Part shown: piece after piece, positions 1-64,000 of the stretch
How the letters are laid out: every line of letters begins with the position of its first letter
Numbering within the stretch: position 1 is the stretch's first letter
Assembly: GCA_030527545.1 (NCBI GenBank)
Contig: JAUNAP010000009.1
Coordinates: forward strand, 7,185-71,184
DNA length: 64,000 bases
From: Actinomycetaceae bacterium
Lineage (GTDB): Bacteria > Actinomycetota > Actinomycetes > Actinomycetales > Actinomycetaceae
Direction of reading: 5' to 3'
The notes under the pieces: model-generated
Databases searched by the model: none
What the model was told of the DNA's origin: nothing
What the model saw: only the letters and a program-made list of their open reading frames with translations
Program-made: the position numbers and the translations under genes

Positions 1-1095
1 CACGATCGACAGGCGGTGGTCAAGAAAGACCTCGAGAATCTCCTTGAGGTTCATCGTGCGCGGCTGGCCGTCGACGAGGGCAACCGCGTTGATACCGAAC
101 GAGTCTTCCAGGGGCGTGTGTTTATACAGCTGGGCAAGAACGGCCTCGGGATTGAACCCATTCTTGACCTCAATGACCAAACGCAGCTCATTTGCGCGAT
201 CCGTCAGATTGGTCACCGCCGACACGCCCTGGACTCGTCCCTTTGTCACGGCTTCCTTGAGCTTTTCGATGACCCGTTCGGGCCCAACCATGTAGGGAAG
301 CTCCGTGACAACGATCCCGCGTTTGCGGGCAGACACGCGTTCGATACTCACGGCCGCGCGGGTGCGGAAAATACCACGGCCGCTGCGATAGGCCTCCTCG
401 ATTCCTGTGCGATCGACGATGACGCCGCCCGAGGGGAAGTCGGGGCCCGGAACTCTCAGCATGAGATCGTCGATGGTCGCATCGGGATTGTCGAGGAGAT
501 ACATCGCGGCACGCGAAACCTCGCCGAGATTGTGGGGAGGAATATTCGTAGCCATGCCGACCGCGATTCCCGAAGCCCCGTTGACGAGAAGGTTGGGAAA
601 AGCCGCTGGAAGCACCTCTGGCTGGGTTGTCTGGTTGTCGTAGTTAGGCACGAAGTCGACGACATCCTCATCGAGGCTTTCGACCATGTCCAGCGCCGCT
701 GCAGCCATCCGCGCTTCCGTGTAACGCGGCGCCGCAGGCCCGTCGTCGAGCGAACCGAAATTGCCGTGGCCGTCAACGAGGGGGACCCGCATGGCAAAAG
801 GCTGCGCCAACCGCACGAGCGCGTCGTAGATCGCGGCATCGCCGTGGGGATGAAGATGAGCCATAACATCGCCGACGACGCGTGAGGACTTGACATGGCC
901 ACGATCGGGCCTCAGGCCCATGACGGACATCTGATAGACAATGCGGCGCTGAACAGGCTTAAGACCGTCGCGCGCGTCCGGTAACGCGCGGGCGTATATG
1001 ACGGAATAGGCGTATTCAAGAAATGACGAGCGCATCTCGTCGGTCACGTCGATATCGACGATCGATTCACCCGCAGATTCCACATCACGTGCCAT
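1..1095 (-). CDS. DNA topoisomerase type IIA subunit A (GyrA/ParC family), C-terminus runs off the window start. ParC (topo IV) is favoured because no gyrB lies upstream in the same orientation
   Basis: The reverse-complement translation begins [105 protein letters not shown]... and includes [22 protein letters not shown], which is a classic GyrA/ParC N-terminal domain. The listed + ORF 16..885 is its antisense frame. Confidence 0.8.
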
Positions 1096-1166
1096 GTCGC
1101 CATTGTCTAACGAAAACGACCCGACGTGCACATGCGCGGTTGGGCACATGCCCGGGAGGTGAGACC

Positions 1167-2318
1167 ATGGGTGACATGCGAACTTGCCAGCGCGTTCTCG
1201 ACCACATCGAGGCTGCCGACGGACGCCTCACCGACGTCATGCCTTCCCTCGCCGCGGCGTTGGGGCATGCCCGGGAAACTCAGGTTCGCCTTGGCGGCCT
1301 CGAGAGGGCCTCCCACGTCGTGCTCGTCGTTGTCGACGGCCTCGGGTGGCACCAGCTTCGTGCACGCAGTGCACACGCTCGCTTGGCTCTCAAACCCGCG
1401 CTCGAGACGGGCCTCAGGCTTGTCACATGCGTGCCCTCGACCACGGCGGCCGCGCTATCGTCGCTGACGTGCGCGGCGCTTCCAGGACGCACCGGGATGC
1501 TCGGTTACGAGGTAGCCCAACCGGAATACGACCGTGTCGTCCAGCTGCTTGCCATGAAGGAGCGGGGCACGGGACGGGTGATCGAACCGAGCGGATGGAA
1601 CCGCGTGCCGACGATTTTCGAAACACTTGCCCGCAAAGACAGCTCCACATGCGCTATCGTTCCGGGGCGTTTTGTCGGTTCCGGATTGACAAGCTGCGCT
1701 CTCAAAGGAGCCACGCTGCTTACCGCCGAGACGCTTCGCGACCGCGTCGAAGCGGCCATCAAAGCGGCACGCTCCTACGACCTCACCTATTTGTATTTTG
1801 AGTTTCTCGACCACTGCGGGCACGCTCACGGATGGGATTCCCCCCAATGGCTCGACACTCTTGAGGCGATCGACCGCGCCGTCGATGAGGTGCGAAGGAA
1901 GGTCGGAGACGACACTCTCGTCGCTCTCACCGCCGATCACGGCATGGTTAACCCCGATTCCTCCAAGATCCTCGACCTTGCCGACTGCCCCGAGCTGACC
2001 TATCGCTATCTCGCCGGTGAGCCGCGAGCCCTCCACGTCCACCTGCGCGCTGGAGCCGATGTTGAGGAGGAATCACGCCGCTGGGCGCACGTCGTCGGTG
2101 ATCGAGCCGATGTCGTCGCAGGAGCGGACCTCGTGCGGCTGCTCGGTGAGGTGGCCGACGACCGGCGTGGCTGGGTTGGCGACCTGTGGGTGTTCTCACG
2201 CGAACGCGCCCTCGTTGTCGACCGTCGTGTCCACACGGCGGGTGCGCGCAGCCTCAAGGGCGTCCACGGGTCGTTGACGCCAGAGGAGCTCGACGTCCCC
2301 TTCCTTGTCGTGTCCTAG
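1167..2318 (+). CDS. Alkaline phosphatase / nucleotide pyrophosphatase (type I phosphodiesterase) family protein
   Basis: [15 protein letters not shown] metal-site motif and an ADHGM motif are present. The start was moved to the ATG at 1167, which follows a GGGAGG RBS. Confidence 0.65.
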
Positions 2319-2319
2319 G

Positions 2320-3297
2320 CTACTGGGGCTCGCGTGGCGGATGATTGCGCGGCTGAGAGCCGAACATAATCTCCTCCCACGTGGGAACCGGACGCCGGTG
2401 CTTGACCCTCGGCTCGTCCGCCGGTGGCCGTTGCTCCTGCGAGTCGATCTCGTCGAGTCCGGGCAGTGTGCCCGTCGTCGGTTCGGGTTCGTCCTCGACA
2501 TGCGGGGGCGGCGGGGGAGTTGAACGAGAGCGGGAATCGAACGAGAGTACCCGTGTCGTCGTCGTGGCGGGGGAGTCGGTGTCCGTCTCGTCGTCGAATT
2601 CGCTCATGTCGACCTCTTGGCGGATCCCCCGTTGGGCGTTGACGTCGTTGAGCAGAGCTTCGGTGACGTCGGACGCATGCGCCTGCCTGGAGGGCATCGG
2701 CGAGGCTGATCCGCGCGAGCGACCTGCGGGAGCGCTGCGTTCTGTCAGCCACGCAGCTTCTTCGTCGATCGCCGAGACCGAGGCGCCCGACGAGTCGAGC
2801 GACCAGTGGGCCTCCCTCTCTTGGGCGTCTTGGATGAAACGGACGATGATCTCCCACGGTTGCGTGTGGCCCGCGCGGACCGCGTCCCACGACAGGGTGT
2901 GCGGCTCGACACCGCGCGCAGCCAGGCGGTCGACAACGAGATCCCCCAGATTGGGTGAGTCAGCTTCGGTCCCGATGCGCGCATGCTGCGCTAAACGGGC
3001 GGCGTGAGCACGCTCGGCAATGATCGGACCAGCGTAGCGGGAAACCTTGTCGGTAGGGAGGTCGAAATCGCGCGAGATTTCCTCTGGTGTCGCACCGGCG
3101 CGGATACGTTCTTGGATCTCGCGTGGACCCAAACCATGGCCAGAACGTCGGGGCGGAACCGAGCGCAGACTCGTGCGGACCTTACAGGCATCGCGGAGAT
3201 GATCGGTGATCTGAAGGGAATAACGAGCGCCCTCATCGTCGGAAAGAATGATCTGATTGCCGTCGGGATGAACTCCCAACACGTGCACGTCTTTCAT
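2320..3297 (-). CDS. sepH: Septation protein SepH-like (DUF3071 N-terminal domain, Pro-rich acidic linker, basic C-terminus)
   Basis: The protein starts MKDVHVLGVHPDGNQIILSDDEGARYSLQITDHLRDA...IRAGATPEEISRDFDLPTDKVSRYAGPIIAER, which is the conserved actinobacterial SepH N-terminal pattern. It lies next to a DUF4193/DUF3710 neighbourhood. Confidence 0.7.
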   Translation of the reverse strand: MKDVHVLGVHPDGNQIILSDDEGARYSLQITDHLRDACKVRTSLRSVPPRRSGHGLGPREIQERIRAGATPEEISRDFDLPTDKVSRYAGPIIAERAHAARLAQHARIGTEADSPNLGDLVVDRLAARGVEPHTLSWDAVRAGHTQPWEIIVRFIQDAQEREAHWSLDSSGASVSAIDEEAAWLTERSAPAGRSRGSASPMPSRQAHASDVTEALLNDVNAQRGIRQEVDMSEFDDETDTDSPATTTTRVLSFDSRSRSTPPPPPHVEDEPEPTTGTLPGLDEIDSQEQRPPADEPRVKHRRPVPTWEEIMFGSQPRNHPPREPQ

Positions 3298-3470
3298 CGA
3301 AGGCGACCATCCTTTCAGTTACTGCCTCTTTGGCGCGTCGTGGTGCCAGTTTAGGACACGTGTCGAACTGACGTGGCAATCCCGCGGGCCGAGGTGCTAC
3401 TATCGCGCAACGGCGATGCATACGCGTGCACGTATCTGTTGAGGAAGTACAGCGCAGAAAGGCGGGCGAG

Positions 3471-3776
3471 ATGGCCACCGATTACGACGCCCCTCGCAAG
3501 AAAGACGACGACGTCGAGTCCGACTCCCTCGAGGAGCTGCAGGCACGACGCGCTGAGGCCTCGGGATCGCCCGAGGTCGACGGTGACGAAGAAAACACCG
3601 CAGCTGAAGAGTTTGAGCTGCCTGGAGCTGACCTGTCGAACGAGGAGCTTTCCGTCGACGTTGTTCCCCGCCAGGACGACGAGTTCACGTGCTCGGTGTG
3701 CTTCCTTGTTCATCATCGCTCACAGCTCGCTGAAGACAACGACGGCGAACTCGTGTGCACCGATTGCGCGGAGTAG
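3471..3776 (+). CDS. DUF4193 family protein
   Basis: It has an acidic N-terminus and a C-terminal Cys pair (FTCSVCFLVHHRSQLAEDNDGELVCTDC) typical of DUF4193. The start was set to the ATG at 3471 (MATDYDAPRKK). Confidence 0.7.
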   Translation: MATDYDAPRKKDDDVESDSLEELQARRAEASGSPEVDGDEENTAAEEFELPGADLSNEELSVDVVPRQDDEFTCSVCFLVHHRSQLAEDNDGELVCTDCAE

Positions 3777-3785
3777 GCTGCCGTC

Positions 3786-4448
3786 ATGGCGTGGTTTAAG
3801 CGTAAGAGCAACAAGAATACCGACGAGACGACCGGTGTCGTCGAGACGGAGGCGCCCCGAGAAGAGCTCGCGGGCGGCACTGACGACACACGTGGCGTTC
3901 GAGGCCCGTGGGACCGCGACGACGAGGCCGCAGCGACCATGCCGCGAGTGTCTTTTGGGGCCCTCGAGATCCCCGTCATTCAGGGGATGCAGGTCGCCCC
4001 GGTTCCCAATCCGCACGATCCCTCGCAGATTCTCGCCCTCGAGGTCATCATCGGGGCCGCCCAGATGCAGGTGGCGGCCGTCGCAACGCGCCGCTCGGGC
4101 GGCGGATGGGAACAGATTCTCGAGGAATTCCCGCCGCTTTTCGAAGGCGAGGGATGCAGCGTCGAACGCGTCGAAGGCGAGCGCGAGCAGCTGCTCATCA
4201 CCCCGCCCGAAGGCGTCGAAGGGGCGATGCCCATCCTCGTCGACGGTCACCAGGGATCCGGCTGGTTCTTGCGCGTTCTCTATCGAGGCGCCGCCGCGAC
4301 AGACCCCTACGCTCGCGCGAGCCTTGAGGAACTCGTGTCCGGCTGCCTGGTCAGCCGAGGCGAGGAGCTGCTCACGCCGGGGGAGCCGATTCCGCTCACA
4401 CTGCCCCAGGTCGAGCCCCAAGAACCCACTTCTACCCATGAGGCATGA
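3786..4448 (+). CDS. DUF3710 domain protein
   Basis: Its composition matches DUF3710 and it sits in the conserved position next to DUF4193. Confidence 0.6.
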   Translation: MAWFKRKSNKNTDETTGVVETEAPREELAGGTDDTRGVRGPWDRDDEAAATMPRVSFGALEIPVIQGMQVAPVPNPHDPSQILALEVIIGAAQMQVAAVATRRSGGGWEQILEEFPPLFEGEGCSVERVEGEREQLLITPPEGVEGAMPILVDGHQGSGWFLRVLYRGAAATDPYARASLEELVSGCLVSRGEELLTPGEPIPLTLPQVEPQEPTSTHEA

Positions 4449-4451
4449 CTC

Positions 4452-4817
4452 ATGCGTGAGTGGCTCGCCCGATTGGGCCGCACCCTTTCTCCCGCCTCGC
4501 GCGAGGACAGCGCGGGCGCGGAGGAGCAGCGCCTGTCGGCTGCCCGCGGGGCTACCCCCGTGCGCGACATCAAGCCGCGCGACGAGGTACGCGTGTGCGG
4601 GGTCATTCGTTCGATCACCTATCCCGCCCCAGGCTCTGGCGGGTCGTTTAAGGCTCGCCTGTGGGATGGCACAGGCACCATCGAGATCGTCTGGTTGGGT
4701 AGGAAGGTCGTCGACGGCATGACAGCCGGCGTCCATCTTGTCGCCCACGGGGTCGCTGCTCGCCGCGCGGATGGCCTGTGCCTGTACAACCCCTCCTACG
4801 ACATCATCGCCTCATGA
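4452..4817 (+). CDS. OB-fold nucleic-acid-binding domain protein
   Basis: The call rests on its conserved position in this actinobacterial cluster and its small size. It shares an ATGA overlap with the next gene. Confidence 0.5.
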   Translation: MREWLARLGRTLSPASREDSAGAEEQRLSAARGATPVRDIKPRDEVRVCGVIRSITYPAPGSGGSFKARLWDGTGTIEIVWLGRKVVDGMTAGVHLVAHGVAARRADGLCLYNPSYDIIAS

Positions 4818-5443
4818 GTCTCACTTCCGGTACGGATCAGATCGACTCCTCCTCGTTCTCCTTCTCCCAGGCCGTGGGGGGATGGCGTGGCGTGTGTGAG
4901 TCTGCCGGGCCGATTGCTCTCTTCCTCGGCGTCTACATCGCGACGGGACGGATGGCGCCCGCATTGGTTGCTGCGCTCGGTTTTGCCGGGGTCGCCGCCC
5001 TCGCGCGCCTGTGGGCTCGGGCAGATCTCAAGCAGGTCGCCGTCGGATTCCTCGGAGTCGCCATCGGCGCTGCCTGGGCGGCAAAGACAGGCAACGCCGC
5101 CGATTTCTTCGCCCTGGGACTCGTTATTAACATCGTCTACGCTTCGGTGCTGGCCGTATCGGTCCTCGTGCGCCAACCCGTCGCGGGATGGGTACTCGCA
5201 CTCACGCTCGGGTGGGGGAAGGGGTGGCGTGCCGATGCATCACGCATGCGCCCGTGCCTCCTCGTTACTGCGGGATGGGCTGGGTTATTCGCCGCGCGCG
5301 TCGCTGTACAGGGGCCGCTCTACCTGTCTGGGGCCGTCGAGATCCTGGGGATCGCCCGGCTCACGATGGGGCTGCCCCTCGTCGCTGTGGCCGCGTGGGC
5401 CACCTGGGCCTACCTGCGCCCGCGCGTGCGGCGCGACGCGTAA
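4814..5443 (+). CDS. DUF3159 family membrane protein
   Basis: It has multiple hydrophobic helices and a conserved neighbourhood. The start was set at the ATG at 4814, which overlaps the upstream stop. Confidence 0.6.
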   Translation: MSLTSGTDQIDSSSFSFSQAVGGWRGVCESAGPIALFLGVYIATGRMAPALVAALGFAGVAALARLWARADLKQVAVGFLGVAIGAAWAAKTGNAADFFALGLVINIVYASVLAVSVLVRQPVAGWVLALTLGWGKGWRADASRMRPCLLVTAGWAGLFAARVAVQGPLYLSGAVEILGIARLTMGLPLVAVAAWATWAYLRPRVRRDA

Positions 5444-6145
5444 TTAATCCTCTTGTGCAAAGTCCTCCGGATCGGCCGCTGGCGCCTCGAAGATACGCTG
5501 GAGCGCCTCGATCTCGGCCTTTTCGCGCACCGGGATGAGGAACAAGAGTTCGTCACCGACTTCGACCGTCGAATCCACCGCCGGCGTAAAGGGGTGTGTG
5601 TCGCGCAAAATCGCGACGACGACCGCGGTGGCGGGCAACTTGAGGTCGATGAGGCGTCGCCCCACAGCCGGTGAATTCTTTGGCACGGTCACAGAGAATA
5701 GCGACGTCGCAGATCCGTGGAAGCGGAAAAGGTGGACGGGCGTTCCCTCAGCCACGACCTCCTCGACAAGCGAGGTCATGATGCGCGGTGTCGATACGGG
5801 AATGTCGACACCCCACGTCTCGTCGAACATCCACTCGTTCGTCGGGTTGTTGACACGCGCGACTGTCCGCGGCACACCGAACTCGGTTTTGGCGAGCAGG
5901 GAAACGACGAGGTTGACCTTGTCGTCGCCCGTTGCCGCGACGACGACATCGGCGCGTTCGGCCTCCGCCTGACGAAGAGTCAACGGGTCGCAGGCATCGG
6001 CGAGAATCCAGTCCGCGTCCGCGAGCTTGGCGACCTGGAGCTTATGCGCCGCGTTGTCGATGAGCGTCACGTCGTGGCTATAAGACAGCAACTCGCGCGC
6101 GATCGAGCGACCAACCGAACCGGCGCCAATAATAAGGATGTACAC
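5444..6145 (-). CDS. TrkA-family potassium transporter peripheral subunit (NAD-binding TrkA-N plus TrkA-C)
   Basis: MYILIIGAGSVGRSIARELL carries a Rossmann GxGxxG motif, and it forms a ceoB/ceoC-like tandem pair with the next gene. Confidence 0.8.
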   Translation of the reverse strand: MYILIIGAGSVGRSIARELLSYSHDVTLIDNAAHKLQVAKLADADWILADACDPLTLRQAEAERADVVVAATGDDKVNLVVSLLAKTEFGVPRTVARVNNPTNEWMFDETWGVDIPVSTPRIMTSLVEEVVAEGTPVHLFRFHGSATSLFSVTVPKNSPAVGRRLIDLKLPATAVVVAILRDTHPFTPAVDSTVEVGDELLFLIPVREKAEIEALQRIFEAPAADPEDFAQED

Positions 6146-6150
6146 GAGCC

Positions 6151-6816
6151 TTACTCCTTCGTGTCCGGGACGCGGGTGAGGGCGTAACGAACGTCAGCCA
6201 ACCGATCCTTGTGGGTGAGGACGAAGAGGACATCGTCGGGTTGGATCGCCAGCGCATCGAGGTCGAGCAGGGCGCGCCCCTGCCGGTCGATGTAGGCAAC
6301 TTCACAGCCAAGACGTTCGCGCAAGTGGTGCACGGCGGTGCCGATCCAGGCGTTGTGCGGCCGAATCCGTGCCAGACACACTCCCAGTTGCGAATCCGTG
6401 TACACGGCCTCAGAACGATCGGGCAAAATCCGCTCGAGAATCTGAACGGAAGACCACGTCGCCGTGCCGATCGTTTGGATCCCCAGTCGCTCGTAGACCT
6501 CGGCACGACGTGGATCGAGGATGCGTGCGACGACGTGCTTGACCCCGAACGTTTCGCGCGCCACGCGGGCCGCGATGATGTTCGTATTGTCGCCATTCGA
6601 TACGGCGGCGAAGCCGTAAGCCTCGTCGATCCCGGCCTTCTTCAGCACCGTTCTATCGAAACCGATGCCCTTGATACGCTGGCCGGAAAACCCCTCGGGA
6701 AGCTTGCGGAACGCCTGCGAATTGATGTCGATGACAGCGACGGAGTGCCCGCGCTCATCGAGCGCAGCGGCAACCATCGAACCGACGCGGCCGGAACCCA
6801 TTACTACGAAATGCAC
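6151..6816 (-). CDS. TrkA-family potassium transporter peripheral subunit (second of the pair)
   Basis: MHFVVMGSGRVGSMVAAALDERGHSVAVID is a second TrkA-N domain. Confidence 0.8.
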   Translation of the reverse strand: MHFVVMGSGRVGSMVAAALDERGHSVAVIDINSQAFRKLPEGFSGQRIKGIGFDRTVLKKAGIDEAYGFAAVSNGDNTNIIAARVARETFGVKHVVARILDPRRAEVYERLGIQTIGTATWSSVQILERILPDRSEAVYTDSQLGVCLARIRPHNAWIGTAVHHLRERLGCEVAYIDRQGRALLDLDALAIQPDDVLFVLTHKDRLADVRYALTRVPDTKE

Positions 6817-6875
6817 GCCCCCAACCTAGACCCACCCCACTAGGTTGGGCTAGTCGCAAGTGGCATGATGGGCCC

Positions 6876-8948
6876 GTGCTTAGTTTCATTCACGGCTTCA
6901 AGAGGATCCTCCTCGGTCGCCCCATGCCTACTCGGGCCATGGGGAACACCCTGTTGCCTAAGCGGATTGCTCTGCCCGTTTTTGCCTCCGACGCGCTGTC
7001 GTCGGTGGCGTACGCGCCAGACGAGATTATTTTGACGCTGGGCCTCGCCGGCCTTGTAGCCTCGACGGCGTCGCTGTGGATCGGCCTGGCGGTGGTGGCG
7101 GTCCTCGTTGTCGTCGTAGCGTCCTATCGTCAAACGGTGCACGCTTACCCGTCGGGTGGGGGCGACTACGAGGTCGCCAAGCACAACCTCGGCTCTCACG
7201 CCGGCTTGGGGGTGGCCTCGGCTCTCCTCATGGATTACATCCTCACCGTCGCCGTGTCGGTGTCTTCGGGCGCTCACTATCTGACGACGGCCATGCCCGA
7301 GCTCACGGGGTATGAAACTCCCATCGCCCTCCTCGTCGTCACGATTCTCGCCGTGCTCAACCTGCGCGGAATGCGCGAGTCAGGAACGGCCTTCGCGATC
7401 CCCACCTATCTCTACATGGCCGCCATCGGCCTGCTCGCCGTTTGTGGCCTCGCCCAAGAACTGATGGGAACACTGGGCCAGGCGCCTAGCGCTGCCTACG
7501 AGTTGACCCCGGCCGCCGGCTACGACGCAGGGATCACGGGCGTGGCAGGTTTCTTCCTCCTCTTGCGCGCCTTCTCTTCGGGATGCGCGGCGCTAACCGG
7601 CGTGGAGGCCATTTCGAATGGTGTTCCGGCGTTTCGCAAACCCAAGTCGCGTAACGCCGCGGCGACGCTCGCGCTCCTGGGGATCATCTCGGCCAGTATG
7701 CTCGTCGCCATCTTGCACCTTGCCCGAGTCACGGGTGTCAAAGTCGTGGAGACGGGGTCGAAGCAGCTCCTCAAGGACGGCGTGCCCGTGGATGCGAGCA
7801 CCGATCCTGTCATCGGTCAGCTCGCCCACACGATCTTCTCCTTCTCGACGCCGCTGTTCCTCTTCGTCACCGTCGTCACGGGACTCATCTTGGTACTCGC
7901 CGCCAACACGGCATTCAACGGTTTCCCACAGCTAGCCTCCGTCCTCTCGCGCGACCACTTCTTGCCCGTCCAGCTCTATAAGCGAGGGGACCGCCTGTGC
8001 TACTCGAACGGGATCGTCGTCCTCGCCGTCGCCGCGGGCGTGCTCATCATCGTCTTCAACGCCGAGGTAACGCGGCTCATCCAGATGTACATCGTCGGTG
8101 TCTTCTTGTCCTTTACGACCTCCCAGCTGGGCATGATTCGACACTGGAACCGAGCATTGCGGGTGACGGTCGGGGTAGCCGAGCGAAACAGGATACGACG
8201 TTCGCGCGTGGTCAACATGATCGGTCTCGTCTTCACCTCCGTCATCCTCGTCATCGTCACGATCACGAAGTTCGTCCACGGTGCTTGGCTCACGCTCCTC
8301 CTCATGGCGATCGTCTTCATCCTCATGCTCGGCATTAACCGGCACTATCGCCAGTCCGCTCACCACACTGACGTTGAGGACTGGGATTCGGCGCATACGC
8401 TTCCTTCGCGCGTGCACGCCCTCGTTCTCGTGTCCAAGCTCGATCTCCCCGCTATGAGGGCGATCTCCTATGCGCGCGCAACGAACCCCTCGAGCCTCAC
8501 CCTCGTCACCGTCGACATCGACCCCGGCGACGCCGTGAAATTGCGTGAGCAGTGGCAAGAATCGGGCACCGACGTCTCGCTGACCGTGCTCGATTCGCCC
8601 TTCCGTGACATCACCGGGCCGGTCGTTACCTACGTCCGTTCCCTTCACAAGCGCTCGCCCCGAGATATGACGGTCGTCTACATCCCGTACTTCCTGCTTA
8701 AGCACTCGTGGGAGCACCTTTTGCACAATCATTCCGCGGCTCGTTTGCGCCGCGAGCTCCAGCACGTGCCCGGCGTTATCGTCGTTCTCGTTCCCTACCG
8801 CCTCCACGCGACCAGTCCCATCGAGGCGCCTGCCCCGGCAGAAAAGACCGAACCGCTGTGGTCTGGTGAAGACATGAATCGACCGAATTTCCGGCCCCTT
8901 CAGGCACGAGTTCCCGTCGTGCGTGATCAGCCCGAGGAGACGTCATGA
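6876..8948 (+). CDS. APC-family amino acid permease with a long conserved C-terminal cytoplasmic extension
   Basis: The N-terminal motif LPVFASDALSSVAYAPDEI is present, followed by about 12 TM helices and a ~200-aa tail. Confidence 0.75.
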   Translation: MLSFIHGFKRILLGRPMPTRAMGNTLLPKRIALPVFASDALSSVAYAPDEIILTLGLAGLVASTASLWIGLAVVAVLVVVVASYRQTVHAYPSGGGDYEVAKHNLGSHAGLGVASALLMDYILTVAVSVSSGAHYLTTAMPELTGYETPIALLVVTILAVLNLRGMRESGTAFAIPTYLYMAAIGLLAVCGLAQELMGTLGQAPSAAYELTPAAGYDAGITGVAGFFLLLRAFSSGCAALTGVEAISNGVPAFRKPKSRNAAATLALLGIISASMLVAILHLARVTGVKVVETGSKQLLKDGVPVDASTDPVIGQLAHTIFSFSTPLFLFVTVVTGLILVLAANTAFNGFPQLASVLSRDHFLPVQLYKRGDRLCYSNGIVVLAVAAGVLIIVFNAEVTRLIQMYIVGVFLSFTTSQLGMIRHWNRALRVTVGVAERNRIRRSRVVNMIGLVFTSVILVIVTITKFVHGAWLTLLLMAIVFILMLGINRHYRQSAHHTDVEDWDSAHTLPSRVHALVLVSKLDLPAMRAISYARATNPSSLTLVTVDIDPGDAVKLREQWQESGTDVSLTVLDSPFRDITGPVVTYVRSLHKRSPRDMTVVYIPYFLLKHSWEHLLHNHSAARLRRELQHVPGVIVVLVPYRLHATSPIEAPAPAEKTEPLWSGEDMNRPNFRPLQARVPVVRDQPEETS

Positions 8949-10165
8949 CTGAGCGAGTTCACCTCGTCAAGCCTGTCCACGGCGGCTACTGCCTGGGCTT
9001 CGGTGAGGGCGTGACCTACTTCGTGCGCCATGGCATTCCCGGAGAGGTCGTCGACATTGAGCCGACGCGTCGCCGGCGGCGCATGGTGTGGGCCGACGCT
9101 GTCGACATCGTCGAGCCGTCCGCATCGAGGAGACCGAGCGTGTGGCCGGAAGCGGGGCCGGGAGGCGTCGGCGGGGGAGAGCTCGTCCACGTTTGTCTGG
9201 AGGCTCAGCGCCGCTGGAAGGCCGATGTCGTCGCGGAGACACTGGTGCGATTAGGGCACCGCGACTTTGCCGCTGCGACTGACGGGCTCACGTGCGATGC
9301 CTGCCCAGGGGAGGACGAGCGTGGAGGGCTGGGGTGGCGAAGTCGCCTCGAGCTCACTGTCACGCCCGATGGACTCGCCGGCATGCATCGGTGGCGAGAT
9401 CAATCGGTGCAAGCCTTGGAGATGATGCCGCTCGCGCTCGGGGAGATTATCGACATGGGTCTCCTGGGGCCGGACAGCCCCTGGCGTGCGCTGTGGACAC
9501 CGGGCGAGCGCATTCGGGCCGTGCGCGGAGCGGTACGCATCGGGCAGCGATGGTACGACCGCGAGCAGCGCGCGATGGAAACGCCCCCGCGGCTGTCCTA
9601 TGAGGCAGCGGGCCTGACCTACGACGTGTCGGGGGAGGACTTTTGGCAAGCGCACGTCGAGGGCGCCGGGGTACTCGTTCGGCGCGTTCTTGCCGCCTGT
9701 GCGGATTGCGAGGGCCCGGTCCTCGAGCTGTATTGCGGCTCGGGCTTGTTTACGAGGCTGCTCGGCGAGAGGCTGGAGACGACCTCGCTGCTTGCGGTAG
9801 AAGGATCGCCGAGTGCGGCTCGCAGTGCCGGTCGGATCGTCGAGGATATCGGGGTAGGGGAGGTACTCGCAGCACGCATCGACGCGGCGGCGATCAAGGA
9901 ATGGTGTCTCGGGTGCTCCCCTGCGCTCATCGTGACGGACCCGCCACGCGCCGGCATGGGCACGCAGGCCGCACAAGCTTTGGCGGCAAGCGGCGCGCGC
10001 AGGATCGTCTACATTGCCTGCGATCCCGCCTCCCTCGCGCGTGACGGCAAGGTCCTCCTCGAAGCGGGCTACCGTATTTTGCAACTCACGTGTGACGATT
10101 TATATCCCCACACGGCTCACGTCGAGACGGTGGCGGTCTTCGATCGCAGCGAAAAAGTGGCGTAA
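8945..10165 (+). CDS. Class I SAM-dependent RNA (uracil-5-)-methyltransferase with TRAM-like N-terminus (RlmD/TrmA family)
   Basis: A TRAM-like N-terminus is followed by a methyltransferase fold (LELYCGSGLFT ... TDPPRAGMG). It overlaps the permease stop. Confidence 0.7.
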   Translation: MTERVHLVKPVHGGYCLGFGEGVTYFVRHGIPGEVVDIEPTRRRRRMVWADAVDIVEPSASRRPSVWPEAGPGGVGGGELVHVCLEAQRRWKADVVAETLVRLGHRDFAAATDGLTCDACPGEDERGGLGWRSRLELTVTPDGLAGMHRWRDQSVQALEMMPLALGEIIDMGLLGPDSPWRALWTPGERIRAVRGAVRIGQRWYDREQRAMETPPRLSYEAAGLTYDVSGEDFWQAHVEGAGVLVRRVLAACADCEGPVLELYCGSGLFTRLLGERLETTSLLAVEGSPSAARSAGRIVEDIGVGEVLAARIDAAAIKEWCLGCSPALIVTDPPRAGMGTQAAQALAASGARRIVYIACDPASLARDGKVLLEAGYRILQLTCDDLYPHTAHVETVAVFDRSEKVA

Positions 10166-10224
10166 TCGCGGTCGAAAGCATCATTGTCGCCGCCTAGGCG
10201 TCAAAGTCGTGCACGCACATGGCG

Positions 10225-10241
10225 CATCAAGTATCTTGATG
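10225..10241. promoter_or_regulatory. Perfect palindrome CATCAAGTATCTTGATG (7-2-7) about 45 bp upstream of the aconitase start; candidate operator
   Basis: The palindrome is visible directly in the acn 5' region. Confidence 0.3.
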
Positions 10242-10285
10242 TCGAGAGAGCGCGGAAGCGCAACGATGCCACGTGAGGAGTGCAC

Positions 10286-12988
10286 ATGAGTCTCAACTCG
10301 CTCGGGGCGAAGAAGACCCTGACGGTCAACGGTGAGGACTACGAAATTTACGACCTACACGCCGTGGAGGGGCTCGACAAGCTTCCCTACGCGCTCAAGG
10401 TCCTGGCAGAAAACCTGCTGCGCAACGAGGATGGCGCCAACATCACGGCCGACCACGTACGTGCGCTCGCCAAGTGGGATCCGCAGGCAGAACCCGACAC
10501 CGAGATCCAGTTCACGCCCGCTCGAGTCATCATGCAGGACTTTACGGGCGTGCCGTGTGTCGTTGACCTTGCGACCATGCGTGAGGCCGTAGCCGATGCC
10601 GGCGGGGATCCGGCCTCGATCAATCCACAGGTGCCCGCAGAGATGGTCATCGACCACTCGGTACAGATCGACGAATTCGGAACGTCGGCGGCACTCGAAC
10701 GCAACATGGACATCGAGTACGAACGTAACCGCGAGCGCTACCAGTTCCTGCGTTGGGGCCAGGGCGCTTTTGCCAACTTCCGGGTTGTACCGCCGGGCAC
10801 GGGTATCGTCCACCAGGTCAACATCGAGTATTTGGCGCGCACCGTTTTCGTTGAGCGCGACGGCGAGGTCGCCAAGGCTTATCCCGACACGTGCGTGGGC
10901 ACGGATTCACATACGACGATGGTTAATGGCCTTGGTGTGCTCGGTTGGGGAGTTGGCGGCATTGAAGCCGAGGCAGCCATGCTCGGCCAGCCGGTCTCGA
11001 TGCTCATCCCGAAGGTGGTTGGGTTCAAGCTGACGGGTGAGATCCCCGCGGGAGCGACGGCTACAGACGTTGTGTTGACGATTACGCAGATGCTGCGCGA
11101 GCACGGGGTTGTCGGCAAGTTCGTCGAATTCTACGGTTCCGGTGTCGCGGCGGTGCCGCTGGCCAATCGCGCGACGATCGGCAACATGTCGCCCGAGTTT
11201 GGCTCGACGGCGGCGATTTTCCCCATCGACGACGTCACGCTGGAGTATCTGCGGCTCACCGGTCGCTCCGAAGACAGCGTCGCTATCGTCGAGGCCTATG
11301 CGAAGGAGCAGGGCCTGTGGCACGATCCTGCGCGGGAGGCCGCGTATTCGGAGTACCTTGAGTTGGATCTTTCGACCGTCGTGCCCTCGATCGCCGGCCC
11401 CAAACGCCCCCAGGACCGCATCGAGCTTGCGCGGGCAAAGGAGGCCTTCCTTGCCGCGGTCGGCGATTACGTCGCGGGCGAGAAGGAGAAGGATCCGCAG
11501 CTCGGTCGGCCGCGCCGCGAGGTGGAGGTCGAGATTGAGGGAGAGAAGGTGACGCTCGATCACGGCCGCGTCGTCATTGCTTCGATCACCTCGTGCACCA
11601 ATACGTCCAATCCCTCGGTCATGGTGGCGGCGGGTTTGCTGGCGAAGAAAGCCGTCGAGAAGGGCCTGCGTCGCAAGCCGTGGGTGAAGACCTCCCTCGC
11701 ACCGGGATCCCAGGTCGTTACCGACTACTACGGCGAAGCCAAACTCACGCCCTACCTGTCCAAGCTCGGCTTCGATCTTGTCGGATACGGCTGTACGACG
11801 TGCATCGGCAACTCCGGGCCGCTCATCGAGGAGGTCCACGAGGCCGTCAATGACGCCGATCTCACCGTCGTGTCGGTGCTGTCGGGTAACCGCAACTTCG
11901 AAGGGCGCATCAATCCCGACGTCAAGATGAACTACCTGGCGTCTCCGCCCCTCGTCATCGCCTACGCCCTCGCCGGGCGTATGGATATCGACTTCGACAA
12001 GGAGCCCCTCGGCCGCGACGAGGAGGGCAACGACGTGTTCCTCGCCGACATTTGGCCCGATGCTAGCGAAGTCGATGATCTCGTCAACGCCGCGATTACC
12101 CGCGAGATGTATGTCTCCGACTACGCTGACGTCTTTGCAGGCGATGAGCGGTGGCAATCGCTTGATGCCCCCGAAGGAGACACCTTCGAGTGGGACGCCG
12201 AGTCGACCTACGTGCGCAAGGCGCCCTTCTTCGAGGGCATGCCGGCCGAGCCGGAGCCGGTGAGCGACATCGCCGATGCTCGAGTCCTGCTTAAGCTCGG
12301 TGATTCGGTGACGACGGACCACATTTCTCCGGCGGGCGCGTTCGCTTCTTCGACGCCGGCCGGGCGCTACCTGCAAGAGCACGGGGTCGCGCGACGCGAC
12401 TTTAATTCCTACGGGTCGCGGCGTGGCAATCACGAGGTCATGATGCGGGGGACATTCGCGAACATCCGTATCAAGAATCAGCTCCTCGACGGGGTCGAAG
12501 GCGGCTTCACTCGTGACTTCACGAAGCCGGATGGGCCCCAGGCGAGCGTGTACGACGCGGCGCAGGCTTACGCGGAAGCTGGGGTTCCCCTCGTCGTCCT
12601 CGGCGGTAAGGAGTACGGCTCGGGTTCCTCGCGCGACTGGGCTGCGAAGGGCACCCTCCTGTTGGGCGTCAGGGCGGTCATTGCCGAGTCATTCGAGAGG
12701 ATTCACCGTTCGAATCTCATTGGCATGGGGGTGCTGCCACTGCAGTTCCCCGAGGGCCAATCGGCTGACACTCTTGGGCTGGACGGCACTGAAGTCTTCT
12801 CGATTTGCGGCATCGAAGCGCTCAACGCCGGTACGACGCCGCGAGAGGTGAGAGTAGTCGCGAAGCGAGACGACGGCGAGAGCGTGGAGTTTGATGCGCG
12901 CGTGCGCATCGACACGCCCGGTGAGGCGGACTACTACCGCCACGGCGGCATCCTCCACTACGTGCTGCGTCAACTCGCTCGCTCTTAG
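10286..12988 (+). CDS. acnA: Aconitate hydratase A
   Basis: The ~900-aa protein has the aconitase Fe-S cluster motifs ([17 protein letters not shown]). The start was set at the ATG at 10286, 5 nt after a GAGGAG RBS. Confidence 0.92.
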
Positions 12989-13000
12989 TCGACGCGATAG

Positions 13001-13037
13001 GGTGAGCCCTCGGGGCACCGCGCTCCGCGGGCTCACC
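13001..13037 (+). terminator. GC-rich hairpin after acn (GGTGAGCCC ... GGGCTCACC) with a weak T-tract
   Basis: A 9-bp inverted repeat sits 13 nt after the acn stop. Confidence 0.3.
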
Positions 13038-13061
13038 CGTTTGTCCACGGTCGGAGGAAAC

Positions 13062-14051
13062 ATGGCACGCATCATCGCAGGCGATATCGATCCTGACGAG
13101 AATCGGTTCTTTGATGCGTGGCAGCGTGATCACCGGCAGTGGCAGATCGAGAGGCACCCTGGGCACCTCACTCGGGCCGACCTCGACATTGAGGGGGACT
13201 ACGAATGCGTGTCGGTTCTCGGGTCCCCGCTCGATCGTGAGCTCATTGAAACCGCTGCCTCTCACGGATGCCGCGTCATCACGAACCGTTCGATCGGCTA
13301 CGACAACGTTGACCTCGAGGCAGCGAGACGCTGTGGGATCACGGTGACGAACGTCGACTACTCGCCGGGATCGGTCGCGGAGTTCACGCTCATGCTCATG
13401 CTCATGCTCCTGCGTAAGATCGAGCCGATGCGCGCGCACTACCGCATCCAGGATTTCCGCACCGATGGTCTCGACGGGCGCGAGCTGTCTAATCTCACCG
13501 TGGGCATCGTCGGGGCGGGACGTATCGGCGGCAGGCTCGCCGAACTGCTGTCGGGATTCGGGACGCGGGTGCTCGCCTACGATCCAATCCAGCGCAAGGA
13601 GCTCGCCGGACTCGTCGACTATCGGCCGCTGCCGGAGGTTCTCGCTGCCAGCGACATCATCACGCTCCATAGCCTTCTCGATGACTCGAACGTGCACCTC
13701 ATCGATGCCGATGCGTTGAGCCAGATGAAGGAGGGGGCGCTCCTCGTCAATTGCGCACGTGGCCCCCTGCTCGACACGGGTGCGCTCGTGGCCGCCCTCC
13801 AATCCGGCCACCTCGCCGGCGCCGCCCTCGACGTCTTCGAGGGCGAGGTCGACTACTACTTCCAGGACTGTCGTACACGCACGATCTGCCATCCGTACTG
13901 GTCCCAGCTCGCGGCTATGCGCCAGGTCATCCTCACCCCCCACCTTGCCTATTTCACCCTCGACGCGGTCGAGGACATGGTGTGCGGGTCGCTGCGTCAC
14001 ATGAGTAACGTTCTCGCAGGCGAGCCGTGCGACCACATCGTCTCCGACTGA
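13062..14051 (+). CDS. D-isomer-specific 2-hydroxyacid dehydrogenase family protein (D-lactate dehydrogenase-like)
   Basis: GIVGAGRIGGRLA NAD-binding motif and the catalytic-domain pattern. The ATG at 13062 follows GGAGGA. Confidence 0.8.
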   Translation: MARIIAGDIDPDENRFFDAWQRDHRQWQIERHPGHLTRADLDIEGDYECVSVLGSPLDRELIETAASHGCRVITNRSIGYDNVDLEAARRCGITVTNVDYSPGSVAEFTLMLMLMLLRKIEPMRAHYRIQDFRTDGLDGRELSNLTVGIVGAGRIGGRLAELLSGFGTRVLAYDPIQRKELAGLVDYRPLPEVLAASDIITLHSLLDDSNVHLIDADALSQMKEGALLVNCARGPLLDTGALVAALQSGHLAGAALDVFEGEVDYYFQDCRTRTICHPYWSQLAAMRQVILTPHLAYFTLDAVEDMVCGSLRHMSNVLAGEPCDHIVSD

Positions 14052-14240
14052 CCTGCTCATTCGCCAAAGACAAAGTTCCCCTGCTGCACATTAGTGCACG
14101 ATGGTGACGGGGTGCCCCAGTGAACCGCGTGTCCACGCGGTAGCGTTGCGCCGGGCTCATGGCCGCTCGTAGAGAACCCTTCTGGCTCCGATCGATAGCG
14201 AGTACCATCAGCCCCGGAACTAACGTCCTACCTGCTTTGA

Positions 14241-15524
14241 ATGAGGAAGCCAATGTCGACACCCTCGAGGGAACAGCCATCGTCCCAGATCACTTCGAGT
14301 GACCACGCAACCGACCGTTCGTGGGCCGTCAGCCTTTTCGGTACCGCCGTCGGGGCGGGCATCTTATTCCTGCCCATCAACGCGGGAGCCCACGGCCTGT
14401 GGCCCCTGCTTATCGTCACCATCCTCATCGCCCCCATGACCTACTTCGCCCACCGGGGACTCGCTCGGTTCGTGTGTGCTTCACCGTGGAAAGGCGACGA
14501 CATCACGAAGGTAGCAGCGGGCTACTTCGGCGGCGGATGGGGAAGGGCACTGACCGTGCTGTACTTCCTCGCGATCTATCCCATCGTGCTTATCTACGGC
14601 GTCGGGATCACGAACACGATCGACTCGCTCATCGTCAACCAGCTCGGCGGACCCCAGATTCCCCGTTTCCTTCTAGCGGGCGTCCTCGTTGCCATCATGA
14701 TGGCGGTCATGATTGCCGGGCAAAAGATCATGCTCGTCGTCACGCAGGCCCTCGTCTACCCGCTCATTGTTCTTCTATTTGCGATCTCGCTCTATCTCAT
14801 CCCCTCGTGGCACATCGATGCCGGCTTCACGGCGATGCCCGGCTTTGGGGAGCTGGTGACCTCCGTGTGGATCATCATCCCAGTTCTCGTTTTTGCCTTT
14901 AACCACTCGCCGGCAATCTCCCAGTTTTCTCTTGCCATGCAGCGAGCCCACGGGGAAGAGGCTGCGCAGCGGGCCTCGAAAGTTCTTGCGTGGACGACGG
15001 GTATGCTCGTCGTCTTCACGATGACGTTCGTGTGGTCGTGCGTACTCGCCCTCGGTGCGGACGGGCTCGCCGCCGCGCGAGAAGCTAACCTGCCCGTGCT
15101 GTCGCACCTGGCCAACGTCCACCATGCGCCGGTCATCGCGTACATGGGACCGCTCATCGCCATCGCCGCCATCGGCTCATCCTTCTTCGGCCACTATCTC
15201 GGGGCCGCCGAGGGCGCGTGCGGCATCGTGCGCGACTGCGCGCCGAGCTTCGTCGAACGCGTGGGAGAGAAGAAAGTACGCGGCGGCGTCGCGATCTTCA
15301 TGTTCCTCACCACATGGCTCGTGGCCGTCGTTAATCCGTCGATCCTTTCTCTCATCGAGTCACTGTCCGGCCCCGTCATCGCTGCGATCCTCTACCTCAT
15401 GCCCATGTATGCCATCTACAAGGTCGACGCTCTCAAGCGCTTCCGCGGACGGGTATCCAACATTTTCGTCATCATCATGGGGATCGTAGCGATCAGCGCT
15501 ATCCTGTACACCCTCGTCGTCTAA
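14241..15524 (+). CDS. sdaC: Serine/threonine transporter of the HAAAP family (SdaC-like)
   Basis: It is an 11-TM permease located immediately upstream of L-serine dehydratase. An alternative ATG lies at 14253. Confidence 0.7.
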   Translation: MRKPMSTPSREQPSSQITSSDHATDRSWAVSLFGTAVGAGILFLPINAGAHGLWPLLIVTILIAPMTYFAHRGLARFVCASPWKGDDITKVAAGYFGGGWGRALTVLYFLAIYPIVLIYGVGITNTIDSLIVNQLGGPQIPRFLLAGVLVAIMMAVMIAGQKIMLVVTQALVYPLIVLLFAISLYLIPSWHIDAGFTAMPGFGELVTSVWIIIPVLVFAFNHSPAISQFSLAMQRAHGEEAAQRASKVLAWTTGMLVVFTMTFVWSCVLALGADGLAAAREANLPVLSHLANVHHAPVIAYMGPLIAIAAIGSSFFGHYLGAAEGACGIVRDCAPSFVERVGEKKVRGGVAIFMFLTTWLVAVVNPSILSLIESLSGPVIAAILYLMPMYAIYKVDALKRFRGRVSNIFVIIMGIVAISAILYTLVV

Positions 15525-15537
15525 GTAGGAGAACAAC

Positions 15538-16962
15538 GTGACTGTTTCTGTCTTCGATCTCTTCTCCGTCGGGGTGGGACCTTCGTCGTCGCACACGGTC
15601 GGCCCGATGACCGCCGGCGCCGACTTCGCCGACCTCGTGCGCACTCACGGCAAGCTCGATGACGTAGCCTCGCTGGTTGTTGATCTCTACGGCTCCCTTG
15701 CCGCGACTGGACGGGGCCACGGGACGTTCCCTGCCGTGCTGCTGGGACTCGAGGGACATCGGCCCGAAACGATTACTCCCCAAACAATCGATACGCGTAG
15801 TGCTGAGATCGAGCAGGGAAATCCCCTGCGTTTCGGCGGGGATGGCCCGCAGGTGCATCTGCGCGTCGCCGATCTCGTTTTGCATCCGCTCACGTTCTTG
15901 CCCCGCCACTCCAACGGCATGCGTTTTCGCGCGCTCGATAAGAATGGCAACGTTCTCGTGGAGCGGTATTCCTACTCGATTGGTGGGGGATTCGTCGTCC
16001 ACGATGACGAAGACACCTCGGCGATCACCCTCGATGAGTGCGAGGTACCCTACGACTATTCAACGGCGGCCGAGCTCATGGACCACTGTGAACGCTCCGG
16101 CCTATCGGTGGCCGAGATCGCCTGGGCCAACGAGTGCGCCTCGCGCAGCGAGGAGGAGGTGCGCGAGGGGCTGCTCCACCTCGCCGCCGTCATGCAAGAA
16201 TGCAAGGACAACTCCCTGACTCGCACGGGCGTCCTGCCAGGCGGATTGGGGACACGCCGCCGGGCACCGCAGTGGTACGAGCGCCTGTGCACGATCGACC
16301 CCCACCGCGACATTCGCTACTGGGTCGAATGGGTCAATCTCGTCGCGCTGGCCGTTAACGAGGAGAATGCCTCGGGCGGGCGGGTTGTCACGGCGCCGAC
16401 GAACGGCGCCGCAGGCATCATTCCCGCCGTGCTGTTCTATGCGACGCACTATTCCGACCGGGCTGCGACACTCATGAACGATCACGGCTATTCATTCTCG
16501 GATCGACGCGAGGGGATGGACGACGTCGTGTGCGAATTCCTCCTTGCTGCGGGTGCCATCGGCTCCGTCATCAAGGAGCAGTCTTCGATCTCGGGTGCGG
16601 AGGTCGGTTGCCAGGGGGAGGTCGGCTCTGCCTCTTCGATGGCTGCCGCCGGTCTCACCCAGGTGATGGGAGGCTCGCCGAAACAGGTGATGACCGCAGC
16701 CGAGATCGCGATGGAACATCATTTGGGACTCACCTGCGACCCTGTGGGCGGTCTCGTCCAGGTGCCGTGCATCGAACGCAACGCCATCGCGGCAGTCAAG
16801 GCAGTCAACGCCTCACGCATGGCTCTCATCGACGGCGACGGTGCCTCGATCGTGTCTTTGGACAACGTCGTGAAGACGATGAAAAAGACCGGCGCTGACA
16901 TGTCCGAAAAGTACAAGGAAACCGCACTCGGGGGGCTTGCCGTCACCATCGTTGAGTGCTAG
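15538..16962 (+). CDS. sdaA: L-serine ammonia-lyase, iron-sulfur-dependent, single chain
   Basis: The protein starts [24 protein letters not shown] and contains the alpha and beta serine dehydratase domains. Confidence 0.9.
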
Positions 16963-16972
16963 ATGTTCCCTA

Positions 16973-17023
16973 CCTAAGCCTTGCGGCGGAGACCGAGATA
17001 AGGTCTCCGCCGCAAGGCTTAGG
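16973..17023. terminator. Perfect 22-bp-arm hairpin (CCTAAGCCTTGCGGCGGAGACC-gagataa-GGTCTCCGCCGCAAGGCTTAGG). It is a bidirectional terminator between the convergent sdaA and S9 peptidase genes
   Basis: The inverted repeat is read directly from the sequence. Confidence 0.6.
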
Positions 17024-17029
17024 CGTGCG

Positions 17030-19009
17030 TTAAGCGCGGTCCGGCTGCGGGATTGCCCACACGCGGCGGTAGAACGCAAGTTCGCTCAACAGAGCCTTCT
17101 TCTTGGCCTCCCACGTCCGGAAGCCGTGAGACTCGCCGGGGAAGGTGTGAACTTCCACGTCGACACCACGCGAGCGCAGCGCATCGGCGATCGCACGCGT
17201 TTGCGAGGGGGGAACGATCGGATCGTCCTCGCCTTGGAGGAGAAGCACAGGCACGTCGATGGTCTCGACCAGCTCGAGCGGGGAACGCTCACGGAAAACG
17301 GGGTCGGCCGGGGAGTCAGCCCCCAAGAGCCGGTAGACGTAGCGGGATTCGAACTTGTGGGTGTCGCCGGCGATCCGGGCGAGATCAGCGACGCCATAGT
17401 GCGATACACAGCAGCTGAAAGTATCTGTGCGCGCCGCGGCCGACAGTGCCGTGAATCCGCCGGCGGAGGCCCCCCGGATGGCCATGCGAGTCCCATCGAC
17501 GTAGCCCGCCTCGGCGAGATAGCGGGCACCACTTGCGCAGTCGGCAACGTCGCGGATGCCCCAGTAGCCATCGAGCGCATCCCGATAGGCGCGACCGTAG
17601 CCCGTCGACCCGCGGTAGTTGACATCGAGGACGGCGAATCCGCGCGTCGTCCAATATTGGATCGCGGGGCGAAGTCCCGTGCGCGCCGCCGATGTCGGCC
17701 CACCGTGTGCGATGGTGATGAGCGGTGGTAGCTCTCCGTCCATGCCGCAGTGGCGACGCGACATGGGTGCGTAGAAGAACCCGTTGATTTCTGCGCCGTC
17801 CTCGCTGGTCCAACGCATCGGCTCGGCTACCGAGACATCGTGGCCTGCCACATCGAGATCGGCGCACGAACGCAGCACCCGGGTGCGTCCTTCCTTGATT
17901 TCGACGACGGACTCAAAGGCGCGCGGGTGATCCGCGAGCATGACAGTACGCCCGCCACTGGAAGCGACGTTGCCCGATGGCGCCCATCCCGATGGCCACT
18001 CCTCGAGTTGGCCGTTATCGAGCCGGATCGTGCCGAGATGCCACTGGCCCTGTAGGCACCAGGCGGCAACCAGATGATCGGCGTCGAGAACGTCGAAGGA
18101 GTGAAGACCGAGCTGCCAGGCGGGGGAGGAAAAAGCGCGTTGGGAGGGGTGGAGTGCCCTGGTGCGCAGCCCTTCCCACCAGCGATCTTTCTCAAACCCC
18201 TCGGTTCGATAGAGGTTGGCCCACCCGTTGGAGTCGTCGACGTGGATGAGGTCGTCGGCGTCACTCCAACGCGGCTGCTGTGCGGCGACGCCCTCGGCAT
18301 CGACGAGCACGTGGACGCGCTCGACACGCCCGGCCTCGTCAAGGCGCGCCACCCTCAGCTCGGCTTTCTGCCAGGGCATGTGTGGGTGGGACCAGGTGAC
18401 GAAGGCAAGATAGCGACCGTCATGGGAGAGGGCGGGGGCCGCGACGAAGTCCGAATCCGCCCACAACTCAGCGATCGCCTCGACCTCGCGGGCCCCCGAT
18501 GCATCCAGGGGAACGGCCACGAGGGAGTTTCGAGGCTCGCCGTCTGCGTCGTGATCCTCCCGGATGCAATAGACCAGGCCCCGGGCCGTGTCGATCGTCA
18601 TGTCGGAGTAGCGATCGTTGATCTGGGGTGTCAACCGCGTGAGCCCACCGGTGGGGGCATCGACGTCGAAACGGTAGAGGCAGTTGTCTCCGCCGTGAGA
18701 AACGACGATCACCCCTTCGGCAAGTCCGTAGGCCTTACCTCCGTACTCGTGGACCCTCGAACGTACGTCGACGAGCTCGGCATCAGCCGTCATCGGTAGA
18801 ACCTCGTTTGTCTGCCCGTCGCCGCTCATGCGCAACAAGACGTTGCGGCCACCGTCGAGCGAGCGCGATTCAACCCAATAGGTGTCCGTGCCGTGGACAC
18901 GCACCTGCGAGAGCACGAGCGTCTTATGGGTGAGAACGTCGGCGGTCAGTTCAGCCTCCCAGGCACCAAAAGGAGCGGGCTGGCGTTGAGGCGTCGAAGT
19001 CGATGTCAT
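17030..19009 (-). CDS. S9 family peptidase (prolyl oligopeptidase / acylaminoacyl-peptidase-like; beta-propeller plus alpha/beta hydrolase)
   Basis: The catalytic GASAGG serine motif and a C-terminal hydrolase domain are present. The start was trimmed to MTSTSTPQRQ (ATG 19009) because the longer ORF would overlap dxs. Confidence 0.75.
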   Translation of the reverse strand: MTSTSTPQRQPAPFGAWEAELTADVLTHKTLVLSQVRVHGTDTYWVESRSLDGGRNVLLRMSGDGQTNEVLPMTADAELVDVRSRVHEYGGKAYGLAEGVIVVSHGGDNCLYRFDVDAPTGGLTRLTPQINDRYSDMTIDTARGLVYCIREDHDADGEPRNSLVAVPLDASGAREVEAIAELWADSDFVAAPALSHDGRYLAFVTWSHPHMPWQKAELRVARLDEAGRVERVHVLVDAEGVAAQQPRWSDADDLIHVDDSNGWANLYRTEGFEKDRWWEGLRTRALHPSQRAFSSPAWQLGLHSFDVLDADHLVAAWCLQGQWHLGTIRLDNGQLEEWPSGWAPSGNVASSGGRTVMLADHPRAFESVVEIKEGRTRVLRSCADLDVAGHDVSVAEPMRWTSEDGAEINGFFYAPMSRRHCGMDGELPPLITIAHGGPTSAARTGLRPAIQYWTTRGFAVLDVNYRGSTGYGRAYRDALDGYWGIRDVADCASGARYLAEAGYVDGTRMAIRGASAGGFTALSAAARTDTFSCCVSHYGVADLARIAGDTHKFESRYVYRLLGADSPADPVFRERSPLELVETIDVPVLLLQGEDDPIVPPSQTRAIADALRSRGVDVEVHTFPGESHGFRTWEAKKKALLSELAFYRRVWAIPQPDRA

Positions 19010-19159
19010 AGGCCTATCGTACGCGCCGACACCAAGAGAAGGGCAAGCGAAGCCCAAAAGCGAAACACGAGGGGGATGAAGCGTGAGAGGAAAGATGTCG
19101 CGAGCCCGTCGAGGACGTAGGCTTGGATACGAGTACTGGACGTAAGGAGGACAAGGGGC

Positions 19160-21019
19160 ATGAGCGGACTCATGGAGAGGGTGAGGAACCCCCGCGACCT
19201 GCGGCGATTGACCGCCCTCGAGCTCGATGCCTTGGCGGAGGAAATTCGACGTTTCCTCATCGTCAACGTTGCACGCACCGGTGGGCACATGGGGCCCAAC
19301 CTTGGGGTTGTGGAACTGACGATCGCCCTTCATCGCGTCTTCGACTCCCCTCGAGACACCATCATCTTCGATACTGGTCATCAGGCCTACGTTCACAAGA
19401 TCCTCACGGGGCGTCAGGTTTTTTCGCACCTGCGATCCGAAGGCGGCCTTTCGGGCTACCCCTCGCGCGCCGAATCCCCTCACGACGTCGTCGAAAACTC
19501 CCACGCGTCGGCGTCTTTATCGTGGGCGCTGGGAGTGGCGAAGGCGAAAAAACTCGCCGGCGATGATTCGTGGACAGTCGCCGTTATCGGCGATGGTGCC
19601 CTCACCGGCGGGATGGCTTGGGAAGGGCTCAACACCATCGCCGACGACCCGAACCTGCGCCTCGTCATCGTCGTTAACGACAACGCGCGCTCCTACGCGC
19701 CGACCATAGGCGGGCTCGCCCACCACATGGACGCGTTGCGCACCAATCCCGCCTACGAAAAGGCCCTCGAATGGGGCAAAAGGAAGCTGCGTTCTTCCGG
19801 GAAACCCGGAAATATCGCCTACGACGCCCTCCACGGTCTCAAACGCGGCATGCATGATGCGATTGCGCCCCAGGCCATGTTCGCCGACATCGGTATCAAA
19901 TACACGGGGCCGGTCGATGGGCACGACATTATCGCTGCCGAGTTCCAGCTCACGCGTGCGCGCGAATTTGCTCGTCCTGTCATCGTCCACGCGATCACCG
20001 TCAAGGGGCGCGGCTACAATTTCGCCGAGGAACACGTCGCGGATCGTTTCCACGCCATCGGTCCCATCCACCCTGAGACGGGCCTTCCCGTCGAGCAGTC
20101 GCGCTTCGGATGGGGCAACGTCGTTGCCGAGGAGCTCCTCGAAGCGGCCCGGTCAGATGCCGATCTCGTTGGCATCACCGCCGCGATGCTTGATCCGGTG
20201 GGGTTGGGCCCGTTCGCACAGGAGTTTCCCGACCGGGTTCTCGACGTTGGCATCGCCGAGCAAAATGCCCTTGCAGTCGCCGCTGGGCTCGCCTTTGCCG
20301 GTAAGCATCCGGTTGTTGCCCTGTATGCGACCTTCCTCAACCGCGCCTTCGACCAGCTCCTCATGGATGCTGCGCTTCACGACGCAGGCGTGACGATCCT
20401 GTTGGATCGGGCTGGTATCACCGGTACGGACGGAGCCTCGCACAATGGCATGTGGGATATTGCGATAGGCGGCATCATTCCGGGACTCGCTCTCGCGGCT
20501 CCCCGGGACGAAGCAACCTTGAGACGCTACGTCCGCGAGGCGCTGGCCGTCCACGATCATCCCACGCTCGTTCGCTACCCCAAGGGCGATCTACCGAGCG
20601 ACCTCGCTGTTATCGGCAGTCTCGGTGGGGCAGACCTCCTCTATGGCAACACCGAGGCAAGAGTAGCTCTTGTGGGAGTTGGACCTCTCGCTCACCGTTG
20701 CGTAGAAGCAGCTACGAGGCTCAAGGACGCCGGAACGGACGCCGCCGTCATCGATCCTGGATGGATCTTCCCCGTAAAGGAATCCTTCGTCCGTGCCCTG
20801 GCGAACTTCGACGTCGTCGTGACCTGCGAGGACGGCCTCGAGACCTCCGGGTACGGGATACAGCTGGGGGAGAGGCTCGAACGGGCTGGTTTCTCGGGGC
20901 GGCACCGCGCCTTCGGTATCCCGAGGGAGTTCATTCACCAGGCGAGCCGCGACTCCATCTTGTCGCGTCTGGGGCTTGACGCCGACGGGATCGCTTCGAG
21001 GGTGCTCGAACTCGTCTAA
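19160..21019 (+). CDS. dxs: 1-deoxy-D-xylulose-5-phosphate synthase
   Basis: GHQAYVHKILTGR signature and a TPP-binding domain. Confidence 0.92.
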   Translation: MSGLMERVRNPRDLRRLTALELDALAEEIRRFLIVNVARTGGHMGPNLGVVELTIALHRVFDSPRDTIIFDTGHQAYVHKILTGRQVFSHLRSEGGLSGYPSRAESPHDVVENSHASASLSWALGVAKAKKLAGDDSWTVAVIGDGALTGGMAWEGLNTIADDPNLRLVIVVNDNARSYAPTIGGLAHHMDALRTNPAYEKALEWGKRKLRSSGKPGNIAYDALHGLKRGMHDAIAPQAMFADIGIKYTGPVDGHDIIAAEFQLTRAREFARPVIVHAITVKGRGYNFAEEHVADRFHAIGPIHPETGLPVEQSRFGWGNVVAEELLEAARSDADLVGITAAMLDPVGLGPFAQEFPDRVLDVGIAEQNALAVAAGLAFAGKHPVVALYATFLNRAFDQLLMDAALHDAGVTILLDRAGITGTDGASHNGMWDIAIGGIIPGLALAAPRDEATLRRYVREALAVHDHPTLVRYPKGDLPSDLAVIGSLGGADLLYGNTEARVALVGVGPLAHRCVEAATRLKDAGTDAAVIDPGWIFPVKESFVRALANFDVVVTCEDGLETSGYGIQLGERLERAGFSGRHRAFGIPREFIHQASRDSILSRLGLDADGIASRVLELV

Positions 21020-22206
21020 TCCTCCACGAGTGGGCGCAGAATCGGCAAGACGATCTGGCACTGCCACGGGCGGGCTCCCCACTCCGTCAGCGTCGCCTCG
21101 ATATCCATCGGCCACTCCCACGCCAGGCGTTGCTGCACGCGCGCGCCGAGCAGGATATCGGCGCGGATGCCGAGGTCGTGCGCGGCGGCTGCGATGACGT
21201 CCTTGACGAGGCGCAGACGGGCGGCCGCCTCTGGATTGACACGTCGCCATTCGCGCGGGGCAGGGAGCTCCCCCTCTTCGAGAGGACGATGCAAAGCGGG
21301 GAGCTCTTCTTGCGGGAGGGCCTTCGCCTGCGCGATGGCCGCGCGCCATTGAGGCAGGTAGCGCCGCGAGCGCCGGTAGGACAGCTCTCGCACGTGAGTA
21401 AGACGACGAGGATCGTCGACAAGGCTGTCGGCAATGGAGAGGAGGGCAGACTTCGAAAGCAGCCGCGATGGAGAGATGTTTTCGGCCCGGCCGATCTCCT
21501 CGCGCGCGAGCCAGAGCTGGCGAAGGACGGCGAGCTTACGTCGCGAAGCGAGCCTGCCCGCCCCTTTGATTCGCCACGGATCGGGCTTGGGGCGACGCGG
21601 TGGTGCCGCCAGGACGTGCGCGTTCTCCTGCAGCGCCCACTCGTAGCGATTGGCAGCCTGGAGCTTATCGGACAAGATGGCAGCCAACTCGAGGAGGTAG
21701 TCGACGTCGAGTGCGGCGTAGGCACACCATTCTTCAGGGAGCGGGCGGCGCGACCAGTTGGCGGCCTGATGCTCCTTCGCCAGCTTGATCCCGAGGAGCG
21801 ATTCCGTCAACGCGGCGAGACCGACGTGGTCGTAGCCGAGGACGAGGGCAGCAATCTCTGTATCGAACAGGCTCGCCGGTTCGATGCCCTCCCCGCGCAA
21901 GGATTCGAGGTCCTGGTCGGCGGCGTGCAGCACGTAATCGGCGCCAGATAGACAGTGCGCGATTTTCGCCATACCCGCGGTCGACACGGTGGGGTCGATG
22001 AGCCCAATGCCCACGCCCTCCCTCTTGATCTGGATGAGGTAGGCGCGGGTCGAATAGGTGAAGCCGTGGCCACGTTCGACATCGCACGCGATGGGGCCGC
22101 GACCGGCCCGTATCCGCTGCGCCAGGCGGGTCAGTTCTTCGTGCGAGGCCAGCGGCTTGGGTGTGCCTTCGCGCGGGACGGTTACCAGTTTCACTGTCGT
22201 CATCAT
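21016..22206 (-). CDS. rnd: Ribonuclease D (3'-5' exonuclease with HRDC domain)
   Basis: DEDDy exonuclease motifs are present, together with the conserved dxs-rnd-DUF3000 synteny. The start is one of three consecutive ATGs at 22203-22209. Confidence 0.75.
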   Translation of the reverse strand: MMTTVKLVTVPREGTPKPLASHEELTRLAQRIRAGRGPIACDVERGHGFTYSTRAYLIQIKREGVGIGLIDPTVSTAGMAKIAHCLSGADYVLHAADQDLESLRGEGIEPASLFDTEIAALVLGYDHVGLAALTESLLGIKLAKEHQAANWSRRPLPEEWCAYAALDVDYLLELAAILSDKLQAANRYEWALQENAHVLAAPPRRPKPDPWRIKGAGRLASRRKLAVLRQLWLAREEIGRAENISPSRLLSKSALLSIADSLVDDPRRLTHVRELSYRRSRRYLPQWRAAIAQAKALPQEELPALHRPLEEGELPAPREWRRVNPEAAARLRLVKDVIAAAAHDLGIRADILLGARVQQRLAWEWPMDIEATLTEWGARPWQCQIVLPILRPLVED

Positions 22207-22211
22207 CATCC

Positions 22212-22760
22212 TCAGGAACCGACGAAACCCCCGGTCGTTTCTGTCAAACCGGCAATGAAGGCGAGCAGGTGTGCGACGGCGTGCGCGTGGGGAAGAAGAT
22301 CGGCGGTGACGGGAGACCACGAGGCGCGCACTTCGAGTTCGCTTCGGCTCCCGCGAACGGCGAGATCCCCGAACGATTGCGACTGAACGCGCGTGGCTGT
22401 CCCCGCAACCGCGCGGTAGCCGGCACCCGCATCGAATAGCGCCGAGTGCAGCCAGGACCAGGCGACCTGCCCCGCCAGCGGGTCGGTGACCAGATCCTCT
22501 TCAACCGCACCGTGGATATGGGCGACGAGGCGAAAGGGGCCCTGCCAGCCCGGCTGCGAGGCCGGGTCGTACAAAACGACGAGGAACGCGGAGGCCGGAT
22601 TAGCGAACTCGGCGGCGATGCTAAAACGCATGGCGGCTGAAAAAGGGGCGATGTTTGCGGGGGCTTCCACCTCGTCGACGTTGATCGAGGAGGGGAGACG
22701 GAGAGGGCGAAGCGACTCGAGAGCCTCGAGAAAGGCGGCGGGTGCAGTCGCAACGGTCAC
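22212..22760 (-). CDS. DUF3000 domain protein
   Basis: The call rests on the conserved partner position next to rnd in actinobacteria, together with its size and composition. Confidence 0.55.
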   Translation of the reverse strand: MTVATAPAAFLEALESLRPLRLPSSINVDEVEAPANIAPFSAAMRFSIAAEFANPASAFLVVLYDPASQPGWQGPFRLVAHIHGAVEEDLVTDPLAGQVAWSWLHSALFDAGAGYRAVAGTATRVQSQSFGDLAVRGSRSELEVRASWSPVTADLLPHAHAVAHLLAFIAGLTETTGGFVGS

Positions 22761-22885
22761 CCCACCAGGTTACGGATGACGCCGGCCTTTAGTGCGCGCC
22801 ACGCCGCGTGTCACTGAGCGAGCATCTCCTGTGTGCGAACATAACGCACGATATAGTGGAGAGAGGCGACAGTGAGGACTCTCCA

Positions 22886-24178
22886 ATGACCAGTAGTCAC
22901 ATCCAACGCTCGACCTGGCCCGCCTACATGCGCTATCTGTCCGCGAGGCGTCGGCGCCGCGGGATCCAGGCACGCCCCGTGCGCCCTGACTTCATCCCCG
23001 TCGTCGTAGGTGAAGATATTGGCGCCTACGCGATGGCACGATGCCTTCACCAGTCCTACGGTTCGGGCGTGGCGGTCATTGCATCGAATCCCGTCCCCTC
23101 CATCACACAGTCACGTTTCATCGATCTCAAGCTCGTGGCTGATCTGGCCAACGACGATGTCATGCGGGCGGCCCTAGGCGGGATCGTCGAGAACTATCCG
23201 TCGACGCGCCGCCTGCTCGTCGGCACCTATCCGGGGCTTGGAGCATTCCTGGCGCGCCATCGCACAGAGATGGAGGAGCACTTTATCTTCGTCCTGCCTA
23301 GCGACGAGGCGCTGTGGGCCCTCAACGACCGGGCGGCATTCGCGCACCTGTGTGAGCGCCTGGATATAACCGGCCCGTATCGGCAGGTCGTGGACCTGTC
23401 GGTCGAAACCCCGGTCAGCTTCGACATCCCCTTTCCGGTGATTGCGGCACCAGCGGTCACGCAAGACGTCCCTCAGCAGGGGCTCACCCCCAACGGGCAC
23501 GAGCGCTTACTCACCTCCGCGGCGGAGGTTCAGCGTCTGTGGCGCGAGCTGGAAGAGATCAACTATCGCGGTGAGTATGTGGTGTGGCCGAAGCCCAACG
23601 GCGATGAGACCCACCGGTCTTACCTCCTCGTCTACGTCAACCAGCACGGGCACATGACGATGGCCGCCACTACGCGCGTCCTACTGGCCATCACCGGACA
23701 GCACACCGACATCGAACCGGTGGCCGTCATCTCGCAAATCCCCGATCCGAGGGTCTTGGACGAGGCCCGAAAGATCCTGGCAGACATCGGGCTTACGGGT
23801 TTCGCGACGTTCCATCTTCATGAGGATCCCTCGAGCGGGAAGACGACCATCATCAAAGCCCACGCCGGCATCACGTATTTTTCCCACGTCATCGAGGCCG
23901 GGGGAGTCAACCCGATGCGCCATCTCGTTGCCGATCGCATCGACGGGCTGGATCTGGGCTTTCGGCAGACGAACCGCGAGGTCGTGTCGACCCCGCTGCC
24001 ACTGAGCTTCGTCACGAGAAAGATCGCAAATCCGCACTTGCGCGAGCGCGTGGCGTCGCTGGCGAGCTGTGGGGCGCACGTCAATCCGCTTAACTACCCC
24101 GTCGACCTCACCTTGGAGCAGCTACCCAGCCTGGCGATGCTCGCACGCATCATGCGCGAGGTCCACAAGACCCACTAG
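22886..24178 (+). CDS. Hypothetical enzyme, possibly an ATP-grasp-like carboxylate-amine ligase
   Basis: It has a Rossmann-like N-terminus (FIPVVVGEDIGAYAMARCL). Its similarity to ATP-grasp folds is weak. Confidence 0.35.
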   Translation: MTSSHIQRSTWPAYMRYLSARRRRRGIQARPVRPDFIPVVVGEDIGAYAMARCLHQSYGSGVAVIASNPVPSITQSRFIDLKLVADLANDDVMRAALGGIVENYPSTRRLLVGTYPGLGAFLARHRTEMEEHFIFVLPSDEALWALNDRAAFAHLCERLDITGPYRQVVDLSVETPVSFDIPFPVIAAPAVTQDVPQQGLTPNGHERLLTSAAEVQRLWRELEEINYRGEYVVWPKPNGDETHRSYLLVYVNQHGHMTMAATTRVLLAITGQHTDIEPVAVISQIPDPRVLDEARKILADIGLTGFATFHLHEDPSSGKTTIIKAHAGITYFSHVIEAGGVNPMRHLVADRIDGLDLGFRQTNREVVSTPLPLSFVTRKIANPHLRERVASLASCGAHVNPLNYPVDLTLEQLPSLAMLARIMREVHKTH

Positions 24179-25890
24179 CGCTCGACGACGACGCATCCGC
24201 CCGCCACCAGGCTCGAGGACTCGGGCGGCCACGTGGCAAGGACTCGCCCCTCGGGAAGCGGGCGGTCTTCGCTCAGACGCGAAACAACAACAGTGAGGTC
24301 GCCGCGCGATAGTGACAGCCCCTCCTCGCATCGCTTCAGCTCGTGCATCGTGCACGGGTAGGCTCGCCGAAGCTCGATGAGTCGGCGATACCACGCGAGC
24401 ATGTCGGCGTGGGGTCCGTCGCAGCGCTCTTCCCACGTGAGTACGCTTGCTTCGCGTGTCGAGTGGTCTTGCGGGTCGGGCACGGTAACGGAACCGGAAT
24501 AGATCTCCTCCCAGCCGTGACCAGAGAACTCACGCAGGCGTCCTTCCGATACTGCCTGTGCCAGGTCGGCATCGGAAAAGTCAGTGAAGAACTGGAACGG
24601 GGTGGAGGTCGCCCACTCTTCGCCCATGAAAAGCATGGGGGTAAAGGGCCCTAGGAGGCACAAGGCGGCCTGAGATCCCGCCTCGATGAGCGAGAGCTTC
24701 TCATGTGGGCGGTCACCGATCGCCCGATTGCCCACTTGATCGTGGTTTTGGGTGAAAACGACAAAGCGATCGAGCTTCGTATGAGGCGACAGGGGTTTGC
24801 CCCAGTCGCGGCCACGGAAACTCGAATAGGTCCCGTTGTGGAAAAACGCCTCTCCGTAGACCTTCTCCAACGCGCCAGCATCGGCAAAGTCACTATAGTA
24901 ACCGTGGGTCTCGCCGGTAAAGGCAACGTGGAGGGCGTGGTGGACGTCATCGTCCCACTGTCCGTCCATGCCCATTCCGCCGCGTTCTACAGGAGTGATC
25001 ATCTGGTCGTCGTTGAGGTCCGACTCCGCAATGAGCGTGAGATCGCGTCCGAGACGCGCCGTCCACTCGTGCCTGCGTTGGGACAGCTCGGCAAGCAGGT
25101 GAAGCGGAGAATCGTCGGCGATGGCGTGGACGGCGTCGAGGCGCAGGGCGTCGACGCCCAGGCATGCGTAGAGGTAGTGGGCGGCCCCAATGAGATAGTC
25201 GCGTACCGCAGCGCAATCGTCTCCGTCGAGATTGAATCCCTCACCCCAGGGGGTGGGGTGACGAGACGTGAAGTAGGGCCCGAACTGGGCCAGATAGTTG
25301 CCCTGCGGCCCCAAGTGGTTAAGAACGAGATCCTGACACACGCCCAGGCCCCTGTCGTGGGCGGCTTCGACGAACCTGCGGTAGGCGTCGGGGCCACCGT
25401 AGGCTGCGTGCACGCTGTAGAGCGCCACCCCGTCGTAGCCCCACCCGTTACGGCCGGGAAAGGAAGCTACGGGCATGAGCTCGACGGTATCGACCCCGAG
25501 GTCGCGCACGTGATCGAGCCGGGCGGCGGCCGCATCGAGAGTGCCCTCGGGGGTGAACGTACCGACGTGAAGCTCGTAGAGCACTCCGCCAAGCACCCGG
25601 GGGGTCGGTGTTGCCGGGGGCGGGCACACGGCCTCGACCGTCATCGACCAGCTCGAGACCCCCTCAGGTTGGAAGGGCGAGCGGGGATCTGGAAACGGTC
25701 CGGCACCATCGAGGACGAAAGCGTAACGCGATCCAGCTGGGAGTTCCTGTGGGGCAAGCCACCACCCGTCGTCGGCTCGCACCATCGGTTCCCTACCTTC
25801 GGGACGGGCGAGCTCAACGCGTTCGGCGTGGGGCGCCCACACGGGAACACGCCCACATCCGGGCAGCAGCGATGCTGTCTCACTCATCAT
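24175..25890 (-). CDS. treZ: Malto-oligosyltrehalose trehalohydrolase
   Basis: GH13 motifs (LDAVHAI, ESDLNDD) are present. The start was trimmed to MMSETASLL, which overlaps the treY stop. Confidence 0.85.
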   Translation of the reverse strand: MMSETASLLPGCGRVPVWAPHAERVELARPEGREPMVRADDGWWLAPQELPAGSRYAFVLDGAGPFPDPRSPFQPEGVSSWSMTVEAVCPPPATPTPRVLGGVLYELHVGTFTPEGTLDAAAARLDHVRDLGVDTVELMPVASFPGRNGWGYDGVALYSVHAAYGGPDAYRRFVEAAHDRGLGVCQDLVLNHLGPQGNYLAQFGPYFTSRHPTPWGEGFNLDGDDCAAVRDYLIGAAHYLYACLGVDALRLDAVHAIADDSPLHLLAELSQRRHEWTARLGRDLTLIAESDLNDDQMITPVERGGMGMDGQWDDDVHHALHVAFTGETHGYYSDFADAGALEKVYGEAFFHNGTYSSFRGRDWGKPLSPHTKLDRFVVFTQNHDQVGNRAIGDRPHEKLSLIEAGSQAALCLLGPFTPMLFMGEEWATSTPFQFFTDFSDADLAQAVSEGRLREFSGHGWEEIYSGSVTVPDPQDHSTREASVLTWEERCDGPHADMLAWYRRLIELRRAYPCTMHELKRCEEGLSLSRGDLTVVVSRLSEDRPLPEGRVLATWPPESSSLVAGGCVVVER

Positions 25891-28375
25891 CGACCCTTTC
25901 CAAAACCGCGACCGGATAGTGCGCGAGGACAGTGGCGAGTGGGCACGAGCCTGCGGTCCACCGCTGGCCCGTGAAAACGTCGCGCCACACGCCCTCGGGG
26001 AGCACAACCGTGTGGGTACCCCACCCGCCTGCCTCCTCAAGCCCGTGAGCGAGACGGGTAGCGACTGTCACGACCTGCGGGACGCGGCCGCGGGCGAACG
26101 CGCACGCGTGCCCAGACGAGACGGGCAGGGGAGCATAGGCTGCGTCGGGTCCGACAAAGACGCGAGGGTGTCGGCGCCGTAACCGTGCGAGCGCGCTCGT
26201 GACGAAGAGCTTTTGTGCGTCGAGATCGCGCGGATGCTCCCCTCCATCCAGATCGCTCAGCATTGCAGCGAGCGCCTCAAAATCGACCGGACGGCGATTA
26301 TCGGGATCGACGAGCCTCGTATCGGTGACCTCCGAGCCCTGATAGACATCGGCAACACCCGGGAGGGTCATCTGGATGGCCTTCGTCGTGAGGATCGTCG
26401 AGCGCACGCACGCGCCCGTTCGTTCAACCCACTCACCCATGAGCGCCCTTACCTCGTCGTTGGCGAGCGAGGTCTTCGCGAATTCGAAGAAGGCGTCCTC
26501 TCTCAACTCATCGGGCGCAGTCCACGTCGTCCACGTCTTTTGCTCACGCACGGCTTTGCGCAGATACTCGACGAGACGATCGGCTTCGATGGGCCCGGCC
26601 GCTGTCCACGTTCCAGCGAGCGTGAGCCACAGAAGGTATTCGGCTCGCCCGTCGAGATCGCTGGGCCTCGTGGCGTCGGTGGCGGCCCGCAGGCGCGCCA
26701 GCGTTGACGCCCACGCCTCGGGATACTGGCTGAGAACAGCGAGGCGGGCGCGTACGTCTTCGCCGCGCTTCGTGTCGTGAGTTGTTCCGGCGGTCATCGT
26801 TGCGGGCCAGGATTGCTGGAGCTCGAGGGCGAACGCGTGCAGCTCGTCGGGGGTGACCCCGAAGTGCTGAGGGTCTCCTCCCACCTCGAGCAGCGCAGGC
26901 AGGTGCGTCCAGCGGTAGAAGACCGTGTCCTCCACGCCTTTTGCCTGAACGGCGCCGCAAACCTGCTGGAAGCGCACGGCAACTTCGGCCCGCCGCTCGT
27001 CGGAGGCATCCAGCCCGGCGGAACCGACCTCGTCACCGAGAATCATCGCGCTCACGAGATCCATCGTGTCGGAGTGATCCGCCTCGAGGTCCCCGCGCGC
27101 GCGGGCAGCCGCTTCCTCGACGAGGTGACGGGCTAGCGCGCTGGCCGGCTCGCCCGGGACGACATAGGCCCGGTAGACGGGCATGGCGATGACGAGGGCC
27201 CGCAGACACTCGATGATGGAACGGTAGGTGTAGTCACGCAGACGGACATCGTCTTGACAGATGTTCCACACGAGCTGCCCCATCCGCCTGACCTCCGCGG
27301 CCAAGGACGTGTCGATAATCTGGCCCTTCGCTTCCGCGACGAGTGCGTCGTAGGAGGCGGGAGAATCGCCCGTCATCGTCTGCATGAGGGCCCCCAGGGG
27401 CAGCGACGACGCGGGATCGACGTTGAGGGAGGTCACCCGCCACGCCGTGTCGTATCCGGTCGTCCCGGCGACGTTCCAGTCCCCGGGCAACGTTTCCGCT
27501 CCCTCGAGGATTTTTTCGGCCGCTACCCAGGCGCCTCCGGTCGCCTCGGACAGGTGCCGGAAGTAATCGCGTGGGTTAGCCAGTCCGTCCGGGTGGTCGA
27601 CCCGGAACGCATCGATGACCCCTTCATCGAAGAGCCTGAGCAATGTCTCATGGGTCGCGGCGAAGACATCGGGATCTTCTACGCGGACGGCTGCGAGCGT
27701 GCCCACGTCGAAGAACCGGCGATAGTTGAGCTCTTCGTCGGCGACCTTCCAGTGAGCTAGGCGATAGTGCTGGCGTTCGACGAGGACACCGAGGGGCAGG
27801 TCTTGAGTGCCTTCGGCAAGCGGAAACACGTGATCGAAGTAGGTGAGCACCCACTGCTCGCCACGCTCGGGTTCGGTGGGGATGACCCGCTTGGTCACGT
27901 GCAGATCCTGATCCGCGAGGACCTGTCCGATTCTCTTACCGAGGACGGGCATGAGGATCGGCTGGGTGACGTCGACGTCGAACCACGATGCGTAGGGTGA
28001 ATCGATGCCGCGTTTGAGGACCGACCACATAGCCCGGTTGTGCCACACGGGCGTGGGGACGGCCATGTGGTTGGGCACGAGGTCGACGACGACACCGAGT
28101 CCGGCTTCGTGCGCCCGTGAGGCCAAACGCTTGAGTGCTTCTTCGCCGCCGAGATCAGCCGATACTCGCGTGTGGTCGACGACGTCGTAGCCGTGGGTGG
28201 AACCGGGGGCCGCCTGCAGGATAGGGGAGAGGTAGAGATCGGTCACGCCCATAGAGGTTAGGTAGGGCACCTGCTGGGCCGCGTCGTCGAACGTGAACGT
28301 CGGGGTGATCTGCAGCCGATAGGTCGTCACAGGGACGCGAGCGCCTTCGGCTGGCATGTGTGGATGATCGCTCAC
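25880..28375 (-). CDS. treY: Malto-oligosyltrehalose synthase
   Basis: An ~830-aa GH13 protein whose N-terminus is typical of TreY. Confidence 0.85.
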   Translation of the reverse strand: MSDHPHMPAEGARVPVTTYRLQITPTFTFDDAAQQVPYLTSMGVTDLYLSPILQAAPGSTHGYDVVDHTRVSADLGGEEALKRLASRAHEAGLGVVVDLVPNHMAVPTPVWHNRAMWSVLKRGIDSPYASWFDVDVTQPILMPVLGKRIGQVLADQDLHVTKRVIPTEPERGEQWVLTYFDHVFPLAEGTQDLPLGVLVERQHYRLAHWKVADEELNYRRFFDVGTLAAVRVEDPDVFAATHETLLRLFDEGVIDAFRVDHPDGLANPRDYFRHLSEATGGAWVAAEKILEGAETLPGDWNVAGTTGYDTAWRVTSLNVDPASSLPLGALMQTMTGDSPASYDALVAEAKGQIIDTSLAAEVRRMGQLVWNICQDDVRLRDYTYRSIIECLRALVIAMPVYRAYVVPGEPASALARHLVEEAAARARGDLEADHSDTMDLVSAMILGDEVGSAGLDASDERRAEVAVRFQQVCGAVQAKGVEDTVFYRWTHLPALLEVGGDPQHFGVTPDELHAFALELQQSWPATMTAGTTHDTKRGEDVRARLAVLSQYPEAWASTLARLRAATDATRPSDLDGRAEYLLWLTLAGTWTAAGPIEADRLVEYLRKAVREQKTWTTWTAPDELREDAFFEFAKTSLANDEVRALMGEWVERTGACVRSTILTTKAIQMTLPGVADVYQGSEVTDTRLVDPDNRRPVDFEALAAMLSDLDGGEHPRDLDAQKLFVTSALARLRRRHPRVFVGPDAAYAPLPVSSGHACAFARGRVPQVVTVATRLAHGLEEAGGWGTHTVVLPEGVWRDVFTGQRWTAGSCPLATVLAHYPVAVLERVDDE

Positions 28376-30501
28376 AGCAGCTCCTCCTTAGGGTTGCGCA
28401 GCACGAGCGTTGAACGGCCCTCAAGCCGGACCGTGTCCCCACCCACGTGAGAGACAGGTTCGGCGGCGGTGACAGCGGGCGAGTAGGTGTTGACGACCTC
28501 GAACCATTCCTTGCCGTAGGCGCCGCCGGGGATCGTAAAGTCGACGGGATCGGGCGAGGCGTTGAACATGAGCACGAAATCGTCGTCAACGATGCGTCTA
28601 CCGCGATCGTCGGGCTCGCGGATCGCATTGCCGTTGAGGAAGATCATGACTGAACGGGCGGACGCCTCATTCCAGTCCGTTTCGCTCATATGGTTGCCTT
28701 CGGGGGTGAACCATTCGATCTCGCCCAGGTCGGATTCGCCGCCGCGCTCGGCCCGTCCTGCGAAGAAACGCCTGCGGTGGAAGACGGGGTGTTCGTTGCG
28801 TACCGAGACCAGGCTCTTCGTAAACTCCAGCATGTCGGTTTCGGCTTCGCCGAGGTTCCAGTGGATCCACGACAGCTCGTTGTCTTGGCAGTAGGTGTTG
28901 TTATTGCCCTCCTGAGTGCGCGCGACCTCGTCGCCATGGGAGATCATCGGGATGCCCTGGGAGAGGAGCAGCGTCGTCAAGAAGTTGCGGTGCTGGCGGG
29001 CCCGCAGCTCTTTCACGGCAGGATCGTCGGTGGGACCCTCAACTCCGCAGTTCCACGACCGGTTGTTGCTGTCGCCGTCGGCTCCACCTTCCCCATTAGC
29101 CTCATTGTGCTTGTCGTTGTACGACACGAGGTCGGCCATGGTGAACCCGTCGTGCGCCGTGACGAAATTGATCGAGGCCATGGGTCGGCGACCCGTCTGT
29201 TCGTAGAGGTCGGCCGAGCCGACGAGACGCGAAGCAAATTCTCCGAGCCGGGAGTATTCACCGCGCCAGAAGTCCCTCACGGTGTCGCGGTACTTTCCGT
29301 TCCATTCCGACCACTTCGGCGGGAAGCCCCCCACCTGATAACCACCGTCGCCGACGTCCCACGGCTCGGCGATGAGCTTCGTCTGAGACAAGACGGGATC
29401 TTGGTGAATGATGTCGAAAAACGCGGAGAGCTTGTCGACCTCGTGGAACTGGCGGGCGAGCGTGGAGGCGAGATCGAATCGGAACCCGTCGACGTGCATC
29501 TCTACGACCCAGTAGCGCAGAGAATCCATGATGAGTTGCAACACGGCGGGAGAGCGCATGAGGAGGGAGTTTCCTGTCCCGGTCGTGTCGAAGTAGTGGA
29601 ACTTGTCGTTGTCGACGAGCCGGTAGTACGCGGCGTTGTCGATACCCCTAAACGACAGCGTGGGACCTAGGTGGTTTCCCTCGGCCGTGTGGTTGTAGAC
29701 GACGTCGAGGATGACCTCGATGTCGGCGTCGTGGAGGGTCTTGACCATCTGCTTGAACTCTTGGACTCCGCCGGCCGGGGTGGGCGAGGAGGCGTAGCCA
29801 TTGTGGGGAGCAAAGAAGCCGATCGTGTTGTAGCCCCAATAGTTCGACAAGCCTCGCTCTTGCAGATGGGCGTCGTTGACGAACTGGTGGACGGGCATGA
29901 GTTCAAGGGCGGTCACGCCAAGTTCTTTCAGGTGCGTGATCGTCGCCGGGTGCGCGACGCCCGCATAGGTGCCGCGCAGGTTCTCGGGGATCTCCTCGTT
30001 GAGCTGGGTAAGACCCTTGACGTGGGCTTCATAGATGACGAGATCGTGGACGGGGTGGCCCGGGGGTCGGTCGTGGCCCCAGTCGAAGTAGGGGGTCGTC
30101 ACGACCGACATCATCGTGTGGTCCTTGGAATCGGCCTCGCAGCGGGCATCGTGGTCGTTCCAGTCGTAGGAATACAACGACTGGTCGGTGCCGACTTGAC
30201 CGTAGAACGATTTTGCGTAGGGGTCGAGGAGCAGTTTGGACGGATCGCAGCGGTGACCGTTGGCGGGATCGTAAGGCCCCTCGACGCGATAACCGTAAAA
30301 CTGTCCGGGCTGGATGTGGGGGATGTAGGCGTGCCATACGTAGTTGTCGACTTCAGTGAGCTCGATGCGCTCCTCGTTGCGGTCCTCGTCGAGCAGGCAC
30401 AGCCACACGCGCGTCGCCACCTCCGAGAAGAGAGCGAAGTTCGTGCCAGTGCCGTCGTAGGTTGCGCCCAACGGGTAGGGCATTCCAGGCCATTTCTCCA
30501 T
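28372..30501 (-). CDS. glgX: Glycogen debranching enzyme GlgX/TreX
   Basis: GH13 motifs and an N-terminal CBM48 pattern (YPLGATYDGTGTNFALFS). The start was set to MEKWPG. Confidence 0.85.
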   Translation of the reverse strand: MEKWPGMPYPLGATYDGTGTNFALFSEVATRVWLCLLDEDRNEERIELTEVDNYVWHAYIPHIQPGQFYGYRVEGPYDPANGHRCDPSKLLLDPYAKSFYGQVGTDQSLYSYDWNDHDARCEADSKDHTMMSVVTTPYFDWGHDRPPGHPVHDLVIYEAHVKGLTQLNEEIPENLRGTYAGVAHPATITHLKELGVTALELMPVHQFVNDAHLQERGLSNYWGYNTIGFFAPHNGYASSPTPAGGVQEFKQMVKTLHDADIEVILDVVYNHTAEGNHLGPTLSFRGIDNAAYYRLVDNDKFHYFDTTGTGNSLLMRSPAVLQLIMDSLRYWVVEMHVDGFRFDLASTLARQFHEVDKLSAFFDIIHQDPVLSQTKLIAEPWDVGDGGYQVGGFPPKWSEWNGKYRDTVRDFWRGEYSRLGEFASRLVGSADLYEQTGRRPMASINFVTAHDGFTMADLVSYNDKHNEANGEGGADGDSNNRSWNCGVEGPTDDPAVKELRARQHRNFLTTLLLSQGIPMISHGDEVARTQEGNNNTYCQDNELSWIHWNLGEAETDMLEFTKSLVSVRNEHPVFHRRRFFAGRAERGGESDLGEIEWFTPEGNHMSETDWNEASARSVMIFLNGNAIREPDDRGRRIVDDDFVLMFNASPDPVDFTIPGGAYGKEWFEVVNTYSPAVTAAEPVSHVGGDTVRLEGRSTLVLRNPKEELL

Positions 30502-30866
30502 ACCCCCTAGGTAATCACGTTCGGCCCGCCACGTCTTCCGGTCGGCGTTCGCGTGGTGGCCGCGGGGTCGGCGCGCACACCCGTTAGCAGATGAGTGCTC
30601 GAGTCCAGAAGAGAACATGGTGTGAGGGAGGGCACATATTGTGAGAAGGGTTTGTGGGCGCTTATATTAGATATGTCTCATGTTGACTGACGAGGCGGTG
30701 ATCATCATGAGATGGCACCTTGGAAGAGTGATCGGCATATTTGCCGCAAGCGTGTGCGCGATTTGCTGCACTTTGCCTAGGTATGCCAGCGCTCAACCGA
30801 GTGAGGCGGCCTGTGCCGCGGGTTGCTCGACCCGCCATAGGGTCCCGGCGAGAAAAGGGTGATGTC

Positions 30867-31319
30867 ATGTTCTTGGGATACGTAGAGGCACTGTGCCGTG
30901 GCGACCGGTCTATCTGGGGAGCCGTGGCGTCGTTCGTTGTAAGTGCGGCTTTCGCTATCTACCTGATTGTCTGCATGCTTGCTGAGACTCCGATGCGATG
31001 GCTTACCGCCGCCGGTGCCATCTTCTTCGCCGCATCTTTCGTGGTCTTCGCCGGCGCGTTAGCCGCCATCGCAAGCCATCACAACACGTGGGGGAGACGA
31101 CTGTGGCTGATCTCAAACCTGCTCATGGTCGTCTACTGTGTCTTCATCGCCACTGCCGGGTACTGTGTCACCGCTCTCACGGCAGTACCGCTGACGCAGC
31201 TGGCTCACGACTATTGGCGCGAGATCACCGCGCCGTTCACGCTAGCGCTCGTCGTCACCGTCAGTCTGGTCGTCAGCCTCGCTTGTCAAGGATGGCGCCC
31301 GCGACACCACACATCGTGA
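30867..31319 (+). CDS. Hypothetical membrane protein (4 TM)
   Basis: It is hydrophobic, with an ATG at 30867 after a GGGTGA RBS-like sequence. Confidence 0.45.
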   Translation: MFLGYVEALCRGDRSIWGAVASFVVSAAFAIYLIVCMLAETPMRWLTAAGAIFFAASFVVFAGALAAIASHHNTWGRRLWLISNLLMVVYCVFIATAGYCVTALTAVPLTQLAHDYWREITAPFTLALVVTVSLVVSLACQGWRPRHHTS

Positions 31320-31340
31320 CGGCGACGCGGTGAAAGACAA

Positions 31341-31369
31341 CTCGGGCCCGGCTTTGTGCCGGGCCCGAG
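31341..31369. terminator. Perfect hairpin CTCGGGCCCGG-ctttgtg-CCGGGCCCGAG between convergent genes
   Basis: An 11-bp perfect inverted repeat. Confidence 0.55.
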
Positions 31370-31397
31370 ATGTGTCGCTTGCTCTAGCTCGTACTAG

Positions 31398-32312
31398 CTA
31401 GTTGCGAGGGCTGCCCTCTTGTTTCTGGGCAACAGCGAGGCCGGATGAGACCAGCGAGTTACGCAGCTCGGTCATGGCGTCGGCGACGCCGCCTGGGTTC
31501 GACGGCAGCATGAGTGTTTGAGTGCTCGAGTGCTTTGCGATCTCTTGTAGCGTGTCGAAATACTGTGTGAGAAGAAGCATTTCTTGAGCCTCTGACCCGA
31601 TTCCGGCGTCGCGGAGCGCCTCGTACTGGTTGACGAGACCGTCGACAATCGCCTTGCGCTGATTCGCAATGCCCTCACCCTGCAGCTTCTTCGATTCCGC
31701 GTCGGCCTCGGCCTGCTTGACGACCTTGATCTTCTCGGCCTCGGCCAGCGAGATCGCAGCCTCTCGTTCGCGTTGAGCGGCATTGATCGAGTTCATCGAG
31801 GCGCGCACGGTCGGGTCCGGATTGATGTCGGTGACGAGGGTGTTGACGATCCTGAACCCATACCCGTCCATTTCTTGCGACAACGTCTGTTCGATCTCGC
31901 GCGCGATCCGGTCCTTCGAAGAGAAGGCATCGTCGAGGTCGAGCTGGGACAGCGATGAACGAACACGGTCGAAAACGTAGGCAGTGATTTGCTGATTGGG
32001 CGAGGCGAGTCGGTAGTAGGAGTCGTACGCGTTGGAGACCTGGAACTGTACAGAGACCGGGATCGTCACGAAGACGTTGTCGTGTGTCTTCGTTTCGACA
32101 GTGAGATCGAGTTGGCGCACGCGTAGCTCGACCCGCTTGGCGATCCTCTCGATGATGGGGATCTTGAAGTTAAGGCCGGGGTTTGCCACCCGCGCGAATT
32201 TCCCGAGCCTCTCTACGATGACGGCCGTTTGCTGTCGGACGATGAAAACCGAGGAGGCGAGTACTCCGAGAACGAGGAAGAGGAGAATTCCAACGATGAT
32301 TGGGGCAGCCAT
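31398..32312 (-). CDS. SPFH/Band 7 (stomatin/flotillin-like) membrane protein
   Basis: An N-terminal TM helix followed by an SPFH domain. The start was trimmed to MAAPIIVGIL, because the longer ORF runs through a tRNA gene. Confidence 0.8.
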   Translation of the reverse strand: MAAPIIVGILLFLVLGVLASSVFIVRQQTAVIVERLGKFARVANPGLNFKIPIIERIAKRVELRVRQLDLTVETKTHDNVFVTIPVSVQFQVSNAYDSYYRLASPNQQITAYVFDRVRSSLSQLDLDDAFSSKDRIAREIEQTLSQEMDGYGFRIVNTLVTDINPDPTVRASMNSINAAQREREAAISLAEAEKIKVVKQAEADAESKKLQGEGIANQRKAIVDGLVNQYEALRDAGIGSEAQEMLLLTQYFDTLQEIAKHSSTQTLMLPSNPGGVADAMTELRNSLVSSGLAVAQKQEGSPRN

Positions 32313-32378
32313 ATGAACGAAGATCCTTCCCTGGTAAGTGGCACCTTGCCTCATTGTTTCACACGGCGAACGCCATCG

Positions 32379-32453
32379 CAGGGAAAAAGTGGTGGGCGGT
32401 GCGGGGATCGAACCCGCGACCTCTTCGGTGTGAACGAAGCGCTCTACCACTGA
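32379..32453 (-). tRNA. tRNA-Val (anticodon CAC), CCA encoded
   Basis: Folded by eye from GGGCGGTTGGCTCAGTGGTAGAGCGCTTCGTTCACACCGAAGAGGTCGCGGGTTCGATCCCCGCACCGCCCACCA. The cloverleaf is canonical. Confidence 0.85.
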
Positions 32454-32774
32454 GCCAACCGCCCGAGCGCAAACAACCATAGCCGATGGCGTCGCGCGAA
32501 CCAAATCGAGCGTGTCGACACCGGAGTGTGACGTAACCAGAGTGGAGGTAGCCCATCTCTTGGGGGCCGGGACGTCCCATCTCGGGCAAGAGCGAGGGGG
32601 CATCCGGTACCCCCTCTACGCCGATAGTGTGGGGCCTCACATGCGCGGCCATTTTTTCGCGCCCTTTCGCCGCAGCTTGTCGCCGGTAGGGGGTCTGTAG
32701 GTCCTACCCGATTTGTGTGGGCGCCGCTGTCTTGCTACTGTCTTATCTCGCTTGGCCGGAAACGGCAAAGACGT

Positions 32775-32847
32775 GCGGATGTAGCTCAGTTGGTAGAGCA
32801 TCACCTTGCCAAGGTGAGGGTCGCGGGTTCGAGTCTCGTCATCCGCT
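32775..32847 (+). tRNA. tRNA-Gly (anticodon GCC)
   Basis: GCGGATGTAGCTCAGTTGGTAGAGCATCACCTTGCCAAGGTGAGGGTCGCGGGTTCGAGTCTCGTCATCCGCT. Confidence 0.85.
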
Positions 32848-32848
32848 C

Positions 32849-32923
32849 GGGCGATTGGCGCAGTTTGGTTAGCGCGTTTCCTTGACACGGAAGAGGTCGC
32901 TGGTTCGAGTCCAGTATCGCCCA
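32849..32923 (+). tRNA. tRNA-Val (anticodon GAC)
   Basis: GGGCGATTGGCGCAGTTTGGTTAGCGCGTTTCCTTGACACGGAAGAGGTCGCTGGTTCGAGTCCAGTATCGCCCA. Confidence 0.85.
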
Positions 32924-32997
32924 CGATAGTGAAGAGGAGGGCGGCCCGCCGGGCCGCCCTCCTCTGTATCTCGCGTCTTATCTGACGTAATCCTCGC

Positions 32998-34416
32998 CTA
33001 CACCCCGATCAACTCTGCCTCTTTGGGGGAGGCCTCGTCGTGGCGCTGCAAGAAGTCGATGTGTGAGGTCTCGGGGATCGTCACGCACGCGGTAAAGGTC
33101 AAGAGTGCCATCGTCGCCAGATAGATGCCGACGGTACCCACACCGAAGGACGATGCGAGCCAGGTGGCGACGAACGGGGCGATGGAGGCACCAAGGATGG
33201 AAGCCGTGTTGTAGGCGACCGCCGAGCCGGTGTAGCGAACGTTAGTGGGGAAGAGCTCGGGCAACAGAGCCGACTGGATCCCAAACGTCAATCCCATGAG
33301 CGCCATGCCGATGAGCATGAAGGCAACGAGCAGGCCCAGGTTCGCGTCGCGACCCGTCCCAACCAGTTCGGGCGAGAGGAATAGCGTGAAGGTCGCGCCA
33401 AACAGCCCGATCGCTGCAGTGACGCTCAAGAGGAGCCGCTTTCGGCCCCACCTATCGCCGAGATAACCGGACACGGGTGTCATCGCGGCAAAGGCAAGGA
33501 TCGTGATGAGCTGGACGACGAGGAACTCGTGGTAGGGGATGCCGAGGAATCCCTCCTCAACCGGACCGATCGCGTAGGAGAGGATCCACGTCGTCATCAG
33601 GTAGAACAGCGTGTAGGTCGCCACCATGATGAAGGTGCCTTGGATCATCTGGCGCCACGAGGTCGTAAAGGCCGTCTTCAAGGGCGCAGAGACGATTTCA
33701 CCGCGACGCTGAGCCTGCGCAAACGCCGGAGTCTCCTCCAGCTTGAAGCGCACGTAAAGGCCGAGCGCAACGATGACGGCTGAGAAAAGGAACGGCAGGC
33801 GCCATCCCCACACGAGGAACGGATCGGACGGGTCGGCAACGGAGGAGTCGTAGCCCATCGTCACGGTAAGCACCAGGAAAAACCCGTTGGCCAAGAGGAA
33901 CCCGAACGGGGCACCCAGCTGGGGCCACATGGCATCGAAGCCGCGCTTTCCGGGTCTGGAGTTTTCTCCGGCGAGAAGGCTGGCTCCCGACCATTCGCCA
34001 CCCAGCCCAAGGCCTTGGCAAAAACGCATGACAGCGAGCAGAGCCGGAGCCCACACTCCGATCTGGGTGTAGGTGGGCAGCATCCCGATGATGACCGTGG
34101 CGATGCCCATGGTGAGCAGCGAGGCAACGAGCGTGGCTTTGCGTCCGATGCGATCGCCGTAGTGGCCAAACACGATAGAGCCGATGGGGCGGGCCACGAA
34201 GGCGACGCCGAAGGTCGCGAGCGAGGCCAACACGGCACCGGTTTGGGACGAGGAATGGAAAAACAGGAGCGGAAAAACGGAGATCGCCGCCGTCGCGTAG
34301 GCGTAGAAGTCGTAGAACTCGATCGTGGTGCCCACGAGCGAGGAAGCGATGATACGGGCCTTCATTCGTCCTGTCGCTGGTGTCGCTGGAGCAGCGTCAA
34401 TGTGGTCTCTAGGCAT
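32998..34416 (-). CDS. MFS transporter, metabolite:H+ symporter (MHS) family (ProP/shikimate/alpha-ketoglutarate-like)
   Basis: 12 TM helices, with the MHS N-terminal motif EFYDFYAYATAAISVF and the GHYGDRIGRK loop. Confidence 0.8.
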   Translation of the reverse strand: MPRDHIDAAPATPATGRMKARIIASSLVGTTIEFYDFYAYATAAISVFPLLFFHSSSQTGAVLASLATFGVAFVARPIGSIVFGHYGDRIGRKATLVASLLTMGIATVIIGMLPTYTQIGVWAPALLAVMRFCQGLGLGGEWSGASLLAGENSRPGKRGFDAMWPQLGAPFGFLLANGFFLVLTVTMGYDSSVADPSDPFLVWGWRLPFLFSAVIVALGLYVRFKLEETPAFAQAQRRGEIVSAPLKTAFTTSWRQMIQGTFIMVATYTLFYLMTTWILSYAIGPVEEGFLGIPYHEFLVVQLITILAFAAMTPVSGYLGDRWGRKRLLLSVTAAIGLFGATFTLFLSPELVGTGRDANLGLLVAFMLIGMALMGLTFGIQSALLPELFPTNVRYTGSAVAYNTASILGASIAPFVATWLASSFGVGTVGIYLATMALLTFTACVTIPETSHIDFLQRHDEASPKEAELIGV

Positions 34417-34578
34417 GCTGGAAGGCTATGGAGGCACACACGATGGCCGCGAAGGGTCTCAGATTGTGGACGCGTCCTCAATTCTCCACATGTGCGGCAT
34501 GTCACTTTCGATCGATTTGCTTGCGCCTCCGTCGCGCTGCTAACTTAGATCTCGCTTCGCCGGAGACGGCAAAGACAT

Positions 34579-34651
34579 GCGGATGTAGCTCAGTTGGTAG
34601 AGCATCACCTTGCCAAGGTGAGGGTCGCGGGTTCGAGTCTCGTCATCCGCT
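34579..34651 (+). tRNA. tRNA-Gly (GCC), second copy
   Basis: Identical to the copy at 32775, including about 50 nt of upstream leader. Confidence 0.85.
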
Positions 34652-34685
34652 CGGAATGTGGGGGCTGGGTGCCCCTTCTTTCTTT

Positions 34686-34756
34686 GGTGGGTTGGCCGAG
34701 TGGTGAGGCAGCGGCCTGCAAAGCCGTATACACCGGTTCGAATCCGGTACCCACCT
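34686..34756 (+). tRNA. tRNA-Cys (anticodon GCA)
   Basis: GGTGGGTTGGCCGAGTGGTGAGGCAGCGGCCTGCAAAGCCGTATACACCGGTTCGAATCCGGTACCCACC. Confidence 0.8.
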
Positions 34757-34757
34757 C

Positions 34758-34832
34758 GGGCGATTGGCGCAGTTTGGTTAGCGCGTTTCCTTGACACGGA
34801 AGAGGTCGCTGGTTCGAGTCCAGTATCGCCCA
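34758..34832 (+). tRNA. tRNA-Val (GAC), second copy
   Basis: Identical to the copy at 32849. Confidence 0.85.
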
Positions 34833-35102
34833 CCACTGTATGCGGATTCCCACCCCGCATTCGCGTCCCCTCCTTCAGCGGCCTCGCGCCGCATTGCTGT
34901 CGTTTTTCTCTGTGCGCTTCGCCACGCCTAGCCCCCCGTCTTTGCCTGTGGCGAGGTCCTGGCGGGGGACGATCGCACCGACGTTGCAGTCGCGTCATGC
35001 GACACGCCTGTACACGATGAGACGAAAATGACCGAAGGGCGAGGGGAGCCGGCGCTACATTGAGGTACAAGGAACAGCACCGGAAGCAAAGGAGCAGCCA
35101 TC

Positions 35103-37394
35103 GTGATCCCCGCCCGCCCGCCCGTGCCCACACGCGACATCGCATCTGTCCTGGCCGCCCTCACGCGCGAGGAGAAGGTCGCCATGGTACAGGGATCGGA
35201 CTTCTGGCATCTTGCCGGTGTCGAACGCCTTGGTATCCCCTCGGTCATGGTCTCCGACGGGCCGCACGGCCTGCGCCAGCAGAGTCAAGAGGCCGACCAC
35301 CTCGGGGTTAACGACGCGCGCGAGGCCGTGTGCTTTCCCACCGGGGCTGCTTCGGCATCGAGCTTCGACCCAGAACTCATGCGTCGATTGGGGGAGACCA
35401 TTGGTCGCGAGGCGCAAGCCCGAGACCTGGCCGTCGTCTTGGGCCCCGCGATCAACATCAAACGCTCACCCCTGTGCGGACGCAATTTTGAGTATCTCTC
35501 CGAGGACCCCTATCTCTCCTCGACGTTGGCAGCCGCCTACATCGAAGGTGTACAAAAGCACAACGTTGGCACGTCCCCTAAGCACTTTGTCGCCAACAAC
35601 CAGGAGACCCGGAGAATGACCTCGTCGTCGAACATCGACGAGCGAGCCCTCAGAGAGATCTACCTGGCATCGTTCGAACGGGCTGTCGAGCAGGCTGCGC
35701 CGTGGACCATCATGTCGTCGTACAACAGGGTCAATGGCACCTACGTCGGGGAGTCACGTGAGCTGCTCACCGGCATTTTGCGCGACGTGTGGGGCTTTAG
35801 TGGCGTCGTCGTCTCGGACTGGGGGGCGGTATCCGAACGTGTCGCCTCCCTCAAGGCGGGCCTCGATCTGGAGATGCCTGCTTCCGGGGAGGCAACCAAC
35901 GAGCGCCTCTTGGCGGCGATGGAGAGTGGAGAGCTCGACGAGCGCGATCTCGATACAGCGTGCCGAAGAATCCTCGAGCTCATATTCCGATACGTAGACA
36001 ATCGCGAGACGGACGCAGTTTTCGATCCTCAAGCGGACCACGTGCTCGCACGACAATTCGCTGCTGAAAGCATCGTACTCCTGGATAACCCTGACAACGT
36101 GCTGCCCCTTGAGCCCGACAGCGCCATCGCTTTCATCGGTGAATTCGCCACATCTCCGCGGTTCCAGGGCGGAGGCTCGTCGCACATATCCACGAGCAAC
36201 GTCACTTCTGCGGTCGCGGCCGCCGCCGAGGCGGGCCTGAACGTGACGTACGCCCGCGGCTATGACCTGGAAGCAGATGAGCCGATAGCCTCGCTCGTGG
36301 AGGAGGCCGTTGCCACGGCTCGCGCGGCCGACGTCGCCGTCGTCTTCGCCGGCCTTCCCGACTCCTACGAATCCGAAGGATACGATCGCAGGCACCTCGA
36401 CCTGCCGCGAGCCCACAACGAGCTCATCGCAGCGGTCGCGGCCGTGCAGCCGCGTACAGTTGTTGTCCTCCACAACGGTTCGCCGGTGAGTATGCCGTGG
36501 AGAAACGACGTGGCCGGGATCGTCGAAGCCTACCTGGGAGGAGAAGCGATCGGCGGTGCCGTCGTCGACATCCTCACGGGGGCCGTCAACCCGTCGGGCC
36601 GTCTCGCCGAGACGTTTCCCCTGCGCATCGAGGACACCCCCGCCTACCTGACTTTCGGCCGTGCCAGCGACGATGTCTCCTACAACGAAGGGGTATTCGT
36701 CGGCTATCGCTACTACGCCTCCATCGGCCGTGACGTTCTTTTTCCCTTCGGCCACGGCCTGTCCTACACAACCTTTGAGGTCGACGACCTCACGGTGAGT
36801 GCTCGGGAAATGGGTGAAGACGACGAGATTGAGGTCAGCGTGAGGGTGACAAACACGGGTGAGCGAGCCGGCAAGGAGGTCGTCCAGCTCTACGTAGCTT
36901 CCGCACCGTCGTCCCTTCCGCGTCCCGTTCGCGAACTGCGAGGCTTCGATAAGGTCGAGCTCGCTGCAGGTGCATCTGCGCGGGTGCATTTCCGTCTTAG
37001 CCGGCGTGCCTTTGCCCACTGGGACACGGCAACTCACGACTGGGCGGTCGAGGGCGGAACGTACGGTATCGAGATTTGCGCGAATGCCCACACGCCGTTG
37101 CTGCGGACAGACGTCGCCGTCACCGCCAGCGGGGGAGCGCCGCTTGCCATCGACCGTCACACGCGTCTCGGTGATCTTCTCGAAATCCCCTCTTATCGCC
37201 TTGAAATCGACGCCTTCTTTGCGGACAAGAAGCGAGGCCTCTTCGGCAACGCCGCCATAGAATCGGAAGCGATCAGCCACGAGATGATAGAAGCAATGAT
37301 GCTCGACATGCCGCTGCGTCAGCTTGCGAGCTTTAACGACGAGGTTGGCTGCGACGAGATTGACACCCTCATCGCGCGGCTGCGTGCCATTTAG
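35103..37394 (+). CDS. bglX: Glycoside hydrolase family 3 beta-glucosidase
   Basis: GH3 N-terminal, C-terminal and fibronectin-like domains. KHFVANNQE and GFSGVVVSDW catalytic-region motifs. Confidence 0.85.
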   Translation: MIPARPPVPTRDIASVLAALTREEKVAMVQGSDFWHLAGVERLGIPSVMVSDGPHGLRQQSQEADHLGVNDAREAVCFPTGAASASSFDPELMRRLGETIGREAQARDLAVVLGPAINIKRSPLCGRNFEYLSEDPYLSSTLAAAYIEGVQKHNVGTSPKHFVANNQETRRMTSSSNIDERALREIYLASFERAVEQAAPWTIMSSYNRVNGTYVGESRELLTGILRDVWGFSGVVVSDWGAVSERVASLKAGLDLEMPASGEATNERLLAAMESGELDERDLDTACRRILELIFRYVDNRETDAVFDPQADHVLARQFAAESIVLLDNPDNVLPLEPDSAIAFIGEFATSPRFQGGGSSHISTSNVTSAVAAAAEAGLNVTYARGYDLEADEPIASLVEEAVATARAADVAVVFAGLPDSYESEGYDRRHLDLPRAHNELIAAVAAVQPRTVVVLHNGSPVSMPWRNDVAGIVEAYLGGEAIGGAVVDILTGAVNPSGRLAETFPLRIEDTPAYLTFGRASDDVSYNEGVFVGYRYYASIGRDVLFPFGHGLSYTTFEVDDLTVSAREMGEDDEIEVSVRVTNTGERAGKEVVQLYVASAPSSLPRPVRELRGFDKVELAAGASARVHFRLSRRAFAHWDTATHDWAVEGGTYGIEICANAHTPLLRTDVAVTASGGAPLAIDRHTRLGDLLEIPSYRLEIDAFFADKKRGLFGNAAIESEAISHEMIEAMMLDMPLRQLASFNDEVGCDEIDTLIARLRAI

Positions 37395-37427
37395 GTTCGA
37401 CTCGCGCCCTGCCGGGTTTGCTGGGCG

Positions 37428-37661
37428 TCACGCGAACCCGGCGCGGGCGTGAGTAGGGACATCTCTGCTGCGGGCGGGGAGCAACGGTAGGCGGTGGGTA
37501 AAGGTCGTTCGACGATGTAGTTGTGCGCGCGAAAAGCCGACTGCGCGGGCCACGTCGTCGACACCGACGGGTTCGTGAATGTGGTCGCAGATGAACCTGA
37601 ATGCGCGAGCGACCGCAGTGTCCGAGGACACCGGCGCGCGGCACGCCCTAACCGCGGATTA
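37428..37661 (-). pseudogene. C-terminal remnant of an AraC-family HTH regulator, truncated at the boundary of the inserted element
   Basis: The minus-strand frame reads ...ICDHIHEPVGVDDVARAVGFSRAQLHRR (an AraC-type HTH helix pattern). An in-frame stop occurs exactly where the GC content drops, at about 37660. Confidence 0.4.
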
Positions 37662-37689
37662 CAAGTTCCTTGATTTGGTTGTGCCGCAC

Positions 37690-38691
37690 ATGACAGCACG
37701 CCAGTTGGTGGCAGTAGTTATGTCACTGACGGTGGTGCGGTCAAAGTATTCAGTGACACGAATGACCGCACATGATGCAGCGAGAGTACTTTATTGCAGT
37801 GACTGCAATGAAGGCACATGGATAAGTTCCTCTCTTGGCGGTGGTTTGTTTTCCAATGGTTGCGTGATTACCCGTGAGATGTATGAGTGGGAAACAGCCA
37901 TGGCTGCGCAAGGTCTGCTTGAGCGAACTATCCGTGAGCGGATTCGACTTCTGAGCTGGGCCTCTGATCGGCTCGGTGTTGATCCGATGTTCTTCACCAC
38001 CGATCAGGTCGCGCGTTTGCTTGCCGGTGTGGAGCAGCCTTGGACTCGTTATGACTATGGGTCGATTCTTCGGGTGTGGTTTGACTGGCTGGTGTTGACT
38101 GAGCGGATTGCTTCCACCCCGATGAGTCGTATGCGCGGGCCGAAACTGCCGCCCGATAATCCGCGTCCGGCTTCGCTTGAGCATTGGCATGAGGTGCTTG
38201 ATTCGCCGCTGTACCACATGACGCGTACACGCATCATGTTTGCTGCGTTTGCGGGGCTGCGGGTGAGCGAGATTGCGCAGCTACATAGCCGTGAATTTGA
38301 TCGTGAGGCAGGCACGATGCTTGTCCACTCCAAGGGCGGTAGGCGTCATGTGATCCCGGTACATCCGCTGCTTGTGGCTCGTGCGGCTCGCTATCGTGCT
38401 GGCTACTTGGTTCCTGGTGCTCATCGAAAAGGACACGTGTCGGGCAAGTCGGTCTCGGCGTCGATATCGGATGCGTTTCGCAGGCACGGCTACTCAGATA
38501 CGGCGCATCAGCTGCGTCATTTGTTCGCGACTCAACTGCTGCGTGGAGGGGTGGACTCGCGTGTGGTTCACACGCTCATGCGTCACCGCTCACTAGCGAC
38601 AACGGCTCGGTATCTGGAGGTCAATGTGGGACAGCAGCGTGAGGCTTTGAGTCTTTTGCCTTGCACACTTATCCCGCCATACATGCAGTGA
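37690..38691 (+). CDS. int: Tyrosine-type site-specific recombinase / phage integrase family
   Basis: C-terminal catalytic motifs AHQLRHLFAT and LMRHRSLATTARYLEV (R...HxxR...Y). The start was set at the first ATG inside the low-GC region. Confidence 0.75.
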   Translation: MTARQLVAVVMSLTVVRSKYSVTRMTAHDAARVLYCSDCNEGTWISSSLGGGLFSNGCVITREMYEWETAMAAQGLLERTIRERIRLLSWASDRLGVDPMFFTTDQVARLLAGVEQPWTRYDYGSILRVWFDWLVLTERIASTPMSRMRGPKLPPDNPRPASLEHWHEVLDSPLYHMTRTRIMFAAFAGLRVSEIAQLHSREFDREAGTMLVHSKGGRRHVIPVHPLLVARAARYRAGYLVPGAHRKGHVSGKSVSASISDAFRRHGYSDTAHQLRHLFATQLLRGGVDSRVVHTLMRHRSLATTARYLEVNVGQQREALSLLPCTLIPPYMQ

Positions 38692-38775
38692 CAGGTGTGC
38701 TGGCGGTGAAGGTAGTCGCCGCAATACAGGCAGTGACAGCAGGACATGCAATGACAGGGCTACATGCGGTGACAG
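38685..38775. repeat. Four direct repeats of GCRGTGACAG (iteron-like), at about 38685, 38729, 38748 and 38766. The last three are 18 bp apart
   Basis: The copies GCAGTGACAG, GCAGTGACAG, GCAATGACAG and GCGGTGACAG are visible between int and parA. Confidence 0.5.
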
Positions 38776-38815
38776 CGGTGATGTCGTGGCATGTGTTGAA
38801 AGCGGGAGGAACCAA

Positions 38816-39478
38816 ATGATGACAACTAAACGTGTACCCGTGATTGCCTTGTGCAACCAAAAGGGTGGGGTTGGAAAGACGACGACGTATCATCTCGCGC
38901 GTGCCGCGTGCCAGGCGGGGGTGCGGGTGCTGGTGGTTGACATGGATCCGCAAGGAAACGTCACTGCGGCTTTGGCGCCAGAACTTGGCGAGGATATTGA
39001 AGGTGTGGCTCACGCACTGAGTAGTGAGTGTATCGATGAGTTTGATCTGGTGCTGATTGATTGTCCTCCTAGCTTGGATCAGCTGACGGTGACTGCTCTG
39101 ACAGCAGCGAGTGGCGTGGTAGTGGTGACAGCAGCGCGGTTGTGGTCTGCGTCAGGGTGGGTGCGTTTGTCGGAAACGGTTGCTCAAGTGAAGGCGGCTT
39201 ATAACCGGGGGCTGGAGCATTTGGGGATCATCGTCAATGCGATGGAGGCTACGACGCGTACGAGGCGGCATTGGCATGAGGAATTGCGTGAGGCTGCCGA
39301 GAGCGCGGGTATGAGGTTGTTTGCGCCTGCTATCCCAAAGCGGACGCTGATCGGTGATACGGCGGAGGCGTCGTTGGGGCTCGATGAGCAAGGCGCGGTA
39401 GGGCGTGAGTTGGCCGAGATCTATACCGGCTATCTCGAAGAACTGCTTGCCGCGCGTGAGGAAGGAGAAGGTCGATGA
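38816..39478 (+). CDS. parA: ParA/Soj-family partition ATPase (orphan; no parB adjacent)
   Basis: Deviant Walker A motif LCNQKGGVGKTTT. The start is at the ATG at 38816, after a GGGAGGA RBS. Confidence 0.8.
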   Translation: MMTTKRVPVIALCNQKGGVGKTTTYHLARAACQAGVRVLVVDMDPQGNVTAALAPELGEDIEGVAHALSSECIDEFDLVLIDCPPSLDQLTVTALTAASGVVVVTAARLWSASGWVRLSETVAQVKAAYNRGLEHLGIIVNAMEATTRTRRHWHEELREAAESAGMRLFAPAIPKRTLIGDTAEASLGLDEQGAVGRELAEIYTGYLEELLAAREEGEGR

Positions 39479-39720
39479 GTAGTTGACGGTAGCTAGGGTT
39501 GAGGCCTTGCCGGTGCGAGTGGCATGCTGAGGCCATCACTCGACTGGTGGGGATGAGGGTGGGATAGATATATCCATGATGGGAGACTGGACGCCATGAT
39601 ATCGGTGTGCCATAGATACGCTTTCATCTCAGAATGTGGAACTCTCTGTACTGCTCTGTCATTGTCTCGTAGCGTTGGGTCTAGTAGAGAACGAGCTCTA
39701 CGTTGAGATTGGAGAGATGT

Positions 39721-39837
39721 ATGGGAGCGCAGCCGCAACCTAAGGGAAGCAAACCGAACGAGTCGGACTTCGTCTTGGAAGAGATCGACGATGACGTCCC
39801 TGCACTTATTCAGCAGGGGAACACATTCAAACCCTGA
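39721..39837 (+). CDS. Candidate 38-aa precursor/substrate peptide MGAQPQPKGSKPNESDFVLEEIDDDVPALIQQGNTFKP. It is not in the ORF track
   Basis: A GGAGAG RBS lies 5 nt upstream. It is on the same strand as, and 70 nt upstream of, the RRE-SagB gene. It has an acidic leader-like segment and island-like GC content. Confidence 0.35.
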   Translation: MGAQPQPKGSKPNESDFVLEEIDDDVPALIQQGNTFKP

Positions 39838-39907
39838 TGTTTGAGGCCCTGGCTCCTTGGTGCGCAATCGTCGCGTCAAGGAGCCGGAGATTAGTAGGAG
39901 GCGAAGA

Positions 39908-41008
39908 GTGAATTACAGGCTAACTAGCGAGCTAGAGCTTGTCGTGCAGTCGCCCGAGAATCACTGTCTCATTATTGGGCCCGATAGAAAGAAGACTCGT
40001 TGCGATCCGATGACCGCAGCTGTACTTCTTGCGTTGAGCTCGGGTAGCCAGTCGTTAGAATCGTTGTCTAATGTACTTTCTGGGGTATCTCGCGAAGATC
40101 TGGAAGTAAGGATATCCGGACTGCGCAAATCGGGGTTCGTAGACGAGGAAGTGGTTCCGGATGCCGATCTTGACAAGCGTGAGTCGGTCTCTCCTGACTT
40201 CGTAGGTTGGCGCGAGGCGCTGCATTATGTTAATGCGACGTGGGACTATCCCTTTGTTGACTATTCACGCGGCGGTCAGCGAGTGGACCGTAAGAGAATG
40301 AAAGCCTACGAAGGCGAGGCCGACGACGTTGTACGAAGTCTCCCGGTGAGAGGTGAGTGGACCTGCGATCTGCCGTCCGTTGAACAAGCGCTTAAGGAAC
40401 TCGGTGAGCCAACCGCTAAGTTGTCACTTCTACAGCTGCTCAAGAACGTTACAGCAGCAGCTACGCGCCCACTAGAGTACATGCCTTCGCGAACTAATGG
40501 TGCACCACACCTGCATCGGCTTGCGCCATCAGGGGGAGCTCGGCATCCGATCGAACTTTATCTTCTAGTCATTGACGTAGAGGGGATTGCACCTGGCGTG
40601 TATCACTCGAATATTTCGAGCGGTGATTTGAGGAGGATATGCAAGTTGCCTCCAGTCGAAGAACTAGAGAGGAATCTCTATGGGGCATGGCGTTTAGGAT
40701 GCAAACCGCGTGCAATATTTTTGTTGACGGCGCACGTTATGCGCAATATGTATCGTTATCGGGAGCCGCGGACATTCCGGACACTTTTCTATGATGCCGG
40801 CCATATGGGCGGACTGATCGAGGCACTGGCAAATGATTCTGCCATTGTTGCCCATGGGCATCACGGCTTCGTGGATAGTTATGCGGCGACACTCACGCAG
40901 TCGCAATCGCTTGCGAAAGAGGTGCCAACCTATCTGGTTTCCGTCGGGATCCGGGCGGAATTGGAACCCGGAACGAAGATGATTGGAAGGTCAAGACTCA
41001 AGCTATGA
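39908..41008 (+). CDS. SagB/McbC-type (TIGR03605-like) FMN dehydrogenase with an N-terminal RRE/PqqD-like winged-helix domain
   Basis: The C-terminal half carries the SagB signature PSGGARHPIELYLLV in a nitroreductase fold. The N-terminus (LLALSSGSQSLESLSNVLSGVSREDLEVRISGLRKSGFV) resembles a PqqD/RRE peptide-binding domain. The start was set at the GTG at 39908, after an AGGAGG RBS; the ORF track starts at 39857. Confidence 0.65.
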   Translation: MNYRLTSELELVVQSPENHCLIIGPDRKKTRCDPMTAAVLLALSSGSQSLESLSNVLSGVSREDLEVRISGLRKSGFVDEEVVPDADLDKRESVSPDFVGWREALHYVNATWDYPFVDYSRGGQRVDRKRMKAYEGEADDVVRSLPVRGEWTCDLPSVEQALKELGEPTAKLSLLQLLKNVTAAATRPLEYMPSRTNGAPHLHRLAPSGGARHPIELYLLVIDVEGIAPGVYHSNISSGDLRRICKLPPVEELERNLYGAWRLGCKPRAIFLLTAHVMRNMYRYREPRTFRTLFYDAGHMGGLIEALANDSAIVAHGHHGFVDSYAATLTQSQSLAKEVPTYLVSVGIRAELEPGTKMIGRSRLKL

Positions 41009-41961
41009 AACGTCTACGCGTGCATATAGGACCTTCAAGCCCAGACTCGCTTCCGCTTGCAGTTGATCTTTCGTGCGGTAAAGTGTTCCGTATTGACTCA
41101 AGAAAGCTCGCTGACCACCTTGTGGAATCTGGTGTCAACGAGGTCATGGATACGAAAGACTTCGGTGAAATCGACGATGAATACGCCAGTTGGGAAGCGA
41201 ATGGATGGGGAGAGGGGCTCTATTATTATCTCGCGTCGCAGCAGTGTTCATTCGTTGACGGAGACCCGCATACCTTTAGGCGGGCTCAGGGTGAGATTTT
41301 GCGAGAGTATGCGCGAGATGGGGGCGTGCCGCGGGAGACGCGTGAGCGCAAGAAAGGGATTCGTCTTAGGGAGAGTCAAACTACAGTTGACGGGGGCCTG
41401 CTAGACTGCCTACTTAAGAGGCGCACGACGCTCGTGCCTAAGCAAAATCATCTGGATTTCGAGCATTGCTCAGATATCCTAGTAGAAGGGTTAGCGAAAC
41501 TTGCCGAATTTCGTGCGTGGGATGCAACAGTACCGCCTGAGAACGCCCTGGTAAATTTCGGACCATCGCTTGACGTCTATGTCATTGTATATGATGAAGC
41601 GATTTGTGATCCCGGCGTTTATCGCGTATCGCTTACAGAAAAGAGCCTAATCAAGGTGAAGGCAGGCTTGTACCGTCTGGAGATGCGTACCGCGCTCGTT
41701 GGCCAACCAGCGCCCATGACCGCCGCAGTGACTGTCGTCTATGTGAGTGATATCAAACGACACTGGTGGCGATATAGACATGAGCGTGCACTTAGAGGAC
41801 TGTGGATTGATACAGCCAAGGTTGTCAACGAGCTGCTTTGGGCGCTAGCACGCCTCGGGGTAGTGCCGCACATTACTCCTGCCTTCCATGAGACATCGCT
41901 ATGTGGACTCCTGGGACTCGACCGCGGGTACCTCCCGATGTACGCGATATCTTTTGGTTAG
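41005..41961 (+). CDS. Second SagB-like nitroreductase-fold protein, translationally coupled to the first
   Basis: It has a 4-nt overlap with the upstream gene. The C-terminal pattern AAVTVVYVSD...NELLWALARLGVVPHITPAFHETSLCGLLGLD...YAISFG is typical of SagB/nitroreductase domains. Confidence 0.55.
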   Translation: MKRLRVHIGPSSPDSLPLAVDLSCGKVFRIDSRKLADHLVESGVNEVMDTKDFGEIDDEYASWEANGWGEGLYYYLASQQCSFVDGDPHTFRRAQGEILREYARDGGVPRETRERKKGIRLRESQTTVDGGLLDCLLKRRTTLVPKQNHLDFEHCSDILVEGLAKLAEFRAWDATVPPENALVNFGPSLDVYVIVYDEAICDPGVYRVSLTEKSLIKVKAGLYRLEMRTALVGQPAPMTAAVTVVYVSDIKRHWWRYRHERALRGLWIDTAKVVNELLWALARLGVVPHITPAFHETSLCGLLGLDRGYLPMYAISFG

Positions 41962-43287
41962 TTGGTGACGCTTATGGCCACAGAGGATGCGGGAGGAACG
42001 TCCCTAGGATCTAAGGTTGGTCTTGCCAGAGATGTCACAGGCTACGCGTGGCGTCTGGCATTGGGGTCGCTTCTAGGCCTCGTGTTGGGTTTTACTGACA
42101 CGCTCGTCGTTGCGAAGCACTCGACCGAGGCACTGGGCGCCGTGGCATTCGGTGCAGCGATATACGAGCTTCCAGCAAACGTCTTGATGGGGGCTCTGAT
42201 AGCGCACAGGATCCTAGCGCCGGCGACATACCGTGATAAACACGGAGACGGGCTCCTCAATATAACGCTACCCCTGCTTGGGGGTGGCATGTGCTTCATT
42301 GCGATCGTAACAGCTGTCGGGGAATGGTTCCCTAATATCAGCGGTTGGATCGGGAGTGAAGCGATTCGATATCTGGCATATCGCTCCCCTGCGTTGTTGT
42401 TCGAAGTAGCCATGGCGGCATTGACCATCAGTCTCCTGGTTCGTGGAGTCAAACGTGCGCCAGTGGTATGTTCGGCAGTGGTCGTTATCGTAAATGTTCT
42501 CCTCGACATAGTCTTCGTTAATGGGTATATGGGATTCGGCCCAAATGGGGCAGCTGGAGCGGGCTTGGCCAGCAGTGTGAGCTCTGTGCTTGGGGCTGCC
42601 CTGCTCGCAGTCTGGCTGGTTCGTGTTGCTGGCTGGTCCATCACTAACTTTCATAGGAGTGATGGAACATATGCCGGCTGGTTACGATTGAGTTGGCCTG
42701 CTTGCCTATCCGCGGTACTTGATTATGGTGGGGCGCTATTGTTTGTCGAGCTCGTCCGCTTAGTTGGCGACGACAGCCTAGCTGGCTTACGTCTAGGTCT
42801 TCAGTTTCATATGATGCTGTTTATAGTCATCTCGTCGTTGTCAAACGCGTCTCTAAATGTATTGGGAAGCAAGCGGTCTAATGACGCACGCGATCTTGCT
42901 GTATTGATAGCTGAGGTTAAGCCACTCTTCCGCGCATGTGTTCTCGTCTGTGCGGTTGCTGCTGTCCCGATCATATTCGCTATCCAAGGAATATTTCGTC
43001 TCGATAGTGCTGTGTTCGAGTCTGCCGTGCTGATGGTCGTCGCTGTGGCTATCTCCGCGCCTTTCGCTGGTTATGCTTATCTTGCTGTTACTGAGCTCCG
43101 ACTGTTGCGTAATACGAAGATTGAGATGTTCGGCAATGTGCTAGCGACATGGTGTATCCAATTGCCCTTTGCTTATATGATGGCTAAATTAGGGTGGGGT
43201 AATATGGTTTTCTTTGGCCTCGTAGGTTACTGGATCTTCAGGATGGCGTACTATCGTGTTGCGCTCCAAAGATACTATCGGTTGTGA
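41962..43287 (+). CDS. MATE/MOP-superfamily multi-pass membrane exporter
   Basis: About 12 TM helices and a composition consistent with the MATE family. The start could be at TTG 41962, GTG 41965 or ATG 41974. Confidence 0.55.
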   Translation: MVTLMATEDAGGTSLGSKVGLARDVTGYAWRLALGSLLGLVLGFTDTLVVAKHSTEALGAVAFGAAIYELPANVLMGALIAHRILAPATYRDKHGDGLLNITLPLLGGGMCFIAIVTAVGEWFPNISGWIGSEAIRYLAYRSPALLFEVAMAALTISLLVRGVKRAPVVCSAVVVIVNVLLDIVFVNGYMGFGPNGAAGAGLASSVSSVLGAALLAVWLVRVAGWSITNFHRSDGTYAGWLRLSWPACLSAVLDYGGALLFVELVRLVGDDSLAGLRLGLQFHMMLFIVISSLSNASLNVLGSKRSNDARDLAVLIAEVKPLFRACVLVCAVAAVPIIFAIQGIFRLDSAVFESAVLMVVAVAISAPFAGYAYLAVTELRLLRNTKIEMFGNVLATWCIQLPFAYMMAKLGWGNMVFFGLVGYWIFRMAYYRVALQRYYRL

Positions 43288-43297
43288 CAGGAGCGGT

Positions 43298-44263
43298 ATG
43301 ATGCAGGATGTTGGGGGACACTTAGTCTTCGGAGAGTGGTGGGGGTTTCCTCGGCATCCATTCGGATTGGGAGCTGTTTCGGATAGTAGTGAAATGCTCT
43401 ATATCGAACTTCTTTATGCACTCAAAGGTCCCTCCGTAGAACCGCTACTCCCGTTCAGTAGTGGATTAGGTGCGCGTTGCAAAGATGGCGATGACATTTG
43501 TGAGCGAATTATCTGTATGTATGAAAGCCTCCTAGGCGACTTGAAGAGTGTGGCGTCAGTGATCGGTGACGATCCAGAGAAATATTTTGCAGCATTCGAT
43601 TCGCGGTGGGCTGTCAGTGGTATGGATGTCGCAACGCTCGTCGATTATGTGTGTGATCGGCTCAAAGAGCATGCGGTGCCGCAAACCCGTCGACTACTCG
43701 CTGCTGTGTGTGGCGTGCCTTATCCAGTCTCTTTGAGAGAGTGGATAGATCTGGCTATGTACCCTGCTTTGCCTGCACATATTGCGCCGCAGATCTGGGT
43801 GCGGCCTCCGACGGGCGCTGCGGAGTTGCCCTGTGATTGGTCTGTTAGGTCCGTTGTCGCGGTGTGCCATGAGGTTGTTGGACACTTATTTCAACACAGG
43901 TTACTTCAAGGTAATATTTCACGCCACGCATCACTCGATCGCGAGTTGATGGAAGGCTGGGCAATCTACGCGGAGGGTGTTCTTCGCGGGCTTGGTGAGC
44001 TTGAAATGGCTGCGGTCACGTTATGGGAGGCCAAGAGGCTATGCCCTCTTGCGGCAGAGGTATTGGGCGCTGAGCTCGCAGAGGACTTTTTTCGAAGGAT
44101 GCGGTTGGCACTCCCGACGTATTGTTCGGCACCAGAACTTACGTTCTTCCGTCGAACGACACGTAGGCACGCAAGAGGTTACTTGCGGCTTGTTACTGAA
44201 TTTGAGATTGATCGATCAGTAAATTTGCTCCAAAATTACTTGTACTTCAACCCCTGGCGATAA
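43298..44263 (+). CDS. Putative zinc metallopeptidase (HExxH motif HEVVGH with a downstream Glu in MEGWAIYAE)
   Basis: Gluzincin-like HExxH...E arrangement. The start was set at the ATG at 43298, which follows an AGGAGCGG RBS and the MATE stop. Confidence 0.45.
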   Translation: MMQDVGGHLVFGEWWGFPRHPFGLGAVSDSSEMLYIELLYALKGPSVEPLLPFSSGLGARCKDGDDICERIICMYESLLGDLKSVASVIGDDPEKYFAAFDSRWAVSGMDVATLVDYVCDRLKEHAVPQTRRLLAAVCGVPYPVSLREWIDLAMYPALPAHIAPQIWVRPPTGAAELPCDWSVRSVVAVCHEVVGHLFQHRLLQGNISRHASLDRELMEGWAIYAEGVLRGLGELEMAAVTLWEAKRLCPLAAEVLGAELAEDFFRRMRLALPTYCSAPELTFFRRTTRRHARGYLRLVTEFEIDRSVNLLQNYLYFNPWR

Positions 44264-44592
44264 ATAGCGTTCCAATGAGTTTCCGGTGGAGCTGATGGGT
44301 ATCGGTCGCAGCATCTGGGGTTGCAGGATGCGCAGTGCAGTGAGAAGTTGTAGGCGTTGTCACTCCGCTATCGCTGGCCGAGACGTACGGTGGGGGACAT
44401 CTCGACGTGTTCGTCTTCAAGCCTACCCGGCGGGGTGATGTTCTAGGTAGCGTTAGCGAGCTGATCGAGATTTTCAGTGCTGTATGCAGCCGTCCGTGAG
44501 GCGCTGTCTGGCGAGATGCCCTTAGTGAAGTTGTGAGGGCAGTTCTGTGTCCTCGTGTACATCCTTGGAATTACCTACCTCTGGGAGACACT

Positions 44593-46143
44593 ATGTCGAT
44601 TGGGAGGACACGGCGTAGAGCCGTGGCAAAGGTGACTGCTGGCGTGGCTGTCGTAGGGGTTATTGCCTCAGGAATGGTCGGGGTGGGAGCTACCCCGGCT
44701 GAGGCTGTGACGATTTATCGGGCCGCTGACCCGGGCTACGCCCTGCCCTGGAATGGCCACTACACGTGGCTTGGTGCCTACAACAACCCGGCAGGCTCGG
44801 GCTTGTCGTGGCGTACCGAGATTGACGCTAGCGCGCCTGGCCCAAACAACGTGGTCTCTACCTACGAGATCACCGGCAACTCCAACATGATGCAACTGGG
44901 TGGAGAAGATGTCATGATCCACTCCTCTGCGCAGATGCGGTGGATCCTCGACACCTATCAGAAGACTGCCACGGCAGACTCTAGGGCCACTATCGCTGTG
45001 ATCGTCCACCTCAACTACGACGCGACGAGTGCCGACTCGTGGGGCAAGTACTGGGGGTATGGTCCGGTCGCGCTACCCGGCCGTTGCCAAGCTTGTGCGT
45101 GATTACGTCTACCAGGCCAAGGGGAATGCGCCATGGCAGGGTGCTGCGCCTAAGGCCAAGACGGAGAACAAGCGCATTGGCGATGTTCACAACATCGGTG
45201 TTCAGAATCAGGGCGGCGGGTGGATCGCTGGTAGCCCGGCCACGGTCATGGTCACGCTCGATGATCCTGCGATGTTCGATGAGACCGGCAACATCACGTG
45301 GTCGGGTAACACGCAGAACCAACCGCTTAGTCTCAAGTGGCATTCCACGGGTAACGGCAAGGATACGTTCACGATGCGTTTCAACCAGGCCTATTGGGTG
45401 AACAAGATCCAGTCCAGCCCTTGTAAGCAGGACTTGATCTACCGGTGGGTGACCCGCGTGAGGTCACGGTGCCGGGTAACCCGGTCGATGTGGTCATGGA
45501 TTTCCAGCCCCAAGCGGTGTCGAACGTGGGCACGGCGAAGGTCGTGGACAAGACCGTGAAGGTTCTCAATGACACGATCAGCGTGTCTGCTGATAGCGGT
45601 ACGCAGTGGATCGATGGGGTCAAGGTGAAGTTCACCGGTATCGCGTATTATGCGGGTACGAAGCTTCCTGCCGAGTCCAAGGACGTGCCGAAGGATGCTG
45701 TGAAGGTTGGGACGGTTGAGATTACAGCGGATACGCCGGGTGATTACCCGGCAACGCTGAAGCTGGACAAGCCGGTGAAGCCCGGGTTTGTGACCTGGGT
45801 GTGGAAGATGGATAAGGCCGCCCAAGATGCTTCCGTGAAGGAATACATCAAGGGTGACTGGTCGGATTCTTATGGTCTTGCCGCTGAAACAACGTCGGTG
45901 CGTGAGCAAGCCAAGATCACCGCGAACGCTAGCGTGTCTGAGGATGCTAAGGCGGGCAGCTGGAAGTTATTGGATGCGGTAACGGCCAAGCGAGCGAGCA
46001 TCTGTTCGGCATGGGCCCTGGTAAAACCGCCCTGGCAGGCCGGGCCGACGACGACGAGCGGTTCGGTTGGGGTGACCTCGACGAGAGCGCCGTCCCCCAG
46101 CGAGCGGAGCAGCTCTCCTTCGGGAAGCGCTGCGGCAACATAG
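44593..46143 (+). pseudogene. Frameshifted gene for a secreted protein with a Tat-like signal (MSIGRTRRRAVAKVTAGVAVVGVIASG...). The reading frame moves 1 to 2 to 1 across ORFs 44533..45102, 45029..45559 and 45445..46143
   Basis: Three overlapping ORFs with coherent protein-like sequence in different frames. The 3' end runs into the high-GC host remnant. Confidence 0.45.
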
Positions 46144-46268
46144 CGCGCGAGGACTGAGGGTGCGCCAATAGTTGCCTCACTGGTGATGACAGTGACTGGC
46201 AGCGACAACGCATCGCGCGCATTGGTCGCCAGGGCCTGCCAGTCCTCGCGTGTCATTCTCACCCCCAC
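45980..46268 (-). pseudogene. N-terminal fragment (~95 aa) of a host gene truncated at the right boundary of the element. It may be the N-terminus of the same AraC-like gene as the 37428 remnant
   Basis: The minus-strand ORF MGVRMTREDWQALATNARDALSLPVTVITSEATIGAPSVLARYVAAALPEGELLRS... is protein-like at 68% GC. It becomes antisense to foreign DNA at about 45980. Confidence 0.4.
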
Positions 46269-46303
46269 GCTTACCTCCTCATCTGACCGGCTAGAGTGAG
46301 CAC

Positions 46304-47632
46304 ATGTCTGTCACCACCCACACTATGGAATCATTTCGCAGCCGCTACGACGCAGATCCTGTCCGCCGGGCGTTAGAAGGACCGATCGGCGTCGTCGGCT
46401 TGGCAAAGGCCTCGCGTCGGGCCGACGTCGTTCGGCGCCACACTTTCGAATTCAGTGTCACGGTTCCCGCCGGCGAGATTACGAATCAGAAGAAATCTGG
46501 GCGCTGCTGGATCTTTGCCTCGTGTACATCGCTTCGCGCGGCACTCATGGAACGTTACGAGACGAAAGACTTCCGGCTGGCTCCGAGCTACGTGTTCTTC
46601 TACGACAAGATCGAGAAGGCTAACACGTTCCTCGACCACATCGAGGACACCCTCGACGCTGCCGACGACGACCGGGTGGTGCGTGCCGCGCTGGACAGCG
46701 TCGTATCGGACGGGGGCGACTGGGACTACTTCGTCTCGCTCGTGAAAAAGTGGGGAATCGTGCCCTATCAGGCGATGCCTGACACGGAGAATTCCACCGA
46801 TTCTCACCGGATGGTCGAGCAGATGAACAGCCACCTGCGCCACGCGGCCGCGCTCATGCGGCGCGCTCATCGCGAAGGTCGAGTGGCACAGATTCCCGCC
46901 ATTCGTGAAGAAGCACTCTATGCCGTGTATGGCATCGCTCGCGCGTGTCTGGGGACCCCGCCTAGCGAGTTCACCTACGGATACCGTGACAAGGACGACA
47001 CCTATCACCGCATCGGGCCGATGACGCCGCGTGCGTTCGTCACGGACGTGTTGGGCGAAGACGTCCTCGACTCGCGCGTGGTCATCGGATACGATCCGAG
47101 GCCCGCCCATCCCGTCCACCGCCTGCTTCGTGTCCCGCACAACAAGTCTGTTGCCGAGGGACGTGCGCTGTCGGCCCTCACGGTCACACTCGAGGAGATG
47201 AAGGCCGCCGTTATTGCCCAGCTTCGTTCAGGGCAGGCCGTCTACTTCGGCTGCGACGTCGATCGCGACACGGACCGCGAACTCGGAATTATGGACCCGC
47301 AGCTCTTTGACTGGCAAACGATGCTGCCCGCCCTAGCGTCTATCTCTGACGCCGAGCGGGTTGCCGTCGGCGAGGTCGTGCCGACGCACGCGATGGCTTT
47401 TACCGGCGTCGACCTTGATGAGCAGGAGCGGCCCGTCAACTGGCGAGTCGAGAACTCCTGGGGCGAAGACAGCGGCCGTAAAGGTGTGTATTCGATGTCG
47501 GACGGATGGTTCGACCGGCACATGGTGACCTGTGTGGTCGACAAGCGGCACCTGTCCGAAGAAATCCTCGCCGGGCTGGCAGCCGAACCCATTGACCTCG
47601 AACCCTGGGACGCTCTCTTCGGCGCCGTGTGA
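46304..47632 (+). CDS. pepC: Aminopeptidase C (bleomycin hydrolase, peptidase C1B)
   Basis: Catalytic Cys in QKKSGRCWIFA and the C1B family pattern. Confidence 0.85.
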   Translation: MSVTTHTMESFRSRYDADPVRRALEGPIGVVGLAKASRRADVVRRHTFEFSVTVPAGEITNQKKSGRCWIFASCTSLRAALMERYETKDFRLAPSYVFFYDKIEKANTFLDHIEDTLDAADDDRVVRAALDSVVSDGGDWDYFVSLVKKWGIVPYQAMPDTENSTDSHRMVEQMNSHLRHAAALMRRAHREGRVAQIPAIREEALYAVYGIARACLGTPPSEFTYGYRDKDDTYHRIGPMTPRAFVTDVLGEDVLDSRVVIGYDPRPAHPVHRLLRVPHNKSVAEGRALSALTVTLEEMKAAVIAQLRSGQAVYFGCDVDRDTDRELGIMDPQLFDWQTMLPALASISDAERVAVGEVVPTHAMAFTGVDLDEQERPVNWRVENSWGEDSGRKGVYSMSDGWFDRHMVTCVVDKRHLSEEILAGLAAEPIDLEPWDALFGAV

Positions 47633-47637
47633 GGTGG

Positions 47638-47674
47638 CCTACCCGGGTTCGGGTCGTGTTCCGGGCCCGGGTAG
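47638..47674 (+). terminator. GC-rich hairpin (CCTACCCGG...CCGGGTAGG) after pepC / in the thrS leader
   Basis: Inverted repeat starting 6 nt after the pepC stop. Confidence 0.35.
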
Positions 47675-47719
47675 GATGGTGGTGATTTCACTGGGAGTCT
47701 TTGACAGAAGGAGCCGCGC

Positions 47720-49714
47720 ATGAGTGTGCGCACAGTATCGATCGATGGCAGCCCCCGCGAGATTGAGGCGGGCACCACCGGCGCGCAACTGTTCGCCGAG
47801 ATGGACGGCGTCTGTGCGATGAGCATCAACGGGGAGGCATGGGATCTGTGCCGCGAGATTCCCGACGGCGCGAACGTCTCTGCGATCCTCCTCGACTCGC
47901 CCGAGGGACTGCAGATCCTGCGTCACTCGTGCACGCACGTGATGGCGCAGGCTGTCCAGCAGCTGTATCCGGACGTCAATCTCGGGATCGGCCCCTTCAT
48001 CGAGGACGGCTTCTACTACGATTTCGGCAACATCGAGGCGATCACGCCGCAGATCCTTAAGCAGATCGAAAAGAGGATGAAGCGGATCGTCAAGGAAGGC
48101 CAGGCATTCCGCCGTCGGACGGTCACGGCGGAGGAAGCGCGCGCCGAACTCGCTGATCAGCCTTACAAACTCGAGCTCATCGATACGAAGGGGGCCGGCG
48201 CCGATGGGGCCTCGGTCGAGGTTGGCGCAGGCGAACTCACGATCTACGACAATGTCACCCGTTCCGGTGACGTTGCCTGGAAGGACCTATGCCGCGGCCC
48301 CCACCTGCCGACGACGAAATGGATCGGAAAGGGATTCGCGCTGACGAAGTCGTCGGCCGCCTACTGGAAGGGCGACCAGAATAACGACAATATGCAGCGT
48401 ATCTACGGCACGGCCTGGGCGAGCAAGGAGGATCTCGAGGCCTATCAGACGAGGATGCGCGAGGCCGAGCGCCGTGACCACCGTAAGCTCGGGACCCAGC
48501 TCGATCTGTTCTCCTTCCCCGACGAGATCGGTTCGGGGCTGCCGGTGTTCCACCCCAAGGGTGCGATCGTGCGCCAGGAGATGGAAAACTACTCGCGCAC
48601 CCGCCATATCGAGGCCGGCTATCAGTTTGTCTATACCCCCCACATCACCAAGGGCGACCTGTTTTCGACCTCGGGTCACCTCGACTGGTATCGCGATGGA
48701 ATGTTCCCGGCGATGCACGTTGACGAGGAGCGAGGCGAGGACGGCGATGTAGTCAAGCCTGGTCAGGACTACTACCTCAAGCCGATGAACTGCCCCATGC
48801 ACAACCTCGTTTTTTCCTCGCGCGGACGTTCCTACCGGGAACTGCCGCTGAGGCTGTTCGAGTTCGGGACCGTGTATCGCTACGAGAAGTCAGGAGTCAT
48901 TCACGGACTGACGCGTGCGCGCGGGTTCACGCAAGATGATTCCCACATCTATTGCACTCGCGAGCAAATGCGTGACGAACTCGCGAGCCTGCTCACCTTC
49001 GTTCTCGACCTTTTGCGCGACTACGGGCTCGACGATTTCTACCTCGAACTGTCGACAAAGAATCCGAAGAAGTTCGTCGGCGACGACGACGTGTGGGAGG
49101 AAGCGACCCGCACCCTCGCCGAGGTTGCCGACGCCTCAGGTCTCGAACTCGTTCCCGACCCCGAGGGTGCGGCTTTCTATGGACCCAAGATTTCGGTCCA
49201 GGCCCGCGACGCCATCGGGCGCACCTGGCAGATGTCGACAATTCAGCTCGATTTCAACCTGCCTGAGCGTTTCGATCTCGAATACACGGCCGAGGACGGG
49301 TCCCGTCAGCGTCCCGTCATGATCCACCGTGCGCTCTTTGGCTCGATCGAGCGGTTCTTCGGCGTCCTCACCGAGCATTACGCGGGCGCCTTCCCCGCGT
49401 GGCTGGCGCCCGTTCAGGTGCGCTGCATTCCCGTGGCCGACGCCTTCAACGGCTACCTAGAAGACATCGCCGCCAAGTTGGGCGCCGAAGGGATCCGAGT
49501 GGAGGTTGATCGCTCCGCGGACCGTTTCGGCAAGAAGATCCGCAACGCTGCCACCGAGAAGATCCCGTTCGTTCTCATCGCCGGCGGCGAGGATGCCGAG
49601 GCCAACGCCGTATCCTTCCGCTACCGCGACGGACGCCAGGACAACGGCGTCGCTATCGACGAGGCAATCTCGCGCATCGTCGAGGCGGTGAGGAGCCGCT
49701 CGAATGATTTCTGA
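47720..49714 (+). CDS. thrS: Threonine--tRNA ligase
   Basis: TGS and editing domains ([10 protein letters not shown]), class II motifs and an anticodon-binding domain. Confidence 0.92.
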
Positions 49715-50297
49715 GACGCTCCCCACCCCCCGGGAGGGCAGCGATTTCGCCGGCGAACCCGACGGTTTCGAGAGGCTGTGGACCCCCCACCGCTGGGCCT
49801 ACATCTCCGGGGAGGAGAAGCCGGCGGATCACTCCAGCAAGGAGTGTCCCTTCTGCGTGGCTCCCTCACGTAGCGATGAGGAGGGACTCATCGTCTATCG
49901 GGGTGAACGCGTCTTCGCCCTCATGAACCTCTTTCCCTACAATTCGGGGCACCTCCTCGTGTGCCCCTACCGGCATGTCCCCGGTTACGTCGATCTCACG
50001 CCCGAAGAGCGCGAGGAGTTCGGCGAGGTAACGGCTCAAGCTCTGCGGGTGTTAGGGGCCTCCTCCCAGCCCCAGGGCTTTAACCTGGGCATGAATCAGG
50101 GCGAGGTCGCGGGTGCCGGCATTGCCGCGCACCTGCACCAGCACATCATTCCGCGTTGGCGTGGGGACGCGAATTTCTTCCCTCTCATCGCGCGCACAAA
50201 GGCAGTGCCCGAGCTCATCGGGCAGGCACGTGAAAGGCTCGCTATGGCCTGGAGGGAGGCTGCGGGCTCATGCTCGGACAACACGGACGGCAGGTAA
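49704..50297 (+). CDS. HIT-family protein (histidine triad; GalT/Ap4A-phosphorylase-like)
   Basis: HxHxHxx-type motif HLHQHIIPR. Its position after thrS is conserved in actinobacteria. Confidence 0.75.
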
Positions 50298-50893
50298 CGA
50301 AGGCTCTGTGTGAGGCGCCGGCCAAGGCCCTCGCTCGCGTCGGCGTCACCGCGAACATGGTGACGGTGTGTGGAACGGTCCTCACGATCGCGTGCTCTGC
50401 GGGCTTCCTCGGTACCGGTCGTTTTGCACTCGGCGCTGTGGTCTTGGGAGTCGTTCTTTTGGCTGATTCCCTCGACGGCGTGCTCGCCAGGGTGACGGGG
50501 ACGTCGTCGCGCTTCGGAGCGTTCCTTGACTCGACGCTCGATCGTATCGGTGATGGGGCCGTTTTCGCCTCGCTCGTTGCCGGTCTCATGTGGTGCTATC
50601 CCGAGGATGTCTGGCGCACGATCGGCATCGTGAGTGGACTCATCGCGATGGTCGGTGCGGCGACAGTTCCCTACGCGCGTGCACGTGGGGAATCGATCGG
50701 GGTCACGCCCAGCGTGGGGATTGCGGAGCGGACAGACCGGCTCCTCGTCGCGCTCGTTGCCGCATTCGGCACGGGAGTGTGGGGGGCGACCTGGATTCTC
50801 GCACTCGGCCTGGTCTGGGTTGCTTTCGCCTCGATTGTCACCGTGTGGCAAAGAATCTCCTACGTGCGGCGCCACCTCGAAAGCGGGCGGTGA
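50270..50893 (+). CDS. pgsA: CDP-alcohol phosphatidyltransferase: phosphatidylinositol phosphate synthase
   Basis: DSLDGVLAR...G...D...D motif, the position of the mycobacterial pgsA1 homolog, and a 28-nt overlap with HIT. Confidence 0.8.
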   Translation: MLGQHGRQVTKALCEAPAKALARVGVTANMVTVCGTVLTIACSAGFLGTGRFALGAVVLGVVLLADSLDGVLARVTGTSSRFGAFLDSTLDRIGDGAVFASLVAGLMWCYPEDVWRTIGIVSGLIAMVGAATVPYARARGESIGVTPSVGIAERTDRLLVALVAAFGTGVWGATWILALGLVWVAFASIVTVWQRISYVRRHLESGR

Positions 50894-50895
50894 GG

Positions 50896-51816
50896 ATGAG
50901 TGTGACGGCACGAGTGGCCCGGCTCATCGGGCACGGACCCGTCGGAGTGTGGGAGCGAGCTGCTGGCGTGTGCGGGTCTGTGCTGGCGGTGGTGCCCACA
51001 CGCGGTGTCCGCCAGCTCGAGGCCAACCTTTCGCGCCTCGGTCCCGTCGACCCCGGTCTTATCAGGCGGAACATGGCAGCCTACATGCGCTCGTTTGCCG
51101 CTTCATTCGCGCTCGAGAGCCTCGAGGGACATCGTCTTGATTACGGATGTTGCGCAGTCGGGGAGTGGGAGCGGCTACGCGCCGATGTTAGTCGCGGTCC
51201 CGTCGTCGTGGCCCTCACGCATTCGGGACAGTGGGATCTCGCCGCCGCGTGGGTGGCGCGAAACCTCGCCGGCGTCGTCACCGTCGCCGAGGACCTGCCC
51301 GACCCCGATCTGGCTGAAGCCTTTACGACGTTACGGCGCCGGCTCGGTGTTGACGTTGTCCTCGCCCGCCCCGGTGAACATCCTTTCGAAGCGCTCCTCG
51401 AACGCGTCCGCGATCGCGAAGCGATCCTTGCTCTCCTCGCAGACCGAGACATCACCGGACGCGGGGTGGAGGTCACGTTAGGGGGGCATCGCCTACTCGT
51501 AGCCGCGGGTCCCGCCGCGGCAGCCCAGAGACTGTCTGCGCCGTTGTATCCCGTGCATCTGAGATCTAGGCGCTTGGGAAAGGCAGGGCGATCGCTTCTC
51601 AAGCGCCGCTATGGCCTCACCGTTGACGTGTGCGCCCCCGTCGATGCGCCGAGGATGGGGGTCGAGGCGGCGACGCAGGCGTGGGTTGCCGCCCTCGCCC
51701 CCAAGCTGCATACGTACCCCAGCGAGTGGCACATGCTACAGCGCGTCTTCGTTGATGATCTTGACCCCGAGCGTCTTGCGCGAGCGCGGGAGCGAGCAGG
51801 TAGGGCGGCAACGTGA
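50896..51816 (+). CDS. Lauroyl/myristoyl acyltransferase family protein (phosphatidylinositol mannoside acyltransferase-like)
   Basis: An LpxL/HtrB-like fold with an HSGQWD-like motif. Its position is conserved between pgsA and pimA. Confidence 0.7.
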   Translation: MSVTARVARLIGHGPVGVWERAAGVCGSVLAVVPTRGVRQLEANLSRLGPVDPGLIRRNMAAYMRSFAASFALESLEGHRLDYGCCAVGEWERLRADVSRGPVVVALTHSGQWDLAAAWVARNLAGVVTVAEDLPDPDLAEAFTTLRRRLGVDVVLARPGEHPFEALLERVRDREAILALLADRDITGRGVEVTLGGHRLLVAAGPAAAAQRLSAPLYPVHLRSRRLGKAGRSLLKRRYGLTVDVCAPVDAPRMGVEAATQAWVAALAPKLHTYPSEWHMLQRVFVDDLDPERLARARERAGRAAT

Positions 51817-52973
51817 AGGTCGGTATCGTCTCTCCCTACAGCTTCGACGTGCCCGGGGGCGTTCAGTGGCATATTCGCGATCTCGCTGTCGAACTTCGCA
51901 ACCGCGGTGTCGAGGTCGAGATCTTTGCTCCCGGTGAGCCCGCCGATCCGATCGAGGGTTTCGTGAGTGCTGGGCGCGCCCTCGCGGTCCCCTATAACGG
52001 CTCGGTCGCCCGCCTCTGCTTCGGCCCGGCAGCGAGAATGAGGACCCGGTCGTGGCTGGCTCATGCCGATCTGGATGTGCTCCATGTGCACGAACCACTT
52101 ATTCCCTCGGTGTCGCTGCTCGCACTCTCGTCGGCCACATGCCCCATTGTTGCGACTTTTCACATGGCTACGGTGCGCTCGCTGGCCTACCAGGCTTCGA
52201 TGCCATTTCTCGCGCGGGCTTCGGAAAAGATCTCTGCGCGCATCGCGGTGTCCCAAGAGGCACGCAAGACCCTCATTCATCACCATGGCGGCGACGCCGT
52301 CATCATCCCCAACGGCGTCGACACGCGGGCTTTCGCCGTGGAGCCGGAACCGCAGTGGCAGGCTCGCCCCGGCTCTCCAGTGTTCGTTTTCCTCGGCCGC
52401 GTCGATGAGCCGCGCAAAGGTCTTAACGTATTTGCCGGGGCCATTCCCGCCGTTCGCGCGGTCCTGCCTCAGGCCCGTTTCCTTGTCGCCGGTCGCGGCG
52501 ACGCCACCAAGCTGCTCGGTGAGGCTGTCGACGACGTCGAGATCCTCGGGGAAATCAGTGATGCCGATAAGGCGCGTCTCCTCGCGGGAGCTAGTGCCTA
52601 CGTGGCCCCGCAAACGGGTGGCGAATCCTTCGGTATCGTCCTTGTCGAGGCGATGGCCGCAGGCTGCCCGGTCATCGCTTCCAACATTCCAGCCTTTGAT
52701 GCCGTGTGTGAGGGCGGGCGTTCGGGAAGGCTATTTGCGGTCGGGGATTCTCAGGCCCTAGCGCACGAGCTCATCGACCTTGGCTCCGACAATGATGAGG
52801 CAGGGCAGCTGAGGATGCGCGGCCGCGAGAGGGCGGCACGTTTCGACTGGAGTGTCGTCACCAACGACGTCATGTCCGTCTATGAGACAGTGTGCAGATC
52901 GAACGATGTCGAGGTCGATACGGGCTCGCGGCTGGCGGCACTCGGGATCATCCGGGAGGTAGCCGATGAGTGA
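51813..52973 (+). CDS. pimA: GT4 glycosyltransferase: phosphatidylinositol alpha-mannosyltransferase
   Basis: GT-B fold with an EXFGXXXXE-type motif ESFGIVLVEAMAAG, conserved synteny, and a GTG start overlapping the upstream stop. Confidence 0.8.
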   Translation: MKVGIVSPYSFDVPGGVQWHIRDLAVELRNRGVEVEIFAPGEPADPIEGFVSAGRALAVPYNGSVARLCFGPAARMRTRSWLAHADLDVLHVHEPLIPSVSLLALSSATCPIVATFHMATVRSLAYQASMPFLARASEKISARIAVSQEARKTLIHHHGGDAVIIPNGVDTRAFAVEPEPQWQARPGSPVFVFLGRVDEPRKGLNVFAGAIPAVRAVLPQARFLVAGRGDATKLLGEAVDDVEILGEISDADKARLLAGASAYVAPQTGGESFGIVLVEAMAAGCPVIASNIPAFDAVCEGGRSGRLFAVGDSQALAHELIDLGSDNDEAGQLRMRGRERAARFDWSVVTNDVMSVYETVCRSNDVEVDTGSRLAALGIIREVADE

Positions 52974-53565
52974 GCTAGCGTCGTGGCTCGTCCTCGCCGG
53001 CATCGTCGTTGCCATTGTGCTCTTGCTCGCGTGGCGCTTGGCAACCAGACTCGACGGGTTGCACCGCCAGGTTCTCCAGGCGCGGGCCTCCCTCGACACG
53101 TTGCTCGTCAGACGCGCACACGAGGCCATGCAGCTGGCAACGAGCGATCTGCTCGATCCGGCCTCCGCCCTGTTGCTGGCCCAGGCTGCCAGCGAGGCAC
53201 TCGATGCATCGGGAACGCTGGCAGACGACGGCTTCTCACCCCGCGAGCGCTACACCCTCACACGGCCAGATCCCACGCATACGTCGACGCCGCGCGCCGC
53301 CGCCGAGTCGCGTCTCACCCAGGTCTTACGGGTGATTCTCAGCGCTGACGTGCGTGAAGAGATCGAAGCTCACGAGTCGGGGCGGACCCTGTTTTTTCAG
53401 CTCATGCGTGCGAATCAGCAGGTGGCTTATGCCCGTCGCTTTCACAATGATCACGTGTCGCGCTGCCGTCAGTTGCGTTCGCAGATCATCGTGCGTGCGC
53501 TTCATCTGGCGGGCCGGGCCGCCATGCCCGACACTGTGGATATCGACGACGTCCTCAACGTATAG
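52966..53565 (+). CDS. Hypothetical protein with an N-terminal TM helix
   Basis: A GGGAGG RBS is present. The gene is coupled within the operon. Confidence 0.4.
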   Translation: MSELASWLVLAGIVVAIVLLLAWRLATRLDGLHRQVLQARASLDTLLVRRAHEAMQLATSDLLDPASALLLAQAASEALDASGTLADDGFSPRERYTLTRPDPTHTSTPRAAAESRLTQVLRVILSADVREEIEAHESGRTLFFQLMRANQQVAYARRFHNDHVSRCRQLRSQIIVRALHLAGRAAMPDTVDIDDVLNV

Positions 53566-53574
53566 GACACTGAC

Positions 53575-54756
53575 GTGACCGTTGCACTCGAGCAGTTCCG
53601 GCTTTCCTCGCACCGCCAGGCCGATCCATTCGTTGCACCGAGAGGGGAGGCAGCGAGGCCGGTAGCAACGGCGCCACGTGTGTCCAGACGGGTTGGTGGG
53701 ATCGCGATCGGGGCGATAGGTGGGCTTGGACTCGCCGCCATCGTCGTCCTCATCGCGCTTCGGGGCAATGCAGTGGCCACGAGCCTGGCCTTTATTGCGG
53801 CTGTGGTTCCCCTCGTCGTCGTCGCGGCGACGCTGTGTCACCTGGATCGGTGGGAGCCCGAACCCCCAGGTCTGCTCGTTTTGGCCGTGGCTTGGGGTAG
53901 TGGCGTGGCCACCTCCCTCGCACTTGTTGCCTCTTACACGGGCCAGGCGGCACTGGTGTCCTTTATTCCGAAGGCCTCGCAAGCCGAGGAACTTATGGTG
54001 ACGATCCAGGCGCCGCTGGTGGAGGAGGCACTCAAGGGACTCGGAGTCGTCGTCCTCGTGGTGGGGGCTCGCGAGAAGGTGAGCGCACCGCTAGACGGTA
54101 TTGTCATCGCCGGCCTCGTGGGCGCTGGGTTCGCGTTTACGGAAAACATCTTGTACTTCGTCCAGGCTGGCGAGTCGGTCGTCGTCGTGTTCGTTCTACG
54201 TGCCATTGCCTCGCCGTTTTGCCATTCGATGTTCACTTCGTTCACGGGACTCGCAGTGGCGATGGGGCTGACGCGTATGAGTCGGCGCCGGGATAGGGCG
54301 GGCGTGGCGGCTGTGGGCTTGGCAACGGCGGTGGTCCTTCATGCTGCTTGGAATGGTCTTGCCACGTACATTGGGGCGGGCTTCCTGGTCGCCTACCTGG
54401 CCGTTTGGGTACCGTTCTTTTGCGGGTGGTTTGTTGTGCTGTGGCGGGTCTCGCGTCAAGAACAGCGTGCCATCGCCGTTGGGCTCGTACCCTTCGTTGA
54501 GGGCGGGTGGATCACGAGCGGTGAGGCGGCGCTCGTGGGTGACCTGCGTGCACGTCGCATCGCCATTGGGCGGGCCCGCAGACGCTCGCGCGCACTGGGA
54601 CGCGACATGCGCCGGTTCGTAGAGACGGCTGCTCGTCTCGCGCTCACACGTTCGCTGTGCGCACCCCACATGGAGGAGCGGGCGAAGACTCTCATCGCCG
54701 AAGATCTTCAACGCCTCGAGCACGTACGGGACAGGCTCGTGCGAGGTAACGCATGA
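53575..54756 (+). CDS. PrsW-family intramembrane metalloprotease
   Basis: Multi-TM protein with PrsW-like motifs (EEALKGLGVVVLV, FAFTENILY, HAAWN). Confidence 0.6.
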   Translation: MTVALEQFRLSSHRQADPFVAPRGEAARPVATAPRVSRRVGGIAIGAIGGLGLAAIVVLIALRGNAVATSLAFIAAVVPLVVVAATLCHLDRWEPEPPGLLVLAVAWGSGVATSLALVASYTGQAALVSFIPKASQAEELMVTIQAPLVEEALKGLGVVVLVVGAREKVSAPLDGIVIAGLVGAGFAFTENILYFVQAGESVVVVFVLRAIASPFCHSMFTSFTGLAVAMGLTRMSRRRDRAGVAAVGLATAVVLHAAWNGLATYIGAGFLVAYLAVWVPFFCGWFVVLWRVSRQEQRAIAVGLVPFVEGGWITSGEAALVGDLRARRIAIGRARRRSRALGRDMRRFVETAARLALTRSLCAPHMEERAKTLIAEDLQRLEHVRDRLVRGNA

Positions 54757-55286
54757 GCGCCTTCGACACGGGGTGGAGCCGGAGTAGCGATGGTGTGCCC
54801 TATAGACGAGCCGCTAGGGTCCTTCCCTTGCGCCGGGACGCCGTTTTGCTCGTGCGCGGACGCGACTTCACGAACCGGCAGCGTTCGTGGTGGTTCACCA
54901 TCGGTGGCGGTATCGAGCCAGGGGAGACGCCGCTGCAGGCTGCCGTACGTGAACTGCGTGAAGAAACCGGTTTTGTTGCGGACCCGGCGGACCTTGTCGG
55001 CCCGGTCGCCCACCGATTGACGACCCTACGTTTCACCCATTCCGTTGCCCGACAGGAGGAGGACTACTTCCTGTGGAGGTGCCCGAGCGCCCAAGGGCAA
55101 GCCCCGTTATCGCTCACTGATTTCGAGCGCGAGGTCCTTTCTGGGACCGCGTGGATGACCCCGGATAACATCGCCGAAGCCCGGCGTGAGGGGGCGGAAG
55201 TTTTTCCTCCCAACCTCGCCGAGCTTGTACGCGGATGGCTAGCCGGGTGGGACGGACGAGTGGTCAGGCTAGTCGACGAGGGCTGA
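54753..55286 (+). CDS. NUDIX hydrolase
   Basis: Nudix box GGGIEPGETPLQAAVRELREETG. Confidence 0.85.
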   Translation: MSAFDTGWSRSSDGVPYRRAARVLPLRRDAVLLVRGRDFTNRQRSWWFTIGGGIEPGETPLQAAVRELREETGFVADPADLVGPVAHRLTTLRFTHSVARQEEDYFLWRCPSAQGQAPLSLTDFEREVLSGTAWMTPDNIAEARREGAEVFPPNLAELVRGWLAGWDGRVVRLVDEG

Positions 55287-56210
55287 TGCAGATCGCGCCA
55301 ACCTGAGATCGAGTACGGCGCACACCGTCTCGTGGAAGGCAACGTCGATTCCCAGCGCGTGAGCGCGTTCGACGAGACGCCCGTTGAGGCCGTCGAGTTC
55401 CCCGCGTTTGCCCTGGGCGATGTCGCGCTGCAGGGAGGTAGTCGAGTCGGGATCCATCGCCATAAGCGCCGACACGATGCCCTCAATGTCGTCCTCACTG
55501 AGATTTACTCCCGCGGCGGTGGCTACGCTCCTCGCTTCGGCGAGGCTGCGATCGATGAGGGCCCTCGTGCCGGGGTTTTCCCGCACCGCGCCGATAGGAG
55601 CGTCGGCAAGCGCACATACGCCTCCGAAGGTCGTGATGAGCGCGAATTTGCGCCACAGGAGGTGATCAATATCCGACGTGGCGAAGGCGCGGATGAGTGA
55701 GGAATCGAAGGAATCGACGAGGCGCGCGATCTGTTCGCTTCCGGTCCCATCGAGGGCGTGGTCTGCCAGCTGTAATCCCGGGACTGGTCCGAGTGAGCGT
55801 GCCCGTCCAGGTTCGATGAGCGTCGAGACCATCGTCGTGATTCCGGGCACAACGTGCGCGCTGGGATAGGCCTCGGCGAGTCGACTCGGCGCCTCGATAC
55901 CGTTGAGGAGCGAGACGATGAGGGTCTCGGGCGTGAGAAGTGGCGACAGGGAGGCGATGACGTCGTCGAGCTGGTAGAGCTTGACGGCGACGATGACGGC
56001 ATTAACGGGACCGATATCGTGAGCGTTCGCCGTCGCGATCTTGACAGGCGCCTCGTAATCGCCCTGCCCGGTCTCGATAACGAGCCCATTGGCGGTGAGT
56101 GGCTCGACGTGGCGCGGTGTCGTCAGGCAGGCTACATCAGCTCCACCCCGCGACAGCGCGGCGGCGCATAGAGCACCGACGCCGCCTGTTCCAACTACTG
56201 CATAGGTCAT
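55269..56210 (-). CDS. 2-dehydropantoate 2-reductase family (ketopantoate reductase ApbA/PanE)
   Basis: N-terminal GTGGVG Rossmann motif and the ApbA C-terminal domain. Confidence 0.75.
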   Translation of the reverse strand: MTYAVVGTGGVGALCAAALSRGGADVACLTTPRHVEPLTANGLVIETGQGDYEAPVKIATANAHDIGPVNAVIVAVKLYQLDDVIASLSPLLTPETLIVSLLNGIEAPSRLAEAYPSAHVVPGITTMVSTLIEPGRARSLGPVPGLQLADHALDGTGSEQIARLVDSFDSSLIRAFATSDIDHLLWRKFALITTFGGVCALADAPIGAVRENPGTRALIDRSLAEARSVATAAGVNLSEDDIEGIVSALMAMDPDSTTSLQRDIAQGKRGELDGLNGRLVERAHALGIDVAFHETVCAVLDLRLARSASALVD

Positions 56211-56311
56211 GAGACCATGCTAGCGCTGAGACGCGGGCCCCGGGCTCCGCTACACTAGTCCAGTCACGGCGCGCTGCGCCCCACATCAGGTCCAACGCAA
56301 GGAGCACGTAC

Positions 56312-57073
56312 ATGTCGGGTCACTCCAAATGGGCAACGACGAAGCACAAGAAGGCCGCGATCGATGCCAAGCGCGGCAAGCTCTTCGCTCGCCTCATCAA
56401 GAATATTGAGGTCGCGGCTCGCACCGGTGGTGGCGATCCCGCCGGAAACCCGACTCTCTACGACGCCATTCAAAAGGCCAAGAAGAACTCGGTCCCCGCC
56501 GATAACATCGATCGAGCCGTCAAGCGGGGCTCGGGCGCTGAGGCTGGCGGTGCCGATTGGGAAACGATCATGTACGAGGGGTACGGTCCCGCCGGTGTCG
56601 CCTTCCTCGTCGAATGCCTCACCGACAACCGTAACCGCGCTGCCTCGGACGTGCGCACGGCCTTCAACCGCCACGGCGGTTCGCTCGCTGATCCCGGTTC
56701 GGTGTCCTATCTCTTCACCCGTCGTGGGCTCGTCACGGTGCCCGCCGCCGACGGTGTTGACGAGGACGCCGTGACCATGGCCGTGCTCGAGGCTGGTGCC
56801 GATGAGGTGGAGGCGACCGAGGACGGCTTCGAAATCATGTGTGAGCCCAACGATGTCGTCGCCGTGCGCACGGCTCTCCAAGATGCCGGCATCGACTACG
56901 ATGCCGCAGAGACGAAGTGGATCCCTTCGACGAGCGTCGAGGTCGATGCGGACAAGTACAAGGCCGTTATGCGCCTCTACGATGCGCTCGAAGATTCCGA
57001 TGACGTTCAAGAGATTTCGACGTCTATGTCGGTATCGGATGAGGTTCTCGCCGCCGTCGAGCAGGAGGGCTAG
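56312..57073 (+). CDS. yebC: YebC/PmpR-family DNA-binding transcriptional regulator
   Basis: The protein starts [37 protein letters not shown]. Confidence 0.9.
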
Positions 57074-57079
57074 CACGCC

Positions 57080-57835
57080 GTGACCTCGCTGACACTGCTG
57101 TGTCTCGCGGTCACACTCGGTTTTGGTGCAATCTCGCAGCGGGTGTGCGGGATGGGAATGGGCCTCGTGGCCGTGCCCTTTTTCGTACTCGCAACAGGGC
57201 CCGTACTGGGCGTCTTTACCGTCAACCTGGCCGCAACGGTGACGGGCCTTGCCGTGTGCTACTCGCTGCGCAACGATATCTTATGGGACCGATGGCGCAC
57301 GATCGCCTGGTGGTCCATCGTCGGTACGCTCCCGGGTGTCCTCATCGTCGCCTGGCTGCCTAGCGCCCTACTCCAAATCGTTATCGGCTCTTTCCTCGTC
57401 TTAGCGCTCATCACCTCGGTGTGGCTCGTCCGCTACAGGTTCCCCATACCGCGGCAGGCGCTGGGGGCAACAGGATTCGTCGGCGGCCTCCTCAACTGCA
57501 CGGTCGGGCAGGCCGCGCCCGCGATGGTTCTCTATCAGCGGGCTACGCGGTGGGATCAACGCACCTTTCAAGCGACTCTGCAGCCCTCGTTTCTCGTCAT
57601 GAATATTGCTTCTCTCGTCGCCAAGGGGGTGGGTGTCGACTTGCCCCCGATACCGATGGGTGCGCTCGTTTTTTTCGCCACGGTGACTGGGGCGACATGC
57701 CTGGGTATCGTTGCTGGCGAGATCCTCGCTCGCCACGTCTCGAGTGAGCTGGCCCGCAAGTTCGCTTTCGCCGTTGCTCTCGCCGGCGCAGCGGCGACGC
57801 TGTTTCGTGGCATCTTGGCGGCGATGCAAGGATGA
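57080..57835 (+). CDS. TauE/SafE-family (DUF81) sulfite/anion exporter-like membrane protein
   Basis: 8 TM helices and an internally repeated 4+4 architecture. Confidence 0.6.
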   Translation: MTSLTLLCLAVTLGFGAISQRVCGMGMGLVAVPFFVLATGPVLGVFTVNLAATVTGLAVCYSLRNDILWDRWRTIAWWSIVGTLPGVLIVAWLPSALLQIVIGSFLVLALITSVWLVRYRFPIPRQALGATGFVGGLLNCTVGQAAPAMVLYQRATRWDQRTFQATLQPSFLVMNIASLVAKGVGVDLPPIPMGALVFFATVTGATCLGIVAGEILARHVSSELARKFAFAVALAGAAATLFRGILAAMQG

Positions 57836-58461
57836 GGATTCTCGGTATCGACCCGGGATTGACCCGGTGCGGATTGGGTGTTATCGACGTCGACGAGACG
57901 AGACGGCTCAGCCTCGTTCACGTTGAGTGTGCGCGATCGCAGGCGAAGATGGGCGCCCAGTTTCGCCTGCGCGATATCGGTCAGGCGATCGAGCGCGTCA
58001 TCGATACTTACGATCCCGACATTGCAGCTATTGAGCGCGTCTTCGCTCAGGACAATCTCCAGTCGGTGACGACGACAATGCAGGTCATGGGCGTGGCGAT
58101 GTATTGCTGTGGTGTGCGCGGCAAACCGATGGCTGTACACACCCCCTCCCAGGTTAAGGCCGCCGTAACGGGATCGGGCACCGCGGGTAAGGCCCAGGTC
58201 CAGCACATGGTCTCGCGAATCCTCGCTTTGAAGACGGTTGTGCGCCCGGCCGATGCGGCCGATGCGCTCGCCATCGCGATATGCCAGGCGTGGCGCGGGG
58301 ACAACATCGAGGGAACGCGCTCGGATTCGCGCGTGAGTGTGTCGCTCTCGGGCGGAGTGAGCGCCCACGCCGAGCTCACGCCGGCACAGCGAGTGTGGGC
58401 TGATGCGCAAGCAGCGGCGCGCCGCTCGGGTGCGGTAGATCCCAGACGGCGAACCCACTAA
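57832..58461 (+). CDS. ruvC: Crossover junction endodeoxyribonuclease RuvC
   Basis: The protein starts MRILGIDPGLTRCGLGVIDV (RNase H-like). Confidence 0.9.
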   Translation: MRILGIDPGLTRCGLGVIDVDETRRLSLVHVECARSQAKMGAQFRLRDIGQAIERVIDTYDPDIAAIERVFAQDNLQSVTTTMQVMGVAMYCCGVRGKPMAVHTPSQVKAAVTGSGTAGKAQVQHMVSRILALKTVVRPADAADALAIAICQAWRGDNIEGTRSDSRVSVSLSGGVSAHAELTPAQRVWADAQAAARRSGAVDPRRRTH

Positions 58462-58494
58462 TATCAAACATATGTTCGACAAGAAGGTCTCGGG

Positions 58495-59079
58495 ATGATC
58501 GCGCACATTCGCGGAAACGTCGTGGACAGGGGCGCCGCGCACGTCGTCATCGACGTCGGCGGCGTGGGCTATCGACTCGAAACGACGCCCGAAGCTGCCT
58601 CGCGTCTGCACGTGGGGGAGGAGGCACGCCTGTTCACCCACCTGGCGGTGCGCGAAGACGCTCTCACCCTCTACGGTTTTGCTACCGCCGATGAGCGCGA
58701 CTGCTTCATCCAGCTCATCGCGGTGCCGAGGATCGGGCCCAAACTTGCGGTAGCGACGCTCGCGATCTTTACTCCCGACGATCTGCGCGCGCTACTGGCG
58801 GCCGGTGACGCCGCCGGTTTGACGAGGATTCCGGGGGTTGGCAAGAAGTCGGCGCAACGGATGATTATCGATATTGGCGACAAACTGGGCCCCGCCGGCG
58901 CTACGGCCGCGGTCGTGTCGCCAATGAGAGCGGATCTCGTCTCGGCGCTGACGAATCTGGGGTGGAATGATGCTCAGGCCGAGAAGGCGCTCGCAGCGGC
59001 AACTCAGGTAGCGGCGGAAGCAGACGATGCGACCGTCTTACGTGAGGCTCTCAAGTACTTAGGAGCGCGCCGTGGATGA
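58495..59079 (+). CDS. ruvA: Holliday junction DNA helicase RuvA
   Basis: The protein starts MIAHIRGNV... and has HhH motifs. Confidence 0.9.
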
Positions 59080-60085
59080 AGCCTACGTCAGCCCCATGAC
59101 GGCCCAGGCAGGAGCCGAGGAGCGCGCTGCCGAATCCGCGCTGAGACCCAAGCTGCTCAATGAGTTCGTTGGACAACCCCACGTGCGCCGTCAGCTCGAT
59201 CTCGTCCTCACTTCGGCGCGCCATCGTGGCGTGAGCGCCGATCACGTGCTGTTGTCCGGGCCTCCGGGTCTCGGAAAGACCACCCTCGCCATGATCGTGG
59301 CCCAAGAGATGGGTTCGGCTCTGAGACTAACGTCTGGCCCCGCTATTCAACACGCCGGGGACCTCGCCTCGATTCTTTCGGCTCTCAATGAGGGCGACGT
59401 GTTGTTTATCGACGAGATCCATCGACTCTCCCGGGCCGCTGAGGAGATGCTCTACCTCGCGATGGAGGATTTTCGGGTCGATGTTGTCGTGGGCAAGGGC
59501 CCGGGCGCGACCTCGATTCCGCTGACGCTACCGCCATTCACCGTTGTGGGTGCTACGACGCGGGCCGGTCTCCTCCCCGCCCCGCTTCGGGACCGCTTTG
59601 GCTTCACCGCTCATTTGGACTACTACACCGCCGAGGAGCTCTCGGCGGTGCTGGCGCGCTCGGCCGGCTTGTTGTGCTTCACGCTCGACGAGGACGCCTC
59701 GGCCGAGATCGCCAGGCGTTCGCGTGGTACTCCGCGCATCGCGAATCGGCTCTTGCGGCGCGTCATCGACTATGCCCACGTCCACTCCGATGGTTCTCGT
59801 GCGACGATGAGTGACGCCCTTGCTGCCCTGGAGCTTTTCGACGTTGATCCGGCCGGCTTGGACCGGCTGGACCGTGCCGTTCTCGATGCGCTGTGCCGTC
59901 GTTTTGGCGGCGGACCGGTCGGTTTGACGACACTAGCTCAAACGGTAGGGGAGGAAACGGAGACGGTAGAGACGGTAGCCGAGCCCTATCTTGTGCGTGA
60001 GGGCTACATTCTGCGCTCGCCGCGCGGACGGATCGCTACCGAGGCAGCCTGGCGCCATCTTGGGCTGAAGCCGAACAGCAGGTGA
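59072..60085 (+). CDS. ruvB: Holliday junction DNA helicase RuvB
   Basis: AAA+ Walker A motif [11 protein letters not shown]. Confidence 0.92.
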
Positions 60086-60123
60086 GGTCAGGCGCCTCAC
60101 AAAAAATAACAATTCCTAGGCGA

Positions 60124-60142
60124 GTCCCGTAGAATACGGGAC
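60124..60142. promoter_or_regulatory. 19-bp perfect palindrome GTCCCGTAGAATACGGGAC about 30 nt upstream of yajC
   Basis: Read directly from the sequence. It could be a small terminator stem or an operator. Confidence 0.25.
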
Positions 60143-60171
60143 GTTTGTGGTGAACCAACCGAGGAGCAATC

Positions 60172-60576
60172 GTGGAGTCAATGCTCATCATGTTCGTCGT
60201 CTTGGCGGCCGTCATGTTTGTGACGTCGCGGGCGACCCGTAAGCGTCAGATGGCCCAGAAACAGCAGACTGAAGAGCGTCTCGTTCCCGGGGCATGGGTG
60301 ATGACGAGCTCGGGATTCTACGGTCGTTTTGTCGAGCGCGATGGTGACGTTGTTGTGTTGGAGACGAACGACGGCACCGAGACGTTTTGGACCCACCTCG
60401 CCGTGCGTGAGGTTGTCGATGCCCCGCCGTTCGCCGTCGAACAGCCGGCACCTGCCGAGGAGGCGACCGATACGACGGTCGAGGAGGCACGTACCGAAGC
60501 TGCACAGATGAAATCTGACGTCGCGACCGGTGATGACGCTCCGGCCGAAGACGGTCCCCACACGCAGCACTCGTAA
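60172..60576 (+). CDS. yajC: Preprotein translocase subunit YajC
   Basis: A small single-TM protein upstream of secDF, with a GTG start after a GAGGAG RBS. Confidence 0.8.
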   Translation: MESMLIMFVVLAAVMFVTSRATRKRQMAQKQQTEERLVPGAWVMTSSGFYGRFVERDGDVVVLETNDGTETFWTHLAVREVVDAPPFAVEQPAPAEEATDTTVEEARTEAAQMKSDVATGDDAPAEDGPHTQHS

Positions 60577-60581
60577 GAGCC

Positions 60582-62429
60582 ATGTGCGGCGTGAGCCGCT
60601 CGGCTGAGAAGAAAAGGACTCACGAACCCGTGTCCAGTCGAACTAAGAAAGAACATCCTGGGCGCGCTCTCGTCGCGCTCGTCGTTCTCATTGCCGTCCT
60701 CGCCGGGACGCTCATCTTTGGCGTGGCGACGAAGAAGACTTCGCCGGCACCGGCCCTGGCGCTCGACCTCGAGGGGGGCACCCAGCTCATCCTCTCCCCG
60801 AAGGTCAATACAGAAGCCGGCGGGAAGGGAACGATCAGCGAAGATGACGTCGCGCAGGCGATCGACGTTATTCGTCAGCGTGTTGACGCTTCGGGCGTTG
60901 CTGAGGCAGAAATCACCTCACAGGGCGGCAATAACATCAACGTGTCGCTGCCAGGCAACCCCAGCGAGGAGACCCTCGATCTCGTTCGCCAGTCGGCCGA
61001 GCTGAACTTCCGCTCGGTCCTGGCGATCGGAGCGGCCCCGAGCCAGGCCGCACAGGCCGAGGCACAGGCCAAACAGTCCGATCCGAAGGCTGACGTTTCG
61101 GCCTTCGCCGATCCCAAGGCCTTCGCTGACAGTTTGGCTGACGCGAACCAGGATGGCAGCATCTCCGAGGAGCCGCAGGGCAAAACAGACACTCATTCAG
61201 CCGACGGTTGGCTGAGCGAAGCCGTCTTGCGTGATTTCTACGCTCTTGACTGCACGGACAAGAAGAATCGCGAGGGCGGGGATTCGGGGGATCCGAAGAA
61301 GCCGCTCGTTGCGTGCGATCAATCCGGCCAGGCGAAATACATTCTCTCGCCCGTTGACGTTCGCGGCGCGCAGGTGAGCAATGCGCAGGCGGGGATGGCC
61401 CAAAACGAGCAGGGCCAAACGACGGGCGGTTGGCAGGTCAACCTCGAGTTTGACCGCGCTGGAACAAAGGCGTTTGCCGATGTGACAAAGCGCCTCATGG
61501 AGTACCGCGGCTCGCAGGAGACGAACGCCGTGACCGGCTTGCCGGAATCGATCAAGAACCAGTTCGCGATCGTTCTCGACGGGGTCGTCATCTCGGCGCC
61601 CGGTGTTGAAAGTGTTATCTCTGGCGGCAACGCCCGCATCTCGGGCTCCTTTACCCGTTCCGAGGCGACGACACTGGCCAACAAGCTCCAATTTGGTTCG
61701 CTTCCGCTCAACTTCGAGGTCCAGCAGGAGCAGCAGATATCGGCGACACTGGGTGCCGACCAGTTGCGCTGGGGCCTTATCGCCGGCATCATCGGTTTGG
61801 CCCTCATCGTCGTCTACATGCTGTGGCAATATCGTGGGCTCGCGATTATCTCGGTTGGCTCACTCGCCGTTGCAGCGGGGCTGGCCTATCTCGTCATCGC
61901 GATACTGTCGTGGACGATGGGGTATCGACTCTCCCTGTCGGGTGTTGCCGGCATCATCATCTCGATCGGCACGACGGCCGACTCGTTCATCGTCTACTTC
62001 GAACGCATCCGCGACGAGGTGCGCGAGGGGCGTCCGCTTGCCAGCGCCGTGTCGGAAGGCTGGGTGCGAGCCCGCCGCACGATCGTCACGTCGGATGCGG
62101 TCAATCTGCTCGCGGCTCTCGTTTTGTACTTCCTTGCTGTATCGGGTGTTCAGGGTTTTGCCTTCACGCTCGGCGTTATGACGGTCATCGATCTCGTGGT
62201 CATCTTCTTGTTCACCCACCCGCTCATGGCTCTGCTCATCAAGTTGCCGTTCTTCGGGAAGGGACACAAGTTGTCGGGCCTCGATCCCGAGCACCTTGGT
62301 GCCTCGCGGCGAACCTACATGGGACGAGGTCAAGTCCGCACGCGCTCGGTGAAATCCGCCTATCAGTCTGCGCGCGTGGACGACAATGCCACGAATGACG
62401 CAGGTAACGGAAAGGAGATCAACGCATGA
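60582..62429 (+). CDS. secD: Protein translocase subunit SecD
   Basis: Periplasmic domain plus 6 TM helices. The true start may be the GTG at about 60630. Confidence 0.88.
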   Translation: MCGVSRSAEKKRTHEPVSSRTKKEHPGRALVALVVLIAVLAGTLIFGVATKKTSPAPALALDLEGGTQLILSPKVNTEAGGKGTISEDDVAQAIDVIRQRVDASGVAEAEITSQGGNNINVSLPGNPSEETLDLVRQSAELNFRSVLAIGAAPSQAAQAEAQAKQSDPKADVSAFADPKAFADSLADANQDGSISEEPQGKTDTHSADGWLSEAVLRDFYALDCTDKKNREGGDSGDPKKPLVACDQSGQAKYILSPVDVRGAQVSNAQAGMAQNEQGQTTGGWQVNLEFDRAGTKAFADVTKRLMEYRGSQETNAVTGLPESIKNQFAIVLDGVVISAPGVESVISGGNARISGSFTRSEATTLANKLQFGSLPLNFEVQQEQQISATLGADQLRWGLIAGIIGLALIVVYMLWQYRGLAIISVGSLAVAAGLAYLVIAILSWTMGYRLSLSGVAGIIISIGTTADSFIVYFERIRDEVREGRPLASAVSEGWVRARRTIVTSDAVNLLAALVLYFLAVSGVQGFAFTLGVMTVIDLVVIFLFTHPLMALLIKLPFFGKGHKLSGLDPEHLGASRRTYMGRGQVRTRSVKSAYQSARVDDNATNDAGNGKEINA

Positions 62430-63541
62430 TCTCGTTTGCAACCTGGGGAAACGAGCTCTACTCGGGTAAACGATCCTATGCGATCGTTCCCCACCGTAAG
62501 CGCTGGCTGATGGCCGGTTGCGTGCTCATCGTCCTCTCGATTGTTCTCCTCATCTATCCCGGGCTCCAAAAGTCGATTGAGTTCAAAGGCGGAACGGAGT
62601 TCACGGTCTCGCAGGTGGCCGGTGCCGACCAGGCACCCGCGCGCGAGGTTGTTCGGAGCATGGATCAGCTCAATAATGCGTCGGTGACGTCTTTGGGGCA
62701 GTCGTCCGTACGTGTCCAGGCGGAGACGATGTCGACGAAGGATGCTCGCTCGGTGAGCGCTGCACTCGCGAAGGCCTACAAGGTCGATCCCGGCGACGTG
62801 GCCTCCACCGGCATCGGCCCGTCCTGGGGTAGCGACGTCACTGAGAAGGCGGCTTTGTCGCTTGCCGTGTTCTTTGTCCTCGTAGGGCTCATGCTGGCGG
62901 CCTACTTCAAGACGATTACGATGGCGGCCGCGGCGCTCTTTGCGCTGTGTCACGATGTTTTGTTGACGGCGGCGGTTTTCGCACTGACCCGGGTCGAGGT
63001 CTCCCCGGCGACTGTCATTGGTGTTCTCACCATTCTCGCCTTCTCCCTCTACGACACGGTCGTCGTCTTCGATAAGGTGCGTGAGCTTACGCAAGATTAC
63101 GAGAGCCAATCCCGGTCTACCTATGCCGAACTCGTTAATCTCGCTATCAACCAGACCATGGTTCGTTCGATCAACACCTCGGTCGTGGCCCTCCTGCCCA
63201 TCGGAGCCATTCTGTTCGTCTCCACGATCATCCTCGGCGGCGGAACCTTGCGCGACATCTCGATGGCGCTGTTCGTCGGCACGATCGTCGGTACGTGGTC
63301 GTCGATCTTTATTGCCTCTCCGGCGCTTGTCGTTATGCGTCAGCGCAATAAGAAGATCGCTGCACATACACGCCAGGTTCTCCAGCGCCGCGCCGGGGTG
63401 TCGAATCGCGCCCTCAAGGACGGCACGGCCTCGCAGTCCGACATCACCGACCAGCCCGAGTCTGTGGCACATCCGTTGAGCGCTGGTCACCACAAGGGCC
63501 GGGCCGCACAGCCCACCCGCAAGCCGAGGAGTAAGCGATGA
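62426..63541 (+). CDS. secF: Protein translocase subunit SecF
   Basis: Its N-terminus overlaps the secD stop, and it has 6 TM helices. Confidence 0.88.
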   Translation: MISFATWGNELYSGKRSYAIVPHRKRWLMAGCVLIVLSIVLLIYPGLQKSIEFKGGTEFTVSQVAGADQAPAREVVRSMDQLNNASVTSLGQSSVRVQAETMSTKDARSVSAALAKAYKVDPGDVASTGIGPSWGSDVTEKAALSLAVFFVLVGLMLAAYFKTITMAAAALFALCHDVLLTAAVFALTRVEVSPATVIGVLTILAFSLYDTVVVFDKVRELTQDYESQSRSTYAELVNLAINQTMVRSINTSVVALLPIGAILFVSTIILGGGTLRDISMALFVGTIVGTWSSIFIASPALVVMRQRNKKIAAHTRQVLQRRAGVSNRALKDGTASQSDITDQPESVAHPLSAGHHKGRAAQPTRKPRSKR

Positions 63542-64000
63542 CAGCGCCTCTTCCAAAGAGCCTGGCTCACCTCGTTGAGGAGAACCTACGCGAAGTACCT
63601 GATTTTCCCGAAGCGGGCGTCCTCTTTCGCGACATGACACCGATGCTCGCAAATGGGCCCGCCTTCAAAGAGTTCATCGACACGCTTGCCGATCACTACC
63701 GCGGCCATATTGATGCCGTTGCGGGTCTGGAATCGCGTGGATTCCCGTTGGCGGCTCCGCTGGCGGTGGCTCTCGAGATCCCCATGATCATGATCCGCAA
63801 AGCCGGCAAGCTTCCCGGTCCAGTTTTGCGTGAGGACTACACGCTTGAGTACGCGACCGCATCGATGGAGCTTCAGCCGTTTACCGTTGAGGATGGCCAG
63901 CGGATTCTCGTCATCGACGACGTGCTTGCGACGGGCGGCACCGCCAACGCCTCGGTTCGTCTCATCGAACGTGCCGGCGGGCAGGTCGAGGAGATCTTGT
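63538..64000 (+). CDS. apt: Adenine phosphoribosyltransferase, C-terminus beyond the window end
   Basis: PRPP-binding motif VLVIDDVLATGGT and an ATGA overlap with secF. It is absent from the ORF track because it is truncated. Confidence 0.85.
   Translation, partial: MTAPLPKSLAHLVEENLREVPDFPEAGVLFRDMTPMLANGPAFKEFIDTLADHYRGHIDAVAGLESRGFPLAAPLAVALEIPMIMIRKAGKLPGPVLREDYTLEYATASMELQPFTVEDGQRILVIDDVLATGGTANASVRLIERAGGQVEEIL

Follow-up and report, generated by a model that had tools for sequence, protein, structure and literature searches.

The window analysed here, a 64,000-nucleotide stretch of DNA from an uncultured Actinomycetaceae bacterium, contains a low-GC region at positions 37658-45980, where an earlier note on this DNA had placed it. 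GC content is 49-59% in this region versus 61-66% in the flanks. The drop reported in the note was thus real, but it starts from a background of about 63% and not from 68%. In 500-nt windows, GC was 0.49-0.59 from about 37.5 to 46.0 kb and 0.60-0.67 in nearly all windows elsewhere; lows of 0.58 were also seen near 30.5-32.5 kb, outside the region. All eight 1-kb windows inside (maximum 0.581) were below all 56 windows outside (minimum 0.592; Mann-Whitney p = 5.7e-6), and the tetranucleotide correlation with the rest of the window was 0.74 in the region versus 0.96-0.98 elsewhere. The two profiles, both suggested as a check in the note, set the region apart from the remaining window, and a foreign composition is supported. 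Within it, GC was 0.567 at 37658-39481, 0.528 at 39482-44263 and 0.581 at 44264-45980, compared with 0.63-0.65 at 34836-37657 and 0.653 at 45981-46303 in the flanks. The arrangement was reproduced in three independent assemblies (ERR13865461, ERR13865439 and SRR24915840) at 99.97-100% identity. Scans for promoters and terminators in the window gave matches at chance level only.

On the left, a tRNA-Gly(GCC)/tRNA-Cys(GCA)/tRNA-Val(GAC) cluster was located by ARAGORN and Rfam at 34579-34835 on the plus strand, 2.8 kb upstream of the region as had been proposed, and it forms the left limit of the segment that is variable against the more distant relative L030 (34836-46303). No repeat of the 3' end of tRNA-Val was found inside the island. 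Adjoining the left edge of the island is a GC-rich remnant of an AraC-family regulator gene (37395-37651, minus strand), recognized from its translation, which contains ARAFRFICDHIHEPVGVDDVARAVGFSRAQLHRR, and from a weak match to PF00165 (HTH_AraC; E = 9e-4, under the family cut-off). The remnant comprises the first HTH and the tail, and is frameshifted with an internal deletion; the second HTH (RIDQARRELVWSDRTIADIAVGLCFSSQQHFSTVFRSLVGATPTAYR) is kept in the sister strain L034 and missing in the window. Next to it lies a conserved end block of 28 nt, CCGCGGATTACAAGTTCCTTGATTTGGT (37652-37681), 25 nt of which match the beginning of contig L045, where int follows at a similar distance. Outward of the block, L045 shows a tRNA-like T-arm (a weak, truncated call below threshold, 14.9 bits, E = 1.4) and the window shows the AraC remnant, with no tRNA call at its end block. 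The block is a candidate integrase core or att-derived junction and marks the left end of the mobile-element remnant. A search for att direct repeats, which the note had suggested for 37640-37680 versus 45960-46000, found none at the island edges.

The gene following the end block encodes a tyrosine integrase (PF00589, E = 1.6e-19; PHROG integrase, E = 5e-31), which is 35-40% identical to tyrosine integrases of Gordonia and Mycobacterium phages and in which the catalytic R...K...HxxR...H...Y residues can be read. The recombinase predicted earlier was therefore present, although its start probably does not lie 30 nt inside the left edge. That position corresponds to an ATG at 37690 in an ORF that is open back to 37579, before the edge; because homologues are 260-305 aa long and cover the last ~78% of this longer ORF, the start was put at 37879, which gives a protein of probably 270 aa (37879-38691, plus strand). 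A repeat search detected five 13-bp boxes, ACATGCrGTGACA, at 38681-38794, four of them direct (starts at 38681, 38726, 38744 and 38762) and one inverted (38782-38794). The last three direct boxes are spaced by 18 bp, and the array stops 22 nt ahead of parA. The direct-repeat array of the earlier note is thus present, but its description as iterons was not upheld: since the boxes lie directly upstream of parA and no rep gene occurs in the window, they probably represent a partition site or operator. Repeats spaced by 18 bp, of a different sequence, also occur upstream of parA on an Arthrobacter plasmid. The parA gene (38816-39478, plus strand; PF13614 and PF01656) encodes a small plasmid-type Walker ATPase of 220 aa, whose best tblastn matches are actinobacterial plasmids (42-53% identity). 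It scores 86.6 bits against NF041546 (cut-off 180), and alignment with the ParA of pAAG24-85 showed that about 51 aa are missing, in frame, from the part between DPQGN and Walker B; ParA is probably defective. It is an orphan, as had been noted, with neither parB nor a parB-sized ORF after it.

The end block, integrase, boxes and deleted parA make up what we call layer 1 (37652-39481). In the closest relatives of the integrase (62% and 46% identity), int is followed by a full-length ParA, a gene of ~205 aa and then differing genes: SSB in L045, and an HNH protein and a TrwC relaxase in L046. Neither relative carries SagB genes. No xis, rep, tra or relaxase genes were found in the window. The idea that the region is a remnant of an ICE or integrative plasmid therefore survives only for this part of it, where the int-repeats-parA module and relatives with SSB or TrwC support a remnant of a transferable element. 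We read layer 1 as what is left, after decay, of the left end of such an integrative, conjugative or mobilisable element: the integrase catalytic residues are intact, parA is crippled, and the partner parB and all transfer genes have disappeared. Its end block would be of the kind that in a relative adjoins tRNA-like sequence.

Layer 2 (39721-44263) is an intact operon of five genes, all on the plus strand, without a YcaO gene. It begins with a 38-aa precursor peptide, MGAQPQPKGSKPNESDFVLEEIDDDVPALIQQGNTFKP (39721-39837), recognized from gene calls in public assemblies and from homologous small ORFs upstream of SagB-A in L034-L042, L049 and L100. These share LVLEEI...PALIQQGN and a tail of 3-5 residues, giving the family pattern hhEEh...ALIQQGN followed by a variable 3-5-residue tail, and in more distant loci the motif varies to ALMQ, ALVQ or ALTQ and the tail is 2-11 residues long; a conserved leader with a variable tail was found at 10 or more loci. 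SagB-A (39908-41008) combines an RRE-like, peptide-binding N-terminal domain with a SagB/ThcOx/McbC-type FMN dehydrogenase domain, as indicated by profiles and predicted structure. Against TIGR03605 it scores 51.5 bits (cut-off 78.4) and against TIGR04511 52.9 bits (cut-off 240). Its family profile matched PDB entries 3eo7 (1.5e-19), McbC (1.8e-6) and ThcOx (5e-6). An AlphaFold model of moderate confidence (pLDDT 65.8) matched ThcOx at E = 1e-5, and its residues 1-82 matched the RREs of PqqD, TbiB1, MccB and TruD. SagB-B (41005-41961), whose start overlaps the stop codon of SagB-A, is a divergent SagB/nitroreductase-fold protein (PF00881, E = 8.7e-6; TIGR03605, 31.8 bits, under the cut-off), so the SagB cluster named in the note was confirmed with two SagB-like genes by profile search. 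The two proteins are 23% identical. SagB-B forms a conserved family of its own (RRTTLVP, VGQPAP, RHQWRYRHxRALRGLWIDTAK) and follows SagB-A in most of 51 metagenome loci; it is the probable heterodimer partner of SagB-A. The MATE-family efflux transporter (41974-43287; PF01554; TIGR00797, 83 bits), which weakly matches the tryglysin-associated exporter WgkD and is kept in the cassette across other genomes, probably exports the product of the operon. The last gene encodes a 321-aa HExxH protein (43298-44263) with HEVVGH followed by LDRELMEGWAIYAE. H194, E195, H199 and E222-G223 are invariant in alignment with the homologues from L034, L040 and L041. Its match to DUF885 is weak (E = 0.0019, under the cut-off), no NCBIfam or PDB sequence match was found, and a single-sequence model was unusable (pLDDT 39). 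Our guess would be a gluzincin-type peptidase that removes the leader, or an HExxH oxygenase.

Layer 3 (44593-45975, plus strand) is a dead surface-protein gene. It was recognized from ORFs in three frames (44533-45102, 45029-45559 and 45445-46143) and from alignment with L034, has a twin-arginine (RRR) signal-like N-terminus, and gave no match in a Pfam search. Only the window carries an extra G at 45053, L034 also has the frameshift near 45440, and the pseudogene is truncated where the GC content climbs, at about 45980. Beyond it, in the backbone and outside the island, the translation revealed the start of a GC-rich orphan ORF (45978-46256, minus strand) divergent from pepC. Its sole significant match among 1.84 billion representative proteins was a 132-aa ORF at 92% identity, which fits an ORF of equal length called in L034; this match gave no support for reading the ORF as the remaining half of the split AraC gene.

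The earlier note had taken the region as a single integrated element of ~8.3 kb. Comparison with the sister strain L034 (~97% identical; one metagenome contig) did not bear this out. L034 aligns with the window at 35108-37498 (97.3%) and at 39482-50000 (97.0%). It thus has both operon and pseudogene at the site they occupy in the window, whereas 37499-39481, which includes int-parA, is replaced by 829 unrelated bp. Homology resumes 3 nt past the parA stop codon. In L030, the order is the same tRNA cluster, an 82-aa gene and pepC, with ~0.75 kb from tRNA-Val to pepC versus 11.4 kb in the window. L030 is the only genome found without the island and its pepC is 55% identical; no empty site was found within the species. 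Because this sole island-free genome is distant, we can only infer the direction and number of events, and any reading of whether layers 1 and 2 arrived jointly is likewise inferred. We consider it probable, at roughly 70%, that the region is a composite and now immobile island of three layers, with a RiPP-type operon, between the tRNA-Gly/Cys/Val cluster and pepC. As a unit, it seems to have lost the ability to move.

Synonymous divergence from L034 was 0.059-0.088 for the operon genes and 0.049-0.076 for bglX, pepC and thrS; because the operon dS equals that of the backbone, the operon is older than the strain split. Judged by its coding sequences (dN/dS 0.19-0.37, window versus L034), it is intact and under purifying selection. 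Further copies of the operon occur in Actinomycetaceae, Microbacteriaceae and soil metagenomes in the order precursor, A, B, MATE, with the HExxH gene added in the closer group, and in differing genomic contexts. In each of the seven loci measured, its GC content falls below that of one flank or more, and in five of them below that of both. Since low GC belongs to the SagB operon in several hosts, low GC alone neither dates nor proves an integrase-mediated insertion here. In Leucobacter the cassette is bracketed by duplicated xseB, and in L100 and L101 it adjoins an IS110 element.

Three other explanations were weighed against the composite island. The whole of 37658-45980 may have entered once as an ICE or integrative plasmid that carried the SagB operon and the adhesin gene as cargo, transfer and replication genes being deleted later and the sister strain then losing int-parA too. 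The three layers adjoin one another and are all low in GC, the left edge coincides with a conserved element end block, the AraC gene is in frame up to that edge as an insertion would give, its remnant decayed independently in both strains, and the cassette of another genome is surrounded by IS elements and ICE- or plasmid-like genes. Such a single entry is nevertheless doubtful: the GC of the layers is unequal, the boundary between layers 1 and 2 falls exactly at the parA stop codon where L034 homology resumes, att repeats are absent, the int-parA relatives L045 and L046 lack SagB genes, and this integrase was beside the operon in none of the 60-odd other SagB-A loci examined.

The opposite extreme, in which the SagB operon is an old resident with intrinsically low GC and only the int-parA fragment is foreign, having landed alongside by chance, would account for the equal dS of cassette and backbone, for a low GC that travels with the genes in every genome examined, and for the cassette without int-parA in L034. 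We regard it as unlikely, as it fits poorly with the lack of the cassette at this locus in L030, its patchy spread over Actinomycetaceae and Microbacteriaceae in unrelated contexts, the duplicated target gene around the Leucobacter cassette, the IS110 element beside that of L100, and the deviant tetranucleotide signature. Less likely again is a recombinase that acts in plasmid multimer resolution (Xer-like), in which case int-parA would be a plasmid stability module that illegitimate or homologous recombination brought into the chromosome. The protein is short (~270 aa) and has no recognisable arm-binding domain, a plasmid-type ParA accompanies it in every case, XerC, XerA and XerD rank highest among its NCBIfam matches (all far under cut-off), and L046 has a relaxase like conjugative plasmids; yet its best annotated relatives are the phage integrases, and three independent contigs break 300-350 bp upstream of int, one of them ending in the tRNA-like T-arm, as an integration junction would. 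The composite island remains our preferred reading.

Within this composite island, the operon probably makes a small ribosomally synthesised and modified peptide of a kind not yet described; no curated model or publication was found for this family. The chemistry and a role for each enzyme may be proposed. The RRE domain of SagB-A would bind the 38-aa precursor at its acidic FVLEEI...PALIQQGN stretch, and the SagB-A/SagB-B flavoprotein pair would dehydrogenate a residue in or beside the short variable C-terminal tail, an oxidation that would need no prior YcaO cyclodehydration. The HExxH protein might cut or otherwise process the precursor at the conserved motif, and the MATE pump would send the small product out.

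Among known systems, layer 1 resembles Actinomycetota ICEs and IMEs and ParA conjugative plasmids: a phage-type tyrosine integrase lies at one end, and after it comes a plasmid-type ParA that has repeats upstream. SSB and a TrwC (MOBF) relaxase occur in relatives of the module, one of which ends in tRNA-like sequence. Unlike these elements, the window lacks a relaxase, a coupling protein, a T4SS, rep, xis, parB and flanking direct repeats; its parA has the 51-aa deletion, and an AraC pseudogene, not a tRNA, adjoins the element end. AICEs such as pSAM2 and SLP1 are defined by int-xis, a Rep protein and an FtsK/SpoIIIE-like Tra protein. The actinobacterial host, the tyrosine integrase and a proposed tRNA target are shared with them, but of their defining genes only int is present here, and the relative L046 has a TrwC relaxase instead.

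Like TOMM/LAP systems (streptolysin S SagBCD, microcin B17 McbBCD, cyanobactin ThcOx), the operon encodes an FMN dehydrogenase of the SagB/McbC/ThcOx type that has an RRE, with a short precursor gene immediately upstream, and includes an exporter. It differs in having no YcaO cyclodehydratase and no E1-like partner, a tail not rich in Cys, Ser or Thr, and two paralogous SagB-like proteins in tandem, with SagB-A under the TIGR03605 cut-off. In NCBIfam, both score best against TIGR04511 (SagB_rel_DH_2, putative peptide maturation dehydrogenase), but at 52.9 bits for SagB-A and 39.1 for SagB-B against a cut-off of 240 they are not members. PflD-type nitroreductase domains act on a ribosomal peptide without YcaO to give Z-dehydrophenylalanine (van der Donk laboratory preprint, PMC12636437). 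There, nitroreductase and MNIO domains are fused, and the HExxH enzyme is a member of the alpha-ketoglutarate-dependent family IPR026337 (PMC12636437). The present operon has no MNIO, its HExxH protein matches no curated family, the hosts are Actinomycetota and the precursor motif is another one; by analogy, however, the operon may be compared with the PflD clusters in its flavin nitroreductase without YcaO, its HExxH enzyme and transporter, and Gln residues near the precursor C-terminus.

The low-GC stretch at 37658-45980 could be separated from the rest of the window both by GC content and by tetranucleotide profile. In 500-nt windows the GC content was 0.49-0.59 from about 37.6 to 46.0 kb and 0.60-0.67 nearly everywhere else, with lows of 0.58 outside the island near 30.5-32.5 kb. 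In 1-kb windows all 8 island values were below all 56 values outside (Mann-Whitney p = 5.7e-6), and in 8.3-kb windows the tetranucleotide correlation with the remaining sequence was 0.74 for the island versus 0.96-0.98 elsewhere. By segment, GC content went from 0.631 (34836-37498) and 0.648 (37499-37657) down to 0.567 (37658-39481), 0.528 (39482-44263) and 0.581 (44264-45980), and back to 0.653 at 45981-46303. The sharp shift and its edges were as an earlier note on this DNA had described them, but the background is about 63% GC and not the 68% given there. The integrase, parA and SagB-like genes listed in that note were all present, and the arrangement was reproduced in three independent public assemblies with 99.97-100% identity. 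On the left, the island is preceded by a GH3 beta-glucosidase gene (35103-37394, + strand) and by the GC-rich remnant of an AraC-type regulator gene (37395-37651, - strand; weak HTH_AraC match). On the right, GC-rich backbone is followed by pepC (46304), thrS, a HIT-family gene and pgsA.

The 8.3 kb had been taken for a single integrated element, a view that comparison with related genomes did not bear out. The closest informative genomes were L034, a contig from a sister strain of the same species with a variant junction, and L030, a relative without the island whose pepC is 55% identical. A scan of genome contigs with pepC for an empty site returned distant relatives only (identity at most 40%), and in the exact-protein look-ups every return showed the same arrangement. 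In L030 the gene order from pepC, thrS, the HIT-family gene and pgsA through a TauE-family gene is that of the window, and an MFS transporter gene, tRNA-Gly/Cys/Val and an 82-aa gene precede pepC. The distance from tRNA-Val to pepC is about 0.75 kb in L030 versus 11.4 kb in the window; given this spacing and gene content, the whole stretch 34836-46303 is variable between lineages. No empty site was found within the species: L030 lacks the island but is distant, and L034 has the same site minus int and parA. Window positions 35108-37498 aligned with L034 1-2391 (97.3% identity) and 39482-50000 with L034 3221-13733 (97.0% identity). In place of window 37499-39481, which contains the first AraC HTH, int, a group of repeat boxes and parA, L034 carries 829 unrelated bp (2392-3220, about 60% GC) with the second AraC HTH, lost in the window, and an ORF for a 211-aa Gly/Ser-rich protein, which had no match anywhere in the window. 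Homology restarts 3 nt past the parA stop codon, so that the SagB operon and the pseudogene behind it occupy the same site without int and parA.

Between the window and L034, dS was 0.059-0.088 for the cassette genes and 0.049-0.076 for bglX, pepC and thrS. Since the two ranges are the same, the operon predates the split of the strains and has been inherited vertically since then. With dN/dS values of 0.19-0.37, its substitution pattern indicates that it is under purifying selection. The surface-protein gene (44593 to about 45975, + strand), which starts with a twin-arginine signal-like N-terminus and had no Pfam match, is spread over three frames. One of its frameshifts is common to both strains and another occurs in the window alone; its decay is thus ongoing. 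The 8.3 kb is a composite that joins a dead mobile-element stub, a peptide-modification operon that is old, of horizontal origin and still under selection, and a pseudogene.

The integrase of the stub (+ strand, ORF open from 37579) is a tyrosine recombinase by its matches to PF00589 (E = 1.6e-19) and to a PHROG integrase (E = 5e-31). Its catalytic residues are legible in the sequence, and it shares 35-40% identity with the tyrosine integrases of phages that infect Gordonia and Mycobacterium. The nearest relatives are the proteins P0170 (62% identity) and P0173 (46%) and a Nanchangia anserum protein (60%); because the homologues have 260-305 aa, the start codon is probably at 37879. A viral-contig scan with the integrase as query gave no match. 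In two of the loci with integrase relatives, L045 and L046/L047, int is followed by a full-length ParA gene (267 and 261 aa) and a gene for about 205 aa, beyond which there is an SSB gene in L045 and, in L046, genes for an HNH protein and a TrwC relaxase (PF08751, E = 1e-79). In these relatives the module leads into SSB or TrwC genes, so it is normally the start of a larger element of conjugative or mobilisable type, of which the window retains int, the boxes and parA alone. Neither relaxase or other conjugation genes nor FtsK/SpoIIIE-like Tra and Rep domains were found among the island ORFs, the TrwC relaxase being confined to L046. Three of the four contigs with integrase relatives (L045, L046/L047 and L048) end 300-350 bp upstream of int, the 1.3-kb fragment L048 starting at that point; this would be the pattern expected of assembly breaks at a strain-variable integration junction.

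The parA gene (38816-39478, + strand) has the domains PF13614 and PF01656, scores 86.6 against the NF041546 cut-off of 180, and encodes a protein 53% identical to ParA of the Arthrobacter plasmid pAAG24-85. Relative to plasmid ParA proteins, an in-frame deletion has removed about 51 residues after the DPQGN motif and before Walker B. No ORF of parB size follows it; the relatives have the gene for about 205 aa in that place. Directly upstream of parA are five 13-bp boxes, ACATGCrGTGACA (38681-38794). The repeat array reported earlier is thus real, but its reading as replication iterons was rejected because no rep gene is present among the island ORFs and because the boxes lie just upstream of parA. 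For the same two reasons we read them as a putative partition site or operator; an Arthrobacter plasmid parA has a comparable array, spaced by 18 bp and different in sequence.

The left end of the stub is placed at about 37652-37658, coinciding with the GC shift, by a 28-nt block, CCGCGGATTACAAGTTCCTTGATTTGGT (37652-37681), which the window has in common with L045 (25/28 nt) at a similar distance from int. Contig L045 begins with CAGGGGCTCGAACCCTGGACCCGCGGATTACAAGTCCCATGATTCGGT, in the reverse complement of which a tRNA T-arm (CAGGG-TTCGAGC-CCCTG), a variable loop and an anticodon loop (CUUGUAA) can be recognised; past CCGCGG the window runs into the AraC remnant. Rfam gave a truncated, sub-threshold tRNA match for the L045 start (14.9 bits, E = 1.4) and no tRNA at the left junction of the window. 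Since the AraC remnant, in place of a T-arm, adjoins the block in the window, the end of the stub is not joined to its presumed normal target. The block itself is a candidate att core. The att direct repeats suspected at the two edges did not rise above chance: no direct repeat of at least 10 nt linked 37380-37800 and 45850-46310, and the best 24-mers (14/24 direct, 15/24 inverted) were equalled in 107/300 and 43/300 shuffles, respectively. On the right, the 3' end of the pseudogene is cut where the GC content rises, which marks this edge as a joint left by deletion or recombination, as opposed to an att site. A GC-rich ORF in the right flank (start 45978-46256, - strand) was considered as the N-terminal half of the AraC gene. 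This idea was dropped as unsupported, since the sole significant HMMER match in 1.84 billion representative proteins was a near-identical 132-aa ORF, as in the sister strain.

The island is not adjacent to a tRNA 3' end, as had been stated: the nearest cluster (34579-34835) is 2.8 kb away, and no repeat of the tRNA-Val 3' end was found in the island. This cluster and another at 32390-32924 have an identical tRNA-Gly(GCC) and a near-identical tRNA-Val(GAC) and flank an MFS sugar-transporter gene (32998-34416, - strand), with a tRNA-Val(CAC) on the opposite strand. L030 shows this layout too, so the duplication of the clusters is old.

In contrast to the stub, the operon retained in L034 recurs elsewhere as a unit. 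Among 5.8 billion clustered proteins, about 16 are close homologues of SagB-A (38-51% identity) and about 30 are more distant. The close ones belong to Actinomyces bowdenii, Nanchangia anserum, Leucobacter komagatae, Diaminobutyricibacter and several MAGs. The order small ORF, A, B, MATE was kept in every context read, with the HExxH gene next in the closer group, and the genes around the cassette differed and were unrelated between genomes. A metagenome scan added 51 loci, most of them keeping the A-B pair. In each of the seven loci measured, the GC content of the cassette was below that of one flank or of both (both in five), for instance 0.545 against 0.715 (left flank) in A. bowdenii, 0.566 against 0.66-0.69 in Leucobacter, 0.555 against 0.59-0.60 in Nanchangia and 0.604 against 0.66-0.69 in Diaminobutyricibacter. 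The cassette was 2-17 GC points below at least one flank in the SagB-A loci L035, L037, L038, L040, L041 and L049, and in most of them below both. This recurrence speaks for repeated transfers out of a donor of lower GC content, or else for a compositional bias that is intrinsic to the genes. In the Leucobacter komagatae locus L037 (JXSQ01000003.1), two xseB copies (8701-9081 and 14499-14885) lie 5.8 kb apart on either side of the cassette, with 88% protein identity and, at the nucleotide level, 231 nt at 92% and 115 nt at 80%. This looks like copying of a target gene upon insertion of a circular, cassette-bearing element; no recombinase is visible within 10 kb. In GCA_007681515.1 (L100 4301-7558 and L101 293-1588) the precursor gene directly follows an IS110-family transposase gene, and genes for an IS4-like transposase and an AraC regulator lie further upstream. 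Downstream there are a DUF3846 gene and one that weakly matches a DNA polymerase III beta-subunit domain. These neighbours point to a mobile-DNA neighbourhood. Taken together, the varied contexts, the recurrent low GC content, the xseB duplication and the IS110 adjacency argue that the cassette is a horizontally spread unit in its own right.

It is unlikely, in our judgement, that the stub and the operon arrived together. The integrase was absent from all other cassette loci examined, including the 51 from metagenomes, and the low GC content of the cassette, seen again in the loci measured for it, cannot be credited to the neighbouring integrase. The case is a caution for island calling, in that a GC dip and an adjacent integrase are separable: L034 keeps the low-GC operon without the integrase, and most of the hosts examined also have the operon as a low-GC stretch.

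The operon begins with a 38-aa precursor ORF (39721-39837, + strand), 70 nt upstream of the SagB-like gene A (39908-41008, +), and continues with the SagB-like gene B (41005-41961, +), a MATE transporter gene (41974-43287, +) and the gene of an HExxH protein (43298-44263, +). A scan of the island for promoters and terminators gave counts at chance level. A precursor HMM found homologues in at least ten loci (E = 4e-15 to 4e-20) and, at greater distance, weaker variants. The precursors have a conserved acidic leader (SDFVLEEIDDDVPALIQQGN in the window), an almost invariant ALIQQGN motif (ALxQ in the wider family) and a short hypervariable tail. They end in ...SDFVLEEIDDDVPALIQQGNTFKP in the window, ...EEIDDEVPALIQQGNALKP in L034, ...FFIEDIDDETPALIQQGNVYTSR in A. 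bowdenii, ...VLLEELEAEAPALIQMGNVMR in Leucobacter, ...LVLEEITEETPALIQQGNRLGC in Nanchangia, ...LVLEEITEPAPALIQQGNIVC in Diaminobutyricibacter, ...LVIEEIEDAAPALIQQGNIRL in L041, ...VVS in L049 and ...RMN in L100. The tails (TFKP, ALKP, VYTSR, VMR, RLGC, IVC, IRL, VVS, RMN) are not rich in Cys, Ser or Thr, and those of the window and L034 differ at two of four positions. The tail has 3-5 residues in the close group; in distant loci hhEEh...ALMQ, ALVQ or ALTQ is followed by 2-11 residues. The distant SagB-A locus L050 has two precursor-like ORFs, 1282-1407 (...IEEIEESPAALMQWNQPTID) and 2827-2979 (...IEEIEAAPAALMQWNQAPQTLVQE), so the wider family includes cases with more than one precursor and with longer tails.

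Both SagB-like proteins fall below the NCBIfam cut-offs, SagB-A with 51.5 versus 78.4 bits for TIGR03605 and 52.9 versus 240 for TIGR04511, and SagB-B with 39.1 versus 240 for TIGR04511, so that neither is a SagB_rel_DH_2 member. The SagB-A family profile matched the two-domain nitroreductase 3eo7 (1.5e-19), McbC and ThcOx in the PDB, and an AlphaFold model of SagB-A (16 homologues, pLDDT 65.8) matched ThcOx (E = 1e-5) and the oxidase BmdC. Its residues 1-82 (pLDDT about 80) form beta strands followed by three helices and match PqqD and leader-bound TbiB1 (TM 0.62-0.70 on the target for these two) as well as the RREs of MccB and TruD; the N-terminus of SagB-A is a predicted RRE. SagB-B belongs to a separate conserved family with a nitroreductase fold and is 23% identical to SagB-A. 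The HExxH protein keeps HE(V/L)xGH and, about 20 residues on, LDRELxEGWAIxAE, motifs that read as a gluzincin-like signature. Searches of Pfam, NCBIfam and PDB profiles gave nothing significant for this protein, its single-sequence AlphaFold model was unusable (pLDDT 39), and no NCBIfam model matched the precursor. No YcaO or ThiF/E1-like domain was found in any island ORF. Of the generic RiPP features that can be tested in silico, an adjacent precursor with conserved leader and variable core and a model-based RRE were both found.

The cargo probably represents a RiPP biosynthetic branch not described before. In the mechanism we propose, the RRE of SagB-A would bind the precursor leader, and the flavoprotein pair A and B would dehydrogenate a residue in or beside the tail. 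The HExxH protein could then remove the leader at the conserved motif, or process it oxidatively, and the MATE pump would export a very small product. The complete reading, namely that 39721-44263 represents an undescribed RiPP class in which an RRE-SagB and its paralogous partner modify a very short, fast-diverging C-terminal core without YcaO, deliver a small product through MATE and spread in Actinomycetota as a low-GC unit of about 5 kb, is tentative, and we put its probability at roughly 45%. Two of four tail residues change between strains of 97% identity; under this reading, that would be in keeping with a strain-specific signal or with an antagonist of narrow spectrum. Seen as a mobile element, the island is ordinary and of low interest, a decayed integrase-parA stub of the sort littering actinobacterial chromosomes. 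The cargo is more valuable, a moderate to good lead to YcaO-independent SagB chemistry. It provides a testable cluster family that has a defined precursor motif, a predicted domain for leader binding and a paired enzyme, together with an exporter and a putative processing enzyme, and since carriers are in culture (Actinomyces bowdenii, Leucobacter komagatae, Nanchangia anserum, Diaminobutyricibacter), its chemistry is open to experiment. No description of the precursor motif was found in the literature, nor one of YcaO-independent SagB systems matching this one, which is weak evidence of novelty, most subscription journals lying outside the coverage.

Compared with known systems, the int-boxes-parA stub resembles the end of an ICE, IME or conjugative plasmid, but does not qualify as a functional element, since it lacks att repeats, transfer genes and parB and its parA is damaged. 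The earlier suggestion of a remnant of an integrative or conjugative element or plasmid thus holds for the stub, but not in the form of an AICE of the pSAM2/SLP1 type, as Rep and an FtsK-like Tra are absent and the insertion is not at a tRNA 3' end. The operon resembles TOMM/LAP systems only in its SagB-like dehydrogenase and its predicted RRE; it cannot be filed under them, as the defining cyclodehydratase and a heterocyclisable core are absent. YcaO-independent SagB-type nitroreductases in RiPP clusters have been called rare and functionally uncharacterised in a preprint (PMC12636437), which also reports a RiPP in which a nitroreductase domain is able to form dehydrophenylalanine in the absence of YcaO. 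By analogy, that system may serve as a lead for the chemistry of the operon.

Follow-up and report, generated by a model that had tools for sequence, protein, structure and literature searches.

Trifolitoxin-like RiPP clusters, named tiarins, were defined in a December 2025 preprint by a TfxB homolog of the SagB type that carries an RRE, a TfxC homolog within 2.7 kb, and an upstream precursor with an aliphatic/acidic leader and a Gln in the core (bioRxiv 10.64898/2025.12.02.691738). The TfxB/TfxC pair is the proposed maker of a Gln-derived chromophore or fluorophore. YcaO is an accessory enzyme for Cys that occurs in only some clusters, and the YcaO-like TfxE is proposed to form the thiazoline of trifolitoxin from Cys (bioRxiv 10.64898/2025.12.02.691738). 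A specificity rule reads the target, one of the aminoacyl-tRNA synthetases, from the residue that precedes the conserved Gln; the rule was tested experimentally for Arg/ArgRS only, and an Actinokineospora cluster with an 'IQ' precursor encodes IleS (bioRxiv 10.64898/2025.12.02.691738). Self-immunity through a GNAT or a resistant synthetase copy is frequent in tiarins but not universal, and resistance to trifolitoxin is given by TfxD alone (bioRxiv 10.64898/2025.12.02.691738). One five-gene layout with a PALIQxGN precursor recurs in Leucobacter komagatae, Nanchangia anserum, Kocuria indica and Diaminobutyricibacter tongyongensis (bioRxiv 10.64898/2025.12.02.691738, Supplementary Data 1 and 2).

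The window analysed here is a whole stretch of 64,000 nucleotides from an Actinomycetaceae bacterium. Its locus at 39721-44263 is, with a probability of about 0.88, a minimal five-gene trifolitoxin-like (tiarin) cluster composed of a precursor, a TfxB-like and a TfxC-like enzyme, a MATE exporter and a DUF885-like HExxH protein. The order from 5' to 3' is a 38-aa ORF, an RRE-fused SagB-type flavoprotein, a second SagB-like protein, the exporter and the HExxH protein, and all five were found where the original prediction had placed them. The cluster is orthologous to JXSQ01000003 of L. komagatae (46% and 42% identity, equal gene order), and that locus and its peptide are entered as a tiarin cluster (bioRxiv 10.64898/2025.12.02.691738). 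Public annotation of the locus is generic ('nitroreductase family protein'), and the original prediction had taken it for an orphan, uncharacterised system. This reading fails because the trifolitoxin enzymes TfxB and TfxC each have a specific, reciprocally matching counterpart in this flavoprotein pair. Moreover, the same architecture with a PALIQxGN precursor is listed among tiarin clusters, and homologous neighbourhoods are thereby already annotated as a known system in the preprint. The cluster is a further member of that described family. The more general idea of a peptide-maturation module is borne out by a precursor gene that lies together with an RRE-fused SagB-type enzyme and its SagB-like neighbour, followed by an exporter and an HExxH protein.

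The first enzyme, a TfxB-like RRE-fused SagB-type FMN dehydrogenase of 366 aa, is encoded on the forward strand at 39908..41008. Its maximal ORF spans 39857-41008, and the probable start is the GTG at 39908, which follows AGGAGG and agrees with the gene calls of two further assemblies, L004 and L009. By BLASTP it matched real TfxB at 77 bits (E 6e-20) and TfxC at 26 bits, the reference tfx locus (L006) having been recovered from a metagenome with an exact TfxA. The SagB relation that had been proposed stands in the HMM matches and in the fold, but the scores lie under the curated SagB cutoffs (51.5 bits for TIGR03605, cutoff 78.4; 52.9 bits for TIGR04511, also under its cutoff). The protein contains LAPSGGARHPIELYLLV, and PSGGxRHPxE and YRYREPRT are invariant in 61 TfxB-like homologs. 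In the AlphaFold model (pLDDT 84.8), residues 1-81 form four short strands followed by three helices, and the RRE covers approximately these residues (nt 39908-40150). Foldseek placed the model close to ThcOx (E 4e-12) and McbC, and its N-terminal part close to the lasso-peptide RRE TbiB1 (TM 0.66, target-normalised) and the MccB peptide clamp. The predicted fold thus agrees with the RRE-like domain claimed earlier, and the models indicate with good confidence an RRE joined to a SagB fold, as in the RRE-bearing SagB-type TfxB homolog of the tiarin definition.

The second enzyme, a TfxC-like nitroreductase-fold protein of 318 aa (41005..41961, forward strand), overlaps the TfxB-like gene by 4 nt, well inside the 2.7 kb of the tiarin definition. 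It matched real TfxC over 270 aa (BLASTP, 89 bits, E 2e-24) and TfxB at 29 bits, and scored 26.5 bits against PF00881, over the cutoff. Together with the TIGR03605 match of its partner, this confirms two tandem, overlapping nitroreductase-fold genes with SagB likeness. Aligned with the TfxB-like family by hhalign (probability 99.5), it lacks the PSGG motif and shows a gap at RRE helices 2-3, so that only a shortened RRE is left at its N terminus. The TfxB-like protein has lost RRSxR. Each protein thus lacks a different conserved flavin-site motif, and for this reason the two probably act as a heterodimer. At the position aligned to the Lys-Tyr of McbC and ThcOx, which we take to be the catalytic pair, Arg-Tyr is found in 61/61 B-like and 18/18 C-like sequences.

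The TfxA-like precursor of 38 aa, MGAQPQPKGSKPNESDFVLEEIDDDVPALIQQGNTFKP, is encoded on the forward strand at 39721..39837, with an ATG at 39721 preceded at 4 nt by the Shine-Dalgarno sequence GGAGAG. Its leader is acidic/aliphatic (FVLEEIDDD), and its core PAL-I-Q-QGN includes the conserved Gln, the motif PALIQQGN being identical to that of precursors in Supplementary Data 1. A small ORF with PALIQ[QM]GN always lies upstream of the enzyme pair in related loci (L001, L002/3, L004, L007-L015), and this motif and an acidic leader are kept in 11/11 of them. The peptide is conserved across genera whereas the flanking DNA is not, and the peptide of L001 is identical to the L. komagatae precursor of Supplementary Data 1. 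The conserved core contains no Cys, Ser or Thr in any related precursor compared; Thr in the window and Cys in some orthologs are confined to the variable tail.

The proposed route begins with the leader FVLEEIDDD, to which the RRE in the TfxB-like enzyme would bind, as its predicted fold suggests. By homology, the two FMN proteins may then turn the Ile-Gln-(Gln) of the core PALIQQGNTFKP into a conjugated Gln-derived heterocycle, the defining feature of the family. The leader would be cut off, most likely by the co-conserved HExxH putative zincin, and the MATE pump would serve for export and self-protection, following the TfxD precedent in the preprint. In a target cell, the imported peptide is predicted to be trimmed by aminopeptidases to an Ile-first warhead that inhibits isoleucyl-tRNA synthetase. 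This target is predicted from the Ile before the conserved Gln together with the specificity rule of the preprint, and the predicted product is a modified peptide antibiotic blocking isoleucyl-tRNA synthetase.

A tiarin-type cluster with another target, either GlnRS if the second Gln of IQQGN were modified or a protein that is no synthetase, is rather unlikely. Two adjacent Gln are indeed present in the core, and the experimental basis of the rule in Arg/ArgRS leaves room for such a target. Furthermore, no GNAT or aaRS immunity gene occurs among the island ORFs, nor within 8 kb in six related genomes, and thrS near the cluster is a housekeeping copy that has no match to Ile. With no GNAT or second IleRS gene nearby, the synthetase-target rule gains no local support here, and of the self-immunity devices the MATE pump is present while the GNAT or resistant synthetase frequent in the family is absent. 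Against another target, the Leucobacter ortholog reads IQMGN where the window reads IQQGN, from which it follows that the conserved Gln is the one after Ile. In addition, many listed precursors contain IQ followed by a variable residue, and one such cluster carries IleS.

Downstream of the two enzyme genes lies that of the MATE-family exporter, the TfxD analogue, of 437 aa (41974..43287, forward strand; maximal ORF from 41962). It scored 32.6 bits against PF01554 in two stretches (gathering cutoff 24.9) and 83 bits against TIGR00797, under its subfamily cutoff, and its gene occupies an equivalent place in each related locus. The last gene (43298..44263, forward strand; maximal ORF from 43256) encodes a small DUF885-like protein of probable zincin fold, 321 aa long, with the HExxH motif HEVVGH. 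The pattern HExxGH...LDxExxEG is invariant in the 11 aligned sequences of its family, which has 11 representatives among 1.84 billion proteins. The best Foldseek matches were the DUF885 structures 3iuk and 3o0y (probability 1.0, TMq 0.48, E 7e-3); the match to Pfam DUF885 was weak (18 bits, cutoff 32), and a profile search of PDB sequences gave no match. In each related locus with sequence beyond the MATE gene, a homolog comes next, the contigs of L002/L003 ending just after its first residues. The fold, the motif and the way in which this protein accompanies the cluster suggest a putative leader peptidase. In the preprint tables, this gene of related clusters is entered as 'not_found', and DUF885 proteins directly follow NorM in two other tiarin operons, of Pelagibius and Lactococcus (bioRxiv 10.64898/2025.12.02.691738). 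On the present evidence, this last gene of the subclade clusters probably encodes a DUF885-like HExxH zincin. With DUF885 proteins (PF05960; 3iuk, 3o0y) the product appears to share an HExxH-containing helical fold, but these have approximately 550 aa, and the window protein has approximately 320 aa, lies below the Pfam cutoff and belongs to a very small family.

The cluster and a disrupted secreted-protein gene form a low-GC block at 39482..46200, delimited by composition profile and GC comparison, with a GC content of ~53% vs 63% in the flanks. The block is probably of foreign origin, judging from this composition, and the cassette is low in GC in every host compared. It adjoins a variable segment on the forward strand (37499..39481), which encodes a tyrosine integrase (37579-38691) and a ParA-like ATPase (38786-39478), both recognised by Pfam and NCBIfam matches. 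This segment is present in L009, but in L004, a strain of 97% identity that keeps the cluster, it is replaced by 829 unrelated bp. The integrase/ParA segment is outside the biosynthetic module, and the 'mobile island' of the original prediction stands in its low GC and not in this segment. Decay or silencing of a horizontally acquired cluster, to the point that no product is made, is very unlikely. The gene beside the cluster (44533-46143) is broken over three frames, the pump is the only dedicated immunity gene and no regulator was seen; these points agree with decay. However, the window, L004 and L009, three independent assemblies, all carry the five ORFs uninterrupted, and the cluster genes are under purifying selection, with a dN/dS of 0.19-0.37 between two strains, where dS is the same as in the flanking core genes.

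It had also been held that a SagB enzyme needs YcaO. This is valid for azol(in)e pathways but not for tiarins, with their partial YcaO distribution, and YcaO is dispensable here as the core has no Cys to cyclise. That the element has no YcaO or E1 gene was upheld by the scan: none of ten island ORFs matched YcaO or ThiF/E1 in Pfam, eight were also negative against NCBIfam, and no YcaO is seen in those related loci for which gene calls come with Pfam families. A conventional azol(in)e (TOMM) pathway, in which YcaO/E1 would be encoded elsewhere in the genome and the SagB-like pair would act as azoline dehydrogenases, is highly improbable. The SagB-family similarity and the ThcOx/McbC-like folds would fit such a pathway, and the YcaO search in the source MAG was confined to the island ORFs. 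Yet Cys and Ser are absent from the conserved core, with one non-conserved Thr only, and the best specific matches of the two enzymes are TfxB and TfxC. Both proteins have Arg-Tyr instead of Lys-Tyr, and no SagB match above the curated score, no Cys/Ser/Thr-rich core and, among the island ORFs, no YcaO with an E1-like/Ocin-ThiF partner was found. The suggestion of a small-molecule redox system, a non-RiPP nitroreductase and efflux detoxification island with an upstream ORF by chance, can be set aside as scarcely credible, for the generic annotation and the frequent export of xenobiotics by MATE pumps are outweighed by a small ORF that has a Shine-Dalgarno sequence and is conserved as a peptide across genera unlike the flanking DNA, and by the RRE domain that is predicted to be fused to the first enzyme.

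As a tiarin cluster, the locus shows that the newly defined family accounts for what resembles an orphan SagB system lacking YcaO, and it adds an Actinomycetaceae host to that family. Should the specificity rule hold, ribosomal synthesis would here yield a Trojan-horse inhibitor of isoleucyl-tRNA synthetase, the enzyme that mupirocin also targets. The five-gene minimal form is possibly convenient for studying chromophore formation by TfxB/TfxC without accessory enzymes, and could also reveal the function of the co-conserved HExxH protein. Only tentatively can the A-B-C-D-E subclade be set apart as a minimal tiarin system of its own, marked by three previously undescribed features, namely an obligate TfxB-like/TfxC-like heterodimer, a DUF885-like HExxH protein as dedicated leader peptidase (or as a warhead-hydrolysing immunity enzyme that replaces GNAT/aaRS), and a ribosomal IleRS-inhibitor product from an Actinomycetaceae bacterium.

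Among known systems, the tiarins of Leucobacter, Nanchangia, Kocuria and Diaminobutyricibacter have an identical layout (precursor, TfxB-like, TfxC-like, NorM/MATE, unannotated protein) and an equal core PALIQ[QM]GN. Compared with the orthologs of Leucobacter and Nanchangia, B is ~42-47% identical and C 39-42%. The window differs from this subclade in a longer leader with the N-terminal extension MGAQPQPKGSKPNES, in a different C-terminal tail (TFKP), in its new host, an Actinomycetaceae MAG, and in the integrase and ParA that adjoin the cluster in some strains. The trifolitoxin cluster tfxABCDEFG(H) of Rhizobium anhuiense T24 likewise has a Gln-bearing precursor, RRE-bearing TfxB and TfxC directly downstream and a MATE exporter, and shares PSGGARHPIE and [FY]RYREPR in B and RR[ST] and RYRHER in C, but the identity amounts to only 27-38%, and this over partial lengths. 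Features of trifolitoxin that are missing from the cluster analysed here are Arg before the Gln (ArgRS target), conversion of Cys to thiazoline by the YcaO-like TfxE, TfxF as a third dehydrogenase, the kinase-like TfxG and TfxH as GNAT immunity protein; the trifolitoxin cluster has no HExxH protein. SagB, McbC, BcerB and ThcOx, the best structural matches, have in common the nitroreductase fold and FMN-dependent peptide oxidation, with an N-terminal RRE in ThcOx. They act on azolines after a YcaO cyclodehydratase and carry Lys-Tyr, in contrast to the Arg-Tyr of the window family, and the RRSxR and PSGG motifs that ThcOx holds together are here divided between the C-like and the B-like proteins.

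Five genes of common orientation occupy the 39.5-44.3 kb region of the window, which lies in a block of reduced GC (53%, compared with about 63% for the flanks). A small ORF call of 38 aa (39721-39837) is followed by the first flavoprotein, B (366 aa, from a GTG at 39908 to 41008; the maximal ORF begins at 39857), and by the second, C (318 aa, 41005-41961), whose gene overlaps that of B by 4 nt. The last two genes encode a MATE transporter (41974-43287) and a 321-aa HExxH protein (43298-44263). The gene starts were chosen according to independent gene calls in two other assemblies, L004 (a 97%-identical strain) and L009 (the same or a sister strain), and have the ribosome-binding sites AGGAGG and GGAGAG as further support. 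The scan for promoters and terminators gave a result no better than shuffled sequence. Exact matches of its proteins assign the window to an Actinomycetaceae MAG, whose public annotation describes C only as a "nitroreductase family protein". None of the island proteins matched the PADLOC defence models, and a known defence system was therefore rejected.

The original prediction described a SagB-like pair with an RRE on the first enzyme and no YcaO or E1 partner, and this observation was confirmed. Against the SagB models, B scores 51.5 bits for TIGR03605 and 52.9 bits for TIGR04511, neither of which reaches the curated cutoff; C passes PF00881. In the AlphaFold model of B (pLDDT 84.8, with 61 homologs as input), residues 1-81 form four short strands and then three helices before the nitroreductase fold. 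With Foldseek, the whole model adjoins ThcOx (E 4e-12), BmdC and McbC, while its N-terminal part matches the lasso-peptide RRE TbiB1 with bound leader (TM 0.66, normalised to the target) and the peptide clamp of MccB; on these matches, the predicted RRE holds. Among the ten island ORFs scanned, no match to YcaO, ThiF/E1, GNAT or aminoacyl-tRNA synthetase was obtained.

Leucobacter komagatae, Actinomyces bowdenii, Nanchangia anserum, Diaminobutyricibacter and a few metagenomes encode B homologs with 39-51% identity; the range of C homologs is much narrower. At the loci retrieved for these homologs, the B and C genes are adjacent and followed by the MATE gene, and a HExxH homolog comes after the pump in every related locus whose sequence extends that far; in two of them (L002/L003) only its first residues precede the contig end. 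The upstream small ORF is kept at the peptide level, with an acidic/aliphatic stretch, PALIQ[QM]GN and then 2-4 variable residues. Two features define the trifolitoxin-like clusters, or tiarins: paired TfxB and TfxC enzymes, which are FMN dehydrogenases bearing an RRE, and a precursor in which a Gln is conserved; YcaO, ThiF and further enzymes are accessory (bioRxiv 10.64898/2025.12.02.691738). The peptide of the L. komagatae locus JXSQ01000003, MFEHNEVVTEVSEVLLEELEAEAPALIQMGNVMR, is an entry in Supplementary Data 1 of that preprint, where Nanchangia, Kocuria and Diaminobutyricibacter are represented by PALIQQGN peptides. For the operons of Nanchangia and Diaminobutyricibacter, its Supplementary Data 2 shows [quoted passage not shown] (bioRxiv 10.64898/2025.12.02.691738), and the operon of L. 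komagatae consists of the same parts. The locus is thus a new tiarin family member, in a subclade that the preprint already lists and that was found in only 6 of 185,579 species-representative genomes. The proposed RiPP module without YcaO stands; its orphan status does not, since the neighbourhood comparison leads to homologous loci already listed as tiarin clusters. New aspects that remain are a HExxH component not yet described, a possible heterodimer of B and C, and the predicted action on IleRS.

For a direct comparison with trifolitoxin proteins, a degenerate tfxA DNA pattern was used, which gave no match in species-representative genomes and matched two metagenome contigs. One of these, L006, encodes an exact TfxA, then TfxB and TfxC, and also a divergent GNAT TfxH; a tblastn search with TfxA against PLSDB plasmids gave no match. 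By BLASTP, the window B aligns with the L006 TfxB at 77 bits (E 6e-20), covering PSGGARHPIE and RYREPR, and over a 270-residue stretch C aligns with TfxC at 89 bits (E 2e-24), whereas the cross pairs (B with TfxC, C with TfxB) reach only 26 and 29 bits. Judged by these scores, B and C are specific counterparts of TfxB and TfxC and not generic SagB paralogs. BLAST detects no similarity between the window MATE protein and the partial TfxD on L006.

In profile-profile alignment, the B-like and C-like proteins are homologous end to end (probability 99.5), and they have lost different motifs. The C-like proteins have a shortened RRE in which helices 2-3 are missing, and the PSGGxRHP motif is deleted, but they keep RR[ST]; the B-like proteins keep PSGGxRHPxE and are without the RR[ST]x..x (RRSxRxF-type) motif. 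The latter, the classical FMN-binding motif of nitroreductases, is kept by ThcOx and the C-like proteins and missing in the B-like ones. Enzymes of the nitroreductase fold are generally dimeric, their active sites lying between the two subunits, and together with the complementary motif loss this suggests that TfxB-like and TfxC-like proteins form a B/C heterodimer. The best solved sequence relative of the TfxB-like profile is PDB 3eo7, the uncharacterised "putative nitroreductase" Ava_2154 of Anabaena variabilis, which has two SagB-like domains in tandem, the first with R-Y in place of K-Y. This protein may be a fused analogue of the TfxB/TfxC-type pair.

The HExxH family is very rare: an exhaustive HMMER search of 1.84 billion proteins yielded just 11 representatives, and a word-indexed homolog search returned only the query itself. 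HExxGH...LDxExxEG is invariant in the 11 representatives. Foldseek placed the AlphaFold model (pLDDT 75.6) closest to the DUF885 structures 3iuk and 3o0y (probability 1.0, TMq 0.48), an assignment for which sequence-level support is weak; the family profile gave only noise against PDB sequences. An alpha-ketoglutarate-dependent HExxH hydroxylase (PDB 8s5f) also appeared as a fold match and was rejected at a probability of just 0.15. DUF885 proteins stand directly after NorM in two other tiarin operons, where they appear in the tables without discussion (bioRxiv 10.64898/2025.12.02.691738). We infer that the HExxH protein is a putative leader peptidase, with an immunity hydrolase as the alternative.

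The cassette lies 4-18 GC points under its flanks in five genomes, and its insertion sites differ among the loci whose flanks were examined (L. komagatae L001, L002, L007, L008 and the window). In L. komagatae, two copies of about 380 bp from the xseB region (exonuclease VII small subunit), 85% identical, bracket the tiarin cassette (8701-9076 and 14499-14880), an arrangement that points to insertion accompanied by target-gene duplication. The window's integrase and ParA segment (37499-39481) varies between strains: L004 has 829 unrelated bp in its place (2392-3220), encoding most of a 211-aa Gly/Ala-rich protein, and the downstream cluster is kept. No att-like direct repeat was found around the island. 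Two tRNA groups lie 2.7-5 kb upstream, within 32390-32924 (Val(cac), minus strand, with Gly(gcc)-Val(gac)) and 34579-34835 (Gly(gcc)-Cys(gca)-Val(gac)); a GH3 beta-glucosidase gene lies between them and the island, so the integrase is not directly beside a tRNA. Between the window and L004, dS is equal in cluster and flanks, and the four protein genes of the cluster have dN/dS values of 0.19-0.37; the cluster is therefore maintained and not decaying. Further downstream (44533-46143), ORFs of 189, 176 and 232 aa overlap one another in different frames; with a signal-peptide-like beginning, the three look like one frameshift-split gene for a secreted protein; the split is identical in L004, and they matched nothing in Pfam, NCBIfam or PADLOC.

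The residue preceding the conserved Gln predicts which aminoacyl-tRNA synthetase is inhibited, a rule shown experimentally for trifolitoxin and ArgRS (bioRxiv 10.64898/2025.12.02.691738). The Leucobacter precursor reads IQMGN, which identifies the Gln following Ile as the conserved one. IQ with a variable next residue recurs in many other precursors of the list, among them one from a cluster (Actinokineospora) that encodes IleS. Under the preceding-residue rule, an Ile-type tiarin that inhibits IleRS is the expected product. The precursor region PALIQQGNTFKP would be modified at Ile-Gln-Gln, the expected site, and exported by the MATE pump; target cells would import the product and their aminopeptidases would trim it to the form that inhibits IleRS. 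No local immunity gene (GNAT or aaRS) backing the IleRS prediction was found among the ten island ORFs scanned. Since TfxD alone protects against trifolitoxin (bioRxiv 10.64898/2025.12.02.691738), immunity by the pump alone is plausible. Resistant aaRSs are common in tiarin clusters (bioRxiv 10.64898/2025.12.02.691738), and a threonyl-tRNA synthetase gene, thrS (47720-49714), lies 3.4 kb downstream of the cluster. It has core-genome GC and a dN/dS of 0.04, and forms a block with genes for HIT, CDP-alcohol phosphatidyltransferase, lipid A-type acyltransferase and glycosyltransferase proteins (neighbours from 49704). As an immunity aaRS it was rejected, because the block is apparently core and Thr does not fit the Ile rule; its position next to the cluster is probably a coincidence.

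Compared with known azoline dehydrogenases, in which McbC has FKY and ThcOx has WKY, the aligned residues are YRY or WRY in all 61 B-like and all 18 C-like sequences. The Lys-Tyr pair at that position in McbC and ThcOx is the catalytic pair. The proposal for trifolitoxin is that YcaO-like TfxE converts Cys9 into the thiazoline and that the dehydrogenases build the Gln-derived chromophore (bioRxiv 10.64898/2025.12.02.691738). Unlike trifolitoxin, the conserved core of the window peptide contains no Cys, Ser or Thr, so that no residue needs cyclodehydration and YcaO is dispensable.

Follow-up and report, generated by a model that had tools for sequence, protein, structure and literature searches.

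A probable tiarin-type precursor gene at the head of a five-gene operon with TfxB- and TfxC-like enzymes in an uncultured Actinomycetaceae bacterium

Gene content and signals of the locus

The window analysed here, the whole 64,000-nucleotide stretch of DNA, contains a 38-codon ORF that heads a tightly packed, co-directional operon; a tfxB-like gene, a tfxC-like gene, a gene for a MATE-family exporter and a gene for an HExxGH protein follow it (Table 1). The ORF encodes MGAQPQPKGSKPNESDFVLEEIDDDVPALIQQGNTFKP. The ribosome-binding site that the initial annotation had assigned to it, GGAGAG, was recovered by direct reading, and the 5-nt spacer was corrected to 4 nt (ATGT), a trivial discrepancy; the equivalent site in a close relative, the 95-97% identical locus L003, is GGAGGG at the same distance. 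The ORF and the next gene had also been described as co-oriented and 70 nt apart, and the distance from the precursor stop to GTG 39908 is exactly 70 nt. Databases are consistent with the earlier statement that the ORF is unannotated: the exact 38-aa peptide was found only as Logan metagenome gene calls, from 4 independent metagenome assemblies. Exact-sequence look-up identified the neighbouring ThrRS as MDO4613930.1 and PepC as MDO4613929.1, both of an Actinomycetaceae MAG. Pfam and NCBIfam scans of the 38-aa peptide gave no match, and no second copy of the precursor motif was present in the six frames of the whole window.

Table 1. Features of the precursor gene, its operon and the adjacent upstream segment (positions in the window).
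Feature	Position	Strand	Remarks
Tyrosine integrase gene	37579-38691		Upstream of the cluster
ParA-like ATPase gene	38786-39478		Upstream of the cluster
Shine-Dalgarno sequence of the precursor gene	39711-39716	+	GGAGAG
tfxA-like precursor peptide gene (probable)	39721-39837	+	38 aa; ATG at 39721, TGA at 39835-39837, stop included
Leader motif D16-D25	39766-39795	+	DFVLEEIDDD, with Φ-x-Φ-E-E-Φ (F17-I22); "motif 1" of the tiarin preprint
P27-A-L-I-Q-Q-G-N34 block	39799-39822	+	Gln31, "motif 2"; Ile30, predicted specificity residue
Hypervariable C-terminal tail	39823-39834	+	TFKP; 2-5 residues in relatives
Stable stem-loop in the precursor–tfxB-like spacer	39849-39887	+	76-nt spacer, -29.2 kcal/mol, z = -2.6
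tfxB-like gene	39908-41008	+	366 aa; RRE-like N-domain and SagB/ThcOx-type FMN dehydrogenase domain
tfxC-like gene	41005-41961	+	318 aa; nitroreductase/SagB superfamily; 4-nt overlap with the tfxB-like gene
MATE-family exporter gene	41962-43287	+	TfxD position; Pfam MatE and TIGR00797; likely start 41974
HExxGH…E gluzincin-type metallopeptidase gene (predicted)	43298-44263	+	321 aa; putative DUF885-like fold; clade-specific

The most likely start of the tfxB-like gene is GTG 39908, which AGGAGG precedes at 39896-39901; its mechanical ORF opens earlier, at TTG 39857. The RRE-like part of the product covers approximately residues 1-81, encoded by 39908-40150. In BLASTP searches against the proteins of the tfx locus (L012), the best match of the tfxB-like protein was TfxB (E 2.5e-19, versus 8e-3 for TfxC), and that of the tfxC-like protein was TfxC (E 1.3e-23 over 270 aa, versus 8e-4 for TfxB), each cross-match being weaker than the cognate match by a factor of at least 10^15; the similarity is limited to the flavoprotein domains, with 27-38% identity. 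With family models, the tfxC-like protein scored 26.5 bits on Pfam Nitroreductase, above the cutoff. On TIGR03605 (SagB domain), the tfxB-like protein reached E 7e-14 and 51.6 bits against a curated cutoff of 78.4, and the tfxC-like protein E 9e-8; on TIGR04511 (SagB_rel_DH_2), the tfxB-like protein scored 53.1 bits against a cutoff of 240. The tfxC-like protein scored 39.1 and 31.8 bits on TIGR04511 and TIGR03605, respectively, under both curated cutoffs. The segments SPSGGxRHPxExY and RNMYRYREPRT are invariant in 25 tfxB-like homologues.

An AlphaFold2 model of the TfxB-like protein, built from a 25-sequence alignment, had a pLDDT of 79.9. Its residues 1-81 are predicted to form β-strands followed by three helices (pLDDT 65-89), and the nitroreductase fold comes after them. 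When the N-domain was compared with known structures using Foldseek, the matches were TbiB1, a lasso-peptide RRE in complex with its leader (5v1v, target TM 0.71), and the N-domains of LynD and MccB, and the full-length model matched ThcOx best (1e-12), followed by BmdC and McbC. Because the N-domain matches TbiB1, LynD and MccB and the remainder ThcOx, BmdC and McbC, the reading of this gene as an RRE-SagB fusion, proposed in the initial annotation from the appearance of its N-terminus, is supported at the level of the predicted fold.

In all relatives, too, a MATE gene stands at this point of the operon, and the MATE protein is presumed, by analogy with TfxD, to export the product of the cluster and to contribute to self-protection. 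The HExxGH protein is a candidate leader or tail peptidase or, alternatively, a candidate immunity enzyme. Its family is very narrow, as an exhaustive HMMER search of 1.84 billion proteins found 11 representatives at 50% clustering. A word-indexed protein search with the HExxGH protein returned only the identical sequence, and a profile search of PDB sequences with the HExxGH alignment gave nothing meaningful. The family evolves faster than its neighbours in the operon, with 25-35% identity versus 40-46% for the TfxB-like enzymes.

A tblastn search of the 64-kb window with all Tfx proteins found only the TfxB/TfxC-like genes and no homologue of YcaO (TfxE), TfxF, TfxG or GNAT (TfxH). Similarly, Pfam and NCBIfam searches identified no YcaO among the operon proteins, and none was present at the syntenic loci. 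No associated immunity gene of the GNAT, IleRS or second-aaRS type was found in the operon, the adjacent ORFs or the window. By analogy, the MATE pump alone may suffice for self-protection.

The stem-loop between the precursor stop and the tfxB-like gene has counterparts elsewhere. In L003 the stem carries a compensatory G>A/C>T pair, and in 9 of the 10 other loci, tfxA-tfxB among them, a hairpin whose sequence is unrelated comes after the stop codon of the precursor gene. These GC-rich hairpins (L012 9130-9197, L001, L002, L005, L007-L009 and L011) have z values of -1.4 to -6.5; the exception is L004, where the start codon of the tfxB-like gene is possibly mis-called. A simple scan for promoter and terminator consensus sequences around the precursor ORF found neither, and the hairpin lacks a U-tract. 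It probably acts as a partial terminator or as an mRNA stabiliser that sets the ratio of precursor to enzyme. A post-precursor hairpin that keeps the precursor mRNA in excess is the usual arrangement in RiPP operons, such as those of lantibiotics and microcin C, and a terminator hairpin follows the precursor gene in the mcc operon.

GC content is approximately 0.53 across 39.5-44.3 kb versus approximately 0.62 in the flanks. The segment that contains the integrase and ParA-like genes (37499-39481) is replaced in the ~97% identical L003 (2392-3220) by an unrelated 829-bp segment holding a 211-aa gene of no known family, and both flanks align at 97%. The difference in GC content, together with this replacement, suggests that the cluster is an island that was acquired horizontally long ago and whose mobile edge still varies.

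Several other features of the surroundings were recorded. At 44593-45559, a secreted-protein gene (signal peptide MSIGRTRRRAVAKVTAGVAVVG…) is split into overlapping ORFs of 189 aa and 176 aa; its counterpart in L003 is a single 319-aa ORF (8333-9292), and no Pfam match was obtained. The split is a frameshift, a pseudogene or an assembly error. The ThrRS gene (47720-49714) lies 3.4 kb downstream of the cluster, at the same position as in L003, and is followed by HIT-family and lipid-synthesis genes; it is most likely a housekeeping copy and a coincidental neighbour. As a candidate for a resistant aaRS of the cluster it was rejected, given the housekeeping context that it shares with L003, the absence of a nearby aaRS gene from the other clade loci and the lack of Thr-Gln in the precursor. 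Farther upstream, two sets of tRNA genes, Gly(GCC)-Val(GAC) at 32775-32924 and Gly(GCC)-Cys(GCA)-Val(GAC) at 34579-34835, flank a minus-strand gene for an MFS-type transporter, and a tRNA-Val(CAC) gene is located at 32390-32464.

Conservation of the small ORF across Actinomycetota

Homologues of the downstream enzyme (48 proteins) were fetched, and the surrounding DNA was taken for ten distinct loci in Actinomycetota. The initial annotation had pointed to conservation of the small ORF upstream of RRE-SagB homologues as a check to make, and such an ORF was present at every fetched locus: in 10 of the 10, a small co-oriented ORF with the same motif lies directly upstream of the tfxB-like homologue, across TfxB-like enzymes with identities from 95% down to 37%. 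The upstream peptides include MTENNSAELVLEEITEPAPALIQQGNIVC in Leifsonia/Diaminobutyricibacter, …DEFFIEDIDDETPALIQQGNVYTSR in Actinomyces bowdenii, …VELVLEEITEETPALIQQGNRLGC in Nanchangia, …VELTLEEITEETPALIQQGNRMN in Kocuria and …EVLLEELEAEAPALIQMGNVMR in Leucobacter. Two metagenomic loci encode MDEQNDGLVIEEIEDAAPALIQQGNIRL and …EELVIEEIETPSPALIQQGNFF, and a Pseudonocardiaceae MAG, whose enzyme is only 37% identical, encodes …DFSLEDVEGPEEALKQQGDAVDM. At the metagenomic locus L011, gene calling gives one 548-aa product with a MatE match after the tfxB-like gene (7116-8762) and lists no separate tfxC-like gene; a fusion, a deletion or an error of gene calling may explain this.

The motif common to the peptides of this clade is Φ-x-Φ-E-E-Φ…(P)AL-I-Q-Q-G-N. 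In the alignment of the clade precursors, E20, A28, L29, Q31 and G33 are invariant (Q31 in 10 of 10 peptides) and the positions flanking E20 are conserved, while P27, I30, Q32 and N34 are kept in at least 90% of the sequences. Such conservation is absent from the N-terminus and from the last 2-5 residues, the tails being TFKP, ALKP, IVC, VMR, VYTSR, RLGC, RMN, IRL, FF and AVDM. Comparison of the precursor gene with that of L003 revealed 3 synonymous and 5 non-synonymous differences, and none of the 5 replacements lies within the conserved blocks, D16-D24 and V26-N34. Because ORFs with the motif occur at every fetched locus, the changes relative to L003 avoid the conserved blocks and the motif is unique in the window, a chance ORF is excluded on sequence grounds, and 39721-39837 is a real, conserved gene.

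Relationship to trifolitoxin and the tiarins

Tiarins were described by Travin et al. in December 2025 as a family of 79 clusters containing TfxB and TfxC, defined by homologues of the two lying within 2.7 kb of each other (bioRxiv 10.64898/2025.12.02.691738). Trifolitoxin (TFX) is a Trojan-horse inhibitor of ArgRS derived from the 42-aa TfxA. Downstream of tfxA lie the genes for TfxB and TfxC, homologues of FMN-dependent dehydrogenases that contain RRE domains, and for the MATE protein TfxD, which by itself confers TFX resistance (bioRxiv 10.64898/2025.12.02.691738). The structure of the TFX fluorophore is in dispute, and the functions given to TfxB and TfxC are proposals; among tiarin precursors, a weak leader motif of aliphatic and acidic residues recurs together with a conserved Gln close to the C-terminus (bioRxiv 10.64898/2025.12.02.691738). 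A GNAT gene or a resistant aaRS copy is frequent in tiarin clusters, although not universal.

In the window, the TfxB and TfxC homologues are adjacent and overlap by 4 nt. The precursors predicted in Supplementary Data 1 of the same study include the peptides of four of our loci, L001, L004, L007 and L008, with …PALIQ(Q/M)GN… (bioRxiv 10.64898/2025.12.02.691738): the L001 peptide is identical to the Diaminobutyricibacter tongyongensis entry, and L004, L007 and L008 correspond to Leucobacter komagatae, Nanchangia anserum and Kocuria indica, respectively. The Nanchangia operon is given there as [quoted passage not shown] (bioRxiv 10.64898/2025.12.02.691738), and this five-gene layout is that of the operon in the window. 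AL-x-Q is common to the window peptide and 23 of the 65 other listed tiarin precursors, and in precursors of other phyla, those of Bacillus (DFKIEEISEMPMALRQQ…), Lactococcus (LLFEEVEDFDIALEQGC…) and Pelagibius, Φ-x-Φ-E-E-Φ likewise stands 11 residues before AL-x-Q.

The proposal of the initial annotation that the ORF encodes a precursor peptide is thus borne out by comparison: its position and sequence are kept upstream of TfxB/TfxC-type pairs, tfxA takes the same place in L012, and four sister peptides are listed tiarin precursors. The acidic amphipathic segment that had been likened to a RiPP leader matches motif 1 of the tiarins. That earlier reading had missed both the link to trifolitoxin and the fact that the acidic stretch and "ALIQ" are the two motifs of the family. 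We therefore identify 39721-39837, from sequence and gene order, as a probable tiarin-type precursor gene equivalent to tfxA, with a probability of roughly 85%. Its proper place is in the Actinomycetota "ALIQQGN" tiarin clade, as a member not annotated before and not as a new kind of system. What is new here is the trifolitoxin link, the TfxB/TfxC correspondence, the conserved hairpin, the predicted zinc-peptidase fold of the fifth gene and the minimal tiarin cluster.

The closest known systems are the "ALIQ(Q/M)GN" tiarins of D. tongyongensis, N. anserum, K. indica and L. komagatae, which have the same order of precursor, TfxB-like, TfxC-like, MATE and fifth protein. They share LVLEEI…PALIQQGN followed by a short variable tail, and their TfxB-like proteins are 40-46% identical to that of the window. 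The window differs from them in its host, an uncultured Actinomycetaceae MAG outside the RefSeq-based set of the preprint, in the longer Pro/Lys-rich N-terminus of its leader (MGAQPQPKGSKPNES) and the tail TFKP, and in the integrase/ParA segment immediately upstream of the cluster. The fifth gene, "not_found" in the preprint, is here predicted from its modelled fold to encode a DUF885-like gluzincin peptidase.

Trifolitoxin itself (tfxABCDEFG plus tfxH, Rhizobium anhuiense T24) is alike in having a precursor gene with its own hairpin before a TfxB-TfxC pair and then an exporter, and in the conserved Gln near the C-terminus of the precursor; its TfxB and TfxC correspond one-to-one to the pair in the window, in unchanged order. 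In contrast to it, the window has no homologue of TfxE (YcaO), TfxF, TfxG or TfxH (GNAT) and has an added metallopeptidase gene; its core contains no Cys and carries Ile, not Arg, before the Gln; its leader is acidic, whereas that of trifolitoxin is Lys-rich; and its MATE protein has no BLAST-detectable similarity to TfxD. A tblastn search of the plasmid collection with TfxA gave no match. The SagB/McbC/ThcOx oxidases share the flavin-dependent nitroreductase-superfamily fold and, in ThcOx, an N-terminal fusion of the RRE type; unlike those systems, the window has no cyclodehydratase partner and no azoline-forming residues, and its scores fall under the family thresholds. A resemblance in predicted logic exists to microcin C, a Trojan-horse AspRS inhibitor: the cell takes up a short ribosomal peptide, and aminopeptidases cut it down to a warhead against an aaRS, an analogy already drawn for tiarins (bioRxiv 10.64898/2025.12.02.691738). 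Microcin C differs in being a peptidyl-adenylate made via the ThiF-like MccB with other enzymes, and there is no sequence relationship.

Alternative readings, proposed mechanism and target

That the enzymes match TIGR03605 (E 7e-14 and 9e-8) and that their best structural matches are the azoline oxidases ThcOx, BmdC and McbC would also suit a canonical azole/azoline (TOMM/LAP) precursor, with the SagB-like enzymes serving as azoline dehydrogenases and a cyclodehydratase encoded elsewhere in the genome. This reading is barely credible, however: a YcaO/E1-like gene is absent from the operon, the 64-kb window and all syntenic loci, the conserved PALIQQGN contains no Cys, Ser or Thr, T35 is not conserved, and the SagB score lies far under the curated cutoff (51.6 versus 78.4 bits). 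We rejected it on the lack of a YcaO gene and of a Cys/Ser/Thr core. The same observations agree with the expectation in the initial annotation that any modification would be non-canonical, as neither the operon nor the window encodes a YcaO protein or cyclodehydratase and the peptide has no conserved Cys, Ser or Thr; the modification proposed for tiarins is a Gln-derived fluorophore and not azoles. Alternatively, the ORF could encode a conserved small protein that is not a substrate: a peptide, regulatory or of the leader type, that controls expression of the genes after it, or else a chaperone or small subunit for the flavoproteins. In favour of this, the hairpin after the ORF in nearly all loci could in principle form part of a translation-coupled attenuator. 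Against this very unlikely possibility, it is the amino-acid sequence itself that is conserved, with invariant residues near the C-terminus, beyond the presence or length of an ORF; in trifolitoxin it is TfxA, an experimentally established precursor, that has the homologous position and motifs; and the next gene is predicted to encode an RRE-type peptide-binding domain.

Within the tiarin-type reading, the target depends on which Gln is modified. Where tiarin clusters encode an aaRS, its specificity agrees with the residue in front of the conserved Gln, a rule validated experimentally only for Arg/ArgRS (bioRxiv 10.64898/2025.12.02.691738). One I-Q cluster, that of Actinokineospora (precursor …VWIQANN), includes an IleS gene. 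From Ile30-Gln31 and this rule, the product of the window is predicted to be an IleRS inhibitor, a target assignment by analogy to which we give even odds. The backing for a target that tiarin clusters usually offer, a GNAT gene or a second aaRS gene, was not found in the operon or in the rest of the window. If Gln32 were modified instead, Gln31 would be the specificity residue and the target would be GlnRS, or GluRS/GatCAB-dependent formation of Gln-tRNA. The TFX fluorophore takes in Arg6-Gln7-Gly8 (RQGC), and the invariant G33 of the clade directly follows Q32 (IQQGN), which favours this assignment; yet Q32 is replaced by Met in Leucobacter komagatae (…ALIQMGN…), Q31 is invariant, and in many tiarin precursors the conserved Gln is not followed by Gly (ALHQHH, ALIQYR and VWIQANN, the last being IleS-linked). 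We consider modification of Gln32 unlikely.

Taking Gln31 as the modified residue and Ile30 as the specificity residue, the following pathway is proposed. The 38-aa peptide would be made from its own strong ribosome-binding site, and the hairpin after the stop, to judge from the structures conserved across loci, would keep the precursor message above the enzyme message. DFVLEEIDDD, the presumed docking site, would be bound by the predicted RRE domain of the TfxB-like, and possibly of the TfxC-like, flavoprotein. The TfxB/TfxC pair may then turn Gln31 and the neighbouring backbone into a Gln-derived heterocyclic fluorophore, a conversion that is a proposal even for trifolitoxin. With no YcaO gene in the cluster and no Cys in the peptide, no thiazoline is expected in the product. 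The DUF885-like zinc peptidase may trim the leader, the variable C-terminal tail or both, and the MATE pump, on the analogy of resistance conferred by TfxD, would export the product and protect the producer. A target cell would import the peptide, and its aminopeptidases would trim it to a warhead starting at Ile30 that, by extrapolation from the specificity rule, would inhibit isoleucyl-tRNA synthetase.

More speculatively, the clade could represent a minimal tiarin, in which TfxB and TfxC alone build an Ile-Gln warhead without YcaO or extra dehydrogenases, yielding an IleRS inhibitor of host-associated or uncultured Actinomycetaceae, with the DUF885-like zinc peptidase as the missing leader/tail peptidase or as an immunity enzyme that destroys the warhead. 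Taken as a whole, this proposal is tentative and rather doubtful.

For annotation, the analysis adds a real 38-codon gene that is absent from the deposited annotation of the MAG, and assigns the "hypothetical" fifth gene, by its predicted fold, to the putative zinc peptidases. If the peptidase reading is true, it would provide the first biochemical role for a DUF885-like fold. Tiarins are proposed to direct one Gln-derived scaffold against different aminoacyl-tRNA synthetases, a single residue setting the target, and only the Arg/ArgRS case, trifolitoxin, has been tested. Few systems may be simpler for reconstituting the chemistry of TfxB and TfxC than a five-gene cluster without YcaO or extra dehydrogenases, and the cluster in the window would be suited to testing, for IleRS, the rule that the residue before the Gln names the target.
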